This document shows positions 1-48,852 of a stretch of 48,852 nucleotides of DNA, one piece after another. The notes under the pieces are model-generated. The model searched no databases. It was not told the DNA's origin and worked only from the letters and a program-made list of their open reading frames with translations. Source of the stretch: a virus. A program made the position numbers and the translations under genes. Within the stretch, counting starts at the first letter, position 1, and every line of letters begins with the position of its first letter. The stretch is taken from positions 1 to 48,852 of IMG/VR virus record IMGVR_UViG_3300010399_000003; one strand, 5' to 3'.

Positions 1-1
1 C

Positions 2-157
2 AAGAAGGACAAGTACTGGCCGAAAGAATGGCCGCAGTGGGAAATGCGGGAAGTGGAAATGTGGGCGTGCGAGTTGCAGAAATACTGCACTGCGCTCGAC
101 GGATTCCAGAAGAACGGGAAGTATGGCAAGTTGAAGCGGAGATTTCGCTACGATTAG
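2..157 (+). CDS. C-terminal fragment of a hypothetical protein (5' end outside window)
   Basis: Frame 2 is open from the window edge and reads ...KYWPKEWPQWEMREVEMWACELQKYCTALDGFQKNGKYGKLKRRFRYD. TAG at 155-157 is fused to GGAGC (a TAGGAGC stop+SD junction reused elsewhere), and the next ATG is at 167. Preferred over track ORF 28..234. Confidence 0.45.
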   Translation, partial: KKDKYWPKEWPQWEMREVEMWACELQKYCTALDGFQKNGKYGKLKRRFRYD

Positions 158-166
158 GAGCTCACG

Positions 167-835
167 ATGGCGCGTTACTCCAAGCCAAGAGAATACATCG
201 ATTGGGTCGGTTGGACTGGCCTAAACATTACTAAGATGTTGGCAGCTTGCATCAAATTGCATGAGGCAACAACCGAGTATACGCTTCGCAAACGCGTCGA
301 ACAACTTCTTCCAGAGATCAGTGAAAAACTCACTGGTCAGCGTGCAACATACCAGGAAATTGTTCAACACACGAAAGAAACTCAGGATCGAATAATCACG
401 GACCTAAAACTTGCGCAGCGCGCAGATAAAACATTGCGTGAAGAAGAATTTACGCAATGGTGGGAGCCAGTTGTGCGAGCATATCGTGAGATCGTTCATC
501 CAGGATTTGCAACGACTCCAGTAGTCATGACACCAACATCGACGGTGGAATCAACGCCAATCGTTAAAGCACCGCGTTGCTTTAGCGATGCGGATCTGCG
601 CGCTGCTATTAAGATCTACGGATCAATGTGTCATTATTGCAAAGCACCATTCAGCGAATTAAATCCGCCTGTAGCGGACCATTACATGCCTGTTGCAAAG
701 GGCGGAGCGACAATTCTTGATAATTGTCGACCTGCTTGTGTTCCATGCAACAGTGCCAAAGGCGATCTTGATCCATTTGAATTCGGTATGAAACGTGGAA
801 TAAAAGTATCAGGCGGGCGCAAAGGATTTTCGTAA
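167..835 (+). CDS. HNH endonuclease
   Basis: C-terminal HNH signature CHYCKAP...ADHYMPVAKGGATILDNCRPACVPCNSAKG. AGGAG lies 6 nt upstream of the ATG. Confidence 0.8.
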   Translation: MARYSKPREYIDWVGWTGLNITKMLAACIKLHEATTEYTLRKRVEQLLPEISEKLTGQRATYQEIVQHTKETQDRIITDLKLAQRADKTLREEEFTQWWEPVVRAYREIVHPGFATTPVVMTPTSTVESTPIVKAPRCFSDADLRAAIKIYGSMCHYCKAPFSELNPPVADHYMPVAKGGATILDNCRPACVPCNSAKGDLDPFEFGMKRGIKVSGGRKGFS

Positions 836-1393
836 ATGGCTCAATTGTTCGGCGACGAGGAGTTCGCCACTCCATTCCCTTACAAGACCACCGTCCGCGG
901 CGAGCAGTATGGTCCAGAAGATACCTATCTGCTCGCCGCCAAATGGTTGCGCGATTGTAAGACTGTCGCTGACTGGGGCGGCGGACGAGGATATTTCCAA
1001 AAGTGCCTCACGGCCGAACAAGCCTACCTCCTGATCGACGGGACGAAACAAGTGCCGCAGACGCGCATGGCGGATCTTGCCAAATACCGCGGCAAGAGCG
1101 AAGGTATTTTGCTCCGGCATGTCTTGGAGATGACCTTCGACTGGAAGGACGTGCTTACAAATGCCGTCGCCGCGTTTCAAAAGCGAATGGTAGTCGTGAC
1201 CTACACGCCGAATGTCAAGAAGACCCACCGAGCCAAGTGGCATCTCACATCGCCCGTTTTCCATTTCAATCATGAGGCTGATCTTGTGCCGCTGATGGAA
1301 CCTTATTTGGTGAAGATTGAGCCAATTCAAGCGTGGCCGACTTTGCCAGAACGAGTCTACTATCTGACAAAGGAAGGAGGTGAACGAGGATGA
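836..1393 (+). CDS. hypothetical protein, possible class I SAM-dependent methyltransferase fold
   Basis: ATG directly follows the TAA of the HNH gene. Gly-rich loop VADWGGGRGY, acidic LLIDG and LLRHVLEM resemble MTase motifs I, II and post-I. Motif-level evidence only. Confidence 0.45.
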   Translation: MAQLFGDEEFATPFPYKTTVRGEQYGPEDTYLLAAKWLRDCKTVADWGGGRGYFQKCLTAEQAYLLIDGTKQVPQTRMADLAKYRGKSEGILLRHVLEMTFDWKDVLTNAVAAFQKRMVVVTYTPNVKKTHRAKWHLTSPVFHFNHEADLVPLMEPYLVKIEPIQAWPTLPERVYYLTKEGGERG

Positions 1394-1632
1394 AATTGAT
1401 CGTTGGACAAAGCGTCTACTTCATCGATGAACATCGGATGGAGAGACCCGCGTTGGTCAAGCACGTGTGGCCTAGCCCAGATCGGCATCCGGATGGATGC
1501 AATTTGGTCTTTATCAGTGCTGACGAAACGCGAACCGACGGCGCTGGACGGCAAACTGAAATTCGCACGTCGGTGCCACACATCAGCACGCAGCCAGCTG
1601 GTGGCTATGCGTGGAAGCATGTGAACGAGTAA
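1390..1632 (+). CDS. hypothetical protein
   Basis: ATGA start/stop overlap with the upstream gene, GGAGG upstream, codirectional packing. Confidence 0.55.
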   Translation: MKLIVGQSVYFIDEHRMERPALVKHVWPSPDRHPDGCNLVFISADETRTDGAGRQTEIRTSVPHISTQPAGGYAWKHVNE

Positions 1633-1655
1633 GTGTTGGGCACCAGTCGGAACCG

Positions 1656-1889
1656 ATGAGGAACCTATCACTGGTGCGATTATCGTTGATGGATAAACAC
1701 AGTCCTTTTGCAAATTTTAATGCGACGAAACCGATTTCTCCGTCGCGCACTGTCCACGTCTTGTTCTGCGACGTCTGCCACTACGTCTGGAAAGCACCTG
1801 CTGCAACAACTCAATGCATCAATTGCAAGGGCAACGGCGATACCGTCCGAAGTCTTGTCCAATACGAAACGGAAGTGCGAATCACGTGA
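1656..1889 (+). CDS. hypothetical zinc-ribbon protein
   Basis: First in-frame ATG after the upstream stop (1632). Paired Cys motifs CDVC...CINC. Confidence 0.5.
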   Translation: MRNLSLVRLSLMDKHSPFANFNATKPISPSRTVHVLFCDVCHYVWKAPAATTQCINCKGNGDTVRSLVQYETEVRIT

Positions 1890-1898
1890 GGAGAACCG

Positions 1899-2960
1899 AT
1901 GAGAGTCCTGCAAGTTCGCAACGTTCATGAAGCACTTCCGCATGCACTGAAGTTGCTCGACGAAGAAGGCGAGCCTCGTAATTCACGGAACGGCCCGGTC
2001 TTGATCGGACCGAGTGTGACGACGATCTACGAGCGACCGATTGAGCGCGTGATGTTCTGGCCGACTCGTGACTGTAATCCGTTTTATCATCTCTACGAGG
2101 CTTTGTGGATGTTGGGCGGACGTCGGGATTCCGCACCGTTGACGCGGTATGCCAAGAACGCTGCTGACTATGCCGACGAGGATGGAAATTGGCACGGCGC
2201 GTATGGCTATCGGTGGCGAAAGCAATATGGCTTTGACCAGTTGCAAGTCATTGCAGATCGATTGCGGAAAAATCCGGATGACCGTCGATCCGTACTTACG
2301 ATGTGGAGTCCGGGCTTAGATTTGAACCCGACAGACGCTCATAAAGATTTGCCGTGCAATACGATGGCGACCTTTCAGCGTGGTCTCGACGGCGAATTGA
2401 ACCTGACGGTCTTCTGTCGAAGCAATGATATCATCTGGGGTGCCTATGGCGCCAACGCCGTGCACTTTTCCATGTTGCTCGAATACATGGCACTCTGGAT
2501 TGGATGCGCGGTCGGCACTTACACTCAGATCAGCGTCAATTGGCACGCCTACGTCGACAAGCTCGATCAGGTGAAGACCATCCGTCCTGACTATATGGAT
2601 TTCGTCGACAATCCCTACATCGACGGCCGCGCTTATCCAGCGCAGATGTTCCATTGTGAGATCGAGGAAGCGGATCGTCGGATTGCAGCGTTGCTCTTTT
2701 CGGCGGATACTGGTTTCAAGCACGCACGGCAATTCGGCGACGACGAGCCATTCTTCAACGCTGCTTTTTCCATCCTGATTGCGCATCACTATTGGCGGAC
2801 GTTGCCTCCGCCAGATCGATTCACGGTGGCGTTAGACCGCCTGAAACAGGACAATCAACGCAATGACTGGATTGTCGCGGCGCGTGAATGGGTGGAACGA
2901 CGATACAAGATCTGGCAGGCGAAAGAAGCGGTGCAATCCGGCGATTTGAGCCATCCATGA
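1899..2960 (+). CDS. ThyA-family thymidylate synthase-like pyrimidine C5 (hydroxy)methyltransferase
   Basis: ThyA landmarks are in order: SRNGPV (RTGTG-like), LYEALWMLGG, HGAYGYRWR (YGxQWR), DQL...NPDDRRSVLTMWSP, catalytic LPCNTMATFQ, CRSNDIIWGAYGANA (RSxD...N), NWHAY (HxY). GAGGAG SD. Confidence 0.85.
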   Translation: MRVLQVRNVHEALPHALKLLDEEGEPRNSRNGPVLIGPSVTTIYERPIERVMFWPTRDCNPFYHLYEALWMLGGRRDSAPLTRYAKNAADYADEDGNWHGAYGYRWRKQYGFDQLQVIADRLRKNPDDRRSVLTMWSPGLDLNPTDAHKDLPCNTMATFQRGLDGELNLTVFCRSNDIIWGAYGANAVHFSMLLEYMALWIGCAVGTYTQISVNWHAYVDKLDQVKTIRPDYMDFVDNPYIDGRAYPAQMFHCEIEEADRRIAALLFSADTGFKHARQFGDDEPFFNAAFSILIAHHYWRTLPPPDRFTVALDRLKQDNQRNDWIVAAREWVERRYKIWQAKEAVQSGDLSHP

Positions 2961-3493
2961 AGATCAGTTCGAAGCGCGAGTTCTTCGAGAAGTGGCGTGC
3001 TGGCCTTCTTGGAAATCGCACGCAACTGTGGTGGGACCCGCATGAAGCCTGGCGATCAGGAGTCCGAGAATATGGCTTCCGAGAACACCGAGCTGGCGGC
3101 GGCACATGGGAACGAGTCTATCGTCAGGATTTCTGGAATACGGTCGATCGCTGGAAAGAAGCTGGTCGGGTTTTCACGATGGATGACGTCTGTCCCGATG
3201 AGCATCAAACTATACAGGGCGAACTCTGCCGAACCTTTCGCGGACTTGAAGGATTCATTGGGGCAAGTCAGATTCCGATGCGGAAGGCGATGGCTGCTGG
3301 TATTCTTCGGCCACGGTCCAGCGTTGAAGTTTTGGTGCTACTTGAACGGTATATGGATCCTGCTTCACGTGATGATGTGGATGCTTTTTTGGATCTATTC
3401 CCAGACGCGACGATAGAATTCACGTGCTTCACCGTGGATGTTGGCAACATCCCTGGCCGCAATACCCTGTTTTGGGAGGTCAGAGACTATTGA
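2957..3493 (+). CDS. hypothetical protein
   Basis: ATGA overlap with the ThyA-like stop (internal Met of track ORF 2888..3493). No motif recognised. Confidence 0.6.
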   Translation: MKISSKREFFEKWRAGLLGNRTQLWWDPHEAWRSGVREYGFREHRAGGGTWERVYRQDFWNTVDRWKEAGRVFTMDDVCPDEHQTIQGELCRTFRGLEGFIGASQIPMRKAMAAGILRPRSSVEVLVLLERYMDPASRDDVDAFLDLFPDATIEFTCFTVDVGNIPGRNTLFWEVRDY

Positions 3494-3504
3494 GGATTCG
3501 CACC

Positions 3505-3639
3505 ATGCTCCGAAGATTTTGGGACTGGCTGTGGTCAGAGAAAGCAGATTTTGTATCGCAACAATGGCTGGAAGAAAATCGTAGCAAGTCGCGACCTGAT
3601 AATCCGAAGTCAGTCTCGTCGCGGCGCGAGATTGAATAG
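3505..3639 (+). CDS. small hypothetical protein
   Basis: Internal ATG of track ORF 3424..3639, preceded by GAGGA. 44 aa, Trp-rich N-terminus. Confidence 0.35.
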   Translation: MLRRFWDWLWSEKADFVSQQWLEENRSKSRPDNPKSVSSRREIE

Positions 3640-3651
3640 AAAGGATTTCCA

Positions 3652-4512
3652 TTGTTACATACAGTGCTCAACCTGACGCGGCCGTTAGTGATGCTCGACG
3701 AAGAAACGACTGGCTTGAATACAAACGAAGCCAGGATCGTCGAGATCGGTTTTCAAATCTGGACCGCGGCTGGTTTGGAGAAGGAATGGCGATCCCTGAT
3801 TAACCCGGAAATTTCCATCCCTGAAGAAGCCTCGAGAACCAACCATATCACCGATGCATCGATGAAATTATGTAATCGATGTGCAAAAGATCGTGAATCG
3901 CATCCATTGCCGGATTGCGAGGAATTCAAACCTGTTCCACGATTTCGGGATATTGCGGCAAGTTTGGCGAAAGGATTTACGAATGTCGATTTCGCCGGCA
4001 AGAATGTGCGATATGATCTTCGTGTGCTGTCGTCAGAGATGGTTCGTGTTGGAGTGCCGTGGAATTACGTCGGTGCCCGCATTATTGATGCTGACCGACT
4101 CGAACAACTCGGTGAGCCCCGAACGTTATCACATCTCTACGAAAAACACACTGGCAAGAAAATGGAAAACGCCCATGAGGCACTTGCTGATGTGCGAGGG
4201 ACTACAGAAATTATCGTGGCGCAAATGCGCAAATACTCTGCGCTGCCTAGATCACTCGATATGTTGCATGAATTGCAGTGGCCAGGCTGGATTGACGAGA
4301 ATGGCAAATTCAAATTCGTCAATGGTGTGGCTACGTGCATGTTTGGGAAGTGGCGTGATCGTCCTATGAAAGCCATCGAACCAAGTTACTGGGATTGGAT
4401 CTGTCGCTCTGACTTCCCACCTGACATCAAAGCACTTGCTGAGCAAGCGAAACTCGGCAAATTTCCGGAGGCGCCAAGTGGCGAGAGTAAAGACGTTTCT
4501 GGTACATCCTGA
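3652..4512 (+). CDS. DnaQ/DEDDh-type 3'-5' exonuclease
   Basis: Exo I VMLDEETTG, Exo II GKNVRYDLRVL, Exo III HEALADVRGT. TTG start preceded by AAGGA. Confidence 0.8.
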   Translation: MLHTVLNLTRPLVMLDEETTGLNTNEARIVEIGFQIWTAAGLEKEWRSLINPEISIPEEASRTNHITDASMKLCNRCAKDRESHPLPDCEEFKPVPRFRDIAASLAKGFTNVDFAGKNVRYDLRVLSSEMVRVGVPWNYVGARIIDADRLEQLGEPRTLSHLYEKHTGKKMENAHEALADVRGTTEIIVAQMRKYSALPRSLDMLHELQWPGWIDENGKFKFVNGVATCMFGKWRDRPMKAIEPSYWDWICRSDFPPDIKALAEQAKLGKFPEAPSGESKDVSGTS

Positions 4513-4771
4513 GAAAGGTCCACACGATTTGGAAATCGCACGATTCATCACCGAGTGTGAAGAGAAGTTCTACGTCAACGTCGTGACGCAATACCTGCCG
4601 GTGCCGACACCTCGCGTGCTTGTAATCGTGACCAAACTCGACGAGAAAGATCCGACACAACCACAATCGCAGCTTCAACCACAACAACCATCGACGCGCG
4701 CAGAAAGGACACCACATGACCGGCACAATCAAGCGGCTCATTCAGGACAAGCAGTTCGGGTTCATTCGTGA
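4478..4771 (+). CDS. hypothetical protein (start and extent uncertain)
   Basis: GTG preceded by GGAGG at 4466-4470. The 3' part overlaps the cold-shock gene in another frame and is Gln/Pro-rich. Confidence 0.3.
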   Translation: MARVKTFLVHPEKGPHDLEIARFITECEEKFYVNVVTQYLPVPTPRVLVIVTKLDEKDPTQPQSQLQPQQPSTRAERTPHDRHNQAAHSGQAVRVHS

Positions 4772-4919
4772 CGAGAAGGGGAAAGAATACTTTTTCCATT
4801 CGTCCGGATTGAAGAATGCACAGTTCGCAGCGCTGCAGGAAGGCCAGGAAGTGACCTTCGAAGATACGGATGGCGTCAAAGGACCGAGGGCGGAAGATAT
4901 CTATGTTGGTCGCGCCTGA
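4716..4919 (+). CDS. cold-shock domain protein (CspA family)
   Basis: 67 aa with RNP1-like QFGFIR and RNP2-like EYFFH, plus a typical CSD length and layout. Confidence 0.85.
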   Translation: MTGTIKRLIQDKQFGFIRDEKGKEYFFHSSGLKNAQFAALQEGQEVTFEDTDGVKGPRAEDIYVGRA

Positions 4920-6537
4920 ACCGGATTTCACCAAGTGCCGTCTTGTCCAATTGGCAGACGGCACTTGGTCCGGCGTGAAAGAGCACGTCAAGCTCGGTGT
5001 GCGAGCTTTGCTAGCTAATCCCTATTTCGGACTCTTGGACGAAATGGGAGCTATGAAGTCAGCACAAACAATCATCGCCGCGCAGTTTCTCTTCGAACAG
5101 GGCGTCATTGATCAGGTGTTGGTCGTTGCGCCAAATTCGGTTCGTGATGTATGGTTCGATGAGGAACTCGGTGAATTGCAGAAACATCTCTTCACACCGT
5201 CTATCATCCAACTCTATCATAGTCGTACAAGGGAGTGGTATTTCCAACCGGAAAAGAAACCGCACTTATTCTGGATCATCACGAATTATGAGTTCATTCG
5301 TGCAGAACCGCGGCTCGCTGAATTGTTGCCGCTAGTCGGGCCGAAGACGCTCCTCGTACTTGATGAATCCAGCGCGGTCAAAAGTTACGGCGCGAAGCAA
5401 ACACAAGCCTGTTTCAAACTCCGAAAGCAATGCGGTCGTATCGTTATCCTGAATGGCACACCCATTGCAAACAACCCGATGGATATGTTTAGTCAGGGTA
5501 ATCTCATGCATCCGGATATTCTCGACTGTCGTGGGATTACGCATTTCCGAGCGCGATACGCAATCATGGGCGGTTACGTGGTGCGGACTGCGTGGGGCAG
5601 CCATCCGACACAGATTGTTGGTTATCAACATCTTGATGATCTTCAACGTCGTTTCGCGCCATATGTGTTACGACGCTTGAAACGCGATTGTCTCGATTTG
5701 CCACCAGTCTTGCCGGCTGTAACGCTGACAGCAACGCTCACCCCTGCCGAATGGAAAATTTACAAGGAGATGCGTGATGACCTCGTGGCGTGGCTATCGG
5801 ATGCGACTGTTTCTGTGGCTGCTCAAACGATTACAAAAGTCCTTAGACTCTCGCAAATCACCAGTGGGTTCATCGGCGGTTTGGAACCAGAAATCCTCGA
5901 GGATTTGAATGACGGAAGACCAGATTGGCTTCCGGCTCTTGGGAATCCTAATGGTGGTTATCGTCATCCTTTGGATCCTGCTGACACGACCCGAGAGATA
6001 GGACGGGCCAAGCTCGATGTGTTCTATGAGTGGCTCGACGAACAATTCGAAGCAGATCACAACCTCAAGCTCCTGATCTGGTGCCGCTGGATTCCAGAGC
6101 TTCAACGGTTGCTCAAAGAGCTCGCCGAGCGATATCCAAAAGCGGAACTCGGATGTATTGCTGGGAAGGCGTTGCTTGGCAGTACGAAGAATCAGGAACG
6201 ACAGACTGCGCTCCGATTGCTCGATCCTCGCACTGCGCCTGCTGGCCCGGTGCTAGTTGGCGGGACGTATGGAACTGGTGCGCTGGGACTGAATCTAACT
6301 GCGTGTCATACGATGGTCAAGATGAGTCACGACTATTCATATTGGAAGGCGATTCAGACAGATGCACGCATCGATCGACCTGGTCAGACACAACCTGTAT
6401 CACAATTCGACATCGTTGCAGTTGGTCCTCAAGGGCAAAAGACGATAGATCACGTGATTGTCAAGGCGCTTCGTTCGAAAGAAGAAGTGGCGGATTACAC
6501 GACTTCTGCATGGATTCACGCTCTGACAGAATCGTAA
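4903..6537 (+). CDS. SNF2/RAD54-family helicase
   Basis: Motifs VLVVAPNSV (Ia), LVLDESSAVK (II), ILNGTPIANNPMDMF (III), VLVGGTYGTGALGLNLT (V), QTDARIDRPGQTQPV (VI). ATG 4903 has a better SD than 4870; both overlap the csp stop. Confidence 0.85.
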   Translation: MLVAPEPDFTKCRLVQLADGTWSGVKEHVKLGVRALLANPYFGLLDEMGAMKSAQTIIAAQFLFEQGVIDQVLVVAPNSVRDVWFDEELGELQKHLFTPSIIQLYHSRTREWYFQPEKKPHLFWIITNYEFIRAEPRLAELLPLVGPKTLLVLDESSAVKSYGAKQTQACFKLRKQCGRIVILNGTPIANNPMDMFSQGNLMHPDILDCRGITHFRARYAIMGGYVVRTAWGSHPTQIVGYQHLDDLQRRFAPYVLRRLKRDCLDLPPVLPAVTLTATLTPAEWKIYKEMRDDLVAWLSDATVSVAAQTITKVLRLSQITSGFIGGLEPEILEDLNDGRPDWLPALGNPNGGYRHPLDPADTTREIGRAKLDVFYEWLDEQFEADHNLKLLIWCRWIPELQRLLKELAERYPKAELGCIAGKALLGSTKNQERQTALRLLDPRTAPAGPVLVGGTYGTGALGLNLTACHTMVKMSHDYSYWKAIQTDARIDRPGQTQPVSQFDIVAVGPQGQKTIDHVIVKALRSKEEVADYTTSAWIHALTES

Positions 6538-6633
6538 GATTGCGCTTTACAATCAAGCCCACTTACGGTATAGTCGCGTTCGGTTCAGTCGCCCGGAACA
6601 AGGTCGGGTTTGACGAACCTGAGGTCTGGAAAG

Positions 6634-6897
6634 ATGACCGACAGAAACGACCCTTCCACGCCAAAGACTTCCCCAACCGCATCCACAGTCTCAAATACTT
6701 GCGACGACCTGAGCCCACGCGGCGCTGACGGTCGAAGCCGACAGGCTGCTTCGGATGCGGTTGGGGACCGCGGATTATGCGAAGAATGCGACGGTCGCGG
6801 GAAAATCCTCGACGCACCTGATCGGGTGCTCGATGGTCGTGCGTATTGGACGACGTGTCCAGAATGCCTCGGGACTGGCTATGCCTCCAAAAGTTAA
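6634..6897 (+). CDS. small protein with DnaJ-type CxxCxGxG zinc-finger repeats
   Basis: CEECDGRG and CPECLGTG repeats. ATG 6634 is preceded by GAGG. Confidence 0.55.
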   Translation: MTDRNDPSTPKTSPTASTVSNTCDDLSPRGADGRSRQAASDAVGDRGLCEECDGRGKILDAPDRVLDGRAYWTTCPECLGTGYASKS

Positions 6898-7294
6898 GCC
6901 AATCGTAATCGCTGCTAGCGAAGCGGCACGTAGATCGATTTCTGCTGAACAGCAACGAAAGAAGATCGCACAACGAATGGCCGTATTAGCGAAACGTCAG
7001 CATGAGACTGCTGTTGCAAAAGCCTTAGCGAGTGTTCCGCGGCACCTCAAAGAAATCAACGATCAAATTCAAGCAGCGATCAAGACTGGTGACAATGCAG
7101 TTACTGCGCATTTCAACGTAAGTCCGACGTCTGGTCCGGTGTGTGAAGCGATCACCAAAGAATTGAAGAAACTTGGTTATCAGGTGGCTGCTGAATTTCG
7201 TGAATACGATGAAAACATGGGCGATTTCAATGCGCCCTGTAACGTGCACGTTTCAGAAGTCATTTTGACGATATCGTGGAAAAGAACTCCATGA
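6881..7294 (+). CDS. hypothetical protein
   Basis: Internal ATG of track ORF 6755..7294 that overlaps the upstream stop by 17 nt. Helical Lys/Ala-rich N-terminus. Confidence 0.5.
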   Translation: MPPKVKPIVIAASEAARRSISAEQQRKKIAQRMAVLAKRQHETAVAKALASVPRHLKEINDQIQAAIKTGDNAVTAHFNVSPTSGPVCEAITKELKKLGYQVAAEFREYDENMGDFNAPCNVHVSEVILTISWKRTP

Positions 7295-7554
7295 AGCTCC
7301 TACCATTTGAATCATTCGCGACGGATGACGGGATTGTCTGCCCGATGTGTAATTATTGCCATGCACAGGGTGGCATTTTCAACAGCACGATTACGAAATT
7401 TTGTGTTCTTGTGCACGCACCTGGTCAGACGCTCGATTTGACAACACTCAGCTCAGAACGAGTTCCTCACTTAGATCGAACCTGTCGTCGATGCGGATAT
7501 CAGTGGCAGGAAGAAACGTGTGCACCGATGAGCCATCCGCGTTATGACGTGTAA
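7291..7554 (+). CDS. hypothetical zinc-ribbon protein
   Basis: ATGA overlap. CPMCNYC...CRRCGY. Confidence 0.55.
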   Translation: MKLLPFESFATDDGIVCPMCNYCHAQGGIFNSTITKFCVLVHAPGQTLDLTTLSSERVPHLDRTCRRCGYQWQEETCAPMSHPRYDV

Positions 7555-7981
7555 AAATTGCGGAATGGAAATCAGTGTAGAACGCCAAGCGGCGGTTCCT
7601 GGTGAGCAGTGGTGTAAGGATTGTGTCGAGAAGGCCGGGGACGTCGAGCCAATTCGTGGCGTCATGCTGTGGCATCATAAGACGGCTCCGGAGCTCTACA
7701 TCGGCCCAGGAACCGACGAGATTCTGAACGGGCAACGGCGCGGCCCTCATGCCCAGCTCGGCTTGGGGTCTAAGAACAGCCCCGTCGTGGTTAAGAGCTT
7801 GCAGACCTTCAACCTGTCATCCAGCCTCAACCTGAAAGACCGCCCCGAACCACCGTCGACACTCGAACCTGCCGTTTTCCATCCGTCGCGATGTCACCCT
7901 GAACGACCGCGTGTGACGCCGAAGGGTCACTGTATGGAATGTGCATTACTGTGGTATCAGCAATATCAGAAGCATCGATGA
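7544..7981 (+). CDS. TraR/DksA-type C4 zinc-finger protein
   Basis: N-terminal CKNCGMEISVERQAAVPGEQWCKDC matches the CxxC-x17-CxxC TraR/DksA pattern. Confidence 0.55.
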   Translation: MTCKNCGMEISVERQAAVPGEQWCKDCVEKAGDVEPIRGVMLWHHKTAPELYIGPGTDEILNGQRRGPHAQLGLGSKNSPVVVKSLQTFNLSSSLNLKDRPEPPSTLEPAVFHPSRCHPERPRVTPKGHCMECALLWYQQYQKHR

Positions 7982-8181
7982 GCTATTGCTTTGACGTCAT
8001 GTCTCGTGTTTTTGATCAACACATCGCACCGAAAATTGACCAGGAAATTGCTATGGAATTTTCGATGCTGATTCAGGAAATGCACTCGGCAAATCACCGC
8101 TTGAATGATAGCATCAACAAAGACAATCAGGTGTCGAAACAGGCACGTGATCTAGATGAGTGTGCGAAACGAAAACATTAA
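7978..8181 (+). CDS. hypothetical protein
   Basis: ATGA overlap with the upstream stop (7979-7981). Confidence 0.5.
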   Translation: MSYCFDVMSRVFDQHIAPKIDQEIAMEFSMLIQEMHSANHRLNDSINKDNQVSKQARDLDECAKRKH

Positions 8182-8641
8182 AATTGGAATGACACTTCAC
8201 GAACGAATTCAACTCTTCCTTTTGGCTTTGAATGGTGATGATTTTCCATCAGATGGATTGTGTCATCATCTCGGAACTGGCTTTAGGCAGGGAATGTTTT
8301 ATGTTTCTATCGCTGATAATGGGTCGCGCATGTTGTTGATGATTTATAATCAGCAATTAAAGAAATTTAGTTCGAAAGTCTTTGATCACATTCGTGCAGA
8401 AGTCACGAAAATTGCTCCGATTATAGCGGAATGGAACGGCATGCATGGAGCAAGTGGTATTTCTTTGATCATAGCTAAACCTGTCCCGCGAGCTCTCCTA
8501 GTTGCAATCACCAATTACAATCGACTGACTGATGTCTTCAGCAGGAGTAAAGAACAAGAAGCTCGATTTACAAAATTTGATAACTGGGAACGTCAACAAT
8601 TACAACTCGTCGGCTGGGAGGATATGGATGGGGAAATATAG
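8156..8641 (+). CDS. hypothetical protein
   Basis: Track ORF. The start is ambiguous (8156 or 8189). Confidence 0.5.
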   Translation: MSVRNENIKIGMTLHERIQLFLLALNGDDFPSDGLCHHLGTGFRQGMFYVSIADNGSRMLLMIYNQQLKKFSSKVFDHIRAEVTKIAPIIAEWNGMHGASGISLIIAKPVPRALLVAITNYNRLTDVFSRSKEQEARFTKFDNWERQQLQLVGWEDMDGEI

Positions 8642-9179
8642 TGGAGTAGTCGACAAGCTTCCACGACTGGCGAGTGAAGAGCCGGCATATCAGGAAAAGA
8701 TCAACGCGCTGAAAGAAGTCATCGCGTCGGAACCGGATTTCCAACGGCACGCTTCGGCGCTCGCCAGGATGTATATCGACACGCGAACCGGATTAGCACC
8801 GGAGTCATTGAATCAGGAAGCCCGTGAGTCGTTGATCGTCGCGCTCGGCAAGGAAGGACTCCAAGAGTTGCTGTCTGAGTGTCAGATGCGTCTAACGGCG
8901 ATTGAGCAAATGCTGGTCGAACAGTACGAGGTGGAAGACACGACGAGTCTCCGGTTGGATACTGGCGCGTCCGTGGCTGTGCAACTCGAACCTTACGCGC
9001 AGGTTCGCGATCGGGAGACGTATCGATTGTGGTGCATAAAGGAAGGATTTGCACCAATCATGACCGTGCCGTGGCAGACCACGAATACGGAAACGAAACG
9101 TCGGTTGCTTGCCGGCGAACCGCCACCTCCTGGAGTCGAAGCGTATGCACATCCGAAGATTGTGTTGAGGCGAGGATGA
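8628..9179 (+). CDS. hypothetical protein
   Basis: Internal ATG preceded by GGGAGG (8616-8621), overlapping the upstream stop. Confidence 0.55.
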   Translation: MGKYSGVVDKLPRLASEEPAYQEKINALKEVIASEPDFQRHASALARMYIDTRTGLAPESLNQEARESLIVALGKEGLQELLSECQMRLTAIEQMLVEQYEVEDTTSLRLDTGASVAVQLEPYAQVRDRETYRLWCIKEGFAPIMTVPWQTTNTETKRRLLAGEPPPPGVEAYAHPKIVLRRG

Positions 9180-9397
9180 GTCCGCGAATTCCGGCTATCG
9201 TCACGGTCGGTGTCGGCTCGTGGGTTGCAACCAAGAAAGTCCGGCTATTGGTTGCACCGCACGTCGGCGATTCAATCATCGTCGGTGAACACGTGATCAC
9301 CTGCGAACGTGTTGAGATTGATCGGGATTACGTGCGGATCTACGAAACACGACGTTTTCCATCCGAGCAGGATGCGCTGGATTTCTTCAAGGAGTAA
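9176..9397 (+). CDS. hypothetical protein
   Basis: ATGA overlap with the stop at 9177-9179. Confidence 0.55.
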   Translation: MSPRIPAIVTVGVGSWVATKKVRLLVAPHVGDSIIVGEHVITCERVEIDRDYVRIYETRRFPSEQDALDFFKE

Positions 9398-9399
9398 TC

Positions 9400-15644: not shown

Positions 15645-16212
15645 AATGCTCAAAGCTGGGATGGAGCTCATGGCTCGGTGGTGTGCCCTGAATGGCGTCG
15701 CTCAGCCACGAGTGGAAATCTACGAGGGTCGGGAAACGGATTTCGGAGTCTGCGCTTACTATCGCGACGACGTGATTCACATCTGGCCCGACGCCTGTGC
15801 CCACGTGGGTTATGGTGGTCGGGCCTGGTCTTATCCTGGTTACGTCGTCGACCGAACGCCCTACGGCGTTATCCAGCACGAACTTGGTCATCACGTCGAC
15901 GACGCGGCTGGTTCACGTGGTGGTCGGGTGGCTCATCGATGGCGTGCGGCGACGAAAGAAGAACCGCTGACCGGCTATTGTCCAAACAATAATGAGTGGT
16001 TCGCCGAGATGTTTCGGCTCTTCGTCACAAATCCGGAACTGCTCAGTCTGGTTCGGCCGCGCACTCATCATCTCATGCAGATGGAGTGGCCGCACCCGGT
16101 TGAAACCCGTCGATGGCAGGACGTGCTGAATCACACCGAGCGGCAAGTGAACGCCGCGTGGAACAAGATTTCCAATGTTCAACGAAAGGAAGTGCAAGAT
16201 GGACTCTTCTAA
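15625..16212 (+). CDS. putative zinc metallopeptidase-like protein (HExxH)
   Basis: GTG start after GGAGG. The only recognisable signature is VIQHELGHHVDD. Confidence 0.5.
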   Translation: MKFTRPEMLKAGMELMARWCALNGVAQPRVEIYEGRETDFGVCAYYRDDVIHIWPDACAHVGYGGRAWSYPGYVVDRTPYGVIQHELGHHVDDAAGSRGGRVAHRWRAATKEEPLTGYCPNNNEWFAEMFRLFVTNPELLSLVRPRTHHLMQMEWPHPVETRRWQDVLNHTERQVNAAWNKISNVQRKEVQDGLF

Positions 16213-16408
16213 GTTCATTCATGACTTGATGAAGTTACCAACGCTGCCTGAGGCCGAGCGGAATGCGCGGCTCGGTCCGTGCCCGTGGTGCCCGAATTTC
16301 GACAAGAACGACCCGGCGAATAAGAACAAGTCGCACACGATGTGCATCGTCTGCGAGCATACCCTGAACAAGCAGCTCGCTGAAAAGGAGCACGGCAATG
16401 GCCGCTAG
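16175..16408 (+). CDS. hypothetical Cys-containing small protein
   Basis: CPWCP...CIVCEH. ATG 16175 sits in a 15-nt string ATTTCCAATGTTCAA identical to the start region of gene 22284. The alternative start 16199 has a better SD (AAGGAAG). Confidence 0.5.
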   Translation: MFNERKCKMDSSKFIHDLMKLPTLPEAERNARLGPCPWCPNFDKNDPANKNKSHTMCIVCEHTLNKQLAEKEHGNGR

Positions 16409-17342
16409 CCTCTTGGACAATCTCGAACCGACAATCACGCCAACGGAGCCGATGCTGGCTGCGCCAGAAAGCCAGCTGTGCGTGGAGGACTGGACGGCGT
16501 GGGCAATTGAACGGAAGTACGATGGTCATCGGATGATCATCTATCGGATCGGGAAATCCGAGCTCCACGTCTTTGCGCGACCGACTGGCGACGGTCGCAT
16601 GATTGAACGGACGAGCAAGCTCCCGGCGGAATTGATTCAGGAGCTGAAGAAGTTGCCGCCGTCGGTGACGGATGGCGAACTGCTTGGTGGCGATACGGGC
16701 ACCGACGTCACGCGGAAGGACCTCGCACACAACCTGTCGATGGTGATCTTCGACTTGCTGGAGGTCGATGGCATCGATTGGAAGAACGAACAATATGATT
16801 TCCGCCGGCAAGGATTGGTCGAGATCTTCAATCGGCTCAAGTTGAACCCGTCACGAGTGCAGCTGGCGGAATCACACTTGCTGCGGAGCGAAGGTGACGC
16901 GTTGAAATTTGTTCAGCGTGTCTTCAAAGAAAACGGCGAGGGAGCCATTCTGAAATTCCGGCGCGGTCGCTACCTGCCTGGCAAGCGGAAGAAAGAACTG
17001 TGGGTCAAGATCAAGCGCAAGGAAAGCGCGGCGCTGCCGATTGTCGGTTTCGAACCATCACGTGGCGAGGTGCGGTTTCCTGGTCACCCGTTTGCAATCG
17101 TCAGGTTGATGGATGACGACGGCAACGAAACTACGTGTAAGACGAAGACCGATGAGGAATTGGCGAAATTCGTCGCGCTCTGGCAGAAGAAATTTCCAAC
17201 GGTGCCGCTGAATCAGGTGACGGTGGAGATGGCGAAAAAACACCCAGCGGTCGGACGGTTGTTGCGCATTGAGTTTCCACGTCGCACTCGAACTGGTGGC
17301 TATCAGGGTCCGGTCATCTGGGATCGATGGGAAGACGAGTAG
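16398..17342 (+). CDS. ATP-dependent DNA ligase
   Basis: Adenylation motif I ERKYDGHRM (KxDG), then DGELL, VIFDLLEVDG, GEGAILKF, WVKIKR in the canonical motif I-V order. Confidence 0.85.
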   Translation: MAASLLDNLEPTITPTEPMLAAPESQLCVEDWTAWAIERKYDGHRMIIYRIGKSELHVFARPTGDGRMIERTSKLPAELIQELKKLPPSVTDGELLGGDTGTDVTRKDLAHNLSMVIFDLLEVDGIDWKNEQYDFRRQGLVEIFNRLKLNPSRVQLAESHLLRSEGDALKFVQRVFKENGEGAILKFRRGRYLPGKRKKELWVKIKRKESAALPIVGFEPSRGEVRFPGHPFAIVRLMDDDGNETTCKTKTDEELAKFVALWQKKFPTVPLNQVTVEMAKKHPAVGRLLRIEFPRRTRTGGYQGPVIWDRWEDE

Positions 17343-17416
17343 GATCTAGAAACCGTGGCCGACGATTTCCAAAGTTAGGTCGCGGTCGCCGGAATGAACC
17401 GGCCTGAGGAGGGTCC
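17342..17416 (+). ncRNA. type II hammerhead-like ribozyme motif, copy 3
   Basis: Stem II GGATCT (17342-47, starting inside the TAG stop) pairs with GGGTCC (17411-16). A, then GAAA (17349-52). Stem III ACCGTGGCC/GGTCGCGGT (17352-60 / 17378-86, two G.U) with GATTTCCAAA in the loop. H17 = C17387 (GUC). Stem I GCCGG-AATGAA-CCGGC (17388-403). Core CTGAGGA (17404-10). Confidence 0.75.
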
Positions 17417-17417
17417 G

Positions 17418-17879
17418 TTGGCGAAGGATGATTTCGTGACTCGTGGGTTGAAGTCGATGGCGAAACGCGAATCGGCGAAGAAGAAAGGAGCGACTCGGCG
17501 GCGGCGTGACTGGTCGGCGACTGACGCGATGGTGGCAGCGCGAAAGCCTCTGATCAAATCAGGAACTGTGTTTTCTGAATCGGAGCAGGAGGCGATTCGA
17601 AGTGCGGCGCGACGTGTGTGGGATGAATGTGGGTATGACTGTTTGCTCGCGACGGCCGACGAAGAAGGTAAGCCGGTCGAGCGTGTATCAATCAGTCGGG
17701 ATCAAGTCATCGAGATTGCACTCGATGCGGGACGAGCCGAACACTTCTTGCAGCGGGACCTGAAGAAAGGTTCGTCCGTGGTCACGGCGGAATTCATGAA
17801 GCGGTATCAGGCTGCGAAATATGACGAACTCATCGCAGTCGTGAAGCCGGCATTTCCATTCGAACGATACGGGTTGTAA
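17418..17879 (+). CDS. hypothetical protein
   Basis: TTG 17418 sits where the other ribozyme-linked genes start. The track start ATG 17394 lies inside the stem I loop, in frame, and cannot be excluded. Confidence 0.5.
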   Translation: MAKDDFVTRGLKSMAKRESAKKKGATRRRRDWSATDAMVAARKPLIKSGTVFSESEQEAIRSAARRVWDECGYDCLLATADEEGKPVERVSISRDQVIEIALDAGRAEHFLQRDLKKGSSVVTAEFMKRYQAAKYDELIAVVKPAFPFERYGL

Positions 17880-17891
17880 AGGAGCGTGCTC

Positions 17892-18236
17892 ATGTCCGGA
17901 GAGATGAAGAATGAATTGGTCAAGTTCGTGTGTGGCGTTGAAGATCACGTCCTGCACGTCTCCATCTATCGCGGGAAGAAGGACATCCACACGATGTGCA
18001 AGTGGAAGACCCCGGATGGGAAGACCAAGACCGGGTGCCGGGCATATTTCGAGCTCCACGAGGTGGACGAAGCACAGAAAGCGTTCAAGAAGCTGCTGAA
18101 GGAGGCGGAAGAGCAGGGTTGGAAGGTGCTGGAGAAGACGCAGCGGTCGACCGGCTTCAACTCGATCCCGGCTGCACCGAAACCGGCATCGTCCAGGGTG
18201 AGCCAGCTGGCCACTCCAGCGTCGGGCAAGAAGTAG
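17892..18236 (+). CDS. hypothetical protein
   Basis: ATG 17892 lies 7 nt after AAAGGAG. Confidence 0.55.
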   Translation: MSGEMKNELVKFVCGVEDHVLHVSIYRGKKDIHTMCKWKTPDGKTKTGCRAYFELHEVDEAQKAFKKLLKEAEEQGWKVLEKTQRSTGFNSIPAAPKPASSRVSQLATPASGKK

Positions 18237-18317
18237 GATCTAGAAACGCGGGAGGGCGGACAAATAGGGTCCGCCCTCCGGAGTCGTCGCCGGAATGAAC
18301 CGGCCTGAAGAGGATCC
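18236..18317 (+). ncRNA. type II hammerhead-like ribozyme motif, copy 4
   Basis: Stem II GGATCT (18236-41, overlapping the TAG) pairs with GGATCC (18312-17). A, then GAAA (18243-46). Stem III is ACG/CGT (18246-48 / 18285-87) plus an 11-bp distal helix GGAGGGCGGAC/GTCCGCCCTCC (18251-61 / 18269-79). H17 = C18288 (GUC). Stem I GCCGG-AATGAA-CCGGC (18289-304). Core CTGAAGA (18305-11). Confidence 0.75.
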
Positions 18318-18319
18318 GT

Positions 18320-18784
18320 ATGTCACGAAAGTTGCCGGAACGTTTTCTCAAGTCTGATGGCGAGTCGTTCTGCTCGGTCTGCGACAAGGTCCGAGCGCTC
18401 TGCCGGATGTGCGATCGGTGTCGCGAGCACTGTGAGTGCCCTGAATCATGCGAAGTCTGCGGTGGTCTGACCGGTCCGTTGGCCAGTGCAGTCGCCGACG
18501 TCCAAAAGTTAGAAGTCTGCGGCTGCGTCGATTGCATCATCTGTGGTGAGAAGACTCATCGGGATTACGCGGATTACGGATACGGCCTGACGGAAGAAGA
18601 GGCGTTCGAGAACTCGGGAACGACTGCCACGGCAGTCTGCGAAAAGTGCGTGGCGAAAGGCAAGACTCCGCCGCCGGCAAGTCAGCGTGGGTTTGGCACG
18701 GTAGAACCGCATCGGTGCCCGGAATGCGGTGGTGCGCTCGGTGATTGGGGTTGCGTGACAGTCGGTTGTAACGGAGGACGATGA
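18320..18784 (+). CDS. cysteine-rich multi-zinc-finger-like protein
   Basis: About 25 Cys in 154 aa, arranged as CxxC pairs (CSVC, CRMCDRC, CEVC, CIIC, CEKC, CPEC). Starts just after ribozyme copy 4. Confidence 0.6.
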   Translation: MSRKLPERFLKSDGESFCSVCDKVRALCRMCDRCREHCECPESCEVCGGLTGPLASAVADVQKLEVCGCVDCIICGEKTHRDYADYGYGLTEEEAFENSGTTATAVCEKCVAKGKTPPPASQRGFGTVEPHRCPECGGALGDWGCVTVGCNGGR

Positions 18785-19068
18785 TGGAAATGTTCAAGCT
18801 GCGTATCACGAATGTCGATATGGATGGCTACTGCGGCCGAACACACCACCCGGCGAAAAGCGACGAGGGCCTCGTGGTCGTTCCGTTGGGCATGGACGGG
18901 TGCTGGGCCGGTGAGTCATCCTACAATCCGTTGCTTGACGGTGGTCAAGCGGCGAGCGTCAAGCAGGGTTTGGATCAGGAATGGCATGAAATCTGCTGGA
19001 CCTGTCTGACCGAAGACGGCCGCACGCTCGAGCTCATGAACCATGAAGTGGAGCTCGTCCATGGCTGA
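18781..19068 (+). CDS. hypothetical protein
   Basis: ATGA overlap. Confidence 0.5.
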   Translation: MMEMFKLRITNVDMDGYCGRTHHPAKSDEGLVVVPLGMDGCWAGESSYNPLLDGGQAASVKQGLDQEWHEICWTCLTEDGRTLELMNHEVELVHG

Positions 19069-19318
19069 AGAACGTCGCACACCGCAAACAATCGAATTGG
19101 ATTGTCCTCCTGGCGATCCGCGGCCCGGTGATCTCATTGAACAAGTCATTGAGGGCACCGGTCTGCCGCTGCGCGACGCGGTCAGCCGGTTCTTCGGCAA
19201 CTGGACGTGGAATTACGAAGATGTTTCCCACGAGAAGTGGATGGAAATCCGTCCGATCTTAAAGCAGCGCATTACCGCGCTCTACGAGTCTGGCAAAATT
19301 CGATACGGGAGTTGGTGA
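19061..19318 (+). CDS. hypothetical protein
   Basis: Internal ATG overlapping the upstream stop by 8 nt. Confidence 0.5.
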   Translation: MAEERRTPQTIELDCPPGDPRPGDLIEQVIEGTGLPLRDAVSRFFGNWTWNYEDVSHEKWMEIRPILKQRITALYESGKIRYGSW

Positions 19319-19521
19319 TGGCGAATCGTTACGAAGTGGTTGTCGGCAACGTCGGAACGGTATATGATGGGTCGAGTCTGGATGCGACGTTGAAAGTGTT
19401 CAAGGAATACCAAGACCAATCGAAGAGCGGCGTCGGTCGTGCAGCCGGCGAGGATGTCACGGTGCTGAAGAATGGCACCGTGCGTTGGGATTACGATGGT
19501 AAAAGTCGGAGGCTTCGCTAA
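19318..19521 (+). CDS. hypothetical protein
   Basis: TGATG overlap. Confidence 0.5.
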   Translation: MANRYEVVVGNVGTVYDGSSLDATLKVFKEYQDQSKSGVGRAAGEDVTVLKNGTVRWDYDGKSRRLR

Positions 19522-19817
19522 TGCCTATCGAACATAACAAGAGCGGAAGCACGACGCTCACCGGCGACTCAATCGATTTCTTCCGGCTGGCTATGCTCAA
19601 GTCGGCGGTCGGCTTGGAGTTGAAAGGGATTCGCGTGACGCGCGGTCCGGTCGTCTGGAAGCGGGTCAAGAACGAATTCAACCTGAAAGCCAAAACCAAA
19701 AAGGAAGTCTATCAGTGGCTCTGCGCCGAGGTCGAACGGTTGAAGGCGTTGCAAGAGCACGTGGTTCACGAAGACGGTCGGGTCAAGCGCGAAGTCGGCG
19801 GGAAGGAGATTCAGTGA
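19521..19817 (+). CDS. hypothetical protein
   Basis: TAATG overlap. Confidence 0.5.
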   Translation: MPIEHNKSGSTTLTGDSIDFFRLAMLKSAVGLELKGIRVTRGPVVWKRVKNEFNLKAKTKKEVYQWLCAEVERLKALQEHVVHEDGRVKREVGGKEIQ

Positions 19818-19876
19818 AATTGAAGAAGCAGTTGGATCGGCTCAGTCGGCCAATCAAGATCTATTGAGCGGTCCGA

Positions 19877-20095
19877 GTGGCCTTCGGTCGGAAGGTCCCA
19901 AACGGATGGCTCCCGGTGTTCAGTGTGGACACGGTGGCTGAGGCGCGTCGGCTGATTACGTTGGCCTGTCCGATGGATGACAGCGGCAACTACTATGCTC
20001 GAGAACTTGCCGAAGAACAGACGCTCGACAACTTGCAGAAGTTCGGCGATAAGTTGGCGCTGGCTTATGCGCATATGAAGAGGATGAATCCATGA
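19877..20095 (+). CDS. hypothetical protein
   Basis: GTG start from the track; weak RBS. Confidence 0.4.
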   Translation: MAFGRKVPNGWLPVFSVDTVAEARRLITLACPMDDSGNYYARELAEEQTLDNLQKFGDKLALAYAHMKRMNP

Positions 20096-20556
20096 ACATC
20101 ACGCACGCCGACCACGGGTTGGCTCCTGAACACCTCGCGTTTATTCAGCAGTGCATTCTCGATCATACGGAGCAACTGGGTTTGACCGGCTTCCTCCTGA
20201 CCACCGTGACAATGCCGGATTGGTTGCCGACGCTCGACTGTGGGTTGCATGGTCCGCGGATGGGTGATCCGGTGGTTCCGGAAAACGACGTCTTCTACCA
20301 TGTCCGTGGTTCCCGAAAGTGGGCGTCTCGGTTGTGCGACCGTCCGGCCCGACCGAGTCATCAGATGACGATCATCGCGGCGCTGGATGTGTCACTGAAA
20401 ACGGTCAACGTCATCACGGCATTCGGCGGTCCGTTGGCGCCGAAAGAACCCGGCGATCCGACGTTGATGACGATGGATGAAATTCTCGAATCGCGGAAGT
20501 TCTGGTCCGAGCACGCGCTCAGTGGTGCTCGCTTTGGAGATGGAGGACGAGCGTAA
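20092..20556 (+). CDS. hypothetical protein
   Basis: ATGA overlap. Confidence 0.55.
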   Translation: MNITHADHGLAPEHLAFIQQCILDHTEQLGLTGFLLTTVTMPDWLPTLDCGLHGPRMGDPVVPENDVFYHVRGSRKWASRLCDRPARPSHQMTIIAALDVSLKTVNVITAFGGPLAPKEPGDPTLMTMDEILESRKFWSEHALSGARFGDGGRA

Positions 20557-20756
20557 TGGAAAACGTGAAGCGACCCACGGTCAAACTTGTCGGTGCCGAC
20601 GGCAACGTGTTCAACATCATCGCGCTGTGTAAGGTCGCGGCGCGCAAATCGGGATGGACGAAAGAGAAAATCGATGCGCTGGTTCAGGATCTGATGCACA
20701 GTCGCGATTACGACGACGTCTTGGGCAAGGTCATGGAACAATTCGACGTGGAGTAG
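20556..20756 (+). CDS. hypothetical protein
   Basis: TAATG overlap. Confidence 0.5.
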   Translation: MENVKRPTVKLVGADGNVFNIIALCKVAARKSGWTKEKIDALVQDLMHSRDYDDVLGKVMEQFDVE

Positions 20757-20759
20757 ACA

Positions 20760-20777
20760 GATTTCCAAACTTAGGTC
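20760..20777 (+). promoter_or_regulatory. GATTTCCAAACTTAGGTC motif copy (function unknown)
   Basis: Exact 18-mer shared with 13681-13698. Lies between the stop at 20756 and ATG 20782. Confidence 0.4.
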
Positions 20778-20781
20778 AATC

Positions 20782-21051
20782 ATGATGAAAAAGATTTTCT
20801 TCCTCGCGGCTGGCGCCGGATTCATGGCGCTGGCCATCGCGACCTGTGTGCAGGGAACACAGCAAGCATCACAATTACAGGCGGAGAAGCCGACGGTCGT
20901 GGTGCCGGATTGGCGACTGGTCGGCACTTTGGAAAACAGCGCAGGGCAACCAGCTGTCGCGCTGTGGTTCAATCGCCTCACGCGCACATGCTTGGCTGTC
21001 GGTGTTGATGGGACGGTGACGAAATTGTGGGATAGTGATTGTGAGGAGTAA
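20782..21051 (+). CDS. secreted or lipoprotein-like small protein
   Basis: N-terminal signal-like MMKKIFFLAAGAGFMALAIATC with Cys after the hydrophobic core. The lipobox is imperfect. Confidence 0.5.
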   Translation: MMKKIFFLAAGAGFMALAIATCVQGTQQASQLQAEKPTVVVPDWRLVGTLENSAGQPAVALWFNRLTRTCLAVGVDGTVTKLWDSDCEE

Positions 21052-21264
21052 ATGCTGAATCTGACTATCGGTGCCACTTACATCGTCCGACCAGGTGATC
21101 ACTTCGAGTTAGTGCTGCCGGATGGCACGACGCTGAGTGTCGAGCAAACGCAAGATGACTTTTCCATCATTCATACGAATGACGAAGTCGCGTATCGCAC
21201 GCCGACGAGTCAATTCGCGAAAGAGAACGAAGCAGATCAACCGCGTGTGACGGGTCGGAAGTAG
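21052..21264 (+). CDS. hypothetical protein
   Basis: ATG immediately after the upstream TAA. Confidence 0.5.
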   Translation: MLNLTIGATYIVRPGDHFELVLPDGTTLSVEQTQDDFSIIHTNDEVAYRTPTSQFAKENEADQPRVTGRK

Positions 21265-21324
21265 GAGCTAGAAAGGTGGTCATCGTGACCACCTCGCCCG
21301 AATCAACGGGCCTGAGGAGGTTCC
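21264..21324 (+). ncRNA. type II hammerhead-like ribozyme motif, copy 5
   Basis: Stem II GGAGCT (21264-69, overlapping the TAG) pairs with GGTTCC (21319-24). A, then GAAA (21271-74). Stem III AGGTGGTCA-TCG-TGACCACCT (21274-94). H17 = C21295 (CUC). Stem I GCCCG-AATCAA-CGGGC (21296-311). Core CTGAGGA (21312-18). Confidence 0.8.
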
Positions 21325-21327
21325 TGC

Positions 21328-21618
21328 ATGGAAGTGGGACAGTTCATGAAGTTGGAAGGATACGATCAGGTGGCGAAGGCCCAGACGGATTATGGGTTCG
21401 TCGGTGTCTATTCCAACAACCACAATTTCCTCTTCGTCGTGACGGTCGAAGAGGAAGCGATGAGCGATGGGGAGGGCATTCACGGCCGCGTCGAAGGTGA
21501 GTATCCGTATCACAGCGACGATGAGCAGGGCGCGGCGGAAATCAGTGGTTGGCGCGATGCGTATGAAAAGGCGCTCATGCAGTTGGTCCAATTGACGATG
21601 AGGTTCACCCATGAGTGA
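21328..21618 (+). CDS. hypothetical acidic protein
   Basis: ATG follows ribozyme copy 5 (GAGG, then an 8-nt spacer). Confidence 0.55.
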   Translation: MEVGQFMKLEGYDQVAKAQTDYGFVGVYSNNHNFLFVVTVEEEAMSDGEGIHGRVEGEYPYHSDDEQGAAEISGWRDAYEKALMQLVQLTMRFTHE

Positions 21619-21844
21619 GCAGAAATCGGTGACAGAATCCGAGCGTCGCACGTTAGGACTCGTCATGGCGCTGCTCGAGACGATCAAGGAAACCGGAGCA
21701 CAAGGCGCGCCATCCGGTGTGTGCTATACGGCGTTCATGATGCACGGTATATCCTACGTCGAATATCTGAAACTCGTCGATATCGCGTTGCGGACCGGCA
21801 AGGTCCGTCAGTCCGCCAACTGTTTCTATTGGATTGGAGAATAA
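21611..21844 (+). CDS. hypothetical protein
   Basis: Overlaps the upstream stop by 8 nt. Confidence 0.5.
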   Translation: MSEQKSVTESERRTLGLVMALLETIKETGAQGAPSGVCYTAFMMHGISYVEYLKLVDIALRTGKVRQSANCFYWIGE

Positions 21845-21846
21845 TC

Positions 21847-22272
21847 ATGTCAAAGCCGATGCTGAACCTCAAGATTAACGTGAAGGAAGAGAACGTCAAT
21901 CGCGCCTGCACGCGGAACTCGCACTGCTGCATGATCGCCGACGCCGTTCGGGATCGTCTGAAGTGGGCGACGTTCATCGAAGTAGATGCACAGTCGATTC
22001 GCTTCAACGATCGGAAGAAAGGCATCCGCTACATCTACCTGACTCCACCGGAAGCACAGAAAGCCATCGTGCTCTTCGACCAGGGAGTCAAAGTCAAGCC
22101 GTTCAGCTTCCACCTGTCACAGGGATTCATGAAGACGCGGGTGATGCGAGCACGTCAGAAGAAAGCGAAGAAGACGTCGCGCGAATACAAGAAGGCGAAT
22201 CCGACGAAGAAGTCGACGAAGCGGACTCCGGCGTTCATTCGGCAGTTCGGTCTCCGCGGTCTGACCAAGTAG
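21847..22272 (+). CDS. hypothetical protein with Lys-rich C-terminal tail
   Basis: ATG 21847 follows GGAGA. C-terminal tail RARQKKAKKTSREYKKANPTKKSTKR. Confidence 0.55.
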   Translation: MSKPMLNLKINVKEENVNRACTRNSHCCMIADAVRDRLKWATFIEVDAQSIRFNDRKKGIRYIYLTPPEAQKAIVLFDQGVKVKPFSFHLSQGFMKTRVMRARQKKAKKTSREYKKANPTKKSTKRTPAFIRQFGLRGLTK

Positions 22273-22283
22273 GAGCATTTCCA

Positions 22284-22787
22284 ATGTTCAATCAGTGCAC
22301 CTGCGTGATGCTCGATGCTCCGGTCGACGACATCCCATGCGAATTTTGCGCGACGATGATCTGGGCAGCGGAACTCGAAGCGAAGATCAAGGCGCTACCG
22401 ACTCATGACGATCTGGAAGACGCGAAGATGGATCGTTCTGAGATTGAGGACGCGGTTGATGACGTCCTCAAGGACAGTTACGTCAAGGAAGAAGATCTCG
22501 AAACCGAGTTCGAACGATACATCAAGGACATCGACCTCGTTGACCGAGAAGATCTGAACGACTACGTGCTCGACTCGGAACTCGAAGAGAAGATCAGCGA
22601 AGCGCTGAACGATACCGATCTCGTGCGCGATGTGGCGGCTGGCGCGGCGGAAGGCGCGATGCGTAATCTGAATCGCTTCGCGACGAAACAGGAAGTCGTC
22701 GACATCGCGCTCGAAACGCTCAAGACGGCAATCCAAAATATGCCGTTCTGGACACGGCTTCGTTTGCTGTTTGGGCGGTCGGCATGA
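22284..22787 (+). CDS. highly acidic hypothetical protein
   Basis: ATG 22284 follows TAGGAGC. The central ~110 aa are dominated by Asp/Glu with recurring D-L/E-L spacing. Confidence 0.55.
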   Translation: MFNQCTCVMLDAPVDDIPCEFCATMIWAAELEAKIKALPTHDDLEDAKMDRSEIEDAVDDVLKDSYVKEEDLETEFERYIKDIDLVDREDLNDYVLDSELEEKISEALNDTDLVRDVAAGAAEGAMRNLNRFATKQEVVDIALETLKTAIQNMPFWTRLRLLFGRSA

Positions 22788-23020
22788 TCGAGAAATTTTC
22801 GGTCTGCCAGTGGTTCGACGACGGTCAGTACGATTACGAACTTCGCTACGTTCCTCTAGAACGAGCAGTCACGCGCGCCATGGGGATCGCCCACAGTGTG
22901 GGCGGTCGCCTTGGCACAACCGTCCGAGTCATCATCACTGATGGTGATGACTCGATTGTTTGGGAATGGAAACATGGTGAGGGCATTGTGTTCCCACCGG
23001 AACTGAAAGGTGCCCACTAA
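22784..23020 (+). CDS. hypothetical protein
   Basis: ATGA overlap. Confidence 0.5.
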   Translation: MIEKFSVCQWFDDGQYDYELRYVPLERAVTRAMGIAHSVGGRLGTTVRVIITDGDDSIVWEWKHGEGIVFPPELKGAH

Positions 23021-24537
23021 TGGGACACTTCACAATCGCCAAACCGACGCACGAGCAACTCGCCATTCGTGACGAGTTCATCCATGGTCGGAAACCGTTC
23101 ATGGTCGTTGCTCGTGCAGGTGTTGGAAAGACCACGATGTCCTTCGATGGCATCGAACATTGTCCGGAGGTGCAGCGCGGCTGGGTGCTCTATCTCGCGT
23201 TCAACAAGAAGATCGAGATTGCCGCGAAAGAGAAAAACGGCGTCATCGTCGTCCGTGGGAAAGATGTGGGCACCCCATTGATTCCGCGATTGGAAATCAA
23301 GACCATTCACAGCACCGGCCTGCGCTTTATCCGAACTCGATGGCGTGATTGTGGAATCAGCTTCGAAGGAGAACGCGCGGATGCACTGACGGCAAGTGTG
23401 TGCGGAGCAACCGTGCCGGAAGACGTCGCGCGATTGGTCACGAAACTGCATACGAAGGCTCGTGAGATTAATCCGATGGCGCGTGCTATTGGCGATCTCA
23501 CAGACTTGGCCTTGCAGTTCGAATGCGAGCCAGACGAGGAGCATCAGATCAAAGGGTTTAATCTGGATTATGTCGAAGCACGCGCACTCGAAGCGATGGA
23601 GTTGGCGGCCATGAAAGAACCGTCAATCATCGATGGCGCCGACATGATCTTCCTGCCAATCCGCAATGGATGGTTGCGGCCGACGTGGGATTTTGCACTC
23701 GTCGATGAAACGCAGGATATGACTCCAGCCCAACTGCTCATCGCCAAAGGGATTGGAAAAGGTCGCCTCGGATTGGTCGGCGATGACCGGCAAGCGATCT
23801 ATCAGTTCCGCGGCGCGGGAGTCGGCACGATGAGTCGGCTTCAGCAGGAACTGCAAGCGAAGACGTATCCGATGACGGTCACCTTTCGGTGCGGAAAGAA
23901 GATCGTGGAACTCGCGCAGAATTTTGTTCCCGATCTGCAAGCGGCGGACTCCAATCCGGACGGTGAGGTGCTGGAAGGCTCAGTGGAGCAGATGTTGCAG
24001 ATGGCAGCACCCGGCGATTACGTGCTGAGTCGCCTGAATGCTCCACTCATGCCGATTGCGATGTCGTTCCTGAAAGCTGGCAAACGAGCGAAGATCAACG
24101 GCACGGATATCGGTCAGTCGCTCGTAAAGTTAGCGCGCAAATTGATGCGACGTGGTGATGAGTCCGTCGAGAACTTCATCACGCGCATCATGTTGTGGCG
24201 CGATAACCAAGTGTCGCGGCTCATCGCGGCGAAGCGGCCGCAACGCTACATCGATTTCGTCAACGATAAAGCGGAGATGATCATCGACCTTTGTGAAGAC
24301 ATGGGGTCGGTATCGGCTGTCATTTCGAGATTGGAAACACTGTTCATCGATGCTGGTCAGGGTGATACTGGCGTTATCCTGTGCTCCTCGGTCCACAAGG
24401 CGAAGGGTCTGGAAACCGATCGAGTATTCGTGCTCCGCGATTCACTTCGGTCACATACGGAAGAAGAATTGAATATCCAATACGTCGCGTTCACTCGAGC
24501 GAAAACCACGCTCATGCTGGTTAGCGGAGGTGTATAG
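23020..24537 (+). CDS. UvrD/Rep/PcrA-like superfamily 1 DNA helicase
   Basis: Walker A ARAGVGKTT, motif II LVDETQDM, motif III GDDRQAIYQFRGA, TFRCG, VHKAKGLETDRVFV, YVAFTRAKTTL. Confidence 0.9.
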   Translation: MGHFTIAKPTHEQLAIRDEFIHGRKPFMVVARAGVGKTTMSFDGIEHCPEVQRGWVLYLAFNKKIEIAAKEKNGVIVVRGKDVGTPLIPRLEIKTIHSTGLRFIRTRWRDCGISFEGERADALTASVCGATVPEDVARLVTKLHTKAREINPMARAIGDLTDLALQFECEPDEEHQIKGFNLDYVEARALEAMELAAMKEPSIIDGADMIFLPIRNGWLRPTWDFALVDETQDMTPAQLLIAKGIGKGRLGLVGDDRQAIYQFRGAGVGTMSRLQQELQAKTYPMTVTFRCGKKIVELAQNFVPDLQAADSNPDGEVLEGSVEQMLQMAAPGDYVLSRLNAPLMPIAMSFLKAGKRAKINGTDIGQSLVKLARKLMRRGDESVENFITRIMLWRDNQVSRLIAAKRPQRYIDFVNDKAEMIIDLCEDMGSVSAVISRLETLFIDAGQGDTGVILCSSVHKAKGLETDRVFVLRDSLRSHTEEELNIQYVAFTRAKTTLMLVSGGV

Positions 24538-24869
24538 TGCCTGGATTCAGGGAACTCACCGTCAAAGCATTGTTGAAGAAACTCGAAGACACCAAGATTC
24601 CGCGTTACATGCATCACACGCTCGCCTACTACATCGCCGAAGGCAAACCGACTGGTCATTTCCTGACCGCGGTGCTCACGAACGATTTGAAGGAAGCGTG
24701 CAATCGGGCGGACGACGATAACAAGGATCGGCTCTACGATTACGTGTTCTTCCTCTACAACAACGCGCCGTCCGCGTGCTGGGGTTCACCGGAAAACGTG
24801 GCCGAGTGGCGGAAGGAAACAGCCGTGAAGCAGGAGATCGCTGCCGCTGCTGCAGCGGAGGGTTCATGA
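24537..24869 (+). CDS. hypothetical protein
   Basis: GTG overlapping the TAG (TAGTG), with GGAGG 6 nt upstream. Confidence 0.5.
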   Translation: MPGFRELTVKALLKKLEDTKIPRYMHHTLAYYIAEGKPTGHFLTAVLTNDLKEACNRADDDNKDRLYDYVFFLYNNAPSACWGSPENVAEWRKETAVKQEIAAAAAAEGS

Positions 24870-24870
24870 T

Positions 24871-25074
24871 ATGGTCATTCGAGTGCGGTTCGCAAAATTC
24901 GGTGCGCATTTCCATTGTCGGGTGTTCACAGCCAAGCGCAAGAATCAATCGTTCGGCAAATGCGGCGACTTGACCTTCGACGAGCGTGAATGGCCGGAGG
25001 TCCGGGAGATTCTCGAAAGTAGATCGATTGAAGTCTTGCCAGATGATGATTCCCACATCTTTAGTGGGCCGTGA
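24871..25074 (+). CDS. hypothetical protein
   Basis: Track ORF, 1 nt after the upstream stop. Confidence 0.45.
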   Translation: MVIRVRFAKFGAHFHCRVFTAKRKNQSFGKCGDLTFDEREWPEVREILESRSIEVLPDDDSHIFSGP

Positions 25075-25081
25075 GGTGTCA

Positions 25082-25231
25082 ATGCATAAAGTCTATCCGG
25101 AGATCATCGTCAAGCGATGGCTCCTGTCAATCGTGAATTGTTACGGACGTCGACAATTGTACGCAGCGCTGTGTCGTCGCTGGCGTGTCGCACAAGAACG
25201 TCGTATGAGAGGACAAGGGTGGCGAAGATGA
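25082..25231 (+). CDS. small hypothetical protein
   Basis: Internal ATG after GAGGTG. Its stop forms an ATGA with the next start. Confidence 0.35.
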   Translation: MHKVYPEIIVKRWLLSIVNCYGRRQLYAALCRRWRVAQERRMRGQGWRR

Positions 25232-25443
25232 AGTTCGCAGTCACAGCCGTTGCCATCAGCCGGAGGACCCGGCGGCGGATGGGGAAAGCGAAAACCGAGG
25301 TCATTGATACTGCGCACAACGAGTTGTTCATGCAACTCGAAGATCCGAAAGAAATCGAAGAAGCCTACGAACACTGGTGGAATTGCCTCAATCCCAATTC
25401 GCCAGACACAGTCAAAGTGGTTGACGTCAGGAAGGTGGCATGA
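25228..25443 (+). CDS. hypothetical protein
   Basis: ATGA coupling on both sides. Confidence 0.45.
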   Translation: MKFAVTAVAISRRTRRRMGKAKTEVIDTAHNELFMQLEDPKEIEEAYEHWWNCLNPNSPDTVKVVDVRKVA

Positions 25444-25739
25444 TGCCTCGCGTCGCACCGCACACATTTCCAAAAATCTTTCTGTCAATCGTGGAACAAC
25501 TCCACGACATGGGCGCAGTGAATCGAGAAACACCGTTGCCTGAATTTGTCGACATCGATTTCTTCACCGAAGAAGAATTGCAAGCCACCGACGATGCATT
25601 GTCGGAATTGTCAACTGACGAATTCGAGACGCTCTGCATCGGCGAAGCAACCGAAGCCGAGGCAATCGCCGCAAGAAGTCCCGCGCTGACACGTGCAGAT
25701 CAAATCATGCTCTACGTCTTCGACGGGACAAAGCCATGA
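25440..25739 (+). CDS. hypothetical acidic protein
   Basis: ATGA overlap. Confidence 0.5.
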   Translation: MMPRVAPHTFPKIFLSIVEQLHDMGAVNRETPLPEFVDIDFFTEEELQATDDALSELSTDEFETLCIGEATEAEAIAARSPALTRADQIMLYVFDGTKP

Positions 25740-26212
25740 TCATCGGCGTATCGGCCACGTCGCGCGGATTGACCGCGCGACAGAGTGCAACGATCTGGTG
25801 CTTGTTCGATGAATTCCGAATTTCGGTGCTGCATTTCGGCGACTGTGTGGGTGGCGATGCGCAGTTATTTCGTATCGCTCAGCAGATGGGTGCGTGGACG
25901 GTGGCACATCCACCGTCCAACCCCAAAGCGCGTGCCTTCTGCAAAGCCGATCAGACTATGGATCCTGTGCCGTATCTCAAGCGTAATTGGCACATCGTCT
26001 ATGCCTGTGACGGCTTCATCGGTGCGCCGAAGGATTTCCATCAACCGAAGAACCTGCGCGGTCAGGGCACATGGACAACAATCGGATATGCGCGTAAGCG
26101 CCAGAAGGAGATGAACGGGATTCCGAGAATTTGGTTGGTCATGCCGGATGGGACATTTCGCGAGGAGAAGTTCAATGCTGGTGACGCCGGAAACGCATCG
26201 CATCGAGATTGA
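25736..26212 (+). CDS. hypothetical protein, possible SLOG/DprA-like Rossmann fold
   Basis: IIGVSATSRGLTARQ...VLHFGDCVGGDAQ...VAHPP...YLKRNWHIV resembles the GxSGxR...GDxxGxD pattern of SLOG/DUF2493-type phage proteins. From memory of the pattern only. Confidence 0.4.
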   Translation: MIIGVSATSRGLTARQSATIWCLFDEFRISVLHFGDCVGGDAQLFRIAQQMGAWTVAHPPSNPKARAFCKADQTMDPVPYLKRNWHIVYACDGFIGAPKDFHQPKNLRGQGTWTTIGYARKRQKEMNGIPRIWLVMPDGTFREEKFNAGDAGNASHRD

Positions 26213-26414
26213 AGCTCATATCGCGCCACCAATGCAACTGGCGGTGACAATTCCGCTGGCGATTGACGGAAGACACTCGCTCTTCGACGGTTATACCCTC
26301 TATGTGGCACTCGGCGGATTCCACTCGGAACGTCGCGAATCGCGACGTGTCCTGAAAGCCATTGCGAAAGCGATTGGCGAACATCTCAAAACTCTTCCCA
26401 GTGTGGAGGTCTAA
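26175..26414 (+). CDS. hypothetical protein
   Basis: Internal ATG after GGAGA. 38-nt overlap with the upstream gene. Confidence 0.4.
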   Translation: MLVTPETHRIEIEAHIAPPMQLAVTIPLAIDGRHSLFDGYTLYVALGGFHSERRESRRVLKAIAKAIGEHLKTLPSVEV

Positions 26415-26416
26415 AC

Positions 26417-27604
26417 GTGACGAAGATCGACGCGGTCATTCCAATTCATCCTGATGATGTGCTGCTGTTCAACGAAATCCGGAGTGCGATGCAATCAGTC
26501 GCCAAGGAATACAAGCTGCCGTTGAAGTCGATTCAGGGATTTCCAATGCCGGAATCCGGGATGGCAGACCGGCTCGGCGATTGTTCACACGACGGACATA
26601 TTCGTTTGGTCATGCGCTGCACGGTGAACGGCGAGTGGTGTAGCGCACCGTTGAGCCCGAAAGAAATCTGGGACACGGCGGCGCATGAGCTCGCTCACTT
26701 ACGCCACTTCAATCACGGTATTCAGTTCCGCGAGTTTGAGTTAGAGCTCCAAGAGGCTCTGTCCAATCGGAACGAAGATCATCGGCAAAAGCTGCTCAAG
26801 AAGCTCGTGAAGATTCAGAATCTGCGTGAAAGCGAAGCGCAGCTGGGCAACACGGAAGCAGCGGAATCGTTCGCCGCAGCGATCAATCGGATGCTAGTCG
26901 AGAACGAACTCAACCCGTCAGACATCGATTACGCACGTGCCGCAGATCACGATCCGGTCATCGAAGTGCGATGCGATCCGAAAGATTGGGTCTTCAAACG
27001 TGATGATCATGGGCCGTCGAAAGAATCGTATCGGAAAAAGACGCGCGTCGCATGGCAAGAATCGTTGGCGCGTATCGTCGCGAATGGAAATCTGTGCACG
27101 TTCTTGGTCGCGCGTGATACGAACGTCATCTGGTTTGTTGGAACCAAATCACACGCTACCGTCGCGTCGTACATCTACAGCATCCTCGTGCCGAACGCGG
27201 ATTACATGTCCGACAAGGAGAATTACTACTTCAAGCTGAAGTGCAATCGGGAAGGAACGAAGCACCTTGCTCGCGGATTCCGCGGTGCGTGGCTCGATGC
27301 GTTCGTCAAGCGTGTCGAAGAGCGACTGAACGAAGAGCGCAAGGCGGCAGTCAGACAGGCAGCAGCGGACGTGCCAGGCGGTCAATCGCAGGCGCTGATG
27401 CGTCTGAGCGGCGCGCTCTTGAAAGCACAGAAATACGTCGAAGACAAATTCACAGGCAAGAAAAACACGAGCATCAAGGCACTCGGTAGTTGGGCGAAAT
27501 ATCATCGTCAGGGCACCGAGGCTGGACGAGCAGCGGCAGATCGCATGCCGATCGGTCGTCGTGGCATGGATTCGGCAACAGAACGCAAGAAGTTAGGAGA
27601 ATAG
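26417..27604 (+). CDS. SprT-like zinc metalloprotein with central helical DUF2786-like segment
   Basis: AAHELAHLRHFNHG (HExxH...H). The following KLLKKLVKIQNLRESEAQLGNTEAAESFAAAINRMLVENELNPSDI resembles the DUF2786 helical motif. Confidence 0.55.
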   Translation: MTKIDAVIPIHPDDVLLFNEIRSAMQSVAKEYKLPLKSIQGFPMPESGMADRLGDCSHDGHIRLVMRCTVNGEWCSAPLSPKEIWDTAAHELAHLRHFNHGIQFREFELELQEALSNRNEDHRQKLLKKLVKIQNLRESEAQLGNTEAAESFAAAINRMLVENELNPSDIDYARAADHDPVIEVRCDPKDWVFKRDDHGPSKESYRKKTRVAWQESLARIVANGNLCTFLVARDTNVIWFVGTKSHATVASYIYSILVPNADYMSDKENYYFKLKCNREGTKHLARGFRGAWLDAFVKRVEERLNEERKAAVRQAAADVPGGQSQALMRLSGALLKAQKYVEDKFTGKKNTSIKALGSWAKYHRQGTEAGRAAADRMPIGRRGMDSATERKKLGE

Positions 27605-27606
27605 CT

Positions 27607-27825
27607 ATGACCGTAATCCGCAAGGACACATACACGTGCTATTTCCTCAACAGCAATACGGAAAAGACATTTCCAAGCCTCGCAGAAGCACGGGCTGCTG
27701 CCGAAGCGTATTGCGGCAACAATAGTTACGCCAAACCGCTTCCAAGAGACAACACGTTTCTCTACGGACCGGGCGACGGGACAACGTCTGTCATGGTTCG
27801 TCAAGACGTAGAATTCGTAGATTAG
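27607..27825 (+). CDS. hypothetical protein
   Basis: ATG follows AGGAGA. Confidence 0.5.
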   Translation: MTVIRKDTYTCYFLNSNTEKTFPSLAEARAAAEAYCGNNSYAKPLPRDNTFLYGPGDGTTSVMVRQDVEFVD

Positions 27826-27834
27826 GAGTCATCA

Positions 27835-28026
27835 ATGGAAGAACAGATTCGCGAGCTCACAGCTGAAGCGTCGACACTCGGATGGCGACCAGGTTATCGA
27901 CCAGATTCGATTGTGCATCAGGGACTCGTCTTCAACTTGCAAGACACTGATGTCTCCATCGATGGTGATGTCATCGCGTGGATTTACATGGCTCCTGGAA
28001 CCAAATTGACGGTGTTCAATGACTGA
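27835..28026 (+). CDS. hypothetical protein
   Basis: AGGAG upstream. Confidence 0.5.
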   Translation: MEEQIRELTAEASTLGWRPGYRPDSIVHQGLVFNLQDTDVSIDGDVIAWIYMAPGTKLTVFND

Positions 28027-28363
28027 TGTGAAACAAATTCAACGCGACCTCCACGACGCATTAGAATTGATTGACGTCTTGCAACACGCGACGCAACTAC
28101 ACGGATACGAGCGACAACCCTACTATCGGCAGATTCAGCTCCTCCTGACTCGGGTGCAAACACTGCTCCTCCTGACTCAGACACAGGAAAAATTGAAAGT
28201 CTACGTCATCGCGAACAAACAGACTGACGCGATTGCAACCGGACGAATCTTCAGCTCGGCAGAAGCCGCTGATAAAGGTCTGATGAAGTTGGTCTCATGG
28301 GTGGCTTCGGAAGCCGACATCCGACGCATGTTTGAAGTAACCGAAGTGGAGGTCGAGTCATGA
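28019..28363 (+). CDS. hypothetical protein
   Basis: 8-nt overlap with the upstream gene. Confidence 0.5.
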   Translation: MTDVKQIQRDLHDALELIDVLQHATQLHGYERQPYYRQIQLLLTRVQTLLLLTQTQEKLKVYVIANKQTDAIATGRIFSSAEAADKGLMKLVSWVASEADIRRMFEVTEVEVES

Positions 28364-29400
28364 CTCAACTCGCACAACCACCCGGTGTGGCAGCACCGTG
28401 GCAAGTCGCCATGGATTCCCACATGAGCGCATTGAAACTAATCAATCATCTCACGAATCATTCGAATGATCTTGATTCGCGGTGGGCGGTCGATAAATTG
28501 ATCATGGAAGACGCCGTGCCGTTTTCGTGGTCCACCGAATCGATCGAAGCAGTCCTGGCCGCGAGTCGAACAATTCCACCGGATACGGTGCTGAACGTCT
28601 GGAATCTCGATACGAATGCCGCGTGGTGGTATTTCGACCAGGAACTGCCGTTTCCCACGATCAACGGCATCGACGGAATTCCGCCAGAGATCGCATCCAA
28701 AACTGGAGTCAAAGCCATGAGCATCGGATGGGTGTTGCATGCGCCTGAGGTTGCCAAGTTTCCAGCTGGCACCGATGTGCGAATTGTGGAACGCGCAATC
28801 CGGGAAGGTCCACCGAAGAAGCGCATGCTCGCAGTCGCGTCGTGGCTGTTAGACCCACTCAAACGATGGACCATGATTCCATCGCAAACGATGCAATGGG
28901 AGTTGAATGATTCACTCGAAGAATTGATGCGCAAATCGAAAACCAAGCATCAACACTTATACGGACCAGGAGGCAAGTGGGAGCGCGTCGCGCATGTCCA
29001 TGAAGACGTGTTCATGAATGCGGCGGAAGGAATGGCTCGATTCATTTTGGCTGGCTTAGCATGGTTGAATCAGAAGGTGCCGATTCTAGTTCAGTCGGAA
29101 GGGCACATCGAACGGCATCGACGTAAGGAATATCAGAAGAAAGTCAATCCGAGTATCACGCATGTGAAAGTCATTTCGCTGCGTCGGGTGGAGCGCCAAA
29201 AGGCGGCAGACCCCGATACAGCACCCGGCGCAAAGCGCGAATATTCTGTCCGATTTCCCGTGGACGGTCACTGGCGCAATCAACCTTACGGACCGAAGCG
29301 CCATGAACGGCGTTTGATCTGGATTTCGCCATTCATCAAAGGTCCTGCGGATAAACCGCTCCGCGTGCCGGAGCACAAAGTCTACAAGGTGAATCGATAA
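28360..29400 (+). CDS. hypothetical protein (346 aa)
   Basis: ATGA overlap. Long clean ORF with no motif recognised. Confidence 0.6.
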   Translation: MTQLAQPPGVAAPWQVAMDSHMSALKLINHLTNHSNDLDSRWAVDKLIMEDAVPFSWSTESIEAVLAASRTIPPDTVLNVWNLDTNAAWWYFDQELPFPTINGIDGIPPEIASKTGVKAMSIGWVLHAPEVAKFPAGTDVRIVERAIREGPPKKRMLAVASWLLDPLKRWTMIPSQTMQWELNDSLEELMRKSKTKHQHLYGPGGKWERVAHVHEDVFMNAAEGMARFILAGLAWLNQKVPILVQSEGHIERHRRKEYQKKVNPSITHVKVISLRRVERQKAADPDTAPGAKREYSVRFPVDGHWRNQPYGPKRHERRLIWISPFIKGPADKPLRVPEHKVYKVNR

Positions 29401-29513
29401 TGCGTTGGTTTATCTTCAAACTCATCACATACCTGCTAATCTGGTTAGCGAAGATCTTCCTTGGTCTCGCGTTCTGGATAGCTGGCGGGCGAAATGGGAA
29501 AGGGATATCATGA
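29400..29513 (+). CDS. small hydrophobic protein (37 aa, not in ORF track)
   Basis: TAATG overlap at the 5' end and ATGA overlap at the 3' end. Translation is MRWFIFKLITYLLIWLAKIFLGLAFWIAGGRNGKGIS, one TM-like helix. Confidence 0.4.
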   Translation: MRWFIFKLITYLLIWLAKIFLGLAFWIAGGRNGKGIS

Positions 29514-29782
29514 ATCCATGGTGGAGTCAGCAAGAATTCTACTGCAAATGCCAATTTGCACACAGAAGAGATTTCTGGGGTCAATTCATTCCAGGAATAG
29601 ATCCATGGGTGCATGTACACAGACAAGAACCACCGCATGCGTGTGCACGATGCAGTGAATGCAAGGAATATCGTCCTCACATTCCTGAACACATTGGTAT
29701 CAAGATTTTGCTCGGTCCAGAAATATCGGTATCAGAAGCCGCCGATATTTTGCTGGGTAAAGAAGAGAAGGTGGATCGATGA
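29510..29782 (+). CDS. hypothetical Cys/His-rich protein
   Basis: Internal Met of track ORF 29405..29782, coupled by ATGA to the small TM ORF. Confidence 0.45.
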   Translation: MNPWWSQQEFYCKCQFAHRRDFWGQFIPGIDPWVHVHRQEPPHACARCSECKEYRPHIPEHIGIKILLGPEISVSEAADILLGKEEKVDR

Positions 29783-30126
29783 GCAAGAAAATCATTTATC
29801 GCCAAGACTATCTCTCGTCCGACGGCGAAACGAAACACTGGGTTGTCGTCTACGACGATGATTCAATTTCCTGCTCGTGCCGTGGCTTCAGCACACCATC
29901 CAAATGCTGGCATGTAAAAAAAGAAGCCAAAGACATGGGTCTGGAACTCGATATCAGCACATGGGGCGCGAAACTCGGGCCTCCGCTGAAGGATGAACGA
30001 ATGGAAATGCTCGTCAAGGGCAAGACCTTCGTCGCAAATCCGGGACCGCATTCCTATGTGCGGAGTCACCTCACTGTGTGCTATTCGTGCGGAAAACTAA
30101 AGAAGGATCCGATTCACTGGCGATGA
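29779..30126 (+). CDS. SWIM-type zinc-finger protein
   Basis: CSCRGFSTPSKCWH fits the CxCxnCxH SWIM pattern. ATGA overlap. Confidence 0.55.
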   Translation: MSKKIIYRQDYLSSDGETKHWVVVYDDDSISCSCRGFSTPSKCWHVKKEAKDMGLELDISTWGAKLGPPLKDERMEMLVKGKTFVANPGPHSYVRSHLTVCYSCGKLKKDPIHWR

Positions 30127-30332
30127 ATCTGCGAATCTGGGCAGCCTGTCGATTCTGCGACGGACAACACGTGATTGACTCCTACGATCTAGGATTCGGT
30201 CGCGACAAAGCGGTCTGCGCAAACTGCGTCGAGAAACTCGAAGCACAATTTCCATCGAAGATAGCAAAGCAAATTCTGCTCGGCAATCTTCCTGCGCCGC
30301 CTGGTCTTTTCAGACAGAAGGAGAAACCATGA
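30123..30332 (+). CDS. hypothetical zinc-ribbon protein
   Basis: ATGA overlap. CRFC...CANC. Confidence 0.5.
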   Translation: MNLRIWAACRFCDGQHVIDSYDLGFGRDKAVCANCVEKLEAQFPSKIAKQILLGNLPAPPGLFRQKEKP

Positions 30333-30778
30333 TTGATGCATTCCGCGGAAAGTACATGAAATTGAGCAACTACTCGCTCGTGACCATCATGTACGAAGGT
30401 CACGCCTACATGTCCGTCGAACATGCGTATCAAGCACAAAAGACGACGGATCCTGTGTTGCAGAAACAAATTCGTGATTCACCAACTCCGGCGACCGCCA
30501 AGAAACTCGCGCGCAGCGTTCCGCTTCGACCGGATTGGGAAGAAGTCAAAGTGCCGATCATGCTCCAATTGCTTCGTGAGAAATTCGCGCAAGAACCGGA
30601 GCGCACGATTCTCATGACGACCTACGATGAGGAGCTCGTCGAAGGCAACTGGTGGAACGATACCTTCTGGGGCGTCTGCAACGGCGTCGGCGAAAACATG
30701 CTCGGTAAATTGCTCATGAAAGTTCGCCAGGAACTTTGGGAAGAGCTGGCTATGGACGGAGGTTCATTGCCAATATGA
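30329..30778 (+). CDS. NADAR (YbiA/DUF1768) domain protein
   Basis: YMSVEHAYQAQK, PTPATAKKLAR, DWEEVKVPIMLQLLREKF, EELVEGNWWNDTFWG and GENMLGKLLMKVR match the conserved NADAR blocks in order. Confidence 0.85.
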   Translation: MIDAFRGKYMKLSNYSLVTIMYEGHAYMSVEHAYQAQKTTDPVLQKQIRDSPTPATAKKLARSVPLRPDWEEVKVPIMLQLLREKFAQEPERTILMTTYDEELVEGNWWNDTFWGVCNGVGENMLGKLLMKVRQELWEELAMDGGSLPI

Positions 30779-31155
30779 TGATCTTGCTGATCTTGCAACT
30801 TATCGTCGCGCCGGACCACCGTCTGACTCCTGGCTTGATCAGGACCAACATCAGCGCCGTCGAATCGTGCGCGACTCGCTGGAGTCTGGATGCACGGCAC
30901 GTGACTACCAGGATGCGCCGGCAGGTTTTCCAAAGTTACGGCATCGCCTGGAGCGACCGACGCTTCTACGTCGTAGACCACCTGATTCCGCGTGAGCTCG
31001 GCGGCGCAGATGATCTGCGAAATTTGTGGCCACAGAGTAAGGCGAATGCCAAGCGCAAAGATGTATGGGAGAATCGCTTACATCGTGATGTTTGCGCAGG
31101 GCGCATGCGATTTGTCGATGCTCAACGCATTATGCGAAACTGGGATCGTCCCTAA
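30775..31155 (+). CDS. HNH-family nuclease-like protein with N-terminal hydrophobic segment
   Basis: ATGA overlap. MMILLILQLIVAP leader. VVDHLIPRELGGADDLRNLWPQSKANAKRKD resembles the DH...N...N HNH-type motif. Confidence 0.55.
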   Translation: MMILLILQLIVAPDHRLTPGLIRTNISAVESCATRWSLDARHVTTRMRRQVFQSYGIAWSDRRFYVVDHLIPRELGGADDLRNLWPQSKANAKRKDVWENRLHRDVCAGRMRFVDAQRIMRNWDRP

Positions 31156-31171
31156 GACGGAGGTGATTGGA

Positions 31172-31576
31172 ATGAACACAACATTTCGAATAGCGACACA
31201 TTCAGTGCTTCCTGATCGACAGGTTATTGAGATCTGGTGCGCTGGTAGTTTCATTGGGCAAATTACGGCGATCAATGGACGACCTGGTCTACGAGTTCTG
31301 AGTAAGCACGGTTTACGAACAAATCCAATGCCAGAACCTGCTTCAGATGTAACAACACCCGTTGCGGTGGTGGAAGTGGAAGTATTGGTAAAGTCGGCAA
31401 CACCTCACACCGAGTTACTGGAGCCAACCTTGGAACAGCAATTGGCATTCTCATTGGAGATGCAGTCACGACTGGAACGGCGCAACGAAGAACTCGCCGA
31501 TGCGTATGAACAGATGCGTCAGGAACTTGACCGTATCAAGGCGGTAATCCTTGCACTTCATGCGGAACGAAAATGA
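31172..31576 (+). CDS. hypothetical protein
   Basis: ATG follows GGAGGTGA. Coiled-coil C-terminus. Confidence 0.5.
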   Translation: MNTTFRIATHSVLPDRQVIEIWCAGSFIGQITAINGRPGLRVLSKHGLRTNPMPEPASDVTTPVAVVEVEVLVKSATPHTELLEPTLEQQLAFSLEMQSRLERRNEELADAYEQMRQELDRIKAVILALHAERK

Positions 31577-31872
31577 ATACACGAAAAGAAGAAAATGAGC
31601 AAAAAGCACGTGACGTGATTCACGCGCTCAGCAACTATGTCAACGAATGCCGGCCGATCGAATTCCTCGTGGATTCGATGGCAAACGAGCACCCAACGAT
31701 TCAACAGCAGATGACAATCTTCACCTTGCAGTGGTTGCTGCATCTATCCACGTTACATCAATACGACTTGCGAAATTCGAAATCCATCAGCATCGCCAAA
31801 GCCGTCCGTCCGATCTTGGAAGCGAAAGACGTAATTCGCGAAGATGGAAGGGTGCATCTACCATGTATCTAG
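31573..31872 (+). CDS. hypothetical protein
   Basis: ATGA overlap. Confidence 0.5.
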   Translation: MNTRKEENEQKARDVIHALSNYVNECRPIEFLVDSMANEHPTIQQQMTIFTLQWLLHLSTLHQYDLRNSKSISIAKAVRPILEAKDVIREDGRVHLPCI

Positions 31873-32114
31873 AGAATAGCTTGTTCCGCGAGCTCGCGCA
31901 CACAAATCCGAAGCTGTTCATGGTGATGATCTGCTTCCTCGCGTGGTGTATGATCCGCGGCCTCGTGATTCTTGCACTTCGTGCCTTTCGCTTCTGTAAC
32001 ATCTTGTTTCGCGGCTGGCCGCCAACGCACTTGGATGCGGACGGCGACACGTGGATTCCAGGAAATCAAATTCGCAATTCGGTCGATTCACTCTATCCGC
32101 CTAACTCGAAATGA
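31863..32114 (+). CDS. hypothetical membrane protein
   Basis: Internal Met of track ORF 31647..32114. TM-like LFMVMICFLAWCMIRGLVILAL. Confidence 0.45.
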   Translation: MYLENSLFRELAHTNPKLFMVMICFLAWCMIRGLVILALRAFRFCNILFRGWPPTHLDADGDTWIPGNQIRNSVDSLYPPNSK

Positions 32115-32122
32115 GGTGATTG

Positions 32123-32521
32123 ATGGCATTCAAGTTGACGAAAGCGGAAAGCGCCGAGCGTGAGCAAGTGCTTCAGCAATTGAACGATGCGTGGACTGCA
32201 TACGAAGACGAACTGAGCAAGGCGAAAGAAGCGATTCAAGCAGTCTACGATTCGCTCAACGCGAAACTCGGCGACTATCGTACGGCGATCGAAGAAGCTA
32301 CTCGCGTCAGCGAAGAAATTGGAAATCGTTTGCGTGAGGAATGGGACGGTAAAAGCGAAAAGTGGCAGGAGAGCGACGCTGGAACTAGTGCCAATGAGAT
32401 GGTCGAACAGTGGGAAAATGTACAGTTCGATGAGGTCGAGGATCTCGATCCGCCCGATATTGAGGAAGTCAACAGCGATCACTGCGAAACCTTTGAGGGA
32501 TTACCAACGGAGGTCGAATGA
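32123..32521 (+). CDS. hypothetical acidic coiled-coil protein
   Basis: ATG follows GAGGTGA. Confidence 0.5.
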   Translation: MAFKLTKAESAEREQVLQQLNDAWTAYEDELSKAKEAIQAVYDSLNAKLGDYRTAIEEATRVSEEIGNRLREEWDGKSEKWQESDAGTSANEMVEQWENVQFDEVEDLDPPDIEEVNSDHCETFEGLPTEVE

Positions 32522-32934
32522 GATCCGCAGCTGAAATCGGCATGCTCTGGCCGCGTTGCAAATCGTGCGGTCACATCGCACAGTCGCACAGCACTGGCGA
32601 AACTATCTGCGGCGAAATGGTTCGCGCACTCTGCCCGACGTGTGGCACATGGCAGAAAATCTCGTGCCAGTGCTTGATCTACAACGGACCGACGTGGGAT
32701 GAGTTCGTGAAGACCTTCAATCTCACGCCGGAAGAAATTGAACGCTATTTTCCAAAGGATGTGCGCATGGGATCAAACGTCTACCTAATCCGCGAGAAAG
32801 AAACCGAGAAGCTCTTTTCCATCTGGACTAGCCGAGAAATGGCGAGTGCCGCATTGTTGTACTATCAAGCGCGAGGCGTAAAATGCCACGTCATCGAATG
32901 GCAAGTGAACGTCAGTTTCGAACAACCCGCGTGA
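32518..32934 (+). CDS. hypothetical zinc-ribbon protein
   Basis: ATGA overlap. CKSC...CPTC. Confidence 0.5.
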   Translation: MRSAAEIGMLWPRCKSCGHIAQSHSTGETICGEMVRALCPTCGTWQKISCQCLIYNGPTWDEFVKTFNLTPEEIERYFPKDVRMGSNVYLIREKETEKLFSIWTSREMASAALLYYQARGVKCHVIEWQVNVSFEQPA

Positions 32935-33194
32935 TTGTCGATTTCCAAATCTGCCGCCATTGCGAGCACATCACGACAGTCTTCCGTGGTCAGGAACCAC
33001 AAACGGTATGCGATCGCTGTTACGCATCCACGTGGATCTTCACCAGCGCGGCTGATTCAGAAAATGAGCCGCTTGAAGAAGCGATGACTGTGTGGTTGCT
33101 GTGCAACGAGGCTCGCGCCAAACGAATCTTGACAGCATTCTATCTCCGATCGCTTTCGCTGATTCGAAAAATCTATGAGACAAAAATTCATTGA
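32931..33194 (+). CDS. hypothetical zinc-ribbon protein
   Basis: GTGA overlap. CRHC...CDRC. Confidence 0.4.
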   Translation: MIVDFQICRHCEHITTVFRGQEPQTVCDRCYASTWIFTSAADSENEPLEEAMTVWLLCNEARAKRILTAFYLRSLSLIRKIYETKIH

Positions 33195-33534
33195 ACTCTG
33201 CCACGAGATGGCAGCACACACAGCACCGGAGTGCGCGAATAATTGTCGCGTTCCGCACTCGTGCTGTGCTCCAGAGTATTGCGAATTAGCGGAACATAGC
33301 ATGGAGAAGCACGGCGTCTTGCTGCAACCGACTAATCATCCAACGCTCAAATACATGAGTCCGACTGGATGTATCGTCGAACCGCAGTATCGGTTGCTCT
33401 GCACTCTCCACACCTGCGCCATCAGTAGCCACGGTTTCAAAGCTGGCGATCCTGAATGGACGAAGAAATATTTCCATTTGCGTGACGCGATGGAGATTGA
33501 ATTGTGGGTTGAAGAATCGGAGGACAAGACATGA
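33175..33534 (+). CDS. hypothetical Cys-rich protein (CxxxCx5CC, YkgJ-like pattern)
   Basis: ECANNCRVPHSCC followed by GCIVEPQYRLLCTLHTC resembles the Fe-S/zinc-chelating CxxCxxCC family. Weak. Confidence 0.45.
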   Translation: MRQKFIELCHEMAAHTAPECANNCRVPHSCCAPEYCELAEHSMEKHGVLLQPTNHPTLKYMSPTGCIVEPQYRLLCTLHTCAISSHGFKAGDPEWTKKYFHLRDAMEIELWVEESEDKT

Positions 33535-33992
33535 TAGCTGAGCGACGATTTCGTGAACAAGTAGTGGCCGAAGCGCTGGCACGATTTGTTCATCACAACC
33601 AAACGCTGATGTCGAGCAACGAATCGTATATCATGCATCCTTCGGCAGTGGCGAGCGCATTGCCGGATTCGCTGAAAGCCGCCGGGTGGCTGCATGACGT
33701 CATCGAAGATTCACCGCCGGAATGTCCGATCACGCCGATCCGTCTGGTCGCGGCGGGGATTTCGCTCTTCACGGCGACAATCGTCGACATCGTATCGCGC
33801 ACCGAGAATGAAACATACGAACGCTACATTCAACGCGTCGCGACATCCGGAAATCGTGGCGCGATTGAAGTAAAGCTGGCCGACTTGAGACATAATCTGC
33901 GACCCGGATGTCCATCCTCGCTTCGTGAACGTTATGAGCGAGCCGTTCCTATCCTGACTGCAGCATTGGAGACCATGATCAATGGCACATAA
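33531..33992 (+). CDS. RelA/SpoT-type HD-domain protein (small alarmone hydrolase-like)
   Basis: HHNQ...YIMHPSAVA...AAGWLHDVIEDS...IEVKLADLRHNL matches the (p)ppGpp hydrolase HD_4 signature blocks in order. Only 153 aa, with no synthetase domain. Confidence 0.8.
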   Translation: MIAERRFREQVVAEALARFVHHNQTLMSSNESYIMHPSAVASALPDSLKAAGWLHDVIEDSPPECPITPIRLVAAGISLFTATIVDIVSRTENETYERYIQRVATSGNRGAIEVKLADLRHNLRPGCPSSLRERYERAVPILTAALETMINGT

Positions 33993-34167
33993 GGTCGTAT
34001 CGTATATTCAAGTGACGCGAGCTACATCTTCACTGACGGCCTATCGTACTGTGAAGGACTGGCTCAATCGCTATTCACATCAACGAGTCGTTGAAAAGAT
34101 TGACGAGAAAATTGCGGAGAAGGAACAGCTCATCGCGAAATACGCTGAAATGGGGGATGAAGAATGA
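33982..34167 (+). CDS. hypothetical protein
   Basis: Track ORF with an 11-nt overlap. Confidence 0.45.
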   Translation: MAHKVVSYIQVTRATSSLTAYRTVKDWLNRYSHQRVVEKIDEKIAEKEQLIAKYAEMGDEE

Positions 34168-34334
34168 CCTATTGGTTATGGCACATCATTATTCCCGCGA
34201 TCCTCGGGTTCATCGCTGGCGTCTATGTCGCCAGTCATCGGCGAACGAAGCGTCTGCGCACTGAAGCGAAAGAAGACCAAGAACGACTGCGGCGTATTGA
34301 ACAGGCCGAGCACAGATTTCGGAGGAGGTCATGA
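34164..34334 (+). CDS. small single-pass membrane protein (56 aa, not in ORF track)
   Basis: ATGA overlaps at both ends. Translation is MTYWLWHIIIPAILGFIAGVYVASHRRTKRLRTEAKEDQERLRRIEQAEHRFRRRS. Confidence 0.45.
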   Translation: MTYWLWHIIIPAILGFIAGVYVASHRRTKRLRTEAKEDQERLRRIEQAEHRFRRRS

Positions 34335-34636
34335 AAGTCGGTGATCGTGTTCGTGAGAATATGGAAGACGGTCCGCAAATTGGTATGCGCGGGACAATCG
34401 AGAAAATCAGTCCGCTAGGTTACATCAAAATCCAGTGGGATCGTCAACACAATCTGTTGCCTGCCTATTTCCGTCCAGGAACAGAAGATGTGATACTCGT
34501 GACCGGCGAAGATGCACGACCGCGCCATGTCTGGAAGGTGCTCGACGATATCCACGCGGACCCGCCCTGCGAAGTGTGCGGAGTGATTCAAACAGATGCG
34601 AACGAACGCGAACCTTGTCCAGGAGCGAAGCCATGA
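34331..34636 (+). CDS. hypothetical protein
   Basis: GGAGGAGG SD, ATGA overlap. Confidence 0.5.
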   Translation: MKVGDRVRENMEDGPQIGMRGTIEKISPLGYIKIQWDRQHNLLPAYFRPGTEDVILVTGEDARPRHVWKVLDDIHADPPCEVCGVIQTDANEREPCPGAKP

Positions 34637-34935
34637 TCATCACAGGAGAATGGGACGACGAGCATTGGTATGGCGATGTGCGTGTCGACGGCCGCGTGCT
34701 CAGTCCGAAGCGATCGCAGAAAATCAGGAACCACAGTCCAGACGGATTTGCGTGGGGTTACGGCGGCAGTGGACCAGCGCAACTGGCGTTGGCGATTTTG
34801 CTGAAGGCTGGGTTGTCGCCGGAGCGCGCGGTTGACCTCTATCAGCAGTTCAAGGTACAGTACATTTCCAATCTGCCACGTGGCGCCTTCATGCTCGACG
34901 TCGACGTGCTCGATTGGGTGCGGAGGCAAAAGTGA
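34633..34935 (+). CDS. hypothetical protein
   Basis: ATGA overlap. Internal Met of track ORF 34435..34935. GYGGSGPAQLALAIL segment. Confidence 0.5.
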   Translation: MIITGEWDDEHWYGDVRVDGRVLSPKRSQKIRNHSPDGFAWGYGGSGPAQLALAILLKAGLSPERAVDLYQQFKVQYISNLPRGAFMLDVDVLDWVRRQK

Positions 34936-35192
34936 TGCTAACCGTTCATGTCATCAGTTTCCGTCGCAAAAGAAACTCGCGGCCGGAAGTCGGATTGATC
35001 ATCAACGAAGATATGCTGATCATCGATAGCAAGGCGAAGATCGTGGAAACAGTCTGGACGTTCCAACATATGTGGTGGCGTGGCGCGTTGGCTGTGGACA
35101 CACGCGAAACGCCGATCAAACTTTCGCTCCAGAACGAAACTGCGGAAGCTATAAAAGAATTTCACAAGCGCCACAGTCTCAAAAGAAAATGA
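34935..35192 (+). CDS. hypothetical protein
   Basis: TGATG overlap. Confidence 0.45.
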   Translation: MLTVHVISFRRKRNSRPEVGLIINEDMLIIDSKAKIVETVWTFQHMWWRGALAVDTRETPIKLSLQNETAEAIKEFHKRHSLKRK

Positions 35193-35467
35193 ACACGAAT
35201 CGCAAATTGACTCCACGTCAAGCGCTCAAATTGATGGATCAAGCACGGCGAGATCGCATCAAAGATGCAATTTACGCCACGTACAATTCTGTTGGCGGAG
35301 ATGTGTGGGGCGAAAAGACGCCATCCGATGCGATCTTCGTCGATGTCGTGTGTGACAATATTCGTTACTTCCGCAAGGGGACCAAATGCACGAACGAAGA
35401 CGTCGATATTTTCTGGGCACTCAGCGCCAGACAGCGAAGAATTCTGTGCCTGGAAGTGGGTCCGTAA
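35189..35467 (+). CDS. hypothetical protein
   Basis: ATGA overlap. Confidence 0.5.
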   Translation: MNTNRKLTPRQALKLMDQARRDRIKDAIYATYNSVGGDVWGEKTPSDAIFVDVVCDNIRYFRKGTKCTNEDVDIFWALSARQRRILCLEVGP

Positions 35468-35616
35468 TGAGCAAGCGGAAGCGCAAGATACGATCGATGA
35501 AGTGCCCGAACTGCAATGAATCAGGGTTGTCGGGGATGCCTGGGCAGCACCGTCAATTGCGGATCGTTTGCCTCTTTTGCCACCACGAATTTGTGGAAGA
35601 ATGGAAGCCGGAATGA
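35467..35616 (+). CDS. small zinc-ribbon protein (49 aa)
   Basis: TAATG overlap. CPNC...CLFC. Last gene of the + block. Confidence 0.4.
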   Translation: MSKRKRKIRSMKCPNCNESGLSGMPGQHRQLRIVCLFCHHEFVEEWKPE

Positions 35617-35640
35617 ATTCTAGGTGGGTCGCCCTAGAAT
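35617..35640 (+). terminator. hairpin immediately after the last + strand gene
   Basis: ATTCTAGG-TGGGTCGC-CCTAGAAT (8-bp stem), starting 1 nt after the TGA at 35614-35616. Confidence 0.35.
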
Positions 35641-35760
35641 GGTTTAAGCGACTCCGCTGGGGAAGTAATCAGAGGGTAAGGTAACGCTAAGGGGAGAGTC
35701 CGAATTCGGGCTGCTTCTTAAACCCAGGTTCGTCCGATTTGGTGCTTGGCGCGACCCAAA

Positions 35761-35788
35761 TAGCCCACGGCCGTCAGGTCGTGGGCTA
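35761..35788. terminator. candidate bidirectional terminator between convergent blocks
   Basis: TAGCCCACG-GCCGTCAGGT-CGTGGGCTA (9-bp stem), flanked by CCAAA upstream and CATTT downstream. Lies 20 nt from the stop of the - strand gene at 35808. Confidence 0.55.
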
Positions 35789-35807
35789 TCGCCATTTATG
35801 GCCCTCT

Positions 35808-36560
35808 TTAGCGGTCCGTGATAATCGCGGCCTCGCCCTGCTCGGCGAGGAGTCTCTCCAAGGAACGATAGGACAGCCAGACCGGCCACGGATAGAGTTC
35901 ACCCCACGAATTCAACCAGCCAATCGCTTGCCGCTCGTCGGAACATAGCGGCGCGCAAATGCAATGCCCGCCAACGATCGGTCCCCACTCTGATTCTGAC
36001 CGCACCCACTTTTCCACTTTCCGCCCGACGGTCTTGTCGACTGCCTCATAGAGACCATCGTACCAGTTGATACCCAAGCAAACGACCGGCCGTTTGCCGA
36101 TTGCCTGCATTTCGGCGAAGTAAGTGCGGATCTGGTCAACTGACGTCAACCACCGATTGACGTCCACGATGCCTTCATCCAGTTCTTCCGGACGTTCATG
36201 GCCGGCATAGAATCGGGAATGGCCTTTCGTTCGAAGTACATCGAATCCAGCACGCAACGACGTCCCACCCTCCGGTGGTGTATCTTCCCACTCGTCGATT
36301 GCCTGTGCCTCGTGGTACAGCCATAGAGCGCTGTATTTCTTGCGATTCAGAATCGACATCATGATCGATTCGCCGAAACCGACGCACGCACCTTCGCGGC
36401 CCTGATCATAGAAGGCGTGATATGAATTCGGCAACGGAAGGTCCGTGACTTCGACCTCAGCAACCGTGCGCTGCAATCCGCGCAACGCGGTGCCGGGATA
36501 TTTCAGGACATGCTCGAAATCGGTTGGCGGCCGTCGATCTACAATGGGTCGTTCTTCCAT
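35808..36560 (-). CDS. papain-like (C1 family) cysteine peptidase-like protein
   Basis: QGREGACVGFG (catalytic Cys context QxxxGxC), GGHCICA (His) and GWLNSWG (NSWG Asn/Trp block) in the canonical Cys-His-Asn order. Confidence 0.6.
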   Translation of the reverse strand: MEERPIVDRRPPTDFEHVLKYPGTALRGLQRTVAEVEVTDLPLPNSYHAFYDQGREGACVGFGESIMMSILNRKKYSALWLYHEAQAIDEWEDTPPEGGTSLRAGFDVLRTKGHSRFYAGHERPEELDEGIVDVNRWLTSVDQIRTYFAEMQAIGKRPVVCLGINWYDGLYEAVDKTVGRKVEKWVRSESEWGPIVGGHCICAPLCSDERQAIGWLNSWGELYPWPVWLSYRSLERLLAEQGEAAIITDR

Positions 36561-36582
36561 GATTCACTCCCGAGCTCACTGG

Positions 36583-37020
36583 TTAGCGGACCAGTGAGCT
36601 ACCAGCATTTATGGCCGTCTTTTTCGGCCGATCCAAACGATTGAAGAACTTTTCCACTTCACGCATGAGGAACGAAAGATAGTAGGTGTAGACTTCCTCG
36701 CTGTCAGGCGCGAAGCGCACGCCGCGGTCATTCAAGATATGGATGACTGCATGCAAGCACTCGTGTCCAACGGTTTGCGATTCCGCACGTGTGGAGGGAA
36801 ACCACAGAAACCACTCACGCACGCCATCGCAGCCATCATTGATGAGCTCAATCATTTTACCGAGTGGTTCCGGGCCATCGACGGCCGTCGTATTGTCCTT
36901 GTAGTGACACCGATACCACTCGGCAAATTCGAGATACGGACCAACGCACATGTGAATCGTTGCGCGGAACACTGGATCGCGGACTGTAAAGGTCCGCAGC
37001 ACCCGGCGCGATTGAGTCAC
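36583..37020 (-). CDS. hypothetical protein with HExxH motif
   Basis: VGHECLHAVIH. ATGA-type 4-nt overlap with the upstream gene. Confidence 0.5.
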   Translation of the reverse strand: MTQSRRVLRTFTVRDPVFRATIHMCVGPYLEFAEWYRCHYKDNTTAVDGPEPLGKMIELINDGCDGVREWFLWFPSTRAESQTVGHECLHAVIHILNDRGVRFAPDSEEVYTYYLSFLMREVEKFFNRLDRPKKTAINAGSSLVR

Positions 37021-38594
37021 AGCGTACCAAAAATCGCCTTCAATGCCTGCACATCGGCTCCCGGCAATTTTCCATCCGTAGTCTTGACCTGCGCGATTGC
37101 CGAATCAGGAATCACTCCGTGATCAGAGTCAAAGCTGGCGTCCCAATTCGCTGGCGGCAACCGCAGATTATCAACAGGCAAAACTCCCTGTGCACGGGCT
37201 CCTTGCCGCCACGCGTTTCCACTGATTTGAGTTCCAGTCCAATCTTTCTCGATTGCCGGGAAGCCGATGCCGTTCGACTGTGAAAAGTAGCCATAGCTGC
37301 TTTCCGCCATGACGGAATTCGTCAGGACAAATTTGCCCGGCGCTTTGGTGATGCCTGAATCGAACCACGTATTCATCCACGAATGCTGATTCGTATGCAT
37401 CGTGATGTGATCCATTACGAAAAATTCTTCGCATCCGTTGGCGAACGGTGCACCGCGGCCAGTGCCCAGCCACGGCGTAAGGTTGATCGTATGAGCAAGC
37501 ACGTTGCGGATGGTCACACGACGCATCCAATCGCTGATACGTCCGCTATCGTTCTTTCCGATGAACCCGAATACGCTGCCGACGTTGCGAATCAGCAGGT
37601 TTGTCATTGTCATATCTTCGCAGGTCGCCCAAGTTTCGATGTTCTCGCCGTTGCAGGCTTTCAACATGATCGCCACACCAGTCGGCCAATCGCGTGACCA
37701 GTTGTTTTCGAACAGGCAACTGTCAACAAGCATTCGCTTGACATGCTTGATTTCGAAGAGCGTTTTGATCGACGCGGTCTTCCAGGCATCATTGAACTGC
37801 TTTTTCAAGTGGCAGTATTTCATCACGATGTCCTGACAGGCCATTTCTGGAGAAGCACTGTCACTTCCGCCGAACATCACGTTCTCCGCGCCGCCTTCGA
37901 AGTAGTTATCATCCAGCACAATGTTCTGGCCACCGTTCCACGCGCTGACTGCCTGTGAGTCTCTCCCTGGTTCGAAGATGTCCTTGAAGTAAGACTTCTT
38001 CACCGTGACATTGGACGCATTGAGAGCGATTCCACGGTGAGCTCCAGCTGTAGGATCGCCAAAGACAAAGACTCGATCAAACATGAATCCGTCTGGACGA
38101 TCTGCAGGTGTTGGCATGCTATTCTTGTCACCACCCATCTCAATAGTCGTAAATGATTTGGTGACTGGTGGCCCGAAGGCCACATTGACGAACGCGGTAT
38201 TCCGCGATTTGTTTAGGATACGAACCGGGCTCTTTGCCGCGGTGACTCCGAAAATCTGGCCCATCGCAGGGAGATATTCTGGACCTGTCCGTTTACCATC
38301 GGCTGGTAAGTTCGTGCTGTCAGAAGAAAATGTGATCAGCTTCGCATCAGTCGGTCTTTCCGCAAGTTTCAGCTCGCCATTGTGGATACCAGGCGCAAGC
38401 AAGATTGTGCCGCCAGTCGGCAGAAGTGTATCATACGCTTTCTGCACACTGTCGCCAACATTAACCTTGATCACGTCCTTGGCTGGCTCCGGTTTCGGAA
38501 CCAGCAGCACGCTATCCAATTCTTTTTCGATGCTATCCGCCGATGCACGAATGGATTGCAGCATCGAGTCTATCCGCTCTCGTTCACCAGCCAT
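37017..38594 (-). CDS. right-handed beta-helix (pectate-lyase-fold) tail spike/depolymerase-like protein
   Basis: N-terminal coiled coil, then GGTILLAPGIHNGELKL. Repeated short Asn/Gly/Val-rich strands (NVxF, NVTV, NIVLDDNYFEGGAENVMFGG) are typical of parallel beta-helices. ATG 38594 lies 1 nt after the upstream stop (internal Met of the track ORF). Confidence 0.55.
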   Translation of the reverse strand: MAGERERIDSMLQSIRASADSIEKELDSVLLVPKPEPAKDVIKVNVGDSVQKAYDTLLPTGGTILLAPGIHNGELKLAERPTDAKLITFSSDSTNLPADGKRTGPEYLPAMGQIFGVTAAKSPVRILNKSRNTAFVNVAFGPPVTKSFTTIEMGGDKNSMPTPADRPDGFMFDRVFVFGDPTAGAHRGIALNASNVTVKKSYFKDIFEPGRDSQAVSAWNGGQNIVLDDNYFEGGAENVMFGGSDSASPEMACQDIVMKYCHLKKQFNDAWKTASIKTLFEIKHVKRMLVDSCLFENNWSRDWPTGVAIMLKACNGENIETWATCEDMTMTNLLIRNVGSVFGFIGKNDSGRISDWMRRVTIRNVLAHTINLTPWLGTGRGAPFANGCEEFFVMDHITMHTNQHSWMNTWFDSGITKAPGKFVLTNSVMAESSYGYFSQSNGIGFPAIEKDWTGTQISGNAWRQGARAQGVLPVDNLRLPPANWDASFDSDHGVIPDSAIAQVKTTDGKLPGADVQALKAIFGTL

Positions 38595-38595
38595 A

Positions 38596-39087
38596 TCATG
38601 CTCCCCTGATGGTTCGCCACGCCTGATTGAAATTGTTGGGCCACGCGTCCGGCCGAGGCTTACCAGGACGCCAACGAGCACGATAAATCATCCATCCTTT
38701 GTTGTACTCAGTCGATGTCGGCATTGAACGCGGATCAATCCACAGCAACAACCGTGCAAAAACAGTCGCAAGTACATCATTATCGACGATAGCATCGTAC
38801 ACCGAAGAAGGTGCAGGTGCGTAAAGTAGCAGCTTACAAATCGCGCCAGCGATTTCCATCGTGAGAGGATTGTTCAGGACTTCGGTGACGCCACCGGCTC
38901 GTTCAAATTGATACAGACCGTGCGCTGGACCATTCGGCACCTGTATTCGGTGTTCCAACCCTGATTCCTGCAAGGCGATAGCCAACAATTGCGCTGTCGC
39001 TTCCTGGCTGTTCATACGGCCGGGAAGCAGTGCATAAGCAGCAGGAATCGTATGCGTGTACGTGTGCCAGATAAAGTCTTCAGTCAT
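38596..39087 (-). CDS. lytic transglycosylase (SLT)-like lysozyme
   Basis: LAIALQESGLEHR...GPAHGLYQFE fits the SLT catalytic E-S...GLxQ pattern. Confidence 0.55.
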   Translation of the reverse strand: MTEDFIWHTYTHTIPAAYALLPGRMNSQEATAQLLAIALQESGLEHRIQVPNGPAHGLYQFERAGGVTEVLNNPLTMEIAGAICKLLLYAPAPSSVYDAIVDNDVLATVFARLLLWIDPRSMPTSTEYNKGWMIYRARWRPGKPRPDAWPNNFNQAWRTIRGA

Positions 39088-39443
39088 CCTAGTTGCTTAT
39101 AAACATTGATGAAACGAGTTCGTTCGGCATTAATTTCAGCGGGAGTTGGTTGTCGATTGAGACGGCCCCATAACGAAGTAATCACAGCTGCTTTGAGACC
39201 GCGATTTTGATCAATATCTTGTTTCGCAGTTAAATCAGCTTTTGTCGAATCGTAATCGTCAATTTCTTGTTGTGTTGCAGCACGAAGAATTCCATTTTGT
39301 ATTCGCTGTAAACGAAAATCAAGGTGAGGAAGATCGTCTTGAGTGAGTTCAAAAAGTCCTTCTGTAGACGGATCATAAAGTGGTTGAAAATAACCACCTT
39401 CAAGGATTTGACCTGTAGTTTTATCGAATCGATAAATTCTCAT
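39084..39443 (-). CDS. hypothetical protein (possible fibre accessory/assembly protein by position)
   Basis: 4-nt overlap with the downstream gene; directly follows the tail fibre gene. Confidence 0.45.
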   Translation of the reverse strand: MRIYRFDKTTGQILEGGYFQPLYDPSTEGLFELTQDDLPHLDFRLQRIQNGILRAATQQEIDDYDSTKADLTAKQDIDQNRGLKAAVITSLWGRLNRQPTPAEINAERTRFINVYKQLG

Positions 39444-39458
39444 GACCTGATCTCCGAA

Positions 39459-40769
39459 TTAGGAAACCCACTCATAACCAGTGATCCAAACATAGCCGGT
39501 GCCAGCACCAACACGGAAATACATCGCCTGCATCTCAGTGTGAAATTCCGACGAAAAGCCAACAACCATGCTATTCGCTGCGGCTGGTTGTTGCATAATA
39601 ACATTATTGCGGAGCGTTGTTGAACGCATGTCATAGGCATCTGGAACCGGACCAATGCAAACACTTGCACCGTTCGTTGTATTTTGACCAGCAGCCCACA
39701 CTTTAGTTGGTCCATACGGAATTACCGTTGCCAGATCCGTGAGTACTTCAATAGTTGACGTTGAACCATTCACGATGAGATGATCATTTAATAATTGAGC
39801 GCGTCGGTCAGTTTGAATGAACGCGTCGAAGTTGCTCGAACCATCATTGTAAACATAGCCAACCTTTGTATTCTTTGTATAACCAGTTGGCATCGTCGGC
39901 ACACTATCGTTAAGGCGAGTGTGTGTTTTGAATGTATAATCGGCAGTTGCACTTGAAGTCCAAGTCGTTCCATCGTAGCCATAGAACTGACCATTTGCGT
40001 AAACACTACCTCCTGCGGAATAGTGCCACGAAACATAGTTGACAGCACTCGTGGTATAATCACCTTGTAGAACAATGTAATATGTCGTGCCGGAGGTCAG
40101 AGTTGCAGGTGATCGGAAGATGAATTGTACCCACTGACTAGACGTGCTGAATGCATTAGCGTCGAGTTTGTCCGACGTCGCGAGTGGCGTTCCGGATGGA
40201 CTGCCACTGGAATCTGCTTCAATAGTCAACCATACACGACCTGCTGGATTACCAGCACGAAACATCAGAATATCAACTGCGTCCAGAGGACCAGTCGTGC
40301 CTGGCTTAAAGCTCTGACCTTCCTTGACGTTGGTTGTGGCACCAAATCGGAGTGGGCTATTTGTTGTCTGTGCCGTTTGCGATTGATCAACAGGTGCGGA
40401 TTTCGCCTTGTGTAAAAGCAAACCCTTAGTGCCATCATCTTTAGCAATGGCGTGCACTTCGTATCGAGTTGACGCAGCCTCGCTACCAGTGTCAAGGCCG
40501 TTTGCGCCAGAAACAGTAATATCAGCGGTCTGACCATCCCAATTACTCAGACGAGTTCCATCACTCATCACGATTTCATCCGCCTTTAACCAGACTCGAC
40601 TTGCAGCCAAGTTAAAGTCAGGATGTGTCCGCAAGCGTAGACCACGAAAAGTTTGTAACAGATGGTGTTCAGATCGAAGTGAGTTAAGATTATCACGAAT
40701 ATGGGTATTCAGCATCGAGGCTGTCACCATTTCGCCAGCGTTCCACGTACGAGGATTTGTCCAAGCCAT
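39459..40769 (-). CDS. tail fibre protein
   Basis: The N-terminus MAWTNPRTWNAGEMVTASMLNTHIRDNLNSL resembles conserved phage fibre N-termini. The remainder is Gly/Thr/Ser/Asn-rich. TAATG coupling to the upstream gene. Confidence 0.5.
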   Translation of the reverse strand: MAWTNPRTWNAGEMVTASMLNTHIRDNLNSLRSEHHLLQTFRGLRLRTHPDFNLAASRVWLKADEIVMSDGTRLSNWDGQTADITVSGANGLDTGSEAASTRYEVHAIAKDDGTKGLLLHKAKSAPVDQSQTAQTTNSPLRFGATTNVKEGQSFKPGTTGPLDAVDILMFRAGNPAGRVWLTIEADSSGSPSGTPLATSDKLDANAFSTSSQWVQFIFRSPATLTSGTTYYIVLQGDYTTSAVNYVSWHYSAGGSVYANGQFYGYDGTTWTSSATADYTFKTHTRLNDSVPTMPTGYTKNTKVGYVYNDGSSNFDAFIQTDRRAQLLNDHLIVNGSTSTIEVLTDLATVIPYGPTKVWAAGQNTTNGASVCIGPVPDAYDMRSTTLRNNVIMQQPAAANSMVVGFSSEFHTEMQAMYFRVGAGTGYVWITGYEWVS

Positions 40770-41923
40770 TATCTTGCCCTCTCTCCGAGGTCAACGCGTG
40801 CAAACATCGGATCATCGTAGGAGTAAACAAGCACCTGCCGTGCGTTGGCTCGTGCCCAGATTTCTAGATCCGGCATCTCTTCAAAACGACGTTGTGATAC
40901 AATGAAAGTATCACAATTCGTAACTTGTTCACGAATCATTGGATCTGCAAGATTGCCACACACAAGAAATCCGCGGCCACGGACTTTATCGTAATCCATT
41001 TCAATGCCCATGATCGGCATTTGAAAATCATCGCGAATCCGTTCAAGCAATTTTCCATTACCAGCGCCAAGATCAACGACCAAACCTGCAGGTGGTTGCA
41101 CATTGAGTTCCGCCAAAATCATGGCATGAGCTCGTTCCATGTTGGCTTCGGAATTGAATCCGTTTTCGGTCCAATCTTTCGATCGCATGAGTTTGAGTGG
41201 TTTTGTTGGTTGTTGCTGATATGGAAAGACAAGACCGCGTGCACCTTCGTCTGGATACGAAGTGCCAATTCGACGCACCACACGATTTCCTAATACAGTC
41301 GTTCGCGTCGAGACTTTCAAAATCGGATACTTGATTTCAGCGAGACCGTTCTTTGCGGACCACTCGATTGGCCAACTTAGAATATCGCGTGCCCATCCAA
41401 GTTCTTTCCGTGGCCACAAGGCATCCAAACTTTGAGCGAACAACCATGTATCATCACAGGTGAACGAGCATGGTAGATGCGGCACTAATCGAACACCAAG
41501 CCAACGACCAAGAATATTGCACTCGAGTGGACCGGAGACATGTAACGGATCTGGACCAGCCATATCCCACGTCGTATCGACATTTCCATTGACTTTCACT
41601 CGCTGAAAAAACTGCCGACAACATCGCGGATAGCGCAGCAATCGACCAACCGCGTCATCATCTCGTTTCCGATAGGCTCTCGCAAGTTCCTCAGCCAACG
41701 GTCCGACTGCAAAACGATCCTGATCCACAATCAGTGCCGGTGACAAGCCAGATTTCTGCACGAGCTTTTCACCGTAGACTAATGCCACAGATCGCAGTCC
41801 GAGTCGCACGGATGCCAATTCCACTTCCAGCCACGCGTTCGATACAGCCTGCAAACGTGGTCCCCAAATTTCACGCGCCTTGCTATTCGCCCACATGATT
41901 CGCGTCGAATCAGAAGGAGGCAT
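40769..41923 (-). CDS. two-domain protein: Cys-containing N-terminal domain plus C-terminal class I SAM methyltransferase domain
   Basis: Motif I LVVDLGAGNGKLLE, followed by GIEMD and CGNLAD. N-terminal YPRCCRQFF...HLPCSFTCD. Start at the Met preceded by GGAGA (41923), overlapping the radical SAM stop by 14 nt. Confidence 0.6.
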   Translation of the reverse strand: MPPSDSTRIMWANSKAREIWGPRLQAVSNAWLEVELASVRLGLRSVALVYGEKLVQKSGLSPALIVDQDRFAVGPLAEELARAYRKRDDDAVGRLLRYPRCCRQFFQRVKVNGNVDTTWDMAGPDPLHVSGPLECNILGRWLGVRLVPHLPCSFTCDDTWLFAQSLDALWPRKELGWARDILSWPIEWSAKNGLAEIKYPILKVSTRTTVLGNRVVRRIGTSYPDEGARGLVFPYQQQPTKPLKLMRSKDWTENGFNSEANMERAHAMILAELNVQPPAGLVVDLGAGNGKLLERIRDDFQMPIMGIEMDYDKVRGRGFLVCGNLADPMIREQVTNCDTFIVSQRRFEEMPDLEIWARANARQVLVYSYDDPMFARVDLGERAR

Positions 41924-43214
41924 CCGAATCTCCATGCATCACAGTCGTACCAGAGTCGCCATGAACAACATACGGATTATCTGCGTGTTGATATCCGTCA
42001 GGTGCATCCCAATGATCACCATGAGGATGATCCTGTAAAATCTCTGGTTCCTTACCCGATAACACGGATTGCAGAGCTTCGTGAATGGAAATGTTCTTGC
42101 CGGATTCCCAGAAGCGCAACATAACTGCGTCCACACGCTGCCGTAATTCTGGTTGTTTCGAAAGCGGCACGCGACCTTCTTGAATCAGATCAGCTTCCAT
42201 CCGTTCGAACAGCGCCATCCAACTCGCGCAATGTTCACTGCGATTCCGCCAATCACCGTCCTGTGCGGTGCCAGGACACTGACCTTTGCACGCAAAGAAA
42301 AACCTACATCCCTGACAACCAAGTTCCTCTTGAGGTGTATGGTAGAGTGCGACTTGCCGATCGTGGCTCACGACATCGGCCTTCCGCCAATCCACACCTT
42401 CTTTGTTCATACGACCGCAATTCGAGGATTCACCCTGACCATTCACGCCGCGCACCGCGGCAGTCGTGTAAGGATCACAAGCATTCCAGATACATGTCAC
42501 CTGTTGATCTTCAGCCATGAGCAATTTGCGCATGTCATTGAAGATATCAAAATCAATTCCGGGATGCATTTTCTGAAAATGATACAACGATAACAAGGCA
42601 GCCGTGTTTTCTTCATTCGTTAATGCCATCGTCGAACGCACACGATCATTCTCAACTTCGAGCAGATGGATTCGCATACTGCGAATTCCGAGCTTGTTCA
42701 GGGTGGTGAACCACTGCATGAGTCGCCAAAGTCGTTCGCCAACAGCATTTCCTCGATAGAGCGTCGTGATGATACTTGGTACGATCTTCACTTTGAGCAA
42801 TTTATGTAATGCAACGAAGCTCGCATGCGTTGCTGCACGAGTCTTTTCCAAGGTGCCAGCCCAACGACTGTCGTTTAGTTCGTCTGGACCATCTAGTGAC
42901 AAACCGACATGCACTTTGTATCGCTGAAATAGTACAATGTGTTCGTCGGTAATCAGCGTGCCATTGGATTGGATGCTGTTTGAACCAAATCGCTCAAGCC
43001 CGTAGGCAAAGATCTCTTCAAGAATCGGTAATGGTGTAAGGAGTGCTTCGCCGCCGAAAATGGAAAATTGACCACCCTCGCGTTCAAGACCTGCTTTCAT
43101 CTTTTCGAAATTGTAACCTTGTGTGATATTGCCAGCTTCACGCATTTGATTCTGATAGCAATAATCACATGATAGATTACATGCCACGCCAACAGGCGTC
43201 AATTCAATAGACAT
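41910..43214 (-). CDS. radical SAM enzyme with SPASM-type C-terminal domain (anSME/peptide-maturase-like)
   Basis: CNLSCDYC (CX3CX2C), IFGGEALL, then the auxiliary-cluster pattern CIWNAC...NCG...CQGCRFFFACKGQC (CX2CX5CX3C). 1-nt TGATG overlap with the upstream tail gene. Confidence 0.85.
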   Translation of the reverse strand: MSIELTPVGVACNLSCDYCYQNQMREAGNITQGYNFEKMKAGLEREGGQFSIFGGEALLTPLPILEEIFAYGLERFGSNSIQSNGTLITDEHIVLFQRYKVHVGLSLDGPDELNDSRWAGTLEKTRAATHASFVALHKLLKVKIVPSIITTLYRGNAVGERLWRLMQWFTTLNKLGIRSMRIHLLEVENDRVRSTMALTNEENTAALLSLYHFQKMHPGIDFDIFNDMRKLLMAEDQQVTCIWNACDPYTTAAVRGVNGQGESSNCGRMNKEGVDWRKADVVSHDRQVALYHTPQEELGCQGCRFFFACKGQCPGTAQDGDWRNRSEHCASWMALFERMEADLIQEGRVPLSKQPELRQRVDAVMLRFWESGKNISIHEALQSVLSGKEPEILQDHPHGDHWDAPDGYQHADNPYVVHGDSGTTVMHGDSDASF

Positions 43215-45418
43215 CAGTTTAAATCCCCATGAGCAATATCACTGTGTTGATCACCATGTGGCGTATCGGTATGCAACACATCCGTGTGAGCAACGTCGCC
43301 GTGCGCAGTATCAGCATGTGCTGAATCGGAATGTGCTGTATCTGAGTGAACACCGTCTGCATGAGCCGCAATATCAGAATGTGCTGTATCAGAATGTGCT
43401 GTATCGCCGTGACTAACGTCAGCGTGCGCCACGTCAGAATGTGTGTTGACTAAGGCGACATCCGAATGCGCAGTATCCGAATGTGAATCTACGTGTGCCG
43501 AGTCACTATGTGAATCACTGTGCGAATCGGTATGCGAATCACCATGCGCAATGTGACCAGGTGAATCGAAAAATTCTTCACGATCAACGTGCGAATCAGA
43601 GTGAGAATCTTCGTGTGCGATATCAGAGTGAGCTACGTCGGAGTGGGAATCAGAGTGAGCTACGTCGGAGTGCGCCGTATCACCATGCGTATCACTATGT
43701 GCAGTATCAGTATGCGCGCGGTCTGAATGAGCAGCGTCGCCATGAGCAACGTCTGAATGAGCGACGTCACCGTGCGTTCCAGCATCTGCATGTGCAGCAT
43801 CACCATGGGCAACGTCCTGATGTGCATCATCAGTATGCGTATCGGAATGAGCTATGTCTCCGTGTGCAGTATCCTGATGCACGTCAGAATGAGCCACATC
43901 TGTATGACCAACGATCAAACCAAATCCAAGTCGCGTTGATCCATCAAGTTCGGAAAGTCCCTCGATTTCCAATAACCAAAATGCCGTTGAATCAGCAGGG
44001 ACAAGTGTAAATTCGGTTCGGAGTGTATTATCTTGTTCCGTCTCAGTGATTGAATTAATGTAGAATGAACGCGTGATACCAGTCACGTAATCCGTCAGAC
44101 CAATACGATCACTGATGTCACGATCAAGGCTTCTTGCTAATTCTAATGCATCGCTATTCAAGCCAACAAAACGAACGAGACCCGAAACTTGTGTTATCGG
44201 AAAGGCCATAGAAAAAACGAAATATTGCGCAGCTTCCAATCCAAATCGTGGATCAGCTTGATACACCATATCAATCTGTTGCACGATTGGACCATACTGT
44301 GCAATACTCGTATCGTCTTTCCACTGCATGACAGTCGCACCATAATCATACAATGGTTTCCCGCGTTGTTGTAGTTTCGTCAAATAGCCAGTCACACCTC
44401 CGTTGTACGTCACAGAAAATTCTGTCGCGTTTCCAGAAAAACCAATCGTCACCGACACAAAACCTGTCAGATTCGTTCCGCTTCCATCACTCGCCGTATT
44501 TGCTGTGTAATCGGTAGTCGCTGTGATTGGTGCTAAATCAGCAGCGCCAACACGAACGTCTGGATTATCTGGATCTGTCCAAGGCCCAAGAATTGTAATA
44601 GTCTGGCCAGGGATTAGCTCCATTGGTTGTTTCATCGAGAACATGACAACGTAGCTGGAGCCAGGCACCCGAGGATGAACAGTTGATTGAACCTTGTTGA
44701 TCAGACTAGTACGATCTCGATCGGCGACAAACCCAAAATGATCATCATACACATCAGCATTAGTTGCACTGATTGCACGACGGGTTCTGGATTCATACAC
44801 AACAGTTCCGTCACCACGTATCCAGCAACGATCTAAACCACTAATGCATAGACGATAAATTTCATCGCGAAGCACTGTCTGTTCATCTCGTGTACGATCC
44901 AGTGAATACGGAAAAATATCAGCACTCAAATCCATTTCCAATGCGTCAGGCTGGCTGACGATCGGAATTGAATCAATGAGGACCTGGAAAATCTCGTCAC
45001 CTCGTTTGTTGATTTGTACTGGAAGATTTTCTAATCTCGTTCGCTGTGCAACATCCATCCAATCGACAACTTCACACGATACCGTACGAGGACCGTGCCG
45101 ACCAGTGATTGGAGTGATTGAATCTAACACGCCAGTAAATCGGATGATACTGCCGATTCGATAGCGCACACGGATATTCAATTCAAATCCAGATCTCCTA
45201 TTTTCATGATCTGGACTGTAATATCCGATTAATCCAACACTGTTTCGTTCGCTATTGTCGAGTGAAAAGGACAGAGTGCCGATATCGGCTACAAGATCAA
45301 GAATGGAAGAACCAGGGAGACCACGATGCCACGTGATGCCAGGACCACGAAGCACATCGGTAACGGTCGTCCAACCATTACCACGGCCGCTGAATTCCAT
45401 TTCAATGATGCCACTCAT
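43214..45418 (-). CDS. tail (distal tail/tip) protein with C-terminal His-x-Asp repeat domain
   Basis: Follows the tape measure gene with a 4-nt overlap. The N-terminal ~500 aa is beta-rich, the position typical of Dit/tail-tip proteins. The C-terminal 231 aa is almost entirely (A)H-x-D-x repeats. Confidence 0.6.
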   Translation of the reverse strand: MSGIIEMEFSGRGNGWTTVTDVLRGPGITWHRGLPGSSILDLVADIGTLSFSLDNSERNSVGLIGYYSPDHENRRSGFELNIRVRYRIGSIIRFTGVLDSITPITGRHGPRTVSCEVVDWMDVAQRTRLENLPVQINKRGDEIFQVLIDSIPIVSQPDALEMDLSADIFPYSLDRTRDEQTVLRDEIYRLCISGLDRCWIRGDGTVVYESRTRRAISATNADVYDDHFGFVADRDRTSLINKVQSTVHPRVPGSSYVVMFSMKQPMELIPGQTITILGPWTDPDNPDVRVGAADLAPITATTDYTANTASDGSGTNLTGFVSVTIGFSGNATEFSVTYNGGVTGYLTKLQQRGKPLYDYGATVMQWKDDTSIAQYGPIVQQIDMVYQADPRFGLEAAQYFVFSMAFPITQVSGLVRFVGLNSDALELARSLDRDISDRIGLTDYVTGITRSFYINSITETEQDNTLRTEFTLVPADSTAFWLLEIEGLSELDGSTRLGFGLIVGHTDVAHSDVHQDTAHGDIAHSDTHTDDAHQDVAHGDAAHADAGTHGDVAHSDVAHGDAAHSDRAHTDTAHSDTHGDTAHSDVAHSDSHSDVAHSDIAHEDSHSDSHVDREEFFDSPGHIAHGDSHTDSHSDSHSDSAHVDSHSDTAHSDVALVNTHSDVAHADVSHGDTAHSDTAHSDIAAHADGVHSDTAHSDSAHADTAHGDVAHTDVLHTDTPHGDQHSDIAHGDLN
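43217..43909 (-). repeat. coding tandem repeats (12-15 nt periodicity) encoding the HxD repeat domain
   Basis: Protein residues 504-734 begin GHTDVAHSDVHQDTAHGDIAHSDTHTDDAHQDVAHGD and end HGDQHSDIAHGDLN. About 45 H-x-D triplets by hand count, interrupted once by REEFFDSPGHIA. Confidence 0.9.
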
Positions 45419-48400
45419 GCCGTCCGCAATCCGACTAAGCCAGTAGCGATCGCACGAGACATAGCACGCGGCAGCGATGTTTTCAAATCTGAGCGAAGAC
45501 CGTTGATAGAATCGACGACTTCCTCATTCGACGGCATCTCCGGGAAACCACCCTGATTCAGTTGACGCAAACCTTCATTGCCGAGTCGTTCCATGCCTTT
45601 CGTTGTAACAATGCCCTCGCCAGGTGTAAGCATCGTCGCCACTGTATCCGAACCTCTCGCAGGCCACGGACCTTCGAGCACCGGTCCGCCAACGGCCAAG
45701 TATTGCACACCGGATGCCGTGACGCGACCGCCACGCGATGCGTAATCAGGGATGTCCGGCGCAATGTAATGACCTTCAATCTGGATATCGAAATCCTTGG
45801 GGATTTTATCCAGTTCCGTCTTCATATTCGCGGCAGTCGTTTTAGTCTGTTGCTCCATTGCACGAAGACCTTCAGGGATCTTCGCACCGAGCGCGTCACC
45901 GATTGCCATCAGCACGTCAAGGATCTTTTGATTATCCGATTTCGCCTGTTCACCGATGAGCCCGGATTGCACGCCTTGATCAATCAATGCTTGCGTCGAT
46001 TCATCGACGCTGTAGCCGTAGCGCTGCTGCATCTCCCAGATTGTTTGGAGATCACCACGCATCGCAAGCATCACAGTGTCACTGGAATAACCCTGTGCCA
46101 CCAACGCTTCTTCAGTCGCGGCAATCTGACCGGCCAGACCTGAGAATGTCTCCTGATTCAGGATACCAGCGTTGCTCAGACCGATCATACCAGCGGTGTA
46201 GCCTTCAATGGATTCGAGTGCCGGACCCGCGATTTCATCATTCGCGAAATCAACCATGTTCTTGATGAAATCGAATGCAGCACCTCCAGTGTAACCAGTC
46301 GCTTCCAACTGCGCCTGCAACAATTCGACGTTTGGACCAATCGCCCTGACCGACTCGATAAATGATTTGCCAGCCTCCATGTTCGCCGAGACAATACCAG
46401 CCAACGAACTAGCAACTGCACTCGCGGCTTCTTGTGAATGAAGTCCGGTCACTTCGATAATTCGATCATTGTTCTCGATCTGATCATGCAACGCCATCAA
46501 GCCCTTGTATTCAGCTTCGTTCTTCGCAATGATCTGATCAATCTGGATTTGAATTGCCATTTTATGCCCAAGATCCGCCTTGGCATACTTGGCTTCGAGA
46601 TCCATGATTTTCGCGATGTCTAGGTATTCATCCTGATCCATTTCCGCGCGGCGCTTGGAGAATTCCGCTTGTTGTTTCGCCCGATCTGCGTATGCATTAC
46701 CGGTGATTCTCAATGCCGCACTGAAACCAGTCTGCGCATTAGTTAGCTGACCGGATACATATGCGGCGATCTCTTTCGATTGAGTTCCGTATTGTCCGTT
46801 CAGCTTGATGATTTCAACAAGCTGTTTATCCAACATCCCAAGATTGTTGGTACCAGCTTGTGCAAATTGCGCAAAGTTTTCATCCATGACTTTCGCACCT
46901 TGTGCGATCGTCATTTGATGTGTTTCAATCAGTGAGAACACATCGTGGAATCTATCCGTCATTTGTGCTAGATTATCTTTTGAGAGACCTCCGGCTTCCT
47001 TGATGATATCAGATAAATGCGATATTGCCGCGGCCTGCCGACTTCCTCCGAAATCTTCCTTTGCAGATTTTGCAATCGCCTTCGCAAGATCGTCTGAAAT
47101 CTTCTCACCAAAATCCCGCCCGACTTCTTCCGCAGCCTTGGCCCACGCAGGTTTTCCACGAATGATGCCAACCACCAAACCAGCCGCTGCGCCGACAGCC
47201 ATTCCATAAGGCCCGAACATCGAACCAGCCTGAGCCCCAGCCATCATACCACCAAGTGCGTTACCGGCGGCAGATGAATGTGCGGAAGTCGCGTCCCAAA
47301 CCGCAATTGCACCTTGAGCGATACCAGCTGCGGTTTGTACACCAGCAGCGAACTTCTGCATCCTGTCGGCATTATCATTGAAAATCGTGCTCAGCGGTCC
47401 GAAGTGACCACCAAGTTCATGACCATCAATACCAAGTTGTTTTGATTGCTTATGCGCACTTTCAAGTCCGACAACAACTTGTCCAACTCCGCTGAGTATC
47501 GCACCCATCATCCCGCCGGTCACTTGACCAAGTTTGGTGAAATACTCGGAGATCGTCGCAAGTGACTCAGATGCCCGTCTTTCTGCAGCTGCCAATTTAT
47601 CGAGTTTGATTCTCAGTTCGTCGATTTCTGTAGACTTACGACCGACATCTTCCAAACTTAGCGCCATGTTATAGAAGCCTTGTAATGGCGCAGGAATACT
47701 CCGTTCAACCATTTTAAGTCCAGCAGCAACTTCCACCTGCGTCCGAACCCATTTCAATTCAGTCTCGTCGACTTCTAAGAGTTTTGAATGGAATCCCTTC
47801 AATTCACCGAATTGAATCTTAACGAGCTGCGCACCAATTTTCTTTTGCTCAGCCCATTGTTTTTCTGCATATACAACGCTTTCAACAATGGGTTTTGTTA
47901 CGCTGTATGCCGCGGCGATTTCAGCAATTGATTTACCACGTGCATGATCAAAGGCGATTCCTTCATATAACGTCGCGCCAATTTTGGCCATGACGTTTTG
48001 ATAATCGCCAAGTTTTGCATTGTAATTCGTCAAAGCCGCTTCGATTTTTGTCTGTTCGGCTGCGGATTTCTTGAGTTCCGTGATGTAGGCTTTCGTTGCC
48101 GCTTCTGTCGCACCAGTGACTTTGAGGATTTCCTTTATCGACTCGGTGTTCATAGCCACGCGAGTATATTCTTTTTGTGCTTCAGTCAGCGGCGTTAACG
48201 CAGCATCTTTCAAAGATTTCAATTTCTGTGACATCAAATCGGCACCAGCCGCACTGTTCGCCATGGATGCTGCAACAGCTTGTAGTGCAGGATGCCCAGC
48301 CAGAGCCTCTTTATTTACTCCGGCGATAGCAACTCCAACCTGTTTCATTAATGGCGTCGAAAAATTATTCGCTTTTGCCGTCGCCATCACTGAACGTTCA

Positions 48401-48852
48401 AGTTCGTCGAGTTGCGTCGCCGTGTGTCCAGAATTACTTGATAGATCTGAAATCGCTTCTTGTAAATCTTTCGCCCCACCGTGCGCTTTACGAAACTGTT
48501 CGTTATTGAAAGCAATTGCTTCGGCGTAGCGTTTGGCTTGATCTGTTTCGGTTGACGACCAACCATCTTTCAGAGCTTTATTCAATACGAATTGTTTGGC
48601 TGCAGCTGTTTCTGTTTGTAATTGTGCTTCTGCAGTCGCCTGCCGCCAACTTGTATAAGCCAAAGTCACGCCAGCAATCGCAGCCGCGATTGCCACAAAT
48701 GGATGTGCCAAAATGATATTGTAGAGTTTGGTAAAAGCTGCACCGAGATTCGCCAAAGCTGCTTCACCGAGTGTTCCCCATCCAAACGCTTGGGTCATGA
48801 CACTCAGTTTGAAAATTTCAGCGGCAAGACTCGCTATCCAACCACCAAGTTT
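45415..48852 (-). CDS. tail tape measure protein (5' end possibly outside window)
   Basis: More than 1100 aa, Ala/Gln/Lys-rich and helical, with hydrophobic N-terminal and Gly-rich central segments. C-terminal GSDTVATMLTPGEGIVTTKGMERLG block. The frame upstream of ATG 48798 has no stop up to the window edge. Confidence 0.8.
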   Translation of the reverse strand, partial: KLGGWIASLAAEIFKLSVMTQAFGWGTLGEAALANLGAAFTKLYNIILAHPFVAIAAAIAGVTLAYTSWRQATAEAQLQTETAAAKQFVLNKALKDGWSSTETDQAKRYAEAIAFNNEQFRKAHGGAKDLQEAISDLSSNSGHTATQLDELERSVMATAKANNFSTPLMKQVGVAIAGVNKEALAGHPALQAVAASMANSAAGADLMSQKLKSLKDAALTPLTEAQKEYTRVAMNTESIKEILKVTGATEAATKAYITELKKSAAEQTKIEAALTNYNAKLGDYQNVMAKIGATLYEGIAFDHARGKSIAEIAAAYSVTKPIVESVVYAEKQWAEQKKIGAQLVKIQFGELKGFHSKLLEVDETELKWVRTQVEVAAGLKMVERSIPAPLQGFYNMALSLEDVGRKSTEIDELRIKLDKLAAAERRASESLATISEYFTKLGQVTGGMMGAILSGVGQVVVGLESAHKQSKQLGIDGHELGGHFGPLSTIFNDNADRMQKFAAGVQTAAGIAQGAIAVWDATSAHSSAAGNALGGMMAGAQAGSMFGPYGMAVGAAAGLVVGIIRGKPAWAKAAEEVGRDFGEKISDDLAKAIAKSAKEDFGGSRQAAAISHLSDIIKEAGGLSKDNLAQMTDRFHDVFSLIETHQMTIAQGAKVMDENFAQFAQAGTNNLGMLDKQLVEIIKLNGQYGTQSKEIAAYVSGQLTNAQTGFSAALRITGNAYADRAKQQAEFSKRRAEMDQDEYLDIAKIMDLEAKYAKADLGHKMAIQIQIDQIIAKNEAEYKGLMALHDQIENNDRIIEVTGLHSQEAASAVASSLAGIVSANMEAGKSFIESVRAIGPNVELLQAQLEATGYTGGAAFDFIKNMVDFANDEIAGPALESIEGYTAGMIGLSNAGILNQETFSGLAGQIAATEEALVAQGYSSDTVMLAMRGDLQTIWEMQQRYGYSVDESTQALIDQGVQSGLIGEQAKSDNQKILDVLMAIGDALGAKIPEGLRAMEQQTKTTAANMKTELDKIPKDFDIQIEGHYIAPDIPDYASRGGRVTASGVQYLAVGGPVLEGPWPARGSDTVATMLTPGEGIVTTKGMERLGNEGLRQLNQGGFPEMPSNEEVVDSINGLRSDLKTSLPRAMSRAIATGLVGLRTA

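What the first reader, a model, noticed from the sequence alone, without database searches (positions are those of the whole stretch)
30329..31155. Phage-encoded NADAR-domain protein coupled to an HNH-like protein: candidate counter-defence against nucleic-acid ADP-ribosylation
The 149-aa protein matches the NADAR (YbiA/DUF1768) conserved blocks very well. NADAR domains are linked to NAD/ADP-ribose metabolism. As I recall, they have been reported to reverse guanine ADP-ribosylation made by DarT-type toxins.

In a phage early region, a stand-alone NADAR is a plausible anti-defence enzyme that removes ADP-ribose from phage DNA. It is ATGA-coupled to a downstream HNH-like protein with a hydrophobic leader, an odd pairing.
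Basis: partly seen in the sequence, partly recalled or inferred. Interest (0 to 1): 0.55.

Follow-up and report, generated by a model that had tools for sequence, protein, structure and literature searches.

The report
Phage orphan NADAR ADP-ribose-removing enzyme
An uncultured soil phage carries a stand-alone NADAR enzyme that most likely strips ADP-ribose off guanine in its nucleic acid to escape DarT1-type bacterial defence, a trick already published for other phages (AdfN); the nuclease-like gene next to it is a chance neighbour.

Summary
ORF 30329-30778 encodes a 149-aa NADAR protein (Pfam E 6.7e-26; model TM 0.81 to E. coli YbiA and 0.78 to the ADP-ribose-bound Phytophthora NADAR). All catalytic and ligand residues are present: E31, K38, E105, D111, W114. 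Its stop overlaps by ATGA the start of a 126-aa protein (30775-31155) with an HNH fold and a hydrophobic leader.

The counter-defence idea is well supported but not new. Phage orphan NADARs, named AdfN, were shown in 2025 to remove DarT1-made guanine ADP-ribose and to defeat DarTG1. The window protein is 43% identical over its full length to the validated AdfN of phage Bas32. It is 39% identical to E. coli YbiA and is unlike T4 gp30.3 or the DarG1 antitoxin. It is a new member of a known kind. About 535 GenBank phage records and more than 3,000 metagenomic proteins carry relatives.

The pairing with the HNH-like gene is not conserved: 0 of 27 other HNH-like loci have a NADAR nearby, and 0 of 32 NADAR loci have the HNH-like gene. 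Four-base overlaps are this genome's norm (14 of 37 junctions). Substrate and defence target remain untested inference.

The parts
30329..30778 (+). Orphan NADAR-domain protein, 149 aa, Glu-type (YbiA-like core, no N-terminal extension). Predicted guanine-ADP-ribose glycohydrolase of the AdfN kind.
   Evidence: Pfam PF08719 E 6.7e-26. phrog_1017 E 9.4e-40. PDB sequence hit to YbiA 2b3w E 2.8e-20. Model pLDDT 95.6, TM 0.81 to 2b3w and 0.78 to 8bau. 43% identity to AdfN-Bas32. E31, K38, K58, W70, E105, D111 and W114 are invariant in 27 relatives.
30775..31155 (+). 126-aa HNH-fold protein with a hydrophobic N-terminal leader. It belongs to a small uncharacterised family found in phage and bacterial contigs. 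It is a neighbour, not a demonstrated partner.
30775..30778 (+). ATGA start/stop overlap between the NADAR gene and the HNH-like gene.
   Evidence: Read directly from the sequence. The same 4-base overlap occurs at 14 of 37 + strand junctions in the 20-kb locus L001 of the same contig.
30123..30332 (+). Upstream 69-aa CxxC...CxxC ORF, ATGA-overlapped at both ends. It is part of the same tightly packed gene string; function unknown.
   Evidence: Translation. Called as a gene on the sibling contig L002. No family hit.

Best explanation
The 149-aa protein is an enzymatically competent, orphan NADAR ADP-ribosyl glycohydrolase of an uncultured ~113-kb soil phage. No toxin gene lies beside it. During infection it most likely cuts the N-glycosidic bond between ADP-ribose and guanine (N2) on phage DNA. 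That undoes the replication-blocking marks written by DarT1-type host ADP-ribosyltransferases. This is the same job shown for the phage AdfN proteins.

Shown here: family membership, fold, intact active site, orphan status, and full-length homology to a validated AdfN.

Inferred: the substrate (G-ADPr on DNA) and the defence that is countered.

The downstream HNH-fold protein is a separate, mobile, probably exported small nuclease-like gene. Its overlap with the NADAR gene reflects compact gene packing, not a conserved two-gene module.
For: - NADAR membership: Pfam E 6.7e-26.
- Fold: TM 0.81 to YbiA and 0.78 to ADPr-bound PnNADAR.
- Residue map onto 8bau (alignment, with PMC11543638 numbering): E31=E43, K38=K50, K58=K75, R62=R79, D69=D86, W70=W89, E105=E125, D111=D130, W114=W133. 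Of these, E31, K38, K58, D69, W70, E105, D111 and W114 are invariant in 27 relatives; R62 is the majority residue but variable.
- Homology to a validated AdfN: 43% identity, E 2e-38, full length, to bas32_0066. That is the only NADAR gene in phage Bas32. AdfN-Bas32 neutralises DarT1 toxicity and restores plating of RB69, T5 and Bas25 on DarTG1 hosts, but not on DarTG2 hosts (PMC11825919).
- In vitro activity across the superfamily: every NADAR family tested hydrolyses G-ADPr in vitro (PMC11125620; PMC12945103).
- In vivo rescue residue: the window protein shares with AdfN-Bas32 and AdfN-Bas60 the Lys (K58) equivalent to E. coli C7 K115, which is needed for in vivo DarT1 rescue. E. coli YbiA has Ala there and T4 gp30.3 has Gln.
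- Shared motif: it also shares the EGNxWxDTxWG motif with AdfN-Bas32 rather than with YbiA.
- Context: no ART, macrodomain or riboflavin gene was found in the window.
- Distribution: relatives are common in phages, with 535 GenBank phage records and 28 IMG/VR loci.
Against: - No biochemical or genetic test was possible.
- The host is unknown, so it is unknown whether it carries DarT1.
- The protein is almost as close to E. coli YbiA (39%, E 8e-27) as to AdfN-Bas32. YbiA is a riboflavin-intermediate N-glycosidase that does not rescue DarT1 toxicity in vivo.
- It passes the NCBIfam TIGR02464 'riboflavin intermediates N-glycosidase' cutoff (84.3 against 73.7 bits).
- A neighbour-joining tree with few references did not resolve whether its clade is sister to YbiA or to AdfN-Bas32.
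- Glu-type NADARs also remove cytidine-ADPr and RNA G-ADPr, so the physiological substrate could differ.
Confidence: 0.6

Rival explanations
1. Same chemistry, different target. The enzyme reverses ADP-ribosylation made by ARTs other than DarT1. Candidates are cytidine-ADPr or guanine-ADPr on DNA or RNA written by pierisin/ScARP-like, YarT-like or still unknown defence or competitor toxins of soil bacteria.
For: It is a Glu-type NADAR (E105). Glu-type NADAR and YbiA proteins also remove C-ADPr, whereas Asp-type DarG1 and the His-type T4 NADAR do not (PMC12945103). All NADARs tested remove RNA G-ADPr (PMC11833690). A YbiA-type NADAR is the antitoxin of the non-DarT ART YarT (PMC11125620). The source is soil or rhizosphere.
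Against: The only phage NADARs with a demonstrated biological role act against DarTG1. No specific alternative ART is known to act as a phage defence on G or C bases.
Confidence: 0.2
2. Metabolite-repair or nucleotide-pool N-glycosidase. Like E. coli YbiA, it would hydrolyse reactive riboflavin-pathway intermediates or another ribosylated small molecule, supporting phage metabolism rather than counter-defence.
For: TIGR02464 is passed above its cutoff. It is 39% identical to YbiA, which is its best PDB hit. Several phage records annotate relatives as riboflavin or GTP cyclohydrolase II proteins, and in T5-like phages the gene sits near nrd/thyA genes.
Against: TIGR02464 also passes on AdfN-Bas60 (109 bits), a validated anti-DarT protein, so the label does not discriminate. 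There are no riboflavin genes in the window. YbiA itself cleaves G-ADPr in vitro. A phage has no obvious need for riboflavin damage control. The window protein has K58, like the proteins that rescue in vivo, where YbiA has Ala.
Confidence: 0.12
3. NADAR and the HNH-like protein form a functional two-gene module. For example, a nuclease that processes ADP-ribosylated or otherwise marked DNA could be co-translated with the hydrolase.
For: The two genes share an ATGA overlap on the same strand. The adjacency is kept on three sibling contigs (L001-L003).
Against: 0 of 27 other loci encoding HNH-like relatives have a NADAR within 4 kb. 0 of 32 NADAR loci have an HNH-like gene within 3 kb. The HNH-like gene has no conserved neighbour at all. 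Close NADAR homologues are followed by unrelated genes. 14 of 37 junctions in this genome are 4-base overlaps. The HNH-like family carries an export-type leader, which would place it in a different compartment from a DNA-repairing NADAR. The sibling contigs are the same phage, not independent evidence.
Confidence: 0.04
4. It is a non-catalytic inhibitor that binds an ADP-ribosylated defence complex, or a phage-borne defence or superinfection-exclusion NADAR.
For: PMC11825919 notes a phage NADAR acting on Retron-Eco1 without needing enzymatic activity. There are weak hits to NADAR models from defence systems: NCBIfam DS32_2 at 65 bits and PADLOC PDC-M42C at E 1.4e-7.
Against: DS32_2 is far below its cutoff of 240 bits, and E. 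coli YbiA scores higher on it, so the hit is generic NADAR similarity. The strictly conserved catalytic residues argue for catalysis.
Confidence: 0.04

Closest known systems
AdfN-Bas32 (bas32_0066, Escherichia phage IrisVonRoten, MZ501075.1), anti-DarT factor NADAR (Johannesman et al. 2025, PMC11825919)
   Same: Both are 149 aa, phage-encoded, orphan and without an N-terminal extension. They are 43% identical over the full length (E 2e-38). They share the same catalytic E/K/E/D/W set, the same K58-equivalent Lys and the same EGNxWxDTxWG motif.
   Different: Unrelated phage (an uncultured ~113-kb soil phage against a T5-like coliphage). Different gene neighbourhood (RNase H/thyA/nrd in Bas32). 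57% of residues differ. Activity is untested.
E. coli YbiA (PDB 2B3W), riboflavin-intermediate N-glycosidase and in vitro G-ADPr hydrolase
   Same: Best solved-structure match (E 2.8e-20; TM 0.81). 39% identity. Glu at the subfamily-defining position. Both pass TIGR02464.
   Different: YbiA is chromosomal, in a LexA-controlled operon with dinG, rhlE and ybiB. It has Ala where the window protein has K58, and HTE where the window has GNWW. It does not rescue DarT1 toxicity in vivo.
DarG1, the DarT1-associated NADAR antitoxin (BC4488 subfamily; Schuller et al. 2023, PMC11543638)
   Same: Same superfamily, the same inferred chemistry (guanine de-ADP-ribosylation), and conserved Glu/Lys pair and K115-equivalent Lys.
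   Different: There is no adjacent DarT. There is no basic N-terminal beta-beta-alpha extension. It has Glu, not Asp, at the third catalytic position. The Foldseek match to G. lovleyi NADAR 8bat is poor (TM 0.49).
T4 gp30.3 (AdfN-T4), the classical 'phage NADAR' family
   Same: A phage orphan NADAR of similar size (152 aa), with the same proposed role.
   Different: No detectable pairwise similarity. T4-type proteins have His at the E105 position and Gln at the K58 position, and they need the T-even context for full activity.
HNH (beta-beta-alpha-Me) nucleases such as phage GVE2 HNH and the ZRANB3 HNH domain. This entry concerns the downstream gene.
   Different: Below the Pfam HNH threshold. 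No zinc-binding CxxC pairs. It has a hydrophobic or signal-like leader and a conserved Cys pair. It forms a small family of its own, with 38 homologues and none in cultured phage records.

Membership tests
NADAR superfamily (PF08719 / DUF1768) | Profile match above the curated threshold | tested here: met
   91.9 bits against a gathering score of 35.1, E 6.7e-26
NADAR superfamily (PF08719 / DUF1768) | YbiA-like alpha-helical core fold | tested here: met
   Model pLDDT 95.6. TM 0.81 to 2b3w and 0.78 to 8bau
NADAR superfamily (PF08719 / DUF1768) | Catalytic Glu and phosphate-binding Lys (Pn E43/K50; E. coli C7 E88/K95) | tested here: met
   E31 and K38, invariant in 27 relatives
AdfN (phage anti-DarT factor NADAR) | Phage-encoded NADAR without a cognate DarT toxin gene | tested here: met
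   Phage context. No ART or DarT family was found in any window ORF scanned
AdfN (phage anti-DarT factor NADAR) | Homology to an experimentally validated AdfN | tested here: met
   43% identity, E 2e-38, full length, to AdfN-Bas32. Weak and partial to AdfN-Bas60 (27%). None to AdfN-T4
AdfN (phage anti-DarT factor NADAR) | Removes ADP-ribose from DarT1-modified DNA | not testable with these tools
   Needs an in vitro assay
AdfN (phage anti-DarT factor NADAR) | Restores phage replication on DarTG1 hosts, or neutralises DarT1 toxicity | not testable with these tools
   Needs plaque and toxicity assays
DarG1 antitoxin NADAR (BC4488 subfamily) | Encoded next to DarT1 | tested here: not met
   The neighbours are small unknown ORFs and an HNH-like gene
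DarG1 antitoxin NADAR (BC4488 subfamily) | Asp at the third catalytic position and a basic N-terminal extension | tested here: not met
   Glu (E105). The protein begins at the core fold. TM is only 0.49 to 8bat
T4-type phage NADAR (gp30.3) | His replacing the conserved Glu; sequence similarity to gp30.3 | tested here: not met
   E105 is present. BLASTP against gp30.3 is not significant
YbiA-type riboflavin-intermediate N-glycosidase (TIGR02464) | Profile match above the NCBIfam cutoff | tested here: met
   84.3 against 73.7 bits. The validated AdfN-Bas60 also passes (109 bits) while AdfN-Bas32 scores 66, so the model does not separate the functions
YbiA-type riboflavin-intermediate N-glycosidase (TIGR02464) | Fusion to, or neighbourhood with, riboflavin genes (RibA/RibD), or a housekeeping chromosomal context | tested here: not met
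   No such gene in the window. Phage context
HNH endonuclease (PF01844), downstream gene | Profile match above the gathering score | tested here: not met
   16.2 against 21.4 bits, E 0.012
HNH endonuclease (PF01844), downstream gene | Beta-beta-alpha-Me fold with a His...Asn...His/Asn motif | tested here: met

The most novel reading that the evidence does not exclude
This very abundant Glu-type clade of short phage NADARs is close to both YbiA and AdfN-Bas32, and holds more than 3,000 metagenomic relatives. It might not be primarily an anti-DarT1 device. It could counter a different, still undescribed nucleic-acid ADP-ribosylating defence, such as cytidine-ADPr or RNA-base ADPr. That would explain why it is so widespread in phages of hosts where DarTG1 is rare. 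A still less likely variant is that the exported HNH-like protein cooperates with it.
Probability: 0.15. Interest if true: 0.55.

Novelty: new member of a known kind. Interest (0 to 1): 0.22.

Why it matters
It adds one more divergent, uncultured-phage example to the AdfN class of enzymatic counter-defence proteins, and it shows that this Glu-type clade is very common in environmental phages. In practice it illustrates two annotation traps. Curated models name such proteins 'riboflavin intermediates N-glycosidase' even when a member is a validated anti-DarT enzyme. ATGA overlaps in densely packed phage genomes should not be read as functional coupling. It does not open a new question: the mechanism, the structures and the phage role were published in 2023-2025.

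Tried and rejected
- Megablast of 24 kb of the window against GenBank phages found no match. An exact 39-mer of the gene is not in IMG/VR. blastn against E. coli genomes found no match. The phage has no close sequenced relative and no host could be assigned. Helicase relatives are at most 29% identical.
- tblastn of the HNH-like protein against GenBank phages found no match. PDB sequence search gave only noise. NCBIfam and PADLOC gave nothing.
- The promoter and terminator scan around the genes gave no more sites than shuffled sequence, so 'early region' could not be tested.
- A neighbour-joining tree with only four reference NADARs did not resolve YbiA against AdfN-Bas32 sisterhood. The reference sets of the published trees (supplementary tables) were not available.
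- The precomputed 'AcrVA2-like (weak)' tag on the 346-aa gene two genes upstream was not reproduced by hmmscan at E <= 0.01. The idea of an anti-defence island was dropped.
- The Carabias 2024 Retron-Eco1 paper on a non-catalytic phage NADAR is not held, so that rival rests on a one-line citation in PMC11825919.
- The afdb50 fold library was unavailable.

Full report
**1. What is in the sequence**

ORF 30329..30778 (+) encodes 149 aa and has a GGAG Shine-Dalgarno sequence upstream. Its TGA stop (30776-30778) overlaps the ATG (30775-30777) of a 126-aa ORF that ends at 31155. The mechanical ORF list extends this second ORF upstream to a TTG at 30736. However, the N-termini of 25 homologues all align with the ATG at 30775.

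A third, 69-aa CxxC...CxxC ORF (30123..30332) is ATGA-overlapped with both the gene before it and the NADAR gene. It is called as a gene on a sibling contig (L002).

**2. The NADAR assignment is secure**

- Pfam NADAR (PF08719) scores 91.9 bits against a gathering score of 35.1, E 6.7e-26.
- PHROG phrog_1017 scores E 9.4e-40.
- The best solved-structure relative by sequence is E. coli YbiA (2b3w, E 2.8e-20). Next is the Phytophthora NADAR crystallised with ADP-ribose (8bau).
- An AlphaFold model built on 27 homologues has pLDDT 95.6. It superposes on 2b3w with TM 0.81 and on 8bau with TM 0.78, but only 0.49 on the DarT1-associated G. lovleyi NADAR 8bat.

I used the alignment and the residue roles given by Schuller et al. 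2023 (PMC11543638) to map the active site.

| Window residue | Phytophthora NADAR residue | Role |
|---|---|---|
| E31 | E43 | distal-ribose ligand / catalytic Glu |
| K38 | K50 | essential phosphate-binding Lys |
| K58 | K75 | equals E. coli C7 K115; needed for in vivo DarT1 rescue |
| R62 | R79 | ligand contact |
| D69 | D86 | ligand contact |
| W70 | W89 | ligand contact |
| E105 | E125 | subfamily-defining residue |
| D111 | D130 | ligand contact |
| W114 | W133 | ligand contact |

E31, K38, K58, D69, W70, E105, D111 and W114 are invariant in 27 relatives. R62 is the majority residue but is variable (20 of 27, with N, Q or K in the rest). Glu at position 105 marks the YbiA/NADAR-type proteins. 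DarG1 antitoxins have Asp there, and T4-type phage NADARs have His.

**3. Context**

The exact protein lies on a 112,870-bp ENA soil-metagenome contig and on shorter JGI and Logan contigs. The window carries these genes:

- an SNF2-type helicase and a UvrD-type helicase;
- a divergent ThyA-family protein;
- an RNase T-like exonuclease;
- an ATP-dependent DNA ligase;
- a bona fide HNH endonuclease;
- a radical-SAM protein;
- a Pam3_Gp34-like protein;
- a 1127-aa coiled-coil protein that looks like a tape measure protein.

So it is a phage, but one without a close sequenced relative. The host is unknown.

The NADAR gene sits in a long same-strand string of small unknown ORFs, downstream of the replication genes. 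No ADP-ribosyltransferase, macrodomain, sirtuin or riboflavin gene was found in any of about 85 window ORFs scanned. The NADAR is therefore an orphan. Whether the region is 'early' cannot be told; consensus promoter and terminator sites are no more frequent than in shuffled sequence.

**4. What it most likely does**

- NADARs hydrolyse guanine-linked ADP-ribose written by DarT1 and serve as the DarTG1 antitoxin (PMC11543638).
- Every NADAR family tested, including E. coli YbiA and T4 gp30.3, removes G-ADPr from DNA in vitro (PMC11125620; PMC12945103) and from RNA (PMC11833690).
- Johannesman et al. 2025 (PMC11825919) showed that phages carry orphan NADARs, named AdfN. These remove ADP-ribose from phage DNA and defeat DarTG1.
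- Divergent AdfN proteins of phages Bas32 and Bas60 neutralise DarT1 even in uninfected cells. They have no effect on thymidine-specific DarTG2.

I located these reference genes. bas32_0066 is the only NADAR-like gene in the complete Bas32 genome, and bas60_0111 is the only one in Bas60.

| Comparison with the window protein | Identity | E-value | Extent |
|---|---|---|---|
| AdfN-Bas32 | 43% | 2e-38 | 146 of 149 residues |
| E. coli YbiA | 39% | 8e-27 | most of the protein |
| AdfN-Bas60 | 27% | 2e-3 | part of the protein only |
| T4 gp30.3 | none detectable | not significant | none |

Two local features link the window protein to the proteins that rescue in vivo rather than to YbiA.

- The Lys equivalent to C7 K115 is present in the window protein, in Bas32 and in Bas60. 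It is Ala in YbiA and Gln in T4 gp30.3.
- The EGNxWxDTxWG motif is shared with Bas32, against EHTENDAYWG in YbiA.

This rests on five proteins, so it is a correlation and not a test.

My best explanation (confidence about 0.6) is an AdfN-type guanine-ADP-ribose glycohydrolase that cleans phage DNA of DarT1-type marks. That the protein has G-ADPr hydrolase activity in vitro I consider considerably more likely than that. The physiological target is the uncertain step.

**5. Rivals**

(a) Same chemistry, other writers or other bases. Glu-type NADARs also remove cytidine-ADPr, and a YbiA-type NADAR is the antitoxin of the non-DarT toxin YarT.

(b) A metabolite N-glycosidase like YbiA. The protein passes NCBIfam TIGR02464, 'riboflavin biosynthesis intermediates N-glycosidase' (84.3 against 73.7 bits). 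However, the validated AdfN-Bas60 also passes (109 bits), so this label does not separate the functions. No riboflavin context exists in the window.

(c) A NADAR-HNH module; this is treated in section 6.

(d) A non-catalytic binder, or a defence-type NADAR. Only generic sub-threshold similarity supports this. The strictly conserved catalytic residues argue against it.

**6. The 'odd pairing'**

The downstream protein does have an HNH fold.

- The model has pLDDT 90.4.
- The BFVD top hits are 'HNHc domain' proteins of uncultured phages (E 2.4e-7).
- It carries D68-H69, N83 and H104.
- It stays below the Pfam HNH threshold.

It belongs to a small family of 38 homologues. None of them is in GenBank phage records. 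The family occurs on viral contigs (25 IMG/VR loci) and also in a plainly bacterial neighbourhood (L007). Every member begins with a hydrophobic leader, and the bacterial ones look like Sec signal peptides. Two cysteines are nearly invariant. This suggests an exported, disulfide-bonded small nuclease-like protein.

The adjacency to NADAR is not conserved in either direction.

- 0 of 27 other HNH-like loci contain a NADAR within 4 kb.
- 0 of 32 NADAR loci contain an HNH-like gene within 3 kb.
- The HNH-like gene has no recurrent neighbour.
- Close NADAR homologues are followed by unrelated genes: a 212-aa unknown plus a methyltransferase, NeuB, or nothing.

Within this phage, 14 of 37 consecutive same-strand junctions in L001 are 4-base overlaps. 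The ATGA overlap is the genome's default packing and not a sign of functional coupling.

**7. Comparison and novelty**

The gene works like, and by every feature testable here is a member of, the AdfN class of phage orphan NADARs, nearest to AdfN-Bas32. It is not a DarG1-type antitoxin: it has no DarT neighbour, no N-terminal extension, and Glu rather than Asp. It is not a T4-type phage NADAR either.

It is one of very many such genes. 535 of 50,697 GenBank phage records carry a relative at E <= 1e-5. 3,151 non-redundant metagenomic proteins match at E <= 1e-10. The finding is correct but is a new member of a known kind, and I rate its interest as low (0.22).

The residual open point concerns this Glu-type clade, which on my limited tree cannot be separated cleanly from YbiA. 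It is unclear whether the clade targets DarT1 marks or another ADP-ribosylation. That is the most novel reading not excluded (probability about 0.15).

Noticed in passing
window 30123-30332 (+): A 69-aa ORF with two CxxC pairs (zinc-ribbon-like), ATGA-overlapped with both the upstream gene and the NADAR gene. It is called as a gene on sibling contig L002 but not on L001. No family hit.
   Followed up: partly
window 1899-2960 (+), 836-1393 (+), 41910-43214 (-): A divergent 353-aa ThyA-family protein (PF00303 E 6e-23; phrog_5131), a methyltransferase-like protein and a radical-SAM protein. The phage may modify its nucleotides or DNA.
   Followed up: no
L017 4001-4474 (115-kb Logan contig SRR14194035_9493): A close NADAR homologue (P0050; 71% identical to the window protein over the 91% of it that aligns) is embedded, with 4-base overlaps, in a sugar-nucleotide cluster (epimerase, aminotransferase, NeuB, CTP-transferase). 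This is an unexpected context for an anti-DarT enzyme.
   Followed up: no
window 30775-31155 and alignment A1: All members of the HNH-like family have a hydrophobic N-terminal leader, Sec-like in the bacterial members. Two cysteines (C32, C107) are nearly invariant. This suggests an exported, disulfide-bonded small nuclease family that has not been characterised.
   Followed up: partly
L021 32014-32565 (Bas60 bas60_0111) and window 30329-30778: NCBIfam TIGR02464, 'riboflavin biosynthesis intermediates N-glycosidase', passes its trusted cutoff on the experimentally validated anti-DarT protein AdfN-Bas60 (109 bits). Automatic names for phage NADARs are therefore misleading.
   Followed up: yes
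window residue K58 of the NADAR (codon 30500-30502): The column equivalent to E. coli C7 NADAR K115 is Lys in the window protein, AdfN-Bas32 and AdfN-Bas60. It is Ala in E. coli YbiA and Gln in T4 gp30.3. This matches which proteins are reported to rescue DarT1 toxicity in uninfected cells. It is a correlation across five proteins only.
   Followed up: partly
window 28360-29400 (+): The 346-aa protein carries a precomputed 'AcrVA2-like (weak)' Pfam tag in the contig look-up. A direct hmmscan at E <= 0.01 did not reproduce it. Only phrog_15934 (unknown function) matches its C-terminus.
   Followed up: yes
window 45415-48798 (-) and 167-835 (+): A 1127-aa coiled-coil/Gly-zipper protein that looks like a tape measure protein heads a minus-strand block. 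A separate, canonical HNH endonuclease (PF01844 E 3.6e-9) lies at the left end of the window.
   Followed up: no

Follow-up and report, generated by a model that had tools for sequence, protein, structure and literature searches.

We analysed a stretch of viral DNA of 48.9 kb, in the following referred to as the window, which is part of a genome of roughly 112.8 kb. The gene under study lies on the minus strand exactly where the earlier note had placed it (Table 1), and it is, as supposed there, the terminal gene of a tail/lysis operon, since it is the final minus-strand gene ahead of the convergent plus-strand block, which ends at position 35616, and an 11-bp hairpin is present past its stop codon. 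The observation that no holin-like gene lies next to it was likewise confirmed: we found neither a holin nor a spanin beside the gene within the 48.9-kb window, the closest small membrane ORF being located at 34164-34334 on the opposite strand. No integrase was found in the inspected parts of the genome in a check for a temperate lifestyle, and a 396-aa minus-strand ORF (9427-10617) considered in this check was dismissed as it is not a called gene.

Table 1. Positions of the peptidase gene, its predicted functional elements, its flanking repeats and the neighbouring genes in the window.
Feature	Position	Strand	Details
CDS of predicted xylellain-type, papain-like (C1A-like) cysteine peptidase	35808..36560	(-)	250 aa; ATG at 36560, TAA at 35810-35808
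Ribosome-binding site GGGAG	36567..36571	(-)	6 nt before ATG; read from sequence
N-terminal extension, aa 1-45	36426..36560	(-)	conserved motif R9, P12, H17
Block DQGREGACVGFG	36372..36407	(-)	predicted oxyanion Gln53 (36404-36402) and catalytic Cys59 (36386-36384)
Block GGHCICA	35952..35972	(-)	predicted catalytic His199 (35966-35964); aa 197-203
Block LNSWG	35901..35915	(-)	Asn217 and Trp219; aa 216-220
Upstream flanking element	36573..36622	(-)	17-nt motif AAAGACGGCCATAAATG (36622-36606), then perfect 11-bp hairpin (36600-36573)
Downstream flanking element	35760..35809	(-)	17-nt motif copy AAAGAGGGCCATAAATG (35809-35793), then 11-bp hairpin (35790-35760), then UUUGGG
145-aa protein (122 aa by public gene call)	36583..37020	(-)	H86-E-x-x-H90, also H94
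525-aa protein, probably right-handed beta-helix	37017..38594	(-)	Pfam Beta_helix E = 0.15 (weak)
163-aa all-alpha protein, invariant Q-E-S motif	38596..39087	(-)	phrog_3108, E = 2e-37

The gene is flanked on both sides by an element in which a 17-nt motif is followed by a hairpin. The loop of the upstream hairpin holds the stop codon of the preceding gene, and this element has a folding energy of -31.2 kcal/mol (z = -3.97), with none of 200 shuffled sequences being as stable. The downstream copy of the motif differs from the upstream copy by one mismatch and overlaps the stop codon of the peptidase gene, its element having a folding energy of -33 kcal/mol (z = -2.26). Only two sites in the window carry the exact 11-mer GGCCATAAATG, one in each flanking element. 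The downstream hairpin together with the UUUGGG following it likely represents the operon end. With a GC content of 56.7% compared to 52.6% for the window, the peptidase gene looks like a self-contained cassette between the motif and hairpin repeats, and the differing positions of its homologues among phages are consistent with a cassette moving between genomes.

Three genes precede the peptidase gene on the same strand, and the labels given to their products in the earlier note hold in part. The 163-aa protein, encoded two genes upstream of the peptidase, is lysozyme-like only by weak, mutually coherent matches, comprising Pfam Phage_lysozyme2 (E = 0.006) and SLT (E = 0.1) and, for its structure model (pLDDT 95), the best Foldseek matches phiKZ gp144, GH19, RpfB, Pae87 and MltF, which are all non-significant (E >= 0.17); it may be a lysozyme-like or lytic-transglycosylase-like enzyme and might serve as an endolysin. 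The beta-helix label of the 525-aa protein is based on the weak Pfam match and on its homology to a 450-aa protein (E = 1e-29) of L088, a related locus, which is itself weakly labelled Beta_helix. A 544-aa protein of the locus L001 is also homologous (E = 1e-134), so that the window, L088 and L001 all pair the peptidase with a member of this beta-helix protein family. The genes lying between the beta-helix gene and the peptidase gene in these three loci are unrelated, and a conserved small partner gene was thus rejected. The 145-aa protein does contain the HExxH motif and belongs to phrog_1365 of unknown function (E = 9e-13), but it matches no metalloprotease family and gave no match in Pfam, NCBIfam or PDB. 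None of the three neighbours has a significant PDB sequence match.

Family assignment and active site

As direct searches of Pfam, NCBIfam and, with the single sequence, PDB gave no match for the window peptidase, a family profile was needed to assign it. A homologue search retrieved 583 homologues, the family having a size of 6,034 representative clusters, and the family profile gives E = 5.9e-11 for xylellain, a C1A protease of Xylella fastidiosa with a solved structure (PDB 3OIS). Independent annotators obtained the same structure for one phage homologue by HHpred with a probability of 99. The window peptidase itself does not match Pfam Peptidase_C1 (PF00112) at E <= 1 and stays below the curated threshold, the best score for this Pfam family being reached by one of 48 family members with E = 0.22, and the profile-profile similarity to papain and the cathepsins L and B as validated PF00112 members is weak (hhalign, E = 0.0025, probability 11.7%). 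We therefore consider the window peptidase a remote, xylellain-type relative of these enzymes. The earlier proposal of a papain-like C1 peptidase is supported by the fold and the catalytic residues, which fit C1A, but not by the Pfam threshold. In the comparison with other families that had been suggested along with it, Peptidase_C1 was thus not reached, C39_2 was matched weakly by five of the 48 members, and neither the window peptidase nor the 48 family members gave a Pfam match to CHAP or NlpC/P60. C39 and C39-like enzymes are neither the profile match nor the closest-fold match of the window peptidase, and C70 (AvrRpt2 type) was dismissed for the same reason.

The three sequence blocks described in the earlier note do occur in papain-family order and with comparable spacing. 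The Cys block GACVGFG comprises residues 57-63, and the catalytic His is assigned to H199 because the GGHCICA block spans residues 197-203. In addition, we identified a papain-type oxyanion Gln, Q53, six residues ahead of C59, which had been absent from the earlier list. The distances in the window peptidase are 6 (Q-C), 140 (C-H), 18 (H-N) and 2 (N-W) residues, compared to 6, 134, 16 and 2 read from the validated papain sequence. Residues Q53, C59, N217, W219 and G220 are invariant in the 48-sequence family alignment. The GGHCICA block matches papain His159 by hhalign and the GGH of xylellain by profile match, and the LNSWG block matches papain N175-S-W177-G by hhalign. In the structure model, which is confident, C59 opens a helix (59-72), H199 resides on a strand (195-207), and the two-lobed papain fold is present. 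The motif match is far beyond chance given the number of homologues, the invariance of Q53, C59, N217 and W219 and the E value of the xylellain match.

Taken from sequence and model, the gene very probably encodes a compact single-domain cysteine endopeptidase of the papain fold (clan CA, C1A-like) of the short bacterial xylellain type, and, with the same high confidence given to both statements jointly, its catalytic set appears complete, with Gln53 forming the oxyanion hole, Cys59 acting as nucleophile, His199 as base and Asn217 and Trp219 serving in orientation and shielding.

Xylellain and the window peptidase are both single-domain proteins of similar size sharing the motifs QG..G.C, GGH and NSWG, whereas their sequence identity is only 16-18%. 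Xylellain reportedly carries an N-terminal extension in place of a classical I29 propeptide, as the window peptidase does. The extension in the latter is shorter and shows its own conserved R/P/H motif, a β-hairpin (residues 173-195) preceding the His strand is predicted by the model as an addition, and the window peptidase is phage-encoded, unlike xylellain. The window peptidase agrees with papain and the cathepsins B and L in its catalytic residues and in the order and spacing of these, whereas it has neither a signal peptide nor an I29 propeptide and the conserved disulphide cysteines of those enzymes have no counterpart in the invariant columns of the family.

Neither a signal peptide nor a transmembrane segment was predicted in the window peptidase, suggesting that it is made in the cytoplasm. 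Within the N-terminal extension, the 48-sequence alignment shows no variation at R9 and H17 and very little at P12, and the R/P/H motif is found in bacterial homologues too. The structure model aligns over 199-213 residues with C1A zymogens compared to 177-188 with mature enzymes, and the extension is probably a pro-segment-like element, an assignment based on these aligned-residue counts (about 15-30 more for zymogens) and not on inspected coordinates. In the fashion of a C1A pro-segment, the 45 residues would lie over the catalytic domain and may keep the enzyme latent until needed.

Several homologues show unusual architectures. Inteins are found in several lineages, sitting exactly before the catalytic Cys, a placement that fits a conserved, functionally constrained active site. 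Segment-permuted variants with the order His-Cys-Asn exist within the family. In one homologue (P0358), a Pro-rich linker leads into a long domain at the C-terminus, which by eye is beta-helix-like, another (P0298) ends in a segment resembling by eye a bacterial SH3 wall-binding domain, and a third (P0264) provides a lead for a further fused C-terminal domain.

Occurrence and genomic position of homologues

Phage homologues are present in 56 of 50,697 GenBank phage records, in agreement with the earlier statement that C1-type peptidases are uncommon in phages. Such a peptidase is not new in phages, as SEA-PHAGES and other annotators already use the term cysteine protease for genes of Gordonia, Arthrobacter, Mycobacterium and Streptomyces phages, and PHROG 16701, labelled peptidase, covers the family. 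Xylellain-type C1A peptidases have been described in Caudoviricetes, xylellain being handled as a short bacterial C1A peptidase and as the prototype of that group (PMC10380794), and the view in the literature is that of a bacterial C1A family acquired by tailed phages. Signal-less homologues are conserved in the chromosomes of many Actinomycetota, where they lie amid housekeeping genes; a prophage origin of these bacterial copies was rejected as the islands of L004 and L005 and the copies of L023 and L038 are flanked by ordinary chromosomal genes.

As a tblastn search of GenBank phages with the window peptidase gave no match, cultured phages were reached by way of L005, a homologue of greater divergence; a permuted homologue used as query against GenBank phages likewise gave no match. 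The actinobacteriophage members are the Gordonia phage proteins Aleemily gp29, Sixama gp109, GMA2 Orf38 and Lilbeanie gp40, Arthrobacter phage Mufasa8 gp26, Mycobacterium phage Indlovu gp73, Streptomyces phage Wakanda gp80 and the cysteine protease of Sycamore. They belong to the same wider family (profile E = 1e-13 to 1e-24), have the same size as the window peptidase, are likewise devoid of a signal peptide and retain every catalytic motif along with EG(D/E) at the C-terminus, whereas they share only 22-31% identity with it, lack its insertion at residues 114-128 and carry GR..HDERSR as N-terminal motif. No experiment on these cysteine protease genes was found in the literature searched.

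In the Gordonia phages Aleemily, Sixama, GMA2 and Lilbeanie, the lysin A genes are followed by a hypothetical gene, the protease gene and the holin gene, and the GMA2 copy was once annotated as putative lysin. In Gordonia phages a C39-type lysin A gene precedes the peptidase homologue by two to three genes; like CHAP and NlpC/P60 enzymes, the C39-like lysin A domain is a clan-CA Cys-His enzyme from lysis cassettes too, whereas the C39-type lysin A proteins belong to a different family, unmatched by the peptidase family profile. In Mufasa8 the protease gene is the last of the lysis cassette, closing the tail/lysis block as the window gene does. An upstream partner gene of ~125 aa is common to the Gordonia groups only, and because it is shared these groups may count as one horizontally spread cassette. 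In the closest relatives of the window, the peptidase gene follows an endolysin gene at a distance of 0-4 genes, the endolysin family differing each time: GH108 with PG_binding_3 in L088, whose peptidase has 70% identity, Hydrolase_2 in L090, where both genes overlap by 4 nt, and Peptidase_M15_4 in L002. Holin- or spanin-like membrane proteins are encoded nearby in these closest relatives.

This linkage was not detected across the family. Analysing the Pfam families of 148 upstream ORFs at 36 de-duplicated viral and metagenome loci, we found a recognisable peptidoglycan hydrolase within 4.5 kb upstream at about six of the 36, and small membrane proteins beside the peptidase were not enriched (11/38 loci compared to 12/47 control genes, p = 0.37). 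Same-strand ORFs were used in these neighbourhood tests because the simple gene caller is imperfect (L002, for example, was mis-called). The peptidase gene is located between portal and head protease in L085, near the terminase in Wakanda, inside a tRNA cluster in Sycamore and in the right arm of Mycobacterium phages; some homologues adjoin nucleotide-metabolism genes, and the lysis-cassette placement is also missing in jumbo phages and most uncultured loci. The role in envelope or surface-protein degradation suggested by the earlier note is plausible, the lysis-cassette link being strong in some lineages but undetected across the family.

Possible roles of the peptidase

The best reading, to which we assign a probability of roughly 0.4, is that of a late accessory protease without a signal peptide, probably zymogen-like, with envelope proteins as its substrates. 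Its gene closes the late tail/lysis transcription unit, and the enzyme would assist lysis as infection ends. It would gain access to the envelope only after the membrane has been breached and would cleave protein or peptide components there, working beside the beta-helix protein and the lysozyme-like enzyme, the latter cutting glycan. To our knowledge, no C1A enzyme has been shown to cleave peptidoglycan.

A doubtful but possible alternative is a mobile accessory, moron-like protease which stays in the cytoplasm and targets host or phage proteins in takeover, counter-defence or processing, the end of the tail block being a permissive insertion site. The highly variable genomic positions of the homologues among phages, the motif and hairpin repeats flanking a gene of somewhat raised GC content, the conservation of signal-less homologues in many Actinomycetota chromosomes and the failure to detect a family-wide tie to lysis genes or membrane proteins all favour a cytoplasmic role, but lysis cassettes are a repeated location of the gene in several genera of cultured actinophages as well as in the nearest relatives of the window. 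The missing signal peptide, which also speaks for a cytoplasmic protease, is equally expected of holin-dependent endolysins, which are normally made without one. A defence-system role found no support in PADLOC, whose library covers defence systems only and gave no match for the peptidase or for the island of SLT, peptidase and S8 genes, apart from generic subtilase matches; this counts against the cytoplasmic alternative within the scope of that library.

Two further alternatives were considered. It appears quite improbable that the peptidase is a virion-associated entry enzyme in tail or capsid, clearing surface proteins or an S-layer together with the beta-helix depolymerase-like protein: the gene does lie at the far end of the tail genes, past the tape measure and tail proteins, the linkage to the beta-helix family recurs in three related lineages, the L085 copy is located where minor head proteins are usually encoded, with portal and head protease on either side, and the fusion in P0358 would add a putative beta-helix-like domain, yet in the window peptidase neither a domain for attachment to the virion nor a fused tail protein was detected, the actinophage copies lie among soluble lysis genes instead of tail genes, and many homologues are found in early or metabolic gene regions. 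Still less credence is given to a true peptidoglycan peptidase, i.e. a second endolysin on a C1A scaffold cutting stem peptides or cross-bridges, which we consider very unlikely. Carrier phages already have complete endolysins, often including a peptidase, and we know of no C1A enzyme cleaving stem peptides containing D-amino acids; in its favour are the location of the gene in Gordonia phages, with lysin A on one side and holin on the other, the former lysin annotation in GMA2 and the putative SH3-like end segment of P0298.

In a more far-reaching but unlikely view, signal-less proteases of the xylellain type would represent a previously unrecognised class of lysis factors, cutting protein tethers or layers of the envelope once the holin triggers. 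The N-terminal segment would hold the protease latent in the cytoplasm until holin triggering; wall-anchored lipoproteins and outer-membrane, S-layer or mycomembrane-associated proteins would be candidate targets, and the proteases would thereby finish the breakdown of the envelope, either alongside spanins or lysin B or in their place.

Significance for phage lysis and the papain fold

The players in phage lysis usually fall into three classes, i.e. holins, peptidoglycan hydrolases, and spanins or lysin B. If true, the lysis-factor view would add a protein-cleaving C1A-type protease as a fourth class and possibly a useful envelope-targeting enzyme. Because Gordonia and Arthrobacter phages carry homologues in their lysis cassettes, the question of a function in lysis is testable by deletion in culturable phages. 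If the role is cytoplasmic, the family would represent a widespread, mobile and uncharacterised phage protease the targets of which are worth finding. The family is also a small, naturally occurring case of a papain fold with permuted segments, and it illustrates inteins using the catalytic cysteine of an enzyme as their own splice-junction nucleophile.

A remote xylellain-type member of the papain family

The peptidase gene is real and conserved, and its product combines a C1A fold with the full set of papain-type catalytic residues. The earlier note had located the open reading frame correctly, and the three motif blocks it recognised are real and spaced nearly as in papain (see table). The GGHCICA block assigns the catalytic His to H199, and a fourth papain hallmark, Gln53, absent from that note, lies six residues N-terminal to Cys59. 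The Q-C, C-H, H-N and N-W distances are 6, 140, 18 and 2 residues compared to 6, 134, 16 and 2 in papain. Alignment of 48 diverse homologues shows Q53, C59, N217, W219 and G220 being invariant, as are R9 and H17 of the N-terminal extension. The ribosome-binding site GGGAG is positioned six bases 5' of the ATG, and an export signal is absent. The 45 conserved N-terminal residues probably behave like a pro-segment, with moderate support from C1A zymogens aligning over 199-213 residues compared to 177-188 for mature enzymes.

Single-sequence searches with the peptidase against Pfam, NCBIfam and PDB gave no match; PHROG 16701 ('peptidase') matches it at E = 3e-15. The only solved structure matched by the family profile built from the 48-homologue alignment was xylellain of Xylella fastidiosa (3OIS; E = 5.9e-11), with the GGH and NSWG blocks correctly aligned. 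AlphaFold predicts the structure with high confidence (pLDDT 94.6, pTM 0.92), and xylellain heads the Foldseek ranking (E = 5e-10), ahead of procathepsin B, pro-papain and cathepsin L in that order. The best non-C1 folds in the structure comparison were clearly lower, namely P210 CD lyase (12.5), the pseudomurein endoisopeptidase PeiR (12.4), C39-like folds (10-12), staphopain (11), streptopain (10) and AvrRpt2 (C70; 9.2). The Pfam Peptidase_C1 model was not matched by the peptidase and by only one of the 48 family members, at E = 0.22. When profiles were compared, papain and cathepsins L and B, confirmed as PF00112 members at E ≤ 4e-68, showed weak similarity to the family (probability 12%, E = 0.0025), with the right residues paired. 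The strong xylellain match and the papain-family folds ranking best, together with the failure of Peptidase_C1, therefore identify a remote xylellain-type member of the papain family; the C1 assignment of the earlier note thus stands in substance, although not at the level of the Pfam model. The peptidase does not belong to CHAP, NlpC/P60, C39 or C70.

The family is large, with 583 homologues in public metagenomes and, in an exhaustive profile search, 6,034 representative clusters at E ≤ 1e-3, 1,393 at ≤ 1e-10 and 229 at ≤ 1e-30. Short bacterial xylellain-type C1A peptidases have been horizontally acquired by Myoviridae and Siphoviridae (PMC10380794). Using tblastn with divergent family members we found homologues in 56 GenBank phage records, mostly of actinophages, which match the family profile at E = 1e-13 to 1e-24, keep all catalytic motifs and mostly already carry the label 'cysteine protease' or 'peptidase'; for Streptomyces phage Sycamore the annotator cites HHpred matches to 3OIS (probability 99). 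The literature searched contained no paper characterising any of these phage homologues. This kind of peptidase is therefore known and annotated but functionally uncharacterised.

Inteins, permutation and fusions among homologues

Some homologues of 570-628 residues carry an intein of ~370 residues with a LAGLIDADG-type endonuclease region (L103, which is the same as L105; L150; P0246, P0270, P0311, P0287, P0292, P0323 and P0380), with Intein_splicing Pfam matches at E = 7e-13 and 1e-7. The insertion point is precisely the junction of QGxEGA with the catalytic Cys, e.g. '...NQGNEGA|CFPAGT...GVGVHN|CTGF...', so that the peptidase nucleophile also serves as the intein +1 residue. At least seven of the top 150 family representatives show the length and split-match pattern of an intein, the sequence having been read for four.

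In other homologues (P0101, P0106, P0111, P0113-P0120 and most of the bacterial loci L007-L083), a block of ~45 residues with both the catalytic His and the NWY strand (PVV..NWY..GGHC.C) has moved forward to follow the N-terminal motif and precede the Cys block, resulting in the catalytic order His-Cys-Asn instead of Cys-His-Asn. This permuted order is present in 10 of 121 close family members and in nearly all Actinomycetota chromosomal copies, and canonical and permuted variants have the intein at the same site. Further homologues carry C-terminal domains fused via Pro-rich linkers which by eye resemble a beta-helix (P0358, 586 aa), a glycoside hydrolase (P0264, 705 aa), an SH3b-like wall-binding domain (P0298, 334 aa) and a double CPHCH zinc ribbon (P0271, 325 aa).

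Gene neighbourhoods in the window, its relatives and bacteria

The 48.9-kb window comes from a genome of ~112.8 kb, which two independent assemblies reconstructed at almost identical length (contigs Logan SRR6185503_100285 and ENA ERZ27256670 k141_6328653). The peptidase is the final gene of a tail-distal transcription unit; the minus-strand block comprises, in order, tape measure (cut by the window end), 734-aa, radical-SAM, DUF483/methyltransferase-like, 436-aa, 119-aa, 163-aa, 525-aa and 145-aa proteins and peptidase. For the neighbours named in the earlier note, the HExxH motif is present in the 145-aa protein (H86-E-x-x-H90; phrog_1365 as sole family assignment), whereas the lysozyme-like and beta-helix labels depend on weak matches. 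The all-alpha 163-aa protein has an invariant Q-E-S motif and weak Pfam matches to Phage_lysozyme2 (E = 0.006) and SLT (E = 0.1), and its fold matches, none significant (E ≥ 0.17), all belong to the lysozyme superfamily (phiKZ gp144, GH19, RpfB, Pae87, MltF). As that note had observed, no holin-like gene adjoins the peptidase, the nearest small membrane protein being a 56-aa ORF on the opposite strand. The window lacks tRNA genes, and no integrase was found in those parts of the genome that were inspected. The radical-SAM (Pfam E = 2e-14; phrog_1802) and DUF483/methyltransferase-like genes are unusually located within a tail block. NADAR and DUF6166 are among the precomputed Pfam labels of the neighbouring plus-strand block, as is a weak AcrVA2-like match on a 346-aa protein, most likely the ORF listed in the table.

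Two copies of the 17-nt motif AAAGA(C/G)GGCCATAAATG bracket the gene, and 3' of each stands a perfect 11-bp hairpin whose sequence is not the same on the two sides. Within the window the exact 11-mer of the motif is confined to these two sites; a copy with one mismatch is present at 29793-29803. These elements may be a cassette boundary, a terminator/attenuator pair or RNA-processing sites.

Features of the peptidase and its surroundings, and loci of homologues (L, loci in uncultured viral or metagenome contigs and bacterial sequences; P in the text, representative homologous proteins; percentages, identity)
Feature	Position	Strand	Description
Peptidase ORF	ATG at 36560, stop 35810-35808	minus	250 aa
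GACVGFG block	residues 57-63		
GGHCICA block	residues 197-203		
LNSWG block	residues 216-220		
Counterpart of permuted block	36089-35955		aa 158-202
Flanking motif and hairpin elements	36622-36573 and 35809-35760	minus	
525-aa protein	37017-38594		weak Beta_helix match
DUF483/methyltransferase-like	40769-41935	minus	
Radical-SAM enzyme	41910-43214	minus	
Tape-measure protein		minus	1,503 aa in full contig, 1,127 aa visible; weak PHROG 'tail length tape measure'; similar to PhageMin_Tail proteins
56-aa membrane protein	34164-34334	opposite	
346-aa ORF	28360-29400		
L088 (70%)			43-aa membrane protein, GH108 + PG_binding_3 endolysin, two small genes, beta-helix, 198-aa, peptidase, 85-aa, 143-aa
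L001 (63%)			peptidase, 122-aa, beta-helix
L090 (57%)			two-TM protein, 63-aa, Hydrolase_2 endolysin, peptidase (4-nt overlap with endolysin)
L002 (57%)			membrane proteins, Peptidase_M15_4 endolysin, 202-aa, peptidase
L003 (55%)			two-TM protein, 45-aa, peptidase
Beta-helix genes	L001:11188-12822, L088:8056-9408		homologous to 525-aa protein; 544 aa, 450 aa (latter labelled Beta_helix, weak)
L085			between Portal_Mu and Mu-type head protease
L086			among small genes upstream of terminase
Wakanda (Streptomyces phage)			adjoins terminase
Sycamore (Streptomyces phage)			within tRNA cluster
Indlovu (Mycobacterium phage)			right arm
XacN1 (jumbo phage)			among nucleotide-metabolism genes
Intein-bearing homologues	L103:4735-6573, L150:4633-6423		
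Bacterial islands	L004:5570-10249, L005:5665-10124		

Among the closest relatives with usable contigs, L001 and L088, the two nearest to the window for which context is available, encode the beta-helix family one gene away from the peptidase, as does the window itself; L001 has the reverse order, and a different, unrelated gene intervenes each time. In L088 the downstream 143-aa protein has a single TM segment together with a long charged helix. In cultured phages, a homologue follows the lysin A genes and precedes the holin in Gordonia phages Aleemily, Sixama, GMA2 and Lilbeanie, and the lysis cassette of Arthrobacter phage Mufasa8 ends with one. The Gordonia groups may represent one spread cassette since they have a conserved upstream 125-aa gene in common.

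Actinomycetota (Solirubrobacter, Amycolatopsis, Saccharopolyspora and others) commonly encode relatives of 30-46% identity, and so does an Oligoflexia MAG; all of these relatives lack a signal peptide and contain the N-terminal motif, and ordinary chromosomal genes flank those inspected. No defence-system model matches the peptidase. An Actinomycetota MAG (L004, 67% GC) and an Oligoflexia MAG (L005, 46% GC) share a compact island among housekeeping genes, encoding in order a 408-433-aa protein (with an SLT transglycosylase domain in L005 and no Pfam match in L004), ~110-aa and ~265-aa proteins, the C1-like peptidase and a Peptidase_S8 subtilase; comparison with known defence systems gave generic subtilase matches only.

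Possible roles of the peptidase

We tentatively propose, at a probability of about 0.4, a model according to which the peptidase acts as a late accessory lysis or envelope-degrading protease, which would work alongside the products of two upstream genes, the candidate glycan-cleaving enzyme and the beta-helix protein. This is suggested by the placement in lysis cassettes recurring in several phage lineages beside endolysins of unrelated families, a pattern expected if the link is the lysis process and not shared ancestry of a gene block. The envelope or surface degradation suggested in the earlier note is reasonable but unproven.

A mobile accessory cassette encoding a cytoplasmic protease is the main alternative, which we regard as somewhat less likely; it is favoured by the variable gene positions, the flanking repeat-plus-hairpin elements, the homologues in bacterial chromosomes and the negative outcome of both family-wide tests. 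Among de-duplicated uncultured loci, a family-wide lysis link was not detected, peptidoglycan-hydrolase Pfam families being encoded upstream in ~6 of 36, where upstream genes also include ThyX, thymidine kinase, methyltransferases and head genes, and small membrane proteins were not commoner beside the peptidase (11/38) than beside control genes (12/47; p = 0.37). Both a virion-associated entry enzyme, which we judge improbable, and a true peptidoglycan peptidase, marginally more improbable, are less likely than the cytoplasmic protease or the lysis role, the latter being the reading we prefer. What makes the peptidase interesting is mainly its unexplained function, together with the inteins found next to the catalytic Cys of homologues, the permuted segments and the conserved link to a beta-helix protein.

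What the first reader, a model, noticed from the sequence alone, without database searches (positions are those of the whole stretch)
40769..45418. Radical SAM/SPASM maturase-like enzyme and a methyltransferase embedded in the tail operon, translationally coupled to a repeat-bearing virion protein
**Gene order on the - strand.** Tape measure, tail protein ending in the HxD repeat domain, radical SAM/SPASM enzyme, Cys-rich/SAM-MTase protein, tail fibre.

**Junctions.** They overlap by 4 nt, 1 nt (TGATG), 14-26 nt and 1 nt (TAATG). These are therefore not a stray moron but part of the structural operon.

**Why it matters.** Radical SAM enzymes with a SPASM domain (CX3CX2C plus CX2CX5CX3C, both present) are best known as maturases of peptides or proteins. 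Examples are the anaerobic sulfatase-maturating enzyme and RiPP crosslinkers, which typically act on short repeated motifs encoded next door. As far as I recall, TIGRFAMs also defines a His-Xaa-Ser repeat protein (HxsA) paired with radical SAM maturases (HxsB/HxsC).

Here the adjacent candidate substrate is a His-Xaa-Asp repeat array of about 230 aa fused to a tail protein. This suggests enzymatic post-translational modification (crosslinking, oxidation, methylation) of a phage virion component. I am not aware that this has been described.
Basis: partly seen in the sequence, partly recalled or inferred. Interest (0 to 1): 0.88.

Follow-up and report, generated by a model that had tools for sequence, protein, structure and literature searches.

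The report
Enzyme pair modifying phage tail repeats
A phage tail protein ends in 45 His-x-Asp motifs and is followed by a radical-SAM enzyme and a partner protein; the same three-part cassette recurs in over a hundred phages and bacteria, which suggests the enzymes chemically modify, probably cross-link, a virus-particle protein, something not shown before.

Summary
Four overlapping minus-strand genes encode a tape measure protein, a 734-aa tail protein with 45 H-x-D motifs in its last 229 residues, a radical SAM/SPASM enzyme, and a DUF483 + class-I methyltransferase protein. A fibre gene follows.

- In 126 loci carrying the rSAM, a DUF483 gene is adjacent or fused in 122.
- A dense H-x-D array lies on the same strand in 104, usually abutting the pair.
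- Tail-protein homologues without an array lack both enzymes. Where the enzymes are present, the array sits on a different fibre gene directly upstream of the rSAM.
- Relatives add aKG-HExxH peptide beta-hydroxylases and PqqD domains, which are hallmarks of RiPP pathways.
- The closest solved structures are anSME and the triceptide cyclophane synthase ChlB.

The most likely chemistry is His-to-Asp(C-beta) three-residue cross-links (inferred, untested).

The three-gene module was noticed in Thermus phages in 2024 but ascribed to DNA modification. The repeat-substrate logic and its reach appear undescribed. The cassette also occurs on Tat-signal and giant bacterial proteins. I rate it a new variant of a known kind, of high interest.

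The parts
45415..48852 (-). Tape measure protein (context). The reading frame is still open at the window end.
   Evidence: phrog_167 E 2e-4. In related contigs the synteny is tail-tube, chaperone (Phage_tail_T), long ORF, then this tail protein. The frame is open upstream of the ATG at 48798. An identical contig calls it as 1503 aa.
43907..45418 (-). N-terminal ~504-aa carrier domain of the tail protein, encoded directly after the TMP. It is a tail-tip/baseplate-position protein with no known family.
   Evidence: Homologues occur bare (~520 aa), with beta-helix or LamG C-termini, or with H-x-D arrays. No hit in Pfam, PHROGs, NCBIfam or PDB.
43220..43906 (-). H-x-D repeat array (residues 505-733, 45 motifs). 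This is the proposed substrate.
   Evidence: 45 motifs observed against 9.4 +/- 2.5 in shuffles. Across 81 arrays, 96% of His are in register and Cys is 0.1%.
41910..43214 (-). Radical SAM/SPASM enzyme, anSME/triceptide-synthase-like, with no N-terminal RRE domain.
   Evidence: PF04055 E 2e-14. NCBIfam gives full-length but sub-threshold matches to anSME, DynA and PapB. AF2 pLDDT 83. Foldseek hits anSME 4k39 at E 7e-13 and ChlB 9gm3 at 1e-12. 305 clusters at 50% identity have E<=1e-30.
41913..42032 (-). The rSAM's own C-terminal tail, which carries five H-x-D motifs (HGDHWD..HAD..HGD..HGD).
   Evidence: Conserved in alignments A1 and A3. At least two motifs in 55 of 107 unfused homologues. Disordered in the model.
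41216..41935 (-). DUF483 domain, the obligate partner. C105, C106, C156, C160 and H153 are invariant.
   Evidence: PF04467 at 27.7 bits against a 25-bit cut-off. Invariant columns in A2. Adjacent or fused to the rSAM in 122 of 126 loci. No solved homologue found.
40772..41173 (-). Class-I SAM methyltransferase domain (motif I VVDLGAGNG). Accessory.
39459..40769 (-). Fibre-like protein downstream (context). Its N-terminus MAWTNPRTW is shared with H-x-D carriers in other phages.
   Evidence: phrog_17105 and choice-of-anchor R. L128:8936-9907 and L137:7995-8951 have the same N-terminus plus an H-x-D array.

Best explanation
The region is a three-part protein-maturation cassette inserted in a siphovirus-type tail module. 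The parts are a substrate array of H-x-D motifs fused to the C-terminus of the tail protein encoded just after the tape measure, a radical SAM/SPASM enzyme, and a DUF483 partner protein that here carries a class-I methyltransferase domain.

**Shown**
- The parts exist as described.
- The enzyme belongs to the SPASM peptide/protein-maturase group.
- The three parts are inherited together across more than 100 phage and bacterial loci, while the array hops between unrelated carrier proteins.

**Inferred**
- In the infected cell's cytoplasm, before tail assembly, the rSAM acts on each motif.
- The most likely reaction follows triceptide (three-residue cyclophane) synthases. The 5'-deoxyadenosyl radical abstracts a C-beta hydrogen from Asp (position 3). 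The carbon radical adds to the imidazole of His (position 1; C2, or a ring nitrogen as in dynobactin). The auxiliary clusters then re-oxidise the adduct.
- Each motif would lose 2 Da, so up to 45 small rings would form.
- DUF483, with four invariant Cys and one invariant His, is needed for this step or for a second one. The methyltransferase adds an optional methyl group.
- The product would be a rigid, protease- and heat-resistant His/Asp-rich rod at the tail tip, probably metal-binding. It sits where relatives carry beta-helix or lectin-like receptor-binding domains.

**My odds**
- About 0.8 that the array is the enzymes' substrate.
- About 0.4 for the specific His-Asp cross-link.
For: **Enzyme class**
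- Radical_SAM Pfam hit; CX3CX2C motif at residue 12; eight conserved SPASM cysteines.
- Full-length alignments to anSME, DynA and PapB, and partial ones to the cyclophane formers AmcB, YhhB, GrrM, XyeB and FxsB.
- Profile against PDB sequences: anSME 5e-19, ChlB 7e-13.
- The model superposes over ~380 columns on anSME and ChlB.

**Linkage**
- The co-occurrence counts are those given in the summary.
- 83 of 309 flanking same-strand ORFs are H-x-D-dense, against 5 of 2487 opposite-strand ORFs.
- rSAM-DUF483 fusions are frequent.

**Covariation**
- All 10 loci with the window-type tail domain plus an array have the enzymes.
- Homologues with a beta-helix C-terminus or bare (L126/127, L130, L134-136) have no array and no enzymes.
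- Bare homologues in L128/129 and L137 have the enzymes, with the array on a separate fibre ORF ending at the rSAM start.
- Thermus phage Cumys gp13 is an H-x-D array protein directly upstream of its rSAM.

**RiPP hallmarks in relatives**
- aKG-HExxH peptide beta-hydroxylase above its curated cut-off. A phmmer search seeded with three such proteins finds matching ORFs in 28 distinct loci (30 counting L128/L129), about 24 of them strongly; some of the weak hits may match only the PqqD part of one seed.
- PqqD domains fused to the DUF483/MTase protein or to the hydroxylase.

**Which residues matter**
- Only His and Asp are fixed: 96% of array His are in register.
- The x position is G, T, S, V or A.
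- Cys is 0.1%.

**Precedent**
- His-C2 to residue-3 C-beta cross-links on HAA, HNR, HTK (PMC11499958) and HAS motifs (PMC12912966).
Against: - No mass or structural data exist, so the reaction type is inferred from distant relatives. All NCBIfam matches are 5-20% of their family cut-offs.
- The best single match is anSME, an oxidase rather than a cross-linker.
- According to PMC12912966, all characterised triceptides are proteolytically released from their precursors. Here the array belongs to a 734-aa structural protein. Whether the arrays on other carriers, or the protein as a whole, are processed afterwards was not tested.
- The DUF483 role is unknown, and no triceptide pathway I read about needs it.
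- Half of the rSAMs carry H-x-D motifs in their own tail. This could point to metal binding or docking rather than catalysis on these motifs.
- 22 of 126 loci showed no dense array. Some of these are truncated contigs and some have only short peptides with 2-7 motifs.
Confidence: 0.6

Rival explanations
1. Same substrate, different chemistry. The rSAM (with DUF483) modifies the H-x-D motifs without forming a His-Asp ring. Candidates are oxidation or decarboxylation of Asp at C-beta, epimerisation to D-residues, or a modification of the imidazole. The methyltransferase then methylates His or Asp.
For: - The top sequence and structure match is anSME, which oxidises a side chain after C-beta hydrogen abstraction.
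- Relatives carry aKG-HExxH beta-hydroxylases, so Asp/His side-chain oxidation is part of the wider pathway.
- The methyltransferase domain is intact.
Against: - The invariant His at exactly i-2 from Asp (96% in register) is what a two-residue reaction predicts. A single-residue oxidation would not need a fixed spacing.
- anSME's own motif (Cys/Ser-x-Pro-x-Arg) is absent, and Ser is not conserved at any position.
- Thioether chemistry is excluded because the arrays have no Cys.
Confidence: 0.25
2. The rSAM/DUF483 pair modifies DNA or nucleotides, as proposed for the Thermus phage 'rSAM module'. The repeat protein is an unrelated neighbour.
For: - Kolesnik et al. report homologues in cyanobacteria next to deazapurine DNA-modification genes (PMC11437467).
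- The rSAM core gives weak viperin matches: NCBIfam 4e-9, PADLOC pVip 2e-11.
Against: - The viperin matches cover only the generic core (residues 11-140), and viperins lack the SPASM domain. The full-length matches are all peptide/protein maturases.
- The array is the third conserved element and moves with the enzymes between unrelated carriers.
- PqqD peptide-binding domains and peptide beta-hydroxylases are fused or adjacent in relatives.
- A cyanobacterial locus, L038, still has a short ORF ending in HVDFHVDF directly upstream of the rSAM.
Confidence: 0.05
3. There is no enzyme-substrate relation. The H-x-D array is simply a metal-binding or adhesive low-complexity tail domain. The enzymes are co-transferred for another reason, for example to load or assemble a metal site, or to act on a host target.
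For: - His and Asp are classic metal ligands.
- Many rSAMs carry an H-x-D tail of their own, which could be a shared metal-mediated docking element.
- All carriers recognised by sequence features are extracytoplasmic: tail tips or fibres and Tat-signal proteins.
Against: - The strict all-or-none covariation and immediate adjacency or overlap are hard to explain without a direct functional dependence.
- The irregular 3-9-residue spacing argues against a regular fold and for independently recognised short motifs.
Confidence: 0.08

Closest known systems
Triceptide (three-residue cyclophane) RiPP pathways: rSAM/SPASM synthases such as HaaB, HtkB, YhhB, MicB, XyeB and ChlB
   Same: - An rSAM/SPASM enzyme without an N-terminal RRE domain.
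- The substrate is encoded next door and consists of repeated aromatic-x-x motifs, with His accepted at position 1 (HAA, HNR, HTK, HAS).
- ChlB is the second-best structural match.
- aKG-HExxH beta-hydroxylase and PqqD partners occur in relatives.
   Different: - All family models score far below their cut-offs.
- No H-x-D motif turned up in my literature searches.
- Arrays hold 11-90 motifs on proteins of up to about 2,600 aa, including virion proteins, rather than on precursors from which a peptide is proteolytically released.
- There is an obligate DUF483 partner.
Anaerobic sulfatase-maturating enzyme (anSME)
   Same: - Best sequence and fold match, with the same domain layout.
- It acts on a full-length protein rather than a leader-bearing peptide (established knowledge).
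   Different: - 73.7 bits against a 349-bit cut-off.
- No Cys/Ser-x-Pro-x-Arg motif in the array.
- No sulfatase nearby.
'rSAM module' of Thermus phages Cumys and phiMa (Kolesnik et al. 2024, Viruses 16:1410)
   Same: - The same cassette: rSAM 49% identical, DUF483 33% identical, and an H-x-D array protein (gp13) directly upstream, at the end of the baseplate/fibre genes.
   Different: - The paper treats the third gene as a protein of unknown function and suggests DNA modification. In the passages I read it does not mention the repeats or protein modification.
- The Thermus DUF483 proteins lack the methyltransferase domain, and the carrier domain is different.
His-Xaa-Ser system (HxsA repeats with HxsB/HxsC rSAM maturases and HxsD; TIGR03976-03979)
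   Same: - The concept: a His-x-residue repeat protein next to rSAM/SPASM maturases.
   Different: - HxsB matches only the rSAM core (28 bits against 370).
- One rSAM here, not two.
- Asp rather than Ser at position 3.
- DUF483 instead of HxsD.
PapB (ranthipeptides) and DynA (dynobactin)
   Same: - They rank second (DynA) and fourth (PapB) among the NCBIfam hits and are full-length matches.
- From established knowledge, PapB abstracts hydrogen from Asp C-beta in repeated Cys-x3-Asp motifs, and DynA links a His ring nitrogen to a C-beta two residues away. Both half-reactions needed here therefore have precedent.
   Different: - The arrays contain no Cys, so no thioether is possible.
- Scores are far below family cut-offs.
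Covalently cross-linked virion proteins (HK97-type capsid isopeptide bonds)
   Same: - The idea of covalent reinforcement of a virion protein (established knowledge).
   Different: - HK97 cross-links are autocatalytic and in the capsid. Here a dedicated radical enzyme pair would act on a tail protein.

Membership tests
Radical SAM / SPASM-domain maturases (superfamily level) | CX3CX2C motif that binds the SAM cluster | tested here: met
   C12, C16 and C19, conserved in homologues. PF04055 at 54.6 bits against a 29.5-bit cut-off.
Radical SAM / SPASM-domain maturases (superfamily level) | C-terminal SPASM domain with 7-8 Cys for two auxiliary clusters, including CX2CX5CX3C | tested here: met
   C241, C246, C266, C300, C303, C309, C313 and C329 are invariant or near-invariant. 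The fold superposes on anSME over ~380 columns.
Anaerobic sulfatase-maturating enzyme (TIGR03942) | Score above the curated equivalog cut-off | tested here: not met
   73.7 bits against 349.45.
Anaerobic sulfatase-maturating enzyme (TIGR03942) | Substrate motif Cys/Ser-x-Pro/Ala-x-Arg in a sulfatase | tested here: not met
   The array is H-x-D with no conserved Ser or Cys. No sulfatase is in the window.
Triceptide synthases (3-residue cyclophane-forming enzymes) | rSAM/SPASM enzyme whose adjacent substrate carries aromatic-x-x motifs | tested here: met
   45 H-x-D motifs directly upstream. The adjacency is conserved in about 100 loci.
Triceptide synthases (3-residue cyclophane-forming enzymes) | Membership of a characterised maturase family (XyeB, GrrM/OscB, FxsB, YhhB or AmcB models) | tested here: not met
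   31-52 bits against cut-offs of 310-450.
Triceptide synthases (3-residue cyclophane-forming enzymes) | Product: aromatic carbon to residue-3 C-beta bond, -2 Da per motif | not testable with these tools
   Needs co-expression followed by MS/NMR.
Triceptide synthases (3-residue cyclophane-forming enzymes) | Product released from its precursor by proteolysis; PMC12912966 states that all characterised triceptides are cleaved ahead of the first cyclophane motif | tested here: inconclusive
   The arrays sit on a 734-aa tail protein here, and on proteins of up to about 2,600 aa or behind Tat-type signals elsewhere. Sequence cannot show whether any of them is cleaved afterwards. A few loci have short peptides (L052, L038).
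His-Xaa-Ser system (HxsA/B/C/D) | HxsB and HxsC paired rSAM enzymes above their cut-offs | tested here: not met
   HxsB scores 28.1 bits against 370, on the rSAM core only. There is a single rSAM gene in the cassette.
His-Xaa-Ser system (HxsA/B/C/D) | His-x-Ser repeats in the substrate | tested here: not met
   Position 3 is Asp in all 45 motifs.
Thermus-phage 'rSAM module' (rSAM + DUF483 + third protein) | Homologous rSAM and DUF483 genes adjacent, with a third co-inherited gene | tested here: met
   49-53% and 30-33% identity to Cumys, phiMa and phiLo. Cumys gp13 is an H-x-D array protein.
Prokaryotic viperins (pVip) | Full-length viperin match and no SPASM domain | tested here: not met
   The matches cover residues 11-140 only. 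A SPASM domain is present.

The most novel reading that the evidence does not exclude
A RiPP-type radical SAM enzyme, working with a DUF483 partner of an unknown kind, installs tens of His-Asp cross-links in a structural protein of a virus particle. The same machinery would decorate Tat-signal lipoproteins and giant proteins of unknown location in many bacterial phyla. This would be the first enzymatic radical cross-linking of a virion protein and the first 'protein-scale' triceptide, with up to 90 rings per chain. It would also define a new family of rigid, poly-chelating His/Asp rods used at cell surfaces and phage tail tips.
Probability: 0.4. Interest if true: 0.92.

Novelty: new variant of a known kind. 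Interest (0 to 1): 0.8.

Why it matters
**For phage biology.** Tail proteins are thought to mature by folding, proteolysis or autocatalysis. A dedicated radical enzyme pair acting on a tail-tip protein would be a new layer of virion assembly. It may explain stability or host-binding properties; the cassette is present in thermophilic Thermus phages.

**For enzymology.**
- It would extend rSAM/SPASM cross-linking from the short aromatic-x-x motifs of characterised triceptide precursors to arrays of up to 90 motifs on large proteins.
- It would give a first functional handle on DUF483.
- It defines a testable family of about 300 clusters at 50% identity.

**For annotation.** H-x-D arrays are missed or called on the wrong strand by gene callers, and the module has been read as DNA modification.

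**Practical route.** Cultured Thermus phages (Cumys, phiMa) on T. thermophilus HB8 make the hypothesis directly testable.

Tried and rejected
**Led nowhere**
- Pfam, NCBIfam and PHROGs on the tail protein, on isolated arrays and on a 25-member alignment of its N-domain gave nothing. A profile of the N-domain against PDB sequences gave nothing.
- The AF2 model of the rSAM leaves its H-x-D tail disordered, so nothing can be said about docking.
- A single-sequence scan of viral contigs found one locus only. The alignment-based scan was needed.
- The promoter/terminator scan was at chance level.
- Literature searches for triceptide+phage, rSAM+tail fibre, HxD, and SPASM+bacteriophage found nothing relevant.

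**Considered and rejected**
- Recent DNA slippage: the DNA repeats are degenerate.
- A pentapeptide-repeat or other regular solenoid: the spacing varies from 3 to 9 residues.
- Thioether (sacti/ranthipeptide) chemistry: Cys is 0.1% of the arrays.
- Formylglycine formation: there is no conserved Ser/Cys and no motif.
- Membership of the Hxs system, anSME or viperins: cut-offs and defining features are not met.
- 'Always a prophage': Cohnella and Sphaerisporangium loci are flanked by ordinary metabolic and regulatory genes.

Full report
**1. What is in the window.**

Between 39459 and the right-hand end, the minus strand carries a tight run of genes:
- A tape measure protein, 45415-48798 as an ORF. 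Its frame is still open at the window end, and an identical public contig calls it as 1503 aa.
- A 734-aa protein, 43214-45418.
- A 434-aa radical SAM enzyme, 41910-43214.
- A 388-aa protein, 40769-41935.
- A 436-aa fibre-like protein, 39459-40769.

The junctions are ATGA, TGATG, a 26-nt overlap (14 nt from the second ATG, which the public gene call uses) and TAATG. The plus-strand part of the window encodes replication and nucleotide-metabolism functions: helicases, thymidylate synthase, ligase and a polymerase exonuclease. This is therefore a phage or prophage with its tail genes on the opposite strand. A consensus promoter/terminator scan of the block is at chance level. 'One operon, translationally coupled' thus rests on the overlaps alone.

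**2. The repeat array.**

- Residues 505-733 of the 734-aa protein contain 45 H-x-D motifs, mostly 4 or 5 residues apart.
- All 45 histidines of this segment are in that register. The preceding 504 residues have five His and no H-x-D.
- Shuffling the segment gives 9.4 +/- 2.5 motifs, never more than 20 in 10,000 trials.
- At the DNA level the repeats are degenerate, with 62-83% matches. The pattern is therefore maintained on the protein and was not generated by recent slippage.
- No Pfam, NCBIfam or PHROG model matches the protein or the isolated array.

**3. The enzymes.**

*The rSAM.*
- It has CX3CX2C at residues 12-19, so there is no N-terminal peptide-recognition domain.
- It has eight conserved cysteines in a SPASM domain, including CX2CX5CX3C.
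- Against NCBIfam it aligns end to end with anSME (1e-20), DynA (6e-19) and PapB.
- It aligns in part with the cyclophane-forming maturases AmcB, YhhB, GrrM/OscB, XyeB and FxsB.
- All of these scores are far below the family cut-offs.
- A profile of the family finds anSME (5e-19) and the triceptide synthase ChlB (7e-13) as the nearest solved proteins.
- The AlphaFold model has pLDDT 83, with the last 40 residues disordered. It superposes on those two structures over ~380 columns, ahead of CteB, SkfB and the viperins.

*The partner protein.*
- It has two domains (AF2 pLDDT 91.5).
- The N-terminal ~240 residues are a DUF483 domain (PF04467, above cut-off). Cys105, Cys106, Cys156, Cys160 and His153 are invariant across 45 homologues.
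- No solved relative could be found for this domain.
- The C-terminal part is a small class-I SAM methyltransferase with an intact motif I.

**4. The decisive evidence: the three parts travel together.**

tblastn against deposited phages found the rSAM and the DUF483 gene side by side in Thermus phages Cumys, phiMa and phiLo. In Cumys the gene directly upstream of the rSAM (gp13, 'hypothetical protein') is a 343-aa protein whose last ~250 residues are an H-x-D array.

I then collected 80 loci from bacterial and archaeal genomes and 42 from viral contigs using an alignment of rSAM homologues, and analysed them with scripts.
- A DUF483 homologue lies immediately downstream of the rSAM or is fused to it in 122 of 126 loci.
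- An ORF with at least 8 H-x-D per 100 residues lies on the same strand in 104 of 126. Most end at the rSAM start codon or begin right after the DUF483 gene.
- Among ORFs of at least 100 aa, 83 of 309 same-strand ORFs within 300 nt of the pair are H-x-D-dense. The figures are 29 of 2284 for same-strand ORFs further away and 5 of 2487 on the opposite strand.
- Several 'negative' loci are truncated contigs, or have short peptides with two to seven motifs directly upstream. Examples are L052 (...HRDHYDHTDRGYHADYIVHQDQH) and L038 (...HVDFHVDF).
- Over 81 dense arrays, 96% of His are in register. The x position is G/T/S/V/A, Cys is 0.1%, arrays hold 11-90 motifs, and 71 of 81 sit at the C-terminus of their protein.

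**5. A covariation test within one protein family.**

The N-terminal 500 residues of the window's tail protein have homologues of three kinds:
- with an H-x-D array;
- bare, at about 520 aa;
- with a beta-helix or LamG C-terminus.

All ten loci of the first kind carry the enzyme pair. I looked up the contigs of seven homologues without a fused array.
- The beta-helix form (L126/127) and four bare forms (L130, L134, L135, L136) have no rSAM, no DUF483 and no H-x-D ORF.
- Two bare forms (L128/129, L137) do have the rSAM and the DUF483/MTase gene. In both, the ORF ending at the rSAM start is a fibre-like protein (N-terminus MAWTTPRTW, like the window's fibre gene) that ends in an H-x-D/H-D-D array.

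The array and the enzymes are thus present or absent together, whichever carrier protein the array is attached to. This is the pattern expected of a substrate and its maturases. It is hard to reconcile with a chance neighbour.

**6. The wider system.**

*Carriers of the array.*
- The window-type tail protein.
- Small phage proteins with three W-I-E-G...Y-I-D hairpin repeats (Cumys and a dozen viral contigs).
- About 20 bacterial proteins that consist of a twin-arginine-type signal (F-S/T-R-R-x-L-L-R-A-G), followed in nine of them by a lipobox-like Cys, and then the array.
- Giant proteins of 1,000-2,600 aa with no recognisable domains.

*Setting and accessory genes.*
- The Cohnella faecalis and Sphaerisporangium perillae loci are flanked by ordinary genes, not phage genes. 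The cassette is therefore a general bacterial system that phages have recruited to tail proteins.
- A Tat signal fits modification in the cytoplasm before export (inference).
- In related loci the gene after the pair is an aKG-HExxH-type peptide beta-hydroxylase, above the curated TIGR04267 cut-off in the three copies tested, once fused to PqqD. A phmmer search seeded with those three finds matches in 28 distinct loci, about 24 strongly.
- Two DUF483/MTase homologues also carry PqqD.
- Both elements are typical of RiPP pathways. The triceptide synthase ChlB is cited as a fused rSAM/aKG-HExxH protein (reference list of PMC12912966).
- The methyltransferase motif is found in about 63 of 116 complete DUF483 ORFs and is missing in the Thermus phages. 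It is therefore an accessory.

*Family size.*
- Scanning 1.84 billion representatives gives 305 clusters at 50% identity with E<=1e-30. Many are 600-1,100 aa long, that is, fusions.
- Neither Pfam nor NCBIfam has a model for the array, and the rSAM reaches no curated NCBIfam family cut-off.

**7. Mechanism.**

*Shown:* the enzyme class, the conserved clusters, the linkage to the array, and the invariance of His and Asp at i and i+2.

*Inferred:* the reaction. Three arguments point to His and Asp as the reacting residues.
- They are the only fixed residues, and their spacing is fixed.
- Cys is absent, which excludes thioethers.
- Ser is not conserved, which excludes anSME-type formylglycine formation.

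The closest precedent is the triceptide reaction. There an rSAM/SPASM enzyme abstracts the C-beta hydrogen of residue 3 and joins it to the aromatic ring of residue 1, and His is accepted at position 1. Known cases are His-C2 to C-beta on HAA, HNR and HTK (PMC11499958) and on HAS (PMC12912966). From established knowledge, hydrogen abstraction from Asp C-beta (PapB) and a His-nitrogen to C-beta link over the same spacing (DynA) are also known. Both enzymes are among the top matches.

I therefore propose one small His-Asp ring per motif, -2 Da each. DUF483 would be needed for the same step or a coupled one; its Cys4/His site suggests a metal or redox role. Methylation would be an optional extra.

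The function of the product is speculative. One possibility is a stiff, protease- and heat-resistant, poly-chelating rod at the position where relatives carry receptor-binding domains. A His cross-link that creates copper binding has been described in a lanthipeptide (PMC10206099).

**8. Rivals.**

- *Same substrate, other chemistry* (oxidation, decarboxylation, epimerisation, imidazole modification). This remains quite possible. anSME is the top hit, and hydroxylases belong to the wider pathway.
- *DNA modification*, the published suggestion for the Thermus module. This is disfavoured by the maturase relatives, the PqqD and HExxH partners, and the co-inheritance with the array. The viperin-like matches cover only the generic rSAM core.
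- *A purely metal-binding array with unrelated enzymes.* This does not explain the all-or-none covariation.
- *An unexplained observation.* About half of the unfused rSAMs carry two to six H-x-D motifs in their own disordered C-terminal tail. Here it reads HGDHWD...HAD...HGD...HGD. This may be self-modification, a docking element or a metal site.

**9. Novelty and verdict.**

Kolesnik et al. (2024) already noted that rSAM, DUF483 and a third gene form a module in Cumys, phiMa and some prophages, and that DUF483 is fused to rSAM or methyltransferase domains elsewhere. They suggested DNA modification.

I found no paper that links the module to H-x-D repeats, to protein modification or to virion proteins. 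The library does not cover most subscription journals.

The enzyme belongs to a known kind (SPASM maturases with adjacent repeat substrates). The following appear new:
- the motif;
- the obligate DUF483 partner;
- the size and nature of the substrates;
- the tail-module setting.

Its interpretation is supported at the level that sequence analysis can reach. The chemistry awaits mass spectrometry, for which the cultured Thermus phages offer a ready system.

Noticed in passing
window 41913-42032 (rSAM residues 395-434): The rSAM's own C-terminal tail contains five H-x-D motifs (HGDHWD..HAD..HGD..HGD). At least two such motifs occur in 55 of 107 unfused homologues. The tail is disordered in the AF2 model. 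It could be self-modification, docking or a metal site; unexplained.
   Followed up: partly
L128:12443-13228, L011:2701-3540, L040:11659-12882, and matching ORFs in other related loci: An aKG-HExxH-type peptide beta-hydroxylase follows the rSAM-DUF483 pair. The three copies tested are above the TIGR04267 cut-off, and the L040 copy is fused to PqqD. A phmmer search seeded with them finds matches in 28 distinct loci, about 24 strongly. No copy is present in the window.
   Followed up: partly
e.g. L027:10694-11908, L044:10697-12184, L017:10703-11293, L005:7400-7987: About 20 bacterial H-x-D proteins consist of a twin-arginine-type signal (F-S/T-R-R-x-L-L-R-A-G), followed in nine of them by a lipobox-like Cys, and then 15-84 H-x-D motifs. 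This suggests export after cytoplasmic modification.
   Followed up: partly
L128:9269-9877 (minus) versus L128:8936-9907 (plus): The public gene call places a 202-aa antisense ORF (VTVTVVIVV...) over an H-x-D array and leaves the true plus-strand ORF uncalled. H-x-D arrays are likely under-annotated in metagenomes.
   Followed up: yes
L002 (Thermus phage phiLo) 14810-19154 and 7815-11513: phiLo has three consecutive H-x-D-rich ORFs (phiLo_135-137, with about 20, 101 and 72 motifs). They are convergent with its rSAM/DUF483 pair, and IS605-type transposase genes lie upstream of that pair (phiLo_143/144 immediately upstream, phiLo_153 further up).
   Followed up: no
window 48799-48852: The tape-measure reading frame is still open upstream of the ATG at 48798 and runs off the window. 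An identical Logan contig calls the gene as 1503 aa.
   Followed up: partly
window 39459-40769: The fibre-like protein starts MAWTNPRTW. The same N-terminus is used by the H-x-D-carrying fibre ORFs of L128 and L137 and by short fibre genes in nine related loci. It also matches the choice-of-anchor R domain (NF041539, just above its cut-off).
   Followed up: partly
L048 (Cohnella faecalis) 3050-7216 and 10044-11333: In a non-phage setting, a 1,388-aa protein of unknown function ends in a PHVDT-type H-x-D array. A 240-aa ORF and a fused rSAM-DUF483 protein follow, and then a gene with a delta-endotoxin N-terminal domain.
   Followed up: no
window 36583-37020 (minus): A small 145-aa protein (phrog_1365, unknown function) contains an HECLH (HExxH-like) motif. 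It does not match the aKG-HExxH hydroxylase model.
   Followed up: partly

What the first reader, a model, noticed from the sequence alone, without database searches (positions are those of the whole stretch)
41913..42029. The radical SAM enzyme itself ends in an HxD-containing tail resembling its putative substrate
The last ~39 residues of the rSAM protein, HPHGDHWDAPDGYQHADNPYVVHGDSGTTVMHGDSDASF, lie beyond the SPASM cysteines. They contain HGD three times, plus HAD and HWD, the same triplets that build the upstream repeat domain. The 3' end of this tail also overlaps the start of the methyltransferase gene.

Possible readings:
- a self-substrate or auto-inhibitory pseudo-substrate
- a metal-binding tail
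- a docking element that co-assembles with the HxD array
Basis: seen in the sequence. Interest (0 to 1): 0.5.

Follow-up and report, generated by a model that had tools for sequence, protein, structure and literature searches.

The report
Substrate-like HxD tail on phage radical SAM enzyme
A phage radical SAM enzyme ends in a short, strongly conserved, floppy tail built from the same His-x-Asp triplets that fill the tail protein encoded next to it, so it probably carries a small tethered copy of its own substrate motif, but many relatives do without this tail.

Summary
Residues 396-434 of the 434-aa radical SAM/SPASM protein (nt 41913-42029, minus strand) hold five HxD triplets; the other 395 residues hold none (shuffle P about 2e-4).

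The tail is not loose low complexity. In the 29 closest homologs it is better conserved than the catalytic core (0.66 vs 0.62 identity). All five His and five Asp are invariant, while the preceding linker is hypervariable (0.15). AlphaFold predicts it disordered.

The gene belongs to a widespread, uncharacterised three-gene module: an HxD-array protein, the rSAM and a DUF483(-methyltransferase). DUF483 is present in 113 of 113 well-flanked loci and an array in 97 of 113.

The tail is accessory. Only 54 of 152 orthologs have it, and 46 of 87 loci with strong arrays have a tail-less enzyme. Tails also have their own signature, HGDH[W/T/Y]D, and range up to 200-aa arrays fused to the enzyme.

Best reading (about 40%): an enzyme-tethered mini-substrate or pseudosubstrate that enters the active site. 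The chemistry is inferred, by analogy with triceptide synthases, to be a His-to-Asp crosslink. Metal binding and docking remain live rivals.

The overlap with the downstream gene is real but only 14 nt, and the last HGD codons supply that gene's ribosome-binding site.

The parts
41913..42029 (-). C-terminal tail of the rSAM protein (aa 396-434) with five HxD triplets
   Evidence: Translation. Enrichment statistics. AlphaFold pLDDT is below 50 for residues 403-434.
41925..42023 (-). Conserved core of the tail (aa 398-430): HGDHWDAPDG-xx-HxD-x5-HGDxGxTxMHGD(S)
   Evidence: In the 29 closest homologs all five His and five Asp are 100% conserved. G399, W402, A404, P405, D406, G407, G419, G422 and T424 are conserved at 93-100%.
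42024..42056 (-). Hypervariable linker (aa 387-397) between the last predicted helix and the conserved tail
   Evidence: Mean identity is 0.15, against 0.62 for the core and 0.66 for the tail. The last helix is 377-386.
41910..43214 (-). Radical SAM/SPASM maturase gene (434 aa plus stop)
   Evidence: Pfam Radical_SAM, E = 2e-14. Full-length but sub-threshold NCBIfam matches to anSME, DynA and cyclophane-forming maturases. Foldseek top hits are anSMEcpe and the triceptide synthase ChlB.
43158..43181 (-). CX3CX2C radical SAM cluster motif (C12, C16, C19)
   Evidence: Conserved at 90% or more in alignments A1 and A2.
42228..42494 (-). SPASM region with eight conserved Cys (241, 246, 266, 300, 303, 309, 313, 329)
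   Evidence: Invariant columns in a 117-sequence alignment. The pattern CX14GX4C ... CX2CX5CX3C ... C can be read directly from the sequence.
43214..45418 (-). 734-aa protein directly downstream of the tape measure gene (distal-tail-protein position); the putative substrate
   Evidence: ORF list. The upstream ORF matches a tape measure PHROG. The same order is seen on public contig L163, with tail terminator and Phage_tail_T upstream.
43223..43906 (-). HxD array: 45 HxD triplets in aa 505-732, period 5 or 4, consensus (A)H[SGTA]Dx
40769..41923 (-). DUF483 plus class I SAM-methyltransferase gene (384 aa), probably translationally coupled to the rSAM gene
   Evidence: Pfam DUF483 and MetW. A 100% identical public protein of 384 aa exists. 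PDB profile hits cover only the methyltransferase half. A homolog is present in 113 of 113 well-flanked loci.
41930..41933 (-). GGAG Shine-Dalgarno-like element for the DUF483 gene, lying inside the codons of the last HGD (G428-D429)
   Evidence: Sequence reading. There is a 6-nt spacer to ATG 41923.

Best explanation
**What the tail is.** It is a short copy of the system's substrate motif, tethered to the enzyme.

**The operon.** This late tail-gene operon encodes three products:
- a virion tail protein whose C-terminus is an array of 45 His-x-Asp triplets;
- a radical SAM/SPASM maturase;
- a DUF483-methyltransferase partner.

**Proposed chemistry on the array (inferred).** By analogy with triceptide (three-residue cyclophane) synthases, the maturase is inferred to:
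- cleave SAM;
- abstract a hydrogen from the third residue of each triplet (Asp C-beta);
- couple that carbon to the imidazole of the His two residues upstream, with a loss of 2 Da per site.

The methyltransferase may add a later methylation.

**Proposed role of the tail (inferred).** The enzyme's last 39 residues are a disordered mini-array of five invariant HxD units on a hypervariable linker. I propose that this tail threads into the catalytic cleft of the same or a neighbouring enzyme molecule. There it acts either as a true self-substrate or as a pseudosubstrate placeholder that the multivalent array displaces.

**What is shown here.** The motif and its enrichment, its strong positional conservation, its predicted disorder, the genomic linkage to arrays and DUF483, the accessory status of the tail, and the existence of natural enzyme-array fusions.

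**What is inferred.** The chemistry, and that the tail ever enters the active site.
For: - **Same motif as the linked array.** The tail has five HxD triplets, the core has none, and shuffle P = 1.7e-4.
- **Tight linkage to arrays.** In 113 loci with at least 3 kb on both sides, DUF483 is present in 113 and an HxD array in 97. The median distance from array to rSAM is 56 nt. Only 1.1% of all 14,930 ORFs reach that HxD density.
- **Selection on every triplet.** Tail identity is 0.66, against 0.62 for the core and 0.15 for the linker. All His and Asp of the triplets are invariant in 29 homologs of 53-70% identity.
- **Long retention.** The tail is kept in every member of a 19-tip clade reaching the Thermus phages at about 50% identity.
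- **Continuum to full fusions.** Orthologs carry 94 aa with 10 HxD (P0061), 173 aa with 21 HxD (P0056) and about 200 aa with 31 HxD (L138) at the same C-terminal position.
- **Peptide-like physical character.** AlphaFold gives pLDDT below 50 for residues 403-434, attached to a confidently folded core with mean pLDDT 88.9.
- **Enzyme kinship fits peptide side-chain chemistry.**
  - Foldseek top hits are anSMEcpe (6.5e-14) and the triceptide synthase ChlB (7.3e-14).
  - NCBIfam gives sub-threshold matches to DynA, AmcB, YhhB, GrrM/OscB and XyeB.
  - His-C2 to C-beta crosslinks on HAA, HNR and HTK triplets are established for HaaB, YhhB and HtkB (PMC11499958).
- **Exclusive to this enzyme family.** The tail motif is found only at the end of this rSAM family among 1.84 billion representative proteins. 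The DUF483 partner carries no HxD clusters.
Against: - Fifty-nine percent of orthologs (90 of 152) have no HxD in the tail. Of 87 loci with strong arrays, 46 have a tail-less enzyme, so the enzyme can serve an array without the tail.
- Tails are not array-like in detail.
  - X2 is Gly in 56% of tail triplets against 16% in arrays.
  - Spacing 3 accounts for 33% of tail spacings against 9% in arrays.
  - A tail-specific doublet, HGDH[W/T/Y]D, is present in 69 of 83 tail-bearing homologs.
  - This points to a specialised role that need not be catalytic turnover.
- AlphaFold does not place the tail in the active site with any confidence.
- No modification has been demonstrated for any member of this module. 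The only paper that mentions it guessed DNA modification (PMC11437467).
- All NCBIfam scores are far below the family cut-offs, so the His-Asp crosslink is an analogy and not a classification.
Confidence: 0.4

Rival explanations
1. Metal-binding tail. The His/Asp/Gly-rich segment chelates divalent metal (Fe, Zn, Ni or Cu) and folds only around the metal. It might help load or protect the three Fe-S clusters, or deliver metal to the His/Asp array.
For: - The composition is 6 His, 7 Asp and 5 Gly in 39 residues.
- Tails have their own signature, HGDH[W/T/Y]D with Gly at X2, plus conserved turn-like DAPDG and GxT elements that differ from the arrays.
- Invariance of every His and Asp is what ligand residues would show.
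- Low AlphaFold confidence is compatible with metal-dependent folding.
- His-rich C-terminal tails on metallochaperones are well known (own knowledge).
Against: - It does not explain why the tail uses exactly the triplet of the genetically linked array.
- It does not explain why tails grade into full arrays fused to the enzyme.
- More than half of the orthologs, with identical Cys ligands, need no such tail.
- No known metal-site motif was matched.
Confidence: 0.25
2. Docking handle. The tail binds the HxD array through homotypic or metal-bridged strand pairing, or binds the DUF483 partner. This keeps the enzyme on its multivalent substrate or assembles the rSAM-DUF483 complex, without the tail being turned over.
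For: - In 15 of 15 natural rSAM-DUF483 fusions the HxD tail is absent, against 54 of 137 unfused enzymes that have it (Fisher P = 0.0012). This is as expected if the tail substitutes for a covalent link.
- In P0244 the tail sits between the rSAM and a methyltransferase domain.
- The rSAM has no N-terminal recognition domain, since its cluster motif starts at residue 12. Substrate recruitment must therefore come from elsewhere.
- DUF483 is present in 113 of 113 loci.
Against: - The fusions are phylogenetically clustered, 12 of them in one clade, so the association is not independent evidence.
- Seventy-five unfused enzymes lack the tail.
- Arrays in tail-less loci show no compensating feature.
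- There is no evidence that HxD arrays self-associate.
Confidence: 0.2
3. Functionless by-product. The tail is a low-complexity remnant of recombination with the array gene, or is kept only because it overlaps the start and ribosome-binding site of the downstream gene.
For: - The tail has been gained or lost about 12 times across 147 tips, and its length varies widely.
- The last HGD codons contain the GGAG of the next gene.
Against: - Position-specific conservation exceeds that of the catalytic core, next to a hypervariable linker.
- The overlap covers only 14 of 117 nt.
- In Thermus phage Cumys the two genes do not overlap, yet the tail is present.
- Tail and array DNA share no more than chance: the longest common word is 11 nt.
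Confidence: 0.05

Closest known systems
Triceptide synthases (three-residue cyclophane-forming rSAM/SPASM enzymes: HaaB, HtkB, YhhB, ChlB, XyeB, GrrM/OscB)
   Same: - rSAM/SPASM architecture.
- The substrate is defined by repeated aromatic-x-x triplets; His-C2 to C-beta links on HAA, HNR and HTK are known (PMC11499958).
- ChlB is a joint top structural match.
- NCBIfam gives weak hits to several members.
   Different: - All family scores are far below the cut-offs.
- The substrate here is a large virion protein with 45 sites, not a small leader-core peptide.
- An HxD triplet with Asp at position 3 was not found in the literature searched.
- There is an obligate DUF483 partner.
- The enzyme carries its own HxD tail.
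- No crosslink has been shown.
rSAM module of Thermus phages Cumys, phiMa and phiLo (Kolesnik et al. 2024, PMC11437467)
   Same: - It is the same three-gene module.
- The rSAM is 49-53% identical.
- Cumys_13 is an HxD-array protein with 54 HxD, and Cumys_11 is DUF483.
- The Cumys and phiLo enzymes also end in HxD tails.
   Different: - In the passages read, the paper did not mention the HxD repeats or the tail, and it suggested DNA modification.
- In Cumys the DUF483 protein lacks the methyltransferase domain, and the array sits on a fibre-like protein rather than in the distal-tail position.
HXS anti-phage system (HxsA His-Xaa-Ser repeat effector matured by rSAM enzymes HxsB and HxsC; PMC13128918)
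   Same: A protein, not a small peptide, with His-x-small-residue repeats is matured by rSAM/SPASM enzymes.
   Different: - HxsA has five HxS repeats against 45 HxD here.
- The system has two rSAM enzymes plus HxsD, and no DUF483.
- It is a bacterial defence system, not a phage tail module.
- The HxsB model scores 28 bits against a cut-off of 370.
Anaerobic sulfatase-maturing enzyme (anSME)
   Same: - Best NCBIfam match (73.7 bits, full length) and best structural match.
- It acts on a folded protein substrate without a recognition domain.
- It has eight auxiliary-cluster Cys.
   Different: - The score is far below the cut-off of 349.
- There is no sulfatase or C/S-x-P-x-R motif nearby.
- The linked substrate motif is HxD.
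Borosin enzymes such as OphMA (core peptide fused to the C-terminus of its own N-methyltransferase; own knowledge)
   Same: A substrate-type sequence sits at the C-terminus of the modifying enzyme on a flexible tether. This is the precedent for auto-modification.
   Different: - It belongs to an unrelated enzyme class.
- There the fused peptide is the only substrate and is released as the product.
- Here a separate large array protein exists, and the tail is missing in most orthologs.

Membership tests
Radical SAM superfamily | CX3CX2C motif binding the SAM-cleaving [4Fe-4S] cluster; Pfam PF04055 above threshold | tested here: met
   C12, C16 and C19 are conserved. PF04055 scores 54.6 bits against a cut-off of 29.5.
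SPASM subfamily | C-terminal CX9-15GX4C ... CX2CX5CX3C ... C motif for two auxiliary clusters | tested here: met
   C246-x14-G261-x4-C266, C300-x2-C303-x5-C309-x3-C313 and C329, plus C241; all are invariant in 117 sequences. The fold matches anSMEcpe and ChlB.
Triceptide synthase (3-CyFE) | Membership of a curated 3-CyFE family (AmcB, YhhB, GrrM/OscB, XyeB, FxsB models) | tested here: not met
   Scores are 31-52 bits against cut-offs of 310-450.
Triceptide synthase (3-CyFE) | Cognate substrate with aromatic-X-X triplets encoded next to the enzyme | tested here: met
   An HxD array is present in 97 of 113 well-flanked loci, at a median distance of 56 nt. The window's array has 45 triplets.
Triceptide synthase (3-CyFE) | Aromatic ring to C-beta crosslink (minus 2 Da) formed on the triplet | not testable with these tools
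   Needs mass spectrometry or NMR of the modified protein.
Anaerobic sulfatase-maturing enzyme | TIGR03942 above cut-off and a sulfatase substrate | tested here: not met
   73.7 bits against a cut-off of 349.45. No sulfatase was seen in the neighbourhood.
HXS system | Paired rSAM enzymes HxsB and HxsC, HxsD, and an HxS-repeat HxsA | tested here: not met
   HxsB model scores 28.1 bits against a cut-off of 370. There is a single rSAM gene, and the repeats are HxD, not HxS.
HxD-array / rSAM / DUF483 module (uncurated; Cumys rSAM module) | The three genes adjacent: HxD-array protein, this rSAM clade, and a DUF483 protein | tested here: met
   The window has all three in one minus-strand operon. 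The same trio occurs in Cumys and across 113 loci.
Enzyme-substrate fusion (borosin-like auto-modification) | Substrate-type sequence at the enzyme's C-terminus | tested here: met
   Five HxD triplets on a flexible tail. Longer fusions exist in P0056, P0061 and L138.
Enzyme-substrate fusion (borosin-like auto-modification) | The enzyme modifies its own tail | not testable with these tools
   Needs mass spectrometry of the purified enzyme. AlphaFold gave no confident docking.

The most novel reading that the evidence does not exclude
This would be the first radical SAM enzyme that modifies its own C-terminal tail, a borosin-like enzyme-substrate fusion in the rSAM world. It would sit within a previously unrecognised phage system that staples virion tail proteins with dozens of His-to-Asp side-chain crosslinks. 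The tail would serve as a built-in primer or placeholder for that multivalent reaction.
Probability: 0.25. Interest if true: 0.8.

Novelty: new variant of a known kind. Interest (0 to 1): 0.6.

Why it matters
**If the reading is right.**
- Phages, including culturable Thermus phages, would use a radical SAM enzyme to install dozens of covalent side-chain staples in a structural tail protein. That would move RiPP-type chemistry from small peptides to virion proteins.
- It would explain a module of more than 2,000 homologs that has so far only been guessed to act on DNA.

**Why the tail is a practical entry point.**
- It predicts that the purified enzyme itself carries the modification.
- One intact-mass measurement on a single recombinant protein could therefore reveal the chemistry of the whole system.

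**If the reading is wrong.**
- The conserved HGDHxD tail would still be a defined and easily truncated handle for studying how this enzyme finds a 45-site substrate.

Tried and rejected
- **Near-identical phage DNA.** No match in the phage collection. Relatives are detectable only at the protein level.
- **Recent duplication of array DNA.** Rejected. The longest shared word is 11 nt, as in codon-shuffled controls.
- **Conservation forced by the overlapping gene.** Rejected. Only 14 nt overlap, and Cumys has the tail without any overlap.
- **Compensating HGDHxD doublets in arrays of tail-less loci.** None found: 8 of 66 tail-less loci against 12 of 50 tail-bearing loci.
- **HxD clusters on the DUF483 partner or on other window proteins.** None found.
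- **Standalone peptides or other proteins carrying the tail motif.** All five strong hits (E <= 1.7e-5) among 1.84 billion representatives are C-termini of this rSAM family. The other three of the eight hits were weak; the one inspected (P0246) is an unrelated repeat protein and two were not inspected.
- **AlphaFold docking of the tail in the active site.** No confident placement; the tail is disordered.
- **Family assignment of the 734-aa protein.** No Pfam, NCBIfam or PHROG match, even at E <= 1 for the N-terminal 470 aa.
- **Literature.** No paper on HxD repeats with rSAM enzymes was found. The DUF483 search gave only the Thermus phage paper.
- **Corrected recollection.** My memory that rSAM enzymes make aminomalonate from Asp was wrong. 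The cited case is over-oxidation of Ser.
Full report
**Observation**

The minus-strand ORF 41910..43214 encodes a 434-aa protein ending in HPHGDHWDAPDGYQHADNPYVVHGDSGTTVMHGDSDASF. This is residues 396-434, nt 41913-42029.
- The tail contains HGD398, HWD401, HAD410, HGD418 and HGD427. The other 395 residues contain no HxD at all.
- From the core composition 0.05 triplets are expected (P = 2e-9). Shuffling the tail's own residues reaches five triplets in 1.7e-4 of trials.
- The tail lies after all eight conserved auxiliary-cluster cysteines (241-329) and after three further helices, the last ending at residue 386.
- The upstream 734-aa protein carries 45 HxD triplets in residues 505-730, spaced 5 (29 times) or 4 (11 times) apart. 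The middle residue is S, G, T or A.
- These are the only two ORFs in the window with HxD clusters.

**Gene context**

The operon is a siphovirus-type tail module.
- On an identical public contig the order is: tail terminator, Phage_tail_T chaperone, tape measure, the 734-aa array protein, the rSAM, a 384-aa DUF483 protein, then a 436-aa protein.
- The downstream gene is a DUF483 domain fused to a class I SAM methyltransferase.
- Its public gene call of 384 aa, together with a GGAG 6 nt upstream, places the start at ATG 41923. The overlap with the rSAM gene is therefore 14 nt, and the ribosome-binding site lies inside the codons of the last HGD.

**The enzyme**

- It has the CX3CX2C motif at residues 12-19, with no N-terminal recognition domain. 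It also has a complete SPASM cysteine pattern.
- NCBIfam gives only sub-threshold matches. The best are anSME (73.7 bits, cut-off 349) and DynA (68 bits), followed by several cyclophane-forming maturases.
- An AlphaFold model built on 117 homologs is confident for the core (mean pLDDT 88.9) but below 50 for residues 403-434.
- Foldseek ranks anSMEcpe (6.5e-14) and the triceptide synthase ChlB (7.3e-14) jointly first.

**Relatives**

- The family is large: 2,194 proteins at E <= 1e-30.
- Thermus phages Cumys, phiMa and phiLo have 49-53% identical enzymes.
- In Cumys the gene is flanked by Cumys_13, a 344-aa protein with 54 HxD triplets, and by the DUF483 protein Cumys_11. The Cumys and phiLo enzymes also end in HxD tails.
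- Kolesnik et al. noted this three-gene "rSAM module" and suggested DNA modification. The passages I read do not mention the repeats (PMC11437467).
- I fetched 160 further loci from viral contigs and genomes. Among the 113 loci with at least 3 kb on both sides:
  - a DUF483 homolog is present in all 113;
  - an HxD array (at least 8 triplets per 100 aa) is present in 97, at a median 56 nt from the rSAM gene;
  - only 1.1% of all 14,930 ORFs reach that density.
- Gene order varies: the array is upstream in phages and often downstream in bacterial genomes. Fifteen loci have rSAM-DUF483 fusions.

**Is the tail conserved?**

Within the window's lineage, yes, and strongly.
- In the 29 closest homologs (53-70% identity) mean identity is 0.62 for the core, 0.37 for the C-terminal helices, 0.15 for linker residues 387-397 and 0.66 for tail residues 398-434.
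- All five His and five Asp of the triplets are invariant. G399, W402, A404, P405, D406, G407, G419, G422 and T424 are nearly invariant.
- On a neighbour-joining tree of the catalytic cores, tail presence forms blocks, with 12 parsimony changes over 147 tips. The window sits in a 19-tip clade that includes the Thermus phages, and every member has a tail.

**Is the tail universal?**

No.
- Of 152 orthologs with a readable C-terminus, 54 have at least two HxD in the tail, 8 have one and 90 have none.
- Of 87 loci with a strong array, 37 enzymes have the tail, 4 have a single HxD and 46 have none.
The tail is an accessory.
- Arrays in tail-less loci show no compensating feature, and DUF483 proteins never carry HxD clusters.

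**What kind of sequence is the tail?**

It is not a plain copy of the array.
- The middle residue is Gly in 56% of tail triplets against 16% in arrays. Spacing 3 makes up 33% of tail spacings against 9% in arrays.
- A doublet, HGDH[W/T/Y]D, occurs in 69 of 83 tail-bearing homologs.
- Tail and array DNA in the window share no more than chance.
- Tail length is a continuum. P0061 has 94 aa with 10 HxD, P0056 has 173 aa with 21 HxD, and the L138 enzyme has about 200 aa with 31 HxD. These amount to enzyme-array fusions.
- A phmmer search with the 39-aa tail against 1.84 billion representative proteins gave eight hits at E <= 0.001. All five strong ones are C-termini of this rSAM family. One of them has the tail between the rSAM and a methyltransferase domain, and another has an intein-like insertion in its SPASM motif. 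The other three were weak; the one inspected is an unrelated repeat protein.

**Mechanism**

Established facts about related enzymes:
- Triceptide synthases are rSAM/SPASM enzymes that link an aromatic ring to the C-beta of the residue two positions downstream. His-C2 links are known on HAA, HNR and HTK triplets (PMC11499958).
- The HXS defence system shows that rSAM enzymes can mature a protein with His-x-Ser repeats (PMC13128918).

Inference for this system:
- The enzyme crosslinks, or otherwise modifies, each HxD unit of the tail-protein array, with DUF483 as an obligate partner and the methyltransferase as an optional tailoring step.
- The enzyme's own tail is a tethered mini-array. I think it most likely enters the catalytic cleft as a self-substrate or as a pseudosubstrate placeholder (confidence 0.4).

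Rivals:
- Metal binding (0.25). It is favoured by the composition and the tail-specific signature. It does not explain the shared triplet or the fusions.
- Docking to the array or to DUF483 (0.2). The tail is absent from all 15 rSAM-DUF483 fusions (Fisher P = 0.0012), but these fusions are phylogenetically clustered.
- A functionless remnant (0.05). The conservation pattern contradicts it.

None of these can be separated without experiments. The modification chemistry is not shown for any member.

**Comparison with known systems, and novelty**

- The protein is a member of the radical SAM superfamily and of the SPASM subfamily.
- It is not a member of any curated maturase family, because all scores are far below the cut-offs.
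- It belongs to the uncurated HxD-array / rSAM / DUF483 module already seen in Thermus phages. Neither the repeats nor the enzyme's tail were described in the literature I could search.
- I rate it a new variant of a known kind: an rSAM/SPASM protein maturase with an unusual substrate-like tail.

**Verdict**

- Interest is 0.6. The tail gives a direct one-protein experiment that could reveal the chemistry of a large uncharacterised phage system. Its own function remains unproven, and most relatives do without it.

Noticed in passing
window 40769-41923 (minus strand); alignment A3: The DUF483 domain of the partner protein has invariant C101, C102, H149, C152 and C156, a possible metal or Fe-S site. 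Its AlphaFold model is very confident (pLDDT 94.9), but no solved structure matches it; only the methyltransferase half matches. It is present in 113 of 113 well-flanked loci and is fused to the rSAM in 15 loci.
   Followed up: partly
P0245 (752 aa, homolog): An rSAM ortholog carries a large intein-like insertion inside the SPASM CX2CX5CX3C motif, between CKGQC and CPGTAIDGDWRNR. It still ends in the conserved HGDHWDAPEG...HGD tail.
   Followed up: no
P0244 (558 aa, homolog): This protein reads rSAM, then HxD tail, then a class I methyltransferase domain, with no DUF483 domain. The tail is therefore internal. It could be a real fusion or an assembly or deletion artefact.
   Followed up: no
L138 6974-8836 and 8763-10664: In a Planctomycetota MAG the rSAM has a C-terminal extension of about 200 aa with 31 HxD, rich in HGDHGDHGD. 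Its DUF483 protein has an extra C-terminal domain with an HExxH-like motif (LVHEMAHCKL). A separate 141-aa HxD array lies downstream.
   Followed up: partly
window 41928-41936 (minus strand): Only the last HGD of the tail uses the codons CAT GGA GAT, which create the GGAG ribosome-binding site of the downstream DUF483 gene. The other HGD triplets use GGT GAT or GGC GAC.
   Followed up: yes
window 39459-40769 (minus strand): The 436-aa protein after the DUF483 gene has a choice-of-anchor R domain (NCBIfam, 31.5 bits, just above the cut-off) and matches an unknown-function PHROG. It is probably a further tail or fibre component.
   Followed up: no
window 45415-48798 (minus strand): The tape measure ORF is listed as 1127 aa in the window, but the same gene is 1503 aa on public contig L163. 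The longer call implies an upstream start beyond the first start codon used for the mechanical ORF listing (or beyond the window end); this was not resolved.
   Followed up: partly
L068, L022, L027-L036 (viral loci): Some phage loci carry several separate HxD-array ORFs, two to five, around one rSAM gene. In one clade the rSAM tail is reduced to a single conserved HADHTDETG motif followed by a non-HxD C-terminus.
   Followed up: no
PMC11437467 (Thermus phage Cumys paper): The published suggestion that this rSAM module modifies DNA rests on co-occurrence with deazapurine genes in some cyanobacteria. The HxD arrays next to the enzyme in nearly all loci point to a protein substrate instead.
   Followed up: partly

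What the first reader, a model, noticed from the sequence alone, without database searches (positions are those of the whole stretch)
43217..43909. About 45 tandem His-x-Asp repeats at the C-terminus of a tail protein: possible metal-threaded fibre or receptor-binding needle
Residues 504-734 are almost entirely (A)H-[SGTQAEV]-D-x units with 4- or 5-residue periodicity, for example AHSDVAHGDAAHSDRAHTDTAHSDTHGDTAHSDVAHSDSHSDVAHSDIAHEDSHSDSH. The array is split by a single non-repeat insert, REEFFDSPGHIA.

The DNA repeats are degenerate at synonymous positions, so the array is old and under selection rather than a recent slippage artefact.

Phage fibres and spikes are known to use short His motifs: HxH in the T4 long-tail-fibre tip and in P2/phi92-type spikes. 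In those, His residues from three chains coordinate a column of metal ions. An HxD array in a trimer would offer 3 His plus 3 Asp per layer, an octahedral site, so a very long metal-ion-stabilised needle is a plausible structure. Alternatively it is the substrate array of the neighbouring radical SAM enzyme.
Basis: partly seen in the sequence, partly recalled or inferred. Interest (0 to 1): 0.75.

Follow-up and report, generated by a model that had tools for sequence, protein, structure and literature searches.

The report
Enzyme-modified His-x-Asp tail-tip fibre
A phage tail-tip hub protein ends in 45 His-x-Asp units that are almost certainly the substrate of the radical SAM enzyme encoded next to it, which would make this a virus structural protein matured by the radical chemistry otherwise known from small peptide natural products.

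Summary
Residues 505-732 of the 734-aa ORF 43214-45418(-) hold 45 HxD motifs (shuffles give 9.4 +/- 2.5). The array is old and selected: His and Asp are 92-93% conserved among relatives, other positions 28-58%.

The N-terminal 480 residues fold as a trimeric baseplate hub (Mu gp44 / T4 gp27 / Tal type). Three arrays should therefore leave the tail tip together.

The next two genes overlap start-to-stop and encode a radical SAM/SPASM enzyme and a DUF483-methyltransferase. Among 155 loci holding a homologue of this enzyme (phages and many bacterial phyla), 123 carry an HxD-dense ORF, nearly always on the same strand and adjacent. 126 have DUF483 immediately downstream.

Array-less hub homologues lack the enzyme. 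Fusions exist: rSAM-array, rSAM-DUF483 and DUF483-PqqD.

Within arrays, His is replaced by Phe, Tyr or Trp, and Asp by Asn but not Glu. That is the aromatic-x-X3 grammar of three-residue cyclophane (triceptide) synthases.

The most likely mechanism is one His-to-Asp i/i+2 crosslink per unit, plus methylation. The chemistry is inferred, not shown. A metal-threaded needle is not excluded, but it is not favoured as the sole explanation. The module is uncharacterised; its single literature mention guessed DNA modification.

The parts
43223..43906 (-). HxD array: 45 His-x-Asp units, residues 505-732 of the hub protein. The protein ends ...HGDLN, and its stop codon is at 43214-43216.
   Evidence: Motif count, spacing and shuffle control. 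Codon degeneracy and column conservation of His and Asp. AlphaFold2 pLDDT 35-49, coil.
43547..43582 (-). Non-repeat insert REEFFDSPGHIA (residues 613-624) that splits the array.
   Evidence: In the alignment of relatives it is a variable or absent segment.
43910..45418 (-). N-terminal baseplate hub / Tal-like domain (residues 1-503) of the 734-aa protein.
   Evidence: AlphaFold2 pLDDT above 90 for residues 1-480. Foldseek against the PDB finds MuSo2 43-kDa tail protein 3cdd (E 1.8e-12), Mu gp44 (1wru, 9ki1_G), T4 gp27 (1k28_D), VgrG and Tal proteins. There are 126 sequence homologues; many end at about 500-550 aa without an array.
41910..43214 (-). Radical SAM/SPASM enzyme, 434 aa. CxxxCxxC lies at residues 12-19, there are eight further Cys, and there is no N-terminal RRE. 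Its ATG overlaps the stop codon of the hub gene (TGATG).
   Evidence: PF04055, E 2e-14. Best NCBIfam matches are anSME, DynA, PapB, AmcB and YhhB, all far below their cut-offs. The SPASM Cys are invariant in 31 homologues. Closest PDB sequence is anSME 4k36. Gene junction.
41928..42023 (-). C-terminal tail of the radical SAM enzyme, carrying five HxD motifs of its own (HGDHWDAPDGYQHADNPYVVHGDSGTTVMHGD).
   Evidence: About two thirds of the top 120 homologues have 2-9 HxD motifs in their last 60 residues.
40769..41935 (-). DUF483 domain fused to a compact class I SAM methyltransferase. The ORF is 388 aa; the database copy P0241 starts at 41923 and is 384 aa. It overlaps the end of the radical SAM gene.
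45415..48798 (-). Tape-measure-like ORF immediately upstream. Its stop codon overlaps the start of the hub gene (ATGA).
   Evidence: Weak phrog_167 match. Junction. Called as a 1397-1503-aa gene on longer contigs.

Best explanation
The 734-aa protein is the trimeric baseplate hub (Tal / gp27-like) of a phage of about 113 kb. Its C-terminal 230 residues are a string of 45 three-residue modification sites (His-x-Asp). They project from the tail tip as a central fibre.

The array is the substrate of the radical SAM/SPASM enzyme translated from the overlapping next gene. That enzyme works with the DUF483-methyltransferase encoded after it.

Like the anaerobic sulfatase maturase, the enzyme has no leader-binding domain. 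It must therefore recognise the short motif itself, inside a full-length protein.

The proposed chemistry (inferred) runs as follows:
1. The 5'-deoxyadenosyl radical abstracts a C-beta hydrogen of the Asp at position 3.
2. The carbon radical adds to the imidazole of the His at position 1, at C2 or at a ring nitrogen.
3. An auxiliary Fe-S cluster takes the electron. The result is one small i/i+2 macrocycle per unit, a loss of 2 Da each and up to about 90 Da in total.
4. The methyltransferase domain then adds methyl groups, on imidazole N or on the Asp carboxylate.

The product would be a rigid, protease- and heat-resistant chain of rings. It may still bind metal ions and serves in host-surface contact or envelope penetration.

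Shown here: the anatomy, the hub fold, and the conserved genetic coupling of array, radical SAM enzyme and DUF483. Inferred: the reaction, the methyl acceptor and the role in infection.

Rough sub-confidences: the array is the enzyme's substrate, 0.8; the reaction is an intramotif His-Asp crosslink, 0.4-0.45.
For: 1. Neighbourhood conservation. Of 155 loci fetched through radical SAM homologues at 38-67% identity (73 viral contigs, 80 bacterial or archaeal genomes, 2 Thermus phages), 123 have a separate ORF with at least 6 HxD in 60 aa. 76 of these end within 100 nt upstream of the radical SAM start, on the same strand. On the enzyme's strand there are 167 dense ORFs in 1.42 M aa; on the opposite strand there are 5 in 1.24 M aa.

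2. A DUF483 homologue lies immediately downstream of the enzyme in 126 of 155 loci.

3. The same trio occurs in cultured Thermus phages. Cumys_13 (343 aa, 54 HxD) is followed by the rSAM Cumys_12 and the DUF483 protein Cumys_11. phiLo has the enzyme pair next to three HxD-rich ORFs, with 72, 101 and at least 20 motifs.

4. Presence and absence agree within the hub family. Array-less hub homologues in L159, L161 and L162 have no radical SAM gene, no DUF483 and no array within 10 kb. L160 has an array-less hub plus a separate 318-aa HxD protein, a radical SAM gene and a DUF483-methyltransferase.

5. Fusions. P0056 is the enzyme fused to a 21-motif array. P0048 and P0055 are the enzyme fused to DUF483. 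The DUF483-methyltransferase homologues P0307 and P0329 carry a PqqD peptide-recognition domain above Pfam's threshold.

6. Motif grammar.
- 3994 motifs were counted in 152 proteins. Spacing varies from 3 to 10 residues and position x is free.
- 94% of array His residues lie in HxD.
- Position 3 is Asp, with Asn as the main alternative (313 HxN). Glu (17) and Ser (20) are rare.
- Position 1 is replaced by Phe, Tyr or Trp at 6.9, 7.0 and 4.5 times expectation. Almost every other residue is depleted; only Asp (4.8 times, unexplained) and a handful of Cys are also above expectation.
- One homologous enzyme sits next to a Phe-x-Asn array (L027) and another next to a His-x-Asn array (L068).

7. Precedent. 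Three-residue cyclophane synthases of the anSME subfamily link an aromatic residue i to C-beta of residue i+2. Known pairs are Tyr-C3/Asp (YxdB), Trp-C7/Asn or Asp (OscB), Phe-C4/Asn, His-C2/Ala (HaaB), His-C2/Arg (YhhB) and His-C2/Lys (HtkB) (PMC11002830, PMC11499958).

8. The enzyme has the three radical SAM Cys plus eight invariant SPASM Cys. It aligns over its full length with the anSME and DynA models.

9. The TMP, hub, radical SAM, DUF483 and next genes all overlap start-to-stop, so the enzymes are made together with the tail.
Against: - No mass or structural data exist, so the reaction is inferred only from motif grammar and distant family resemblance.
- The enzyme scores far below the cut-off of every named cyclophane synthase family: 36-52 bits against 310-450.
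- About 20 bacterial loci with the enzyme pair show no array within 10 kb.
- Known triceptide substrates are short leader-bearing peptides, not 734-aa structural proteins.
- A search for an active-site residue that co-varies with the motif type gave nothing convincing.
- The methyltransferase domain is absent from the Thermus phage DUF483 proteins, so methylation cannot be essential to the core reaction.
- The His/Asp composition is also what a plain metal-binding array would look like.
Confidence: 0.6

Rival explanations
1. Metal-threaded trimeric needle. The three parallel arrays of the hub trimer fold around a column of metal ions, each bound by His and Asp from the three chains, with no covalent modification. 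The neighbouring enzymes do something else.
For: - The N-terminal domain has the fold of trimeric hub proteins, so three arrays are held in register.
- His and Asp are the only conserved residues.
- From established knowledge, not tested here: HxH motifs bind iron in the T4 gp37 tip and in P2 and phi92 spike apexes.
- Some bacterial carriers have Tat signals with a lipobox, a route used for proteins that are folded or cofactor-loaded in the cytoplasm.
Against: - It does not explain why arrays and the radical SAM/DUF483 pair are gained and lost together.
- It does not explain the enzyme-array fusions.
- His is replaced by Phe, Tyr or Trp, which are not metal ligands.
- Glu and His are nearly absent at position 3 while Asn is common.
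- A homologous enzyme partners a Phe-x-Asn array.
- Unit length is irregular within and between arrays.
- Small non-trimeric peptides of 62-75 aa made entirely of HxD units also accompany the enzyme.
- AlphaFold2 gives no structure for the array, although it was a monomer prediction without metals.
Confidence: 0.1
2. The array is the radical SAM enzyme's substrate, but the chemistry is different. Possibilities are epimerisation, oxidation or decarboxylation of Asp at C-beta (for example to aminomalonate or a dehydro residue), C-methylation or another His modification, or inter-chain rather than intra-motif crosslinks.
For: - The genetic coupling is the same as for the best explanation.
- The best full-length family matches include enzymes with other outcomes: anSME oxidises C-beta, PapB forms a Cys-Asp thioether, DynA forms C-C and C-N links.
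- Aminomalonate arises as a shunt product of radical SAM cyclophane synthases (PMC12186529).
- HxsA of the HXS system carries an unexplained +8 Da change on an SHRSS motif (PMC13128918).
Against: - Enrichment of aromatic residues at position 1 is what a ring-to-C-beta link requires. Asp-only or backbone chemistry does not need it.
- The i/i+2 spacing is invariant while everything else varies.
Confidence: 0.22
3. The radical SAM/DUF483 module modifies phage DNA or nucleotides, as guessed for Thermus phage Cumys. The HxD protein is an unrelated neighbour.
For: The Cumys paper notes homologues of the enzyme pair in cyanobacterial loci with deazapurine DNA-modification genes, and it proposes an unknown DNA modification (PMC11437467).
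Against: - That paper does not mention the His repeats: the search found zero occurrences of 'histidine'.
- The third gene of its 'rSAM module' is the HxD protein.
- SPASM enzymes of the anSME type act on peptides and proteins.
- PqqD peptide-recognition fusions exist, as do enzyme-array fusions.
- In the window the genes are embedded in the tail operon, not in the replication block.
Confidence: 0.04
4. The array is an unmodified, intrinsically disordered acidic tail, a spacer or sticky low-complexity region with no special chemistry.
For: AlphaFold2 predicts coil with pLDDT 35-49. The sequence is of low complexity.
Against: - Conservation of His and Asp is position-specific at 92-93% while the DNA has diverged.
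- Co-inheritance with two enzymes is tight.
- The array ending HGDxN is conserved.
Confidence: 0.04

Closest known systems
Triceptides: three-residue cyclophane RiPPs made by radical SAM/SPASM 3-CyFE enzymes (XncB/XyeB, OscB/GrrM, MscB/FxsB, YxdB, HaaB, YhhB, HtkB)
   Same: - The enzyme is a radical SAM/SPASM protein of the anSME-like branch.
- The substrate unit is aromatic-x-X3, repeated in tandem.
- Characterised motifs include Tyr-x-Asp, Trp-x-Asp/Asn, Phe-x-Asn and His-x-Ala/Arg/Lys (PMC11002830, PMC11499958). All of the aromatic-x-Asx types occur as minor units inside these arrays.
   Different: - The enzyme does not reach the cut-off of any named family.
- It has no RRE domain.
- The substrate is the C-terminus of a 734-aa virion hub protein with 45 units and no leader.
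- His-x-Asp itself has not been reported as a triceptide motif in the papers read.
- The obligate partner is DUF483(-methyltransferase).
- The crosslink has not been demonstrated.
HXS system (HxsA-D): His-Xaa-Ser repeat protein matured by radical SAM enzymes, an anti-phage defence (PMC13128918)
   Same: A protein rather than a short peptide carries tandem His-x-X repeats, is matured by dedicated radical SAM enzyme(s) with a small partner protein, and acts at the cell envelope at the DNA-entry step.
   Different: - HXS has two radical SAM enzymes plus HxsD, and five basic HxS repeats.
- It is a bacterial defence system with a periplasmic effector.
- Here there is one enzyme (28 bits against the HxsB cut-off of 370) and DUF483 instead of HxsD.
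- The units are acidic HxD and number up to 100 or more; HxS is rare in the arrays.
- The system is encoded by the phage and sits on its tail.
Anaerobic sulfatase-maturating enzyme (anSME)
   Same: It is the best sequence and PDB match. It has no leader-recognition domain and two auxiliary clusters. It modifies a short motif inside a full-length protein by abstracting a C-beta hydrogen.
   Different: The score is 73.7 bits against a cut-off of 349. The substrate has no Cys/Ser-x-Pro/Ala-x-Arg motif, and there is no sulfatase in the locus.
HxH metal-binding motifs of phage fibres and spikes (T4 gp37 tip, P2 gpV / phi92 gp138 apex); recalled from knowledge, not tested here
   Same: Short His-x-X motifs in a trimeric tail-tip protein.
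   Different: The motif is HxD rather than HxH. There are 45 units with irregular spacing, non-ligand substitutions (Phe, Tyr, Trp, Asn) and dedicated modifying enzymes. There is no structural or metal evidence.
Baseplate hub / tail-associated lysin family (Mu gp44, T4 gp27, VgrG N-terminal part, siphophage Tal)
   Same: The fold of residues 1-480 (Foldseek probability 1.0, E down to 1.8e-12, TM to target 0.64-0.73). The gene position directly after the tape measure gene.
   Different: Sequence identity is only 7-12%. The C-terminal appendage is an HxD array rather than a beta-helix spike, a lysin or a lectin domain. Some homologues carry LamG or He_PIG domains instead.

Membership tests
Triceptide (3-CyFE) RiPP systems | Radical SAM enzyme with a SPASM domain (CxxxCxxC plus about 7-8 auxiliary Cys) | tested here: met
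   Cys at 12, 16 and 19, plus 241, 246, 266, 300, 303, 309, 313 and 329. All are invariant in 31 homologues. PF04055 matches.
Triceptide (3-CyFE) RiPP systems | The enzyme belongs to a named cyclophane synthase family (XyeB, GrrM/OscB, FxsB, YhhB, AmcB) | tested here: not met
   NCBIfam scores against cut-offs: XyeB 35.8 / 450, GrrM/OscB 48.2 / 310, FxsB 31 / 370, YhhB 48.4 / 445, AmcB 51.7 / 425.
Triceptide (3-CyFE) RiPP systems | The substrate carries aromatic-x-X3 motifs, often repeated | tested here: met
   45 HxD in the window. Phe, Tyr and Trp substitute for His at 4.5-7 times expectation. Partner arrays of Phe-x-Asn and His-x-Asn exist.
Triceptide (3-CyFE) RiPP systems | A short precursor peptide with a leader that is recognised by an RRE | tested here: not met
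   The substrate is a 734-aa hub protein, and the enzyme starts directly with the radical SAM core. Only two distant DUF483 homologues carry PqqD.
Triceptide (3-CyFE) RiPP systems | A C-C bond between the aromatic ring of residue i and C-beta of residue i+2 | not testable with these tools
   Needs mass spectrometry and NMR of the modified protein.
HXS (His-Xaa-Ser) system | Paired radical SAM enzymes HxsB and HxsC plus HxsD | tested here: not met
   There is a single radical SAM gene. HxsB TIGR03978 scores 28.1 bits against a cut-off of 370. The partner is DUF483. PADLOC gives only viperin-level similarity.
HXS (His-Xaa-Ser) system | HxsA-type protein with His-x-Ser repeats | tested here: not met
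   No NCBIfam match for the 734-aa protein. Across the arrays there are 20 HxS against 3994 HxD.
Anaerobic sulfatase maturase | Equivalog score to TIGR03942, and a sulfatase substrate | tested here: not met
   73.7 bits against a cut-off of 349.45. No sulfatase is present in the locus.
Baseplate hub / Tal (gp27 / gp44-like) | The gp27/gp44 hub fold | tested here: met
   AlphaFold2 pLDDT above 90 for residues 1-480. Foldseek hits 3cdd, 1wru, 9ki1_G, 1k28_D, 6v8i_AE and 9m7n with probability 1.0.
Baseplate hub / Tal (gp27 / gp44-like) | Homotrimer on the tail axis | not testable with these tools
   Inferred from the structures matched. Only a monomer prediction was available.
Metal-binding fibre/spike motifs (HxH type) | Metal ions coordinated by motif side chains from three chains | not testable with these tools
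   Neither multimer or metal prediction nor experiment was available. The substitution pattern argues against a purely ligand role.

The most novel reading that the evidence does not exclude
A phage builds its central tail-tip fibre from an enzyme-crosslinked chain of about 45 His-Asp macrocycles, installed by its own radical SAM enzyme. This would be the first virion structural protein matured by RiPP-type radical chemistry.

The same HxD / radical SAM / DUF483 module is a widespread, unnamed class of 'RiPP-proteins' in many bacterial phyla. It there acts on small all-repeat peptides, on Tat-exported lipoproteins and on giant surface proteins.
Probability: 0.4. Interest if true: 0.9.

Novelty: new variant of a known kind. 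Interest (0 to 1): 0.8.

Why it matters
If the array is modified as proposed, radical SAM peptide chemistry would extend to a virus structural protein. Until now that chemistry has been studied in small natural products and, very recently, in one defence effector. It would also mean that phage host-recognition or penetration organs can depend on covalent, enzyme-installed macrocycles.

The finding defines a large, testable family. 2195 relatives of the enzyme score E <= 1e-20, and hundreds of them have adjacent arrays. The family has a simple sequence rule (aromatic-x-Asp/Asn), cultured representatives (Thermus phages Cumys, phiMa and phiLo), and natural substrates ranging from 62-aa peptides to 2600-aa proteins.

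It reassigns the published 'rSAM module' of Thermus phages from DNA modification to protein maturation. It also gives DUF483 a functional context.

Tandem, genetically encoded rigid macrocycles in a heat-stable fibre would be of practical interest for peptide engineering.

Tried and rejected
- A tblastn search of the whole 734-aa protein against 50,697 phage records gave no match.
- Pfam, NCBIfam, PHROGs and PADLOC gave nothing for the hub protein. A PDB sequence search of its N-terminal domain also gave nothing. Only structure prediction followed by Foldseek identified it.
- Tandem Repeats Finder reports only short, weak DNA repeats. Recent slippage was therefore rejected.
- I looked for residues that are invariant in HxD-linked enzymes but changed in the Phe-x-Asn-linked (L027) and His-x-Asn-linked (L068) enzymes. 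The results were N270T in L027 and several changes in L068, including K310G. With n=1 each, this is not interpretable.
- The first attempt to find related viral loci, using the single protein as query, gave one locus. The alignment-based scan was needed.
- Literature searches for HxD repeats, for DUF483, and for tail fibre plus radical SAM found no description of this system apart from the Cumys paper.
- The + strand ORF 43483..44010 (175 aa), opposite the array, was considered. I rejected it as a mirror artefact of the repeat.
Full report
**The observation**

The ORF 43214..45418 on the minus strand encodes 734 residues. Residues 505-732 (coordinates 43223-43906) contain 45 H-x-D motifs. 45 of the 46 His and 45 of the 47 Asp of the C-terminal 231 residues are in the motif. 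Successive motifs are 5 residues apart 29 times, 4 residues 11 times and 6 residues twice. Shuffling the same 231 residues 2000 times gives 9.4 +/- 2.5 motifs, with a maximum of 19.

The one interruption, REEFFDSPGHIA, is residues 613-624. Tandem Repeats Finder detects only short, weak DNA periodicities. Identical peptide units are encoded differently: four AHSDV units have four different DNA sequences.

When the arrays of ten relatives are aligned they match position by position. His columns are 93% conserved and Asp columns 92%. Ala, Ser, Thr, Val and Gly columns are 28-58% conserved. The array is therefore real, old, and under selection for His and Asp at positions i and i+2.

**The protein that carries it**

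No Pfam, NCBIfam, PHROG or PDB sequence match exists for this protein, and no phage record in INPHARED encodes a relative.

A database search with residues 1-502 found 126 homologues. AlphaFold2 on an alignment of 76 of them gives pLDDT above 90 for residues 1-480. For the array it gives coil at pLDDT 35-49.

Foldseek places the N-terminal domain with trimeric baseplate hub proteins. The matches are MuSo2 43-kDa tail protein 3cdd (E 1.8e-12), Mu gp44 (1wru, 9ki1_G), T4 gp27 (1k28_D), VgrG spikes, and the Tal proteins of phages 80alpha and NF5.

The gene starts on the stop codon of a tape-measure-like ORF (ATGA). The protein is thus the central hub or Tal of the tail tip. Three copies of the array should emerge side by side on the tail axis; this last point is inferred from the matched structures.

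Roughly 45 of the 120 listed homologues carry a C-terminal array (21-53 motifs) that ends HGDxN. The others stop after the core at about 500-550 aa, or carry LamG or He_PIG domains. The array is therefore an optional module, placed where relatives put host-interaction domains.

**The neighbours**

The stop codon of the hub gene overlaps the ATG of ORF 41910..43214 (TGATG). That ORF encodes a 434-aa radical SAM protein (PF04055). It has CxxxCxxC at residues 12-19 and eight further Cys, all invariant in 31 homologues. That is a full SPASM domain with two auxiliary clusters.

The enzyme has no N-terminal peptide-recognition domain. Its best NCBIfam matches are the anaerobic sulfatase maturase (73.7 bits, full length), dynobactin DynA (68.2, full length), PapB, and the cyclophane synthases AmcB, YhhB, GrrM/OscB and XyeB. 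All are far below their cut-offs. The closest solved structure by sequence is anSME 4k36.

The next gene overlaps the end of the radical SAM gene. It encodes a DUF483 domain fused to a compact class I SAM methyltransferase. The gene after that again overlaps its predecessor (TAATG). Both enzymes are therefore embedded in, and translationally coupled to, the tail operon.

**Comparative evidence that the array is the enzyme's substrate**

The radical SAM protein has 49-53% identical homologues in Thermus phages Cumys, phiMa and phiLo. In Cumys the gene immediately upstream, Cumys_13, is a 343-aa 'hypothetical protein' with 54 HxD motifs, and the gene downstream is annotated as a DUF483 protein. 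In phiLo the enzyme pair lies next to three ORFs carrying 72, 101 and at least 20 HxD motifs.

I then fetched 73 viral and 80 genomic loci through an alignment of enzyme homologues.
- Of 155 loci, 123 hold an ORF other than the enzyme with at least 6 HxD in 60 residues.
- 76 of these end within 100 nt upstream of the enzyme's start on the same strand. 32 more lie within 3 kb upstream, and 20 lie just after the DUF483 gene.
- On the enzyme's strand there are 167 such ORFs in 1.42 million residues scanned. On the opposite strand there are 5 in 1.24 million.
- A DUF483 homologue is immediately downstream of the enzyme in 126 loci.
- Eight viral loci have the window's exact architecture: a hub domain 39-58% identical, followed by 34-56 HxD motifs ending at the enzyme's ATG.

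The reverse test also holds. Three phages whose hub homologue lacks an array (L159, L161, L162) have no radical SAM gene, no DUF483 and no HxD ORF within 10 kb. A fourth (L160) has an array-less hub followed by a separate 318-aa HxD protein, the radical SAM gene and a DUF483-methyltransferase.

Gene fusions tell the same story. P0056 is the enzyme fused to a 21-motif array. P0048 and P0055 are the enzyme fused to DUF483. Two DUF483-methyltransferase homologues carry a PqqD domain, the peptide-recognition element of RiPP pathways, above Pfam's threshold.

**What the motif grammar says about the chemistry**

Over 152 carrier proteins and 3994 motifs, the spacing between units ranges from 3 to 10 residues. 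Position x is nearly free: Thr, Ser, Gly, Val and Ala are the commonest, and Pro is almost never found. 94% of array His residues are in the motif.

The principal alternative at position 3 is Asn (313 cases). Glu (17) and Ser (20) are rare.

For Asp residues inside arrays that are not preceded by His, the residue at -2 is Phe, Tyr or Trp at 6.9, 7.0 and 4.5 times the expected frequency. Almost every other residue is depleted; only Asp (4.8 times, unexplained) and a handful of Cys are also above expectation. In the alignment of close relatives, individual His positions are replaced by Phe, a change that needs two nucleotide substitutions.

One homologous enzyme sits beside a Phe-x-Asn array (L027) and another beside a His-x-Asn array (L068). 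The conserved unit is therefore aromatic-x-Asp/Asn.

This is the grammar of the three-residue cyclophane (triceptide) synthases, which belong to the anSME subfamily of radical SAM enzymes. They join an aromatic carbon of residue i to C-beta of residue i+2. Characterised pairs include Tyr-C3/Asp (YxdB), Trp-C7/Asn or Asp (OscB), Phe-C4/Asn, His-C2/Ala (HaaB), His-C2/Arg (YhhB) and His-C2/Lys (HtkB) (PMC11002830; PMC11499958). A C-N variant of the link is also conceivable: the same review credits the dynobactin enzyme with both a C-C and a C-N cross-link.

I therefore propose one intramotif His-to-Asp crosslink per unit, with methylation by the fused methyltransferase. This step is an inference. 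Nothing here measures a mass or a bond, and the enzyme is not a member of any named cyclophane synthase family.

**The metal-needle reading**

Metal binding itself could not be tested. Only a monomer prediction without ions was possible, and it gave no structure.

As a sole explanation the reading fails on four counts:
- the co-inheritance of arrays with two enzymes;
- the Phe/Tyr/Trp and Asn substitutions;
- the irregular unit length;
- the small 62-75-aa peptides made entirely of HxD units that accompany the enzyme in Acidobacteria.

A modified array that also binds metals remains possible. Some bacterial carriers have a twin-arginine signal and lipobox, which would fit maturation in the cytoplasm before export.

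**What is known**

The only paper in the searched library that mentions this gene set is the description of phage Cumys. It names a three-gene 'rSAM module' found in phages and prophages and suggests an unknown DNA modification. It does not mention the histidine repeats (PMC11437467). Searches for HxD repeats, for DUF483, and for tail fibre plus radical SAM found nothing else.

The nearest described systems are the triceptides and the HXS defence system. In HXS a protein with five His-x-Ser repeats is matured by two radical SAM enzymes and blocks phage DNA entry in the periplasm (PMC13128918). The present module differs from both in its enzyme family, its partner protein, its motif, the number of units, and its location on a virion.

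**Verdict**

- The finding is best described as a new variant of radical SAM-matured repeat substrates. It is carried by a phage baseplate hub and belongs to a widespread, uncharacterised HxD / radical SAM / DUF483 module.
- Confidence that the array is the enzyme's substrate is about 0.8.
- Confidence in the specific His-Asp crosslink is about 0.4-0.45.

Noticed in passing
window 41928-42023 (-): The radical SAM enzyme ends in its own HxD-bearing tail (HGDHWDAPDGYQHADNPYVVHGDSGTTVMHGD). About two thirds of the 120 closest homologues have 2-9 HxD motifs in their last 60 residues, and close relatives share the whole tail sequence. It could be a pseudo-substrate, a self-modified segment or a docking element.
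   Followed up: partly
L002 (Thermus phage phiLo, MH673673) 14810-19154 (-): Three consecutive annotated 'hypothetical proteins' (phiLo_135-137) are HxD-rich, with 72, 101 and at least 20 motifs. They lie a few kb from the phage's radical SAM and DUF483 genes, on the opposite strand.
   Followed up: partly
L027 2896-3942 (+); L068 14853-15542 (+): Variant arrays lie next to homologous enzymes. L027 has a Phe-x-Asn array (37 FxN, e.g. PFDNTPFDNTPFDNV). L068 has a His-x-Asn array (SHSNSYGFHINNQPTHHNTNPTHSN).
   Followed up: partly
L134, L138, L139, L148, L154 (Acidobacteria MAGs), just upstream of the radical SAM gene: Pairs or singles of 62-75-aa peptides consist almost entirely of PHxDT-type units with no obvious leader. 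They look like classical small precursors for the same enzyme.
   Followed up: no
L076, L088, L094, L095 (Actinomycetota MAGs): HxD-array proteins of 170-195 aa begin with a twin-arginine signal and a lipobox (SRREILRAGMAVPAVLAVPAVAAACGG). This suggests exported lipoproteins that are matured in the cytoplasm.
   Followed up: no
L084, L089, L091, L092, L110, L117, L129 and others: Bacterial proteins of 900-2650 aa end in HxD arrays of longer period (e.g. TPHVDTxxxPHVDT), directly upstream of the enzyme. Their N-terminal parts were not analysed.
   Followed up: no
proteins P0048, P0055, P0056, P0307, P0329: Fusions occur in the family: radical SAM-DUF483 (705 aa), radical SAM-HxD array (561 aa, 21 motifs), and DUF483-methyltransferase-PqqD.
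   Followed up: yes
window 40769-41935 (-): The DUF483 domain has a conserved Cys/His set (C101, C102 in GYPxCC; H149, C152, C156 in VPHLPCSFxC; H192) that looks like a metal or cluster site. No solved structure matched this domain.
   Followed up: partly
window 39459-40769 (-) and 37017-38681 (-): Downstream tail-operon ORFs. A 436-aa protein has a choice-of-anchor R domain and a C-terminal phrog_17105 match. A 554-aa protein has no family match. Both are probably further host-recognition proteins.
   Followed up: no
window 38596-39087 (-): A 163-aa protein matches phrog_3108 (E 2e-37) and, weakly, the Phage_lysozyme2 family. It is probably a tail-associated lysozyme.
   Followed up: no
window 1-35500 (+): The plus-strand block holds replication and nucleotide-metabolism genes: thymidylate synthase (1899-2960), DNA polymerase exonuclease subunit, two helicases and an ATP-dependent ligase. 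It converges on the minus-strand tail operon. The same hub protein lies on contigs of 112,759 and 112,870 bp, so the window is part of a phage genome of about 113 kb.
   Followed up: partly
window 43483-44010 (+): A 175-aa ORF lies on the strand opposite the array. It is a mirror artefact of the repeat's codon pattern, not a gene.
   Followed up: yes
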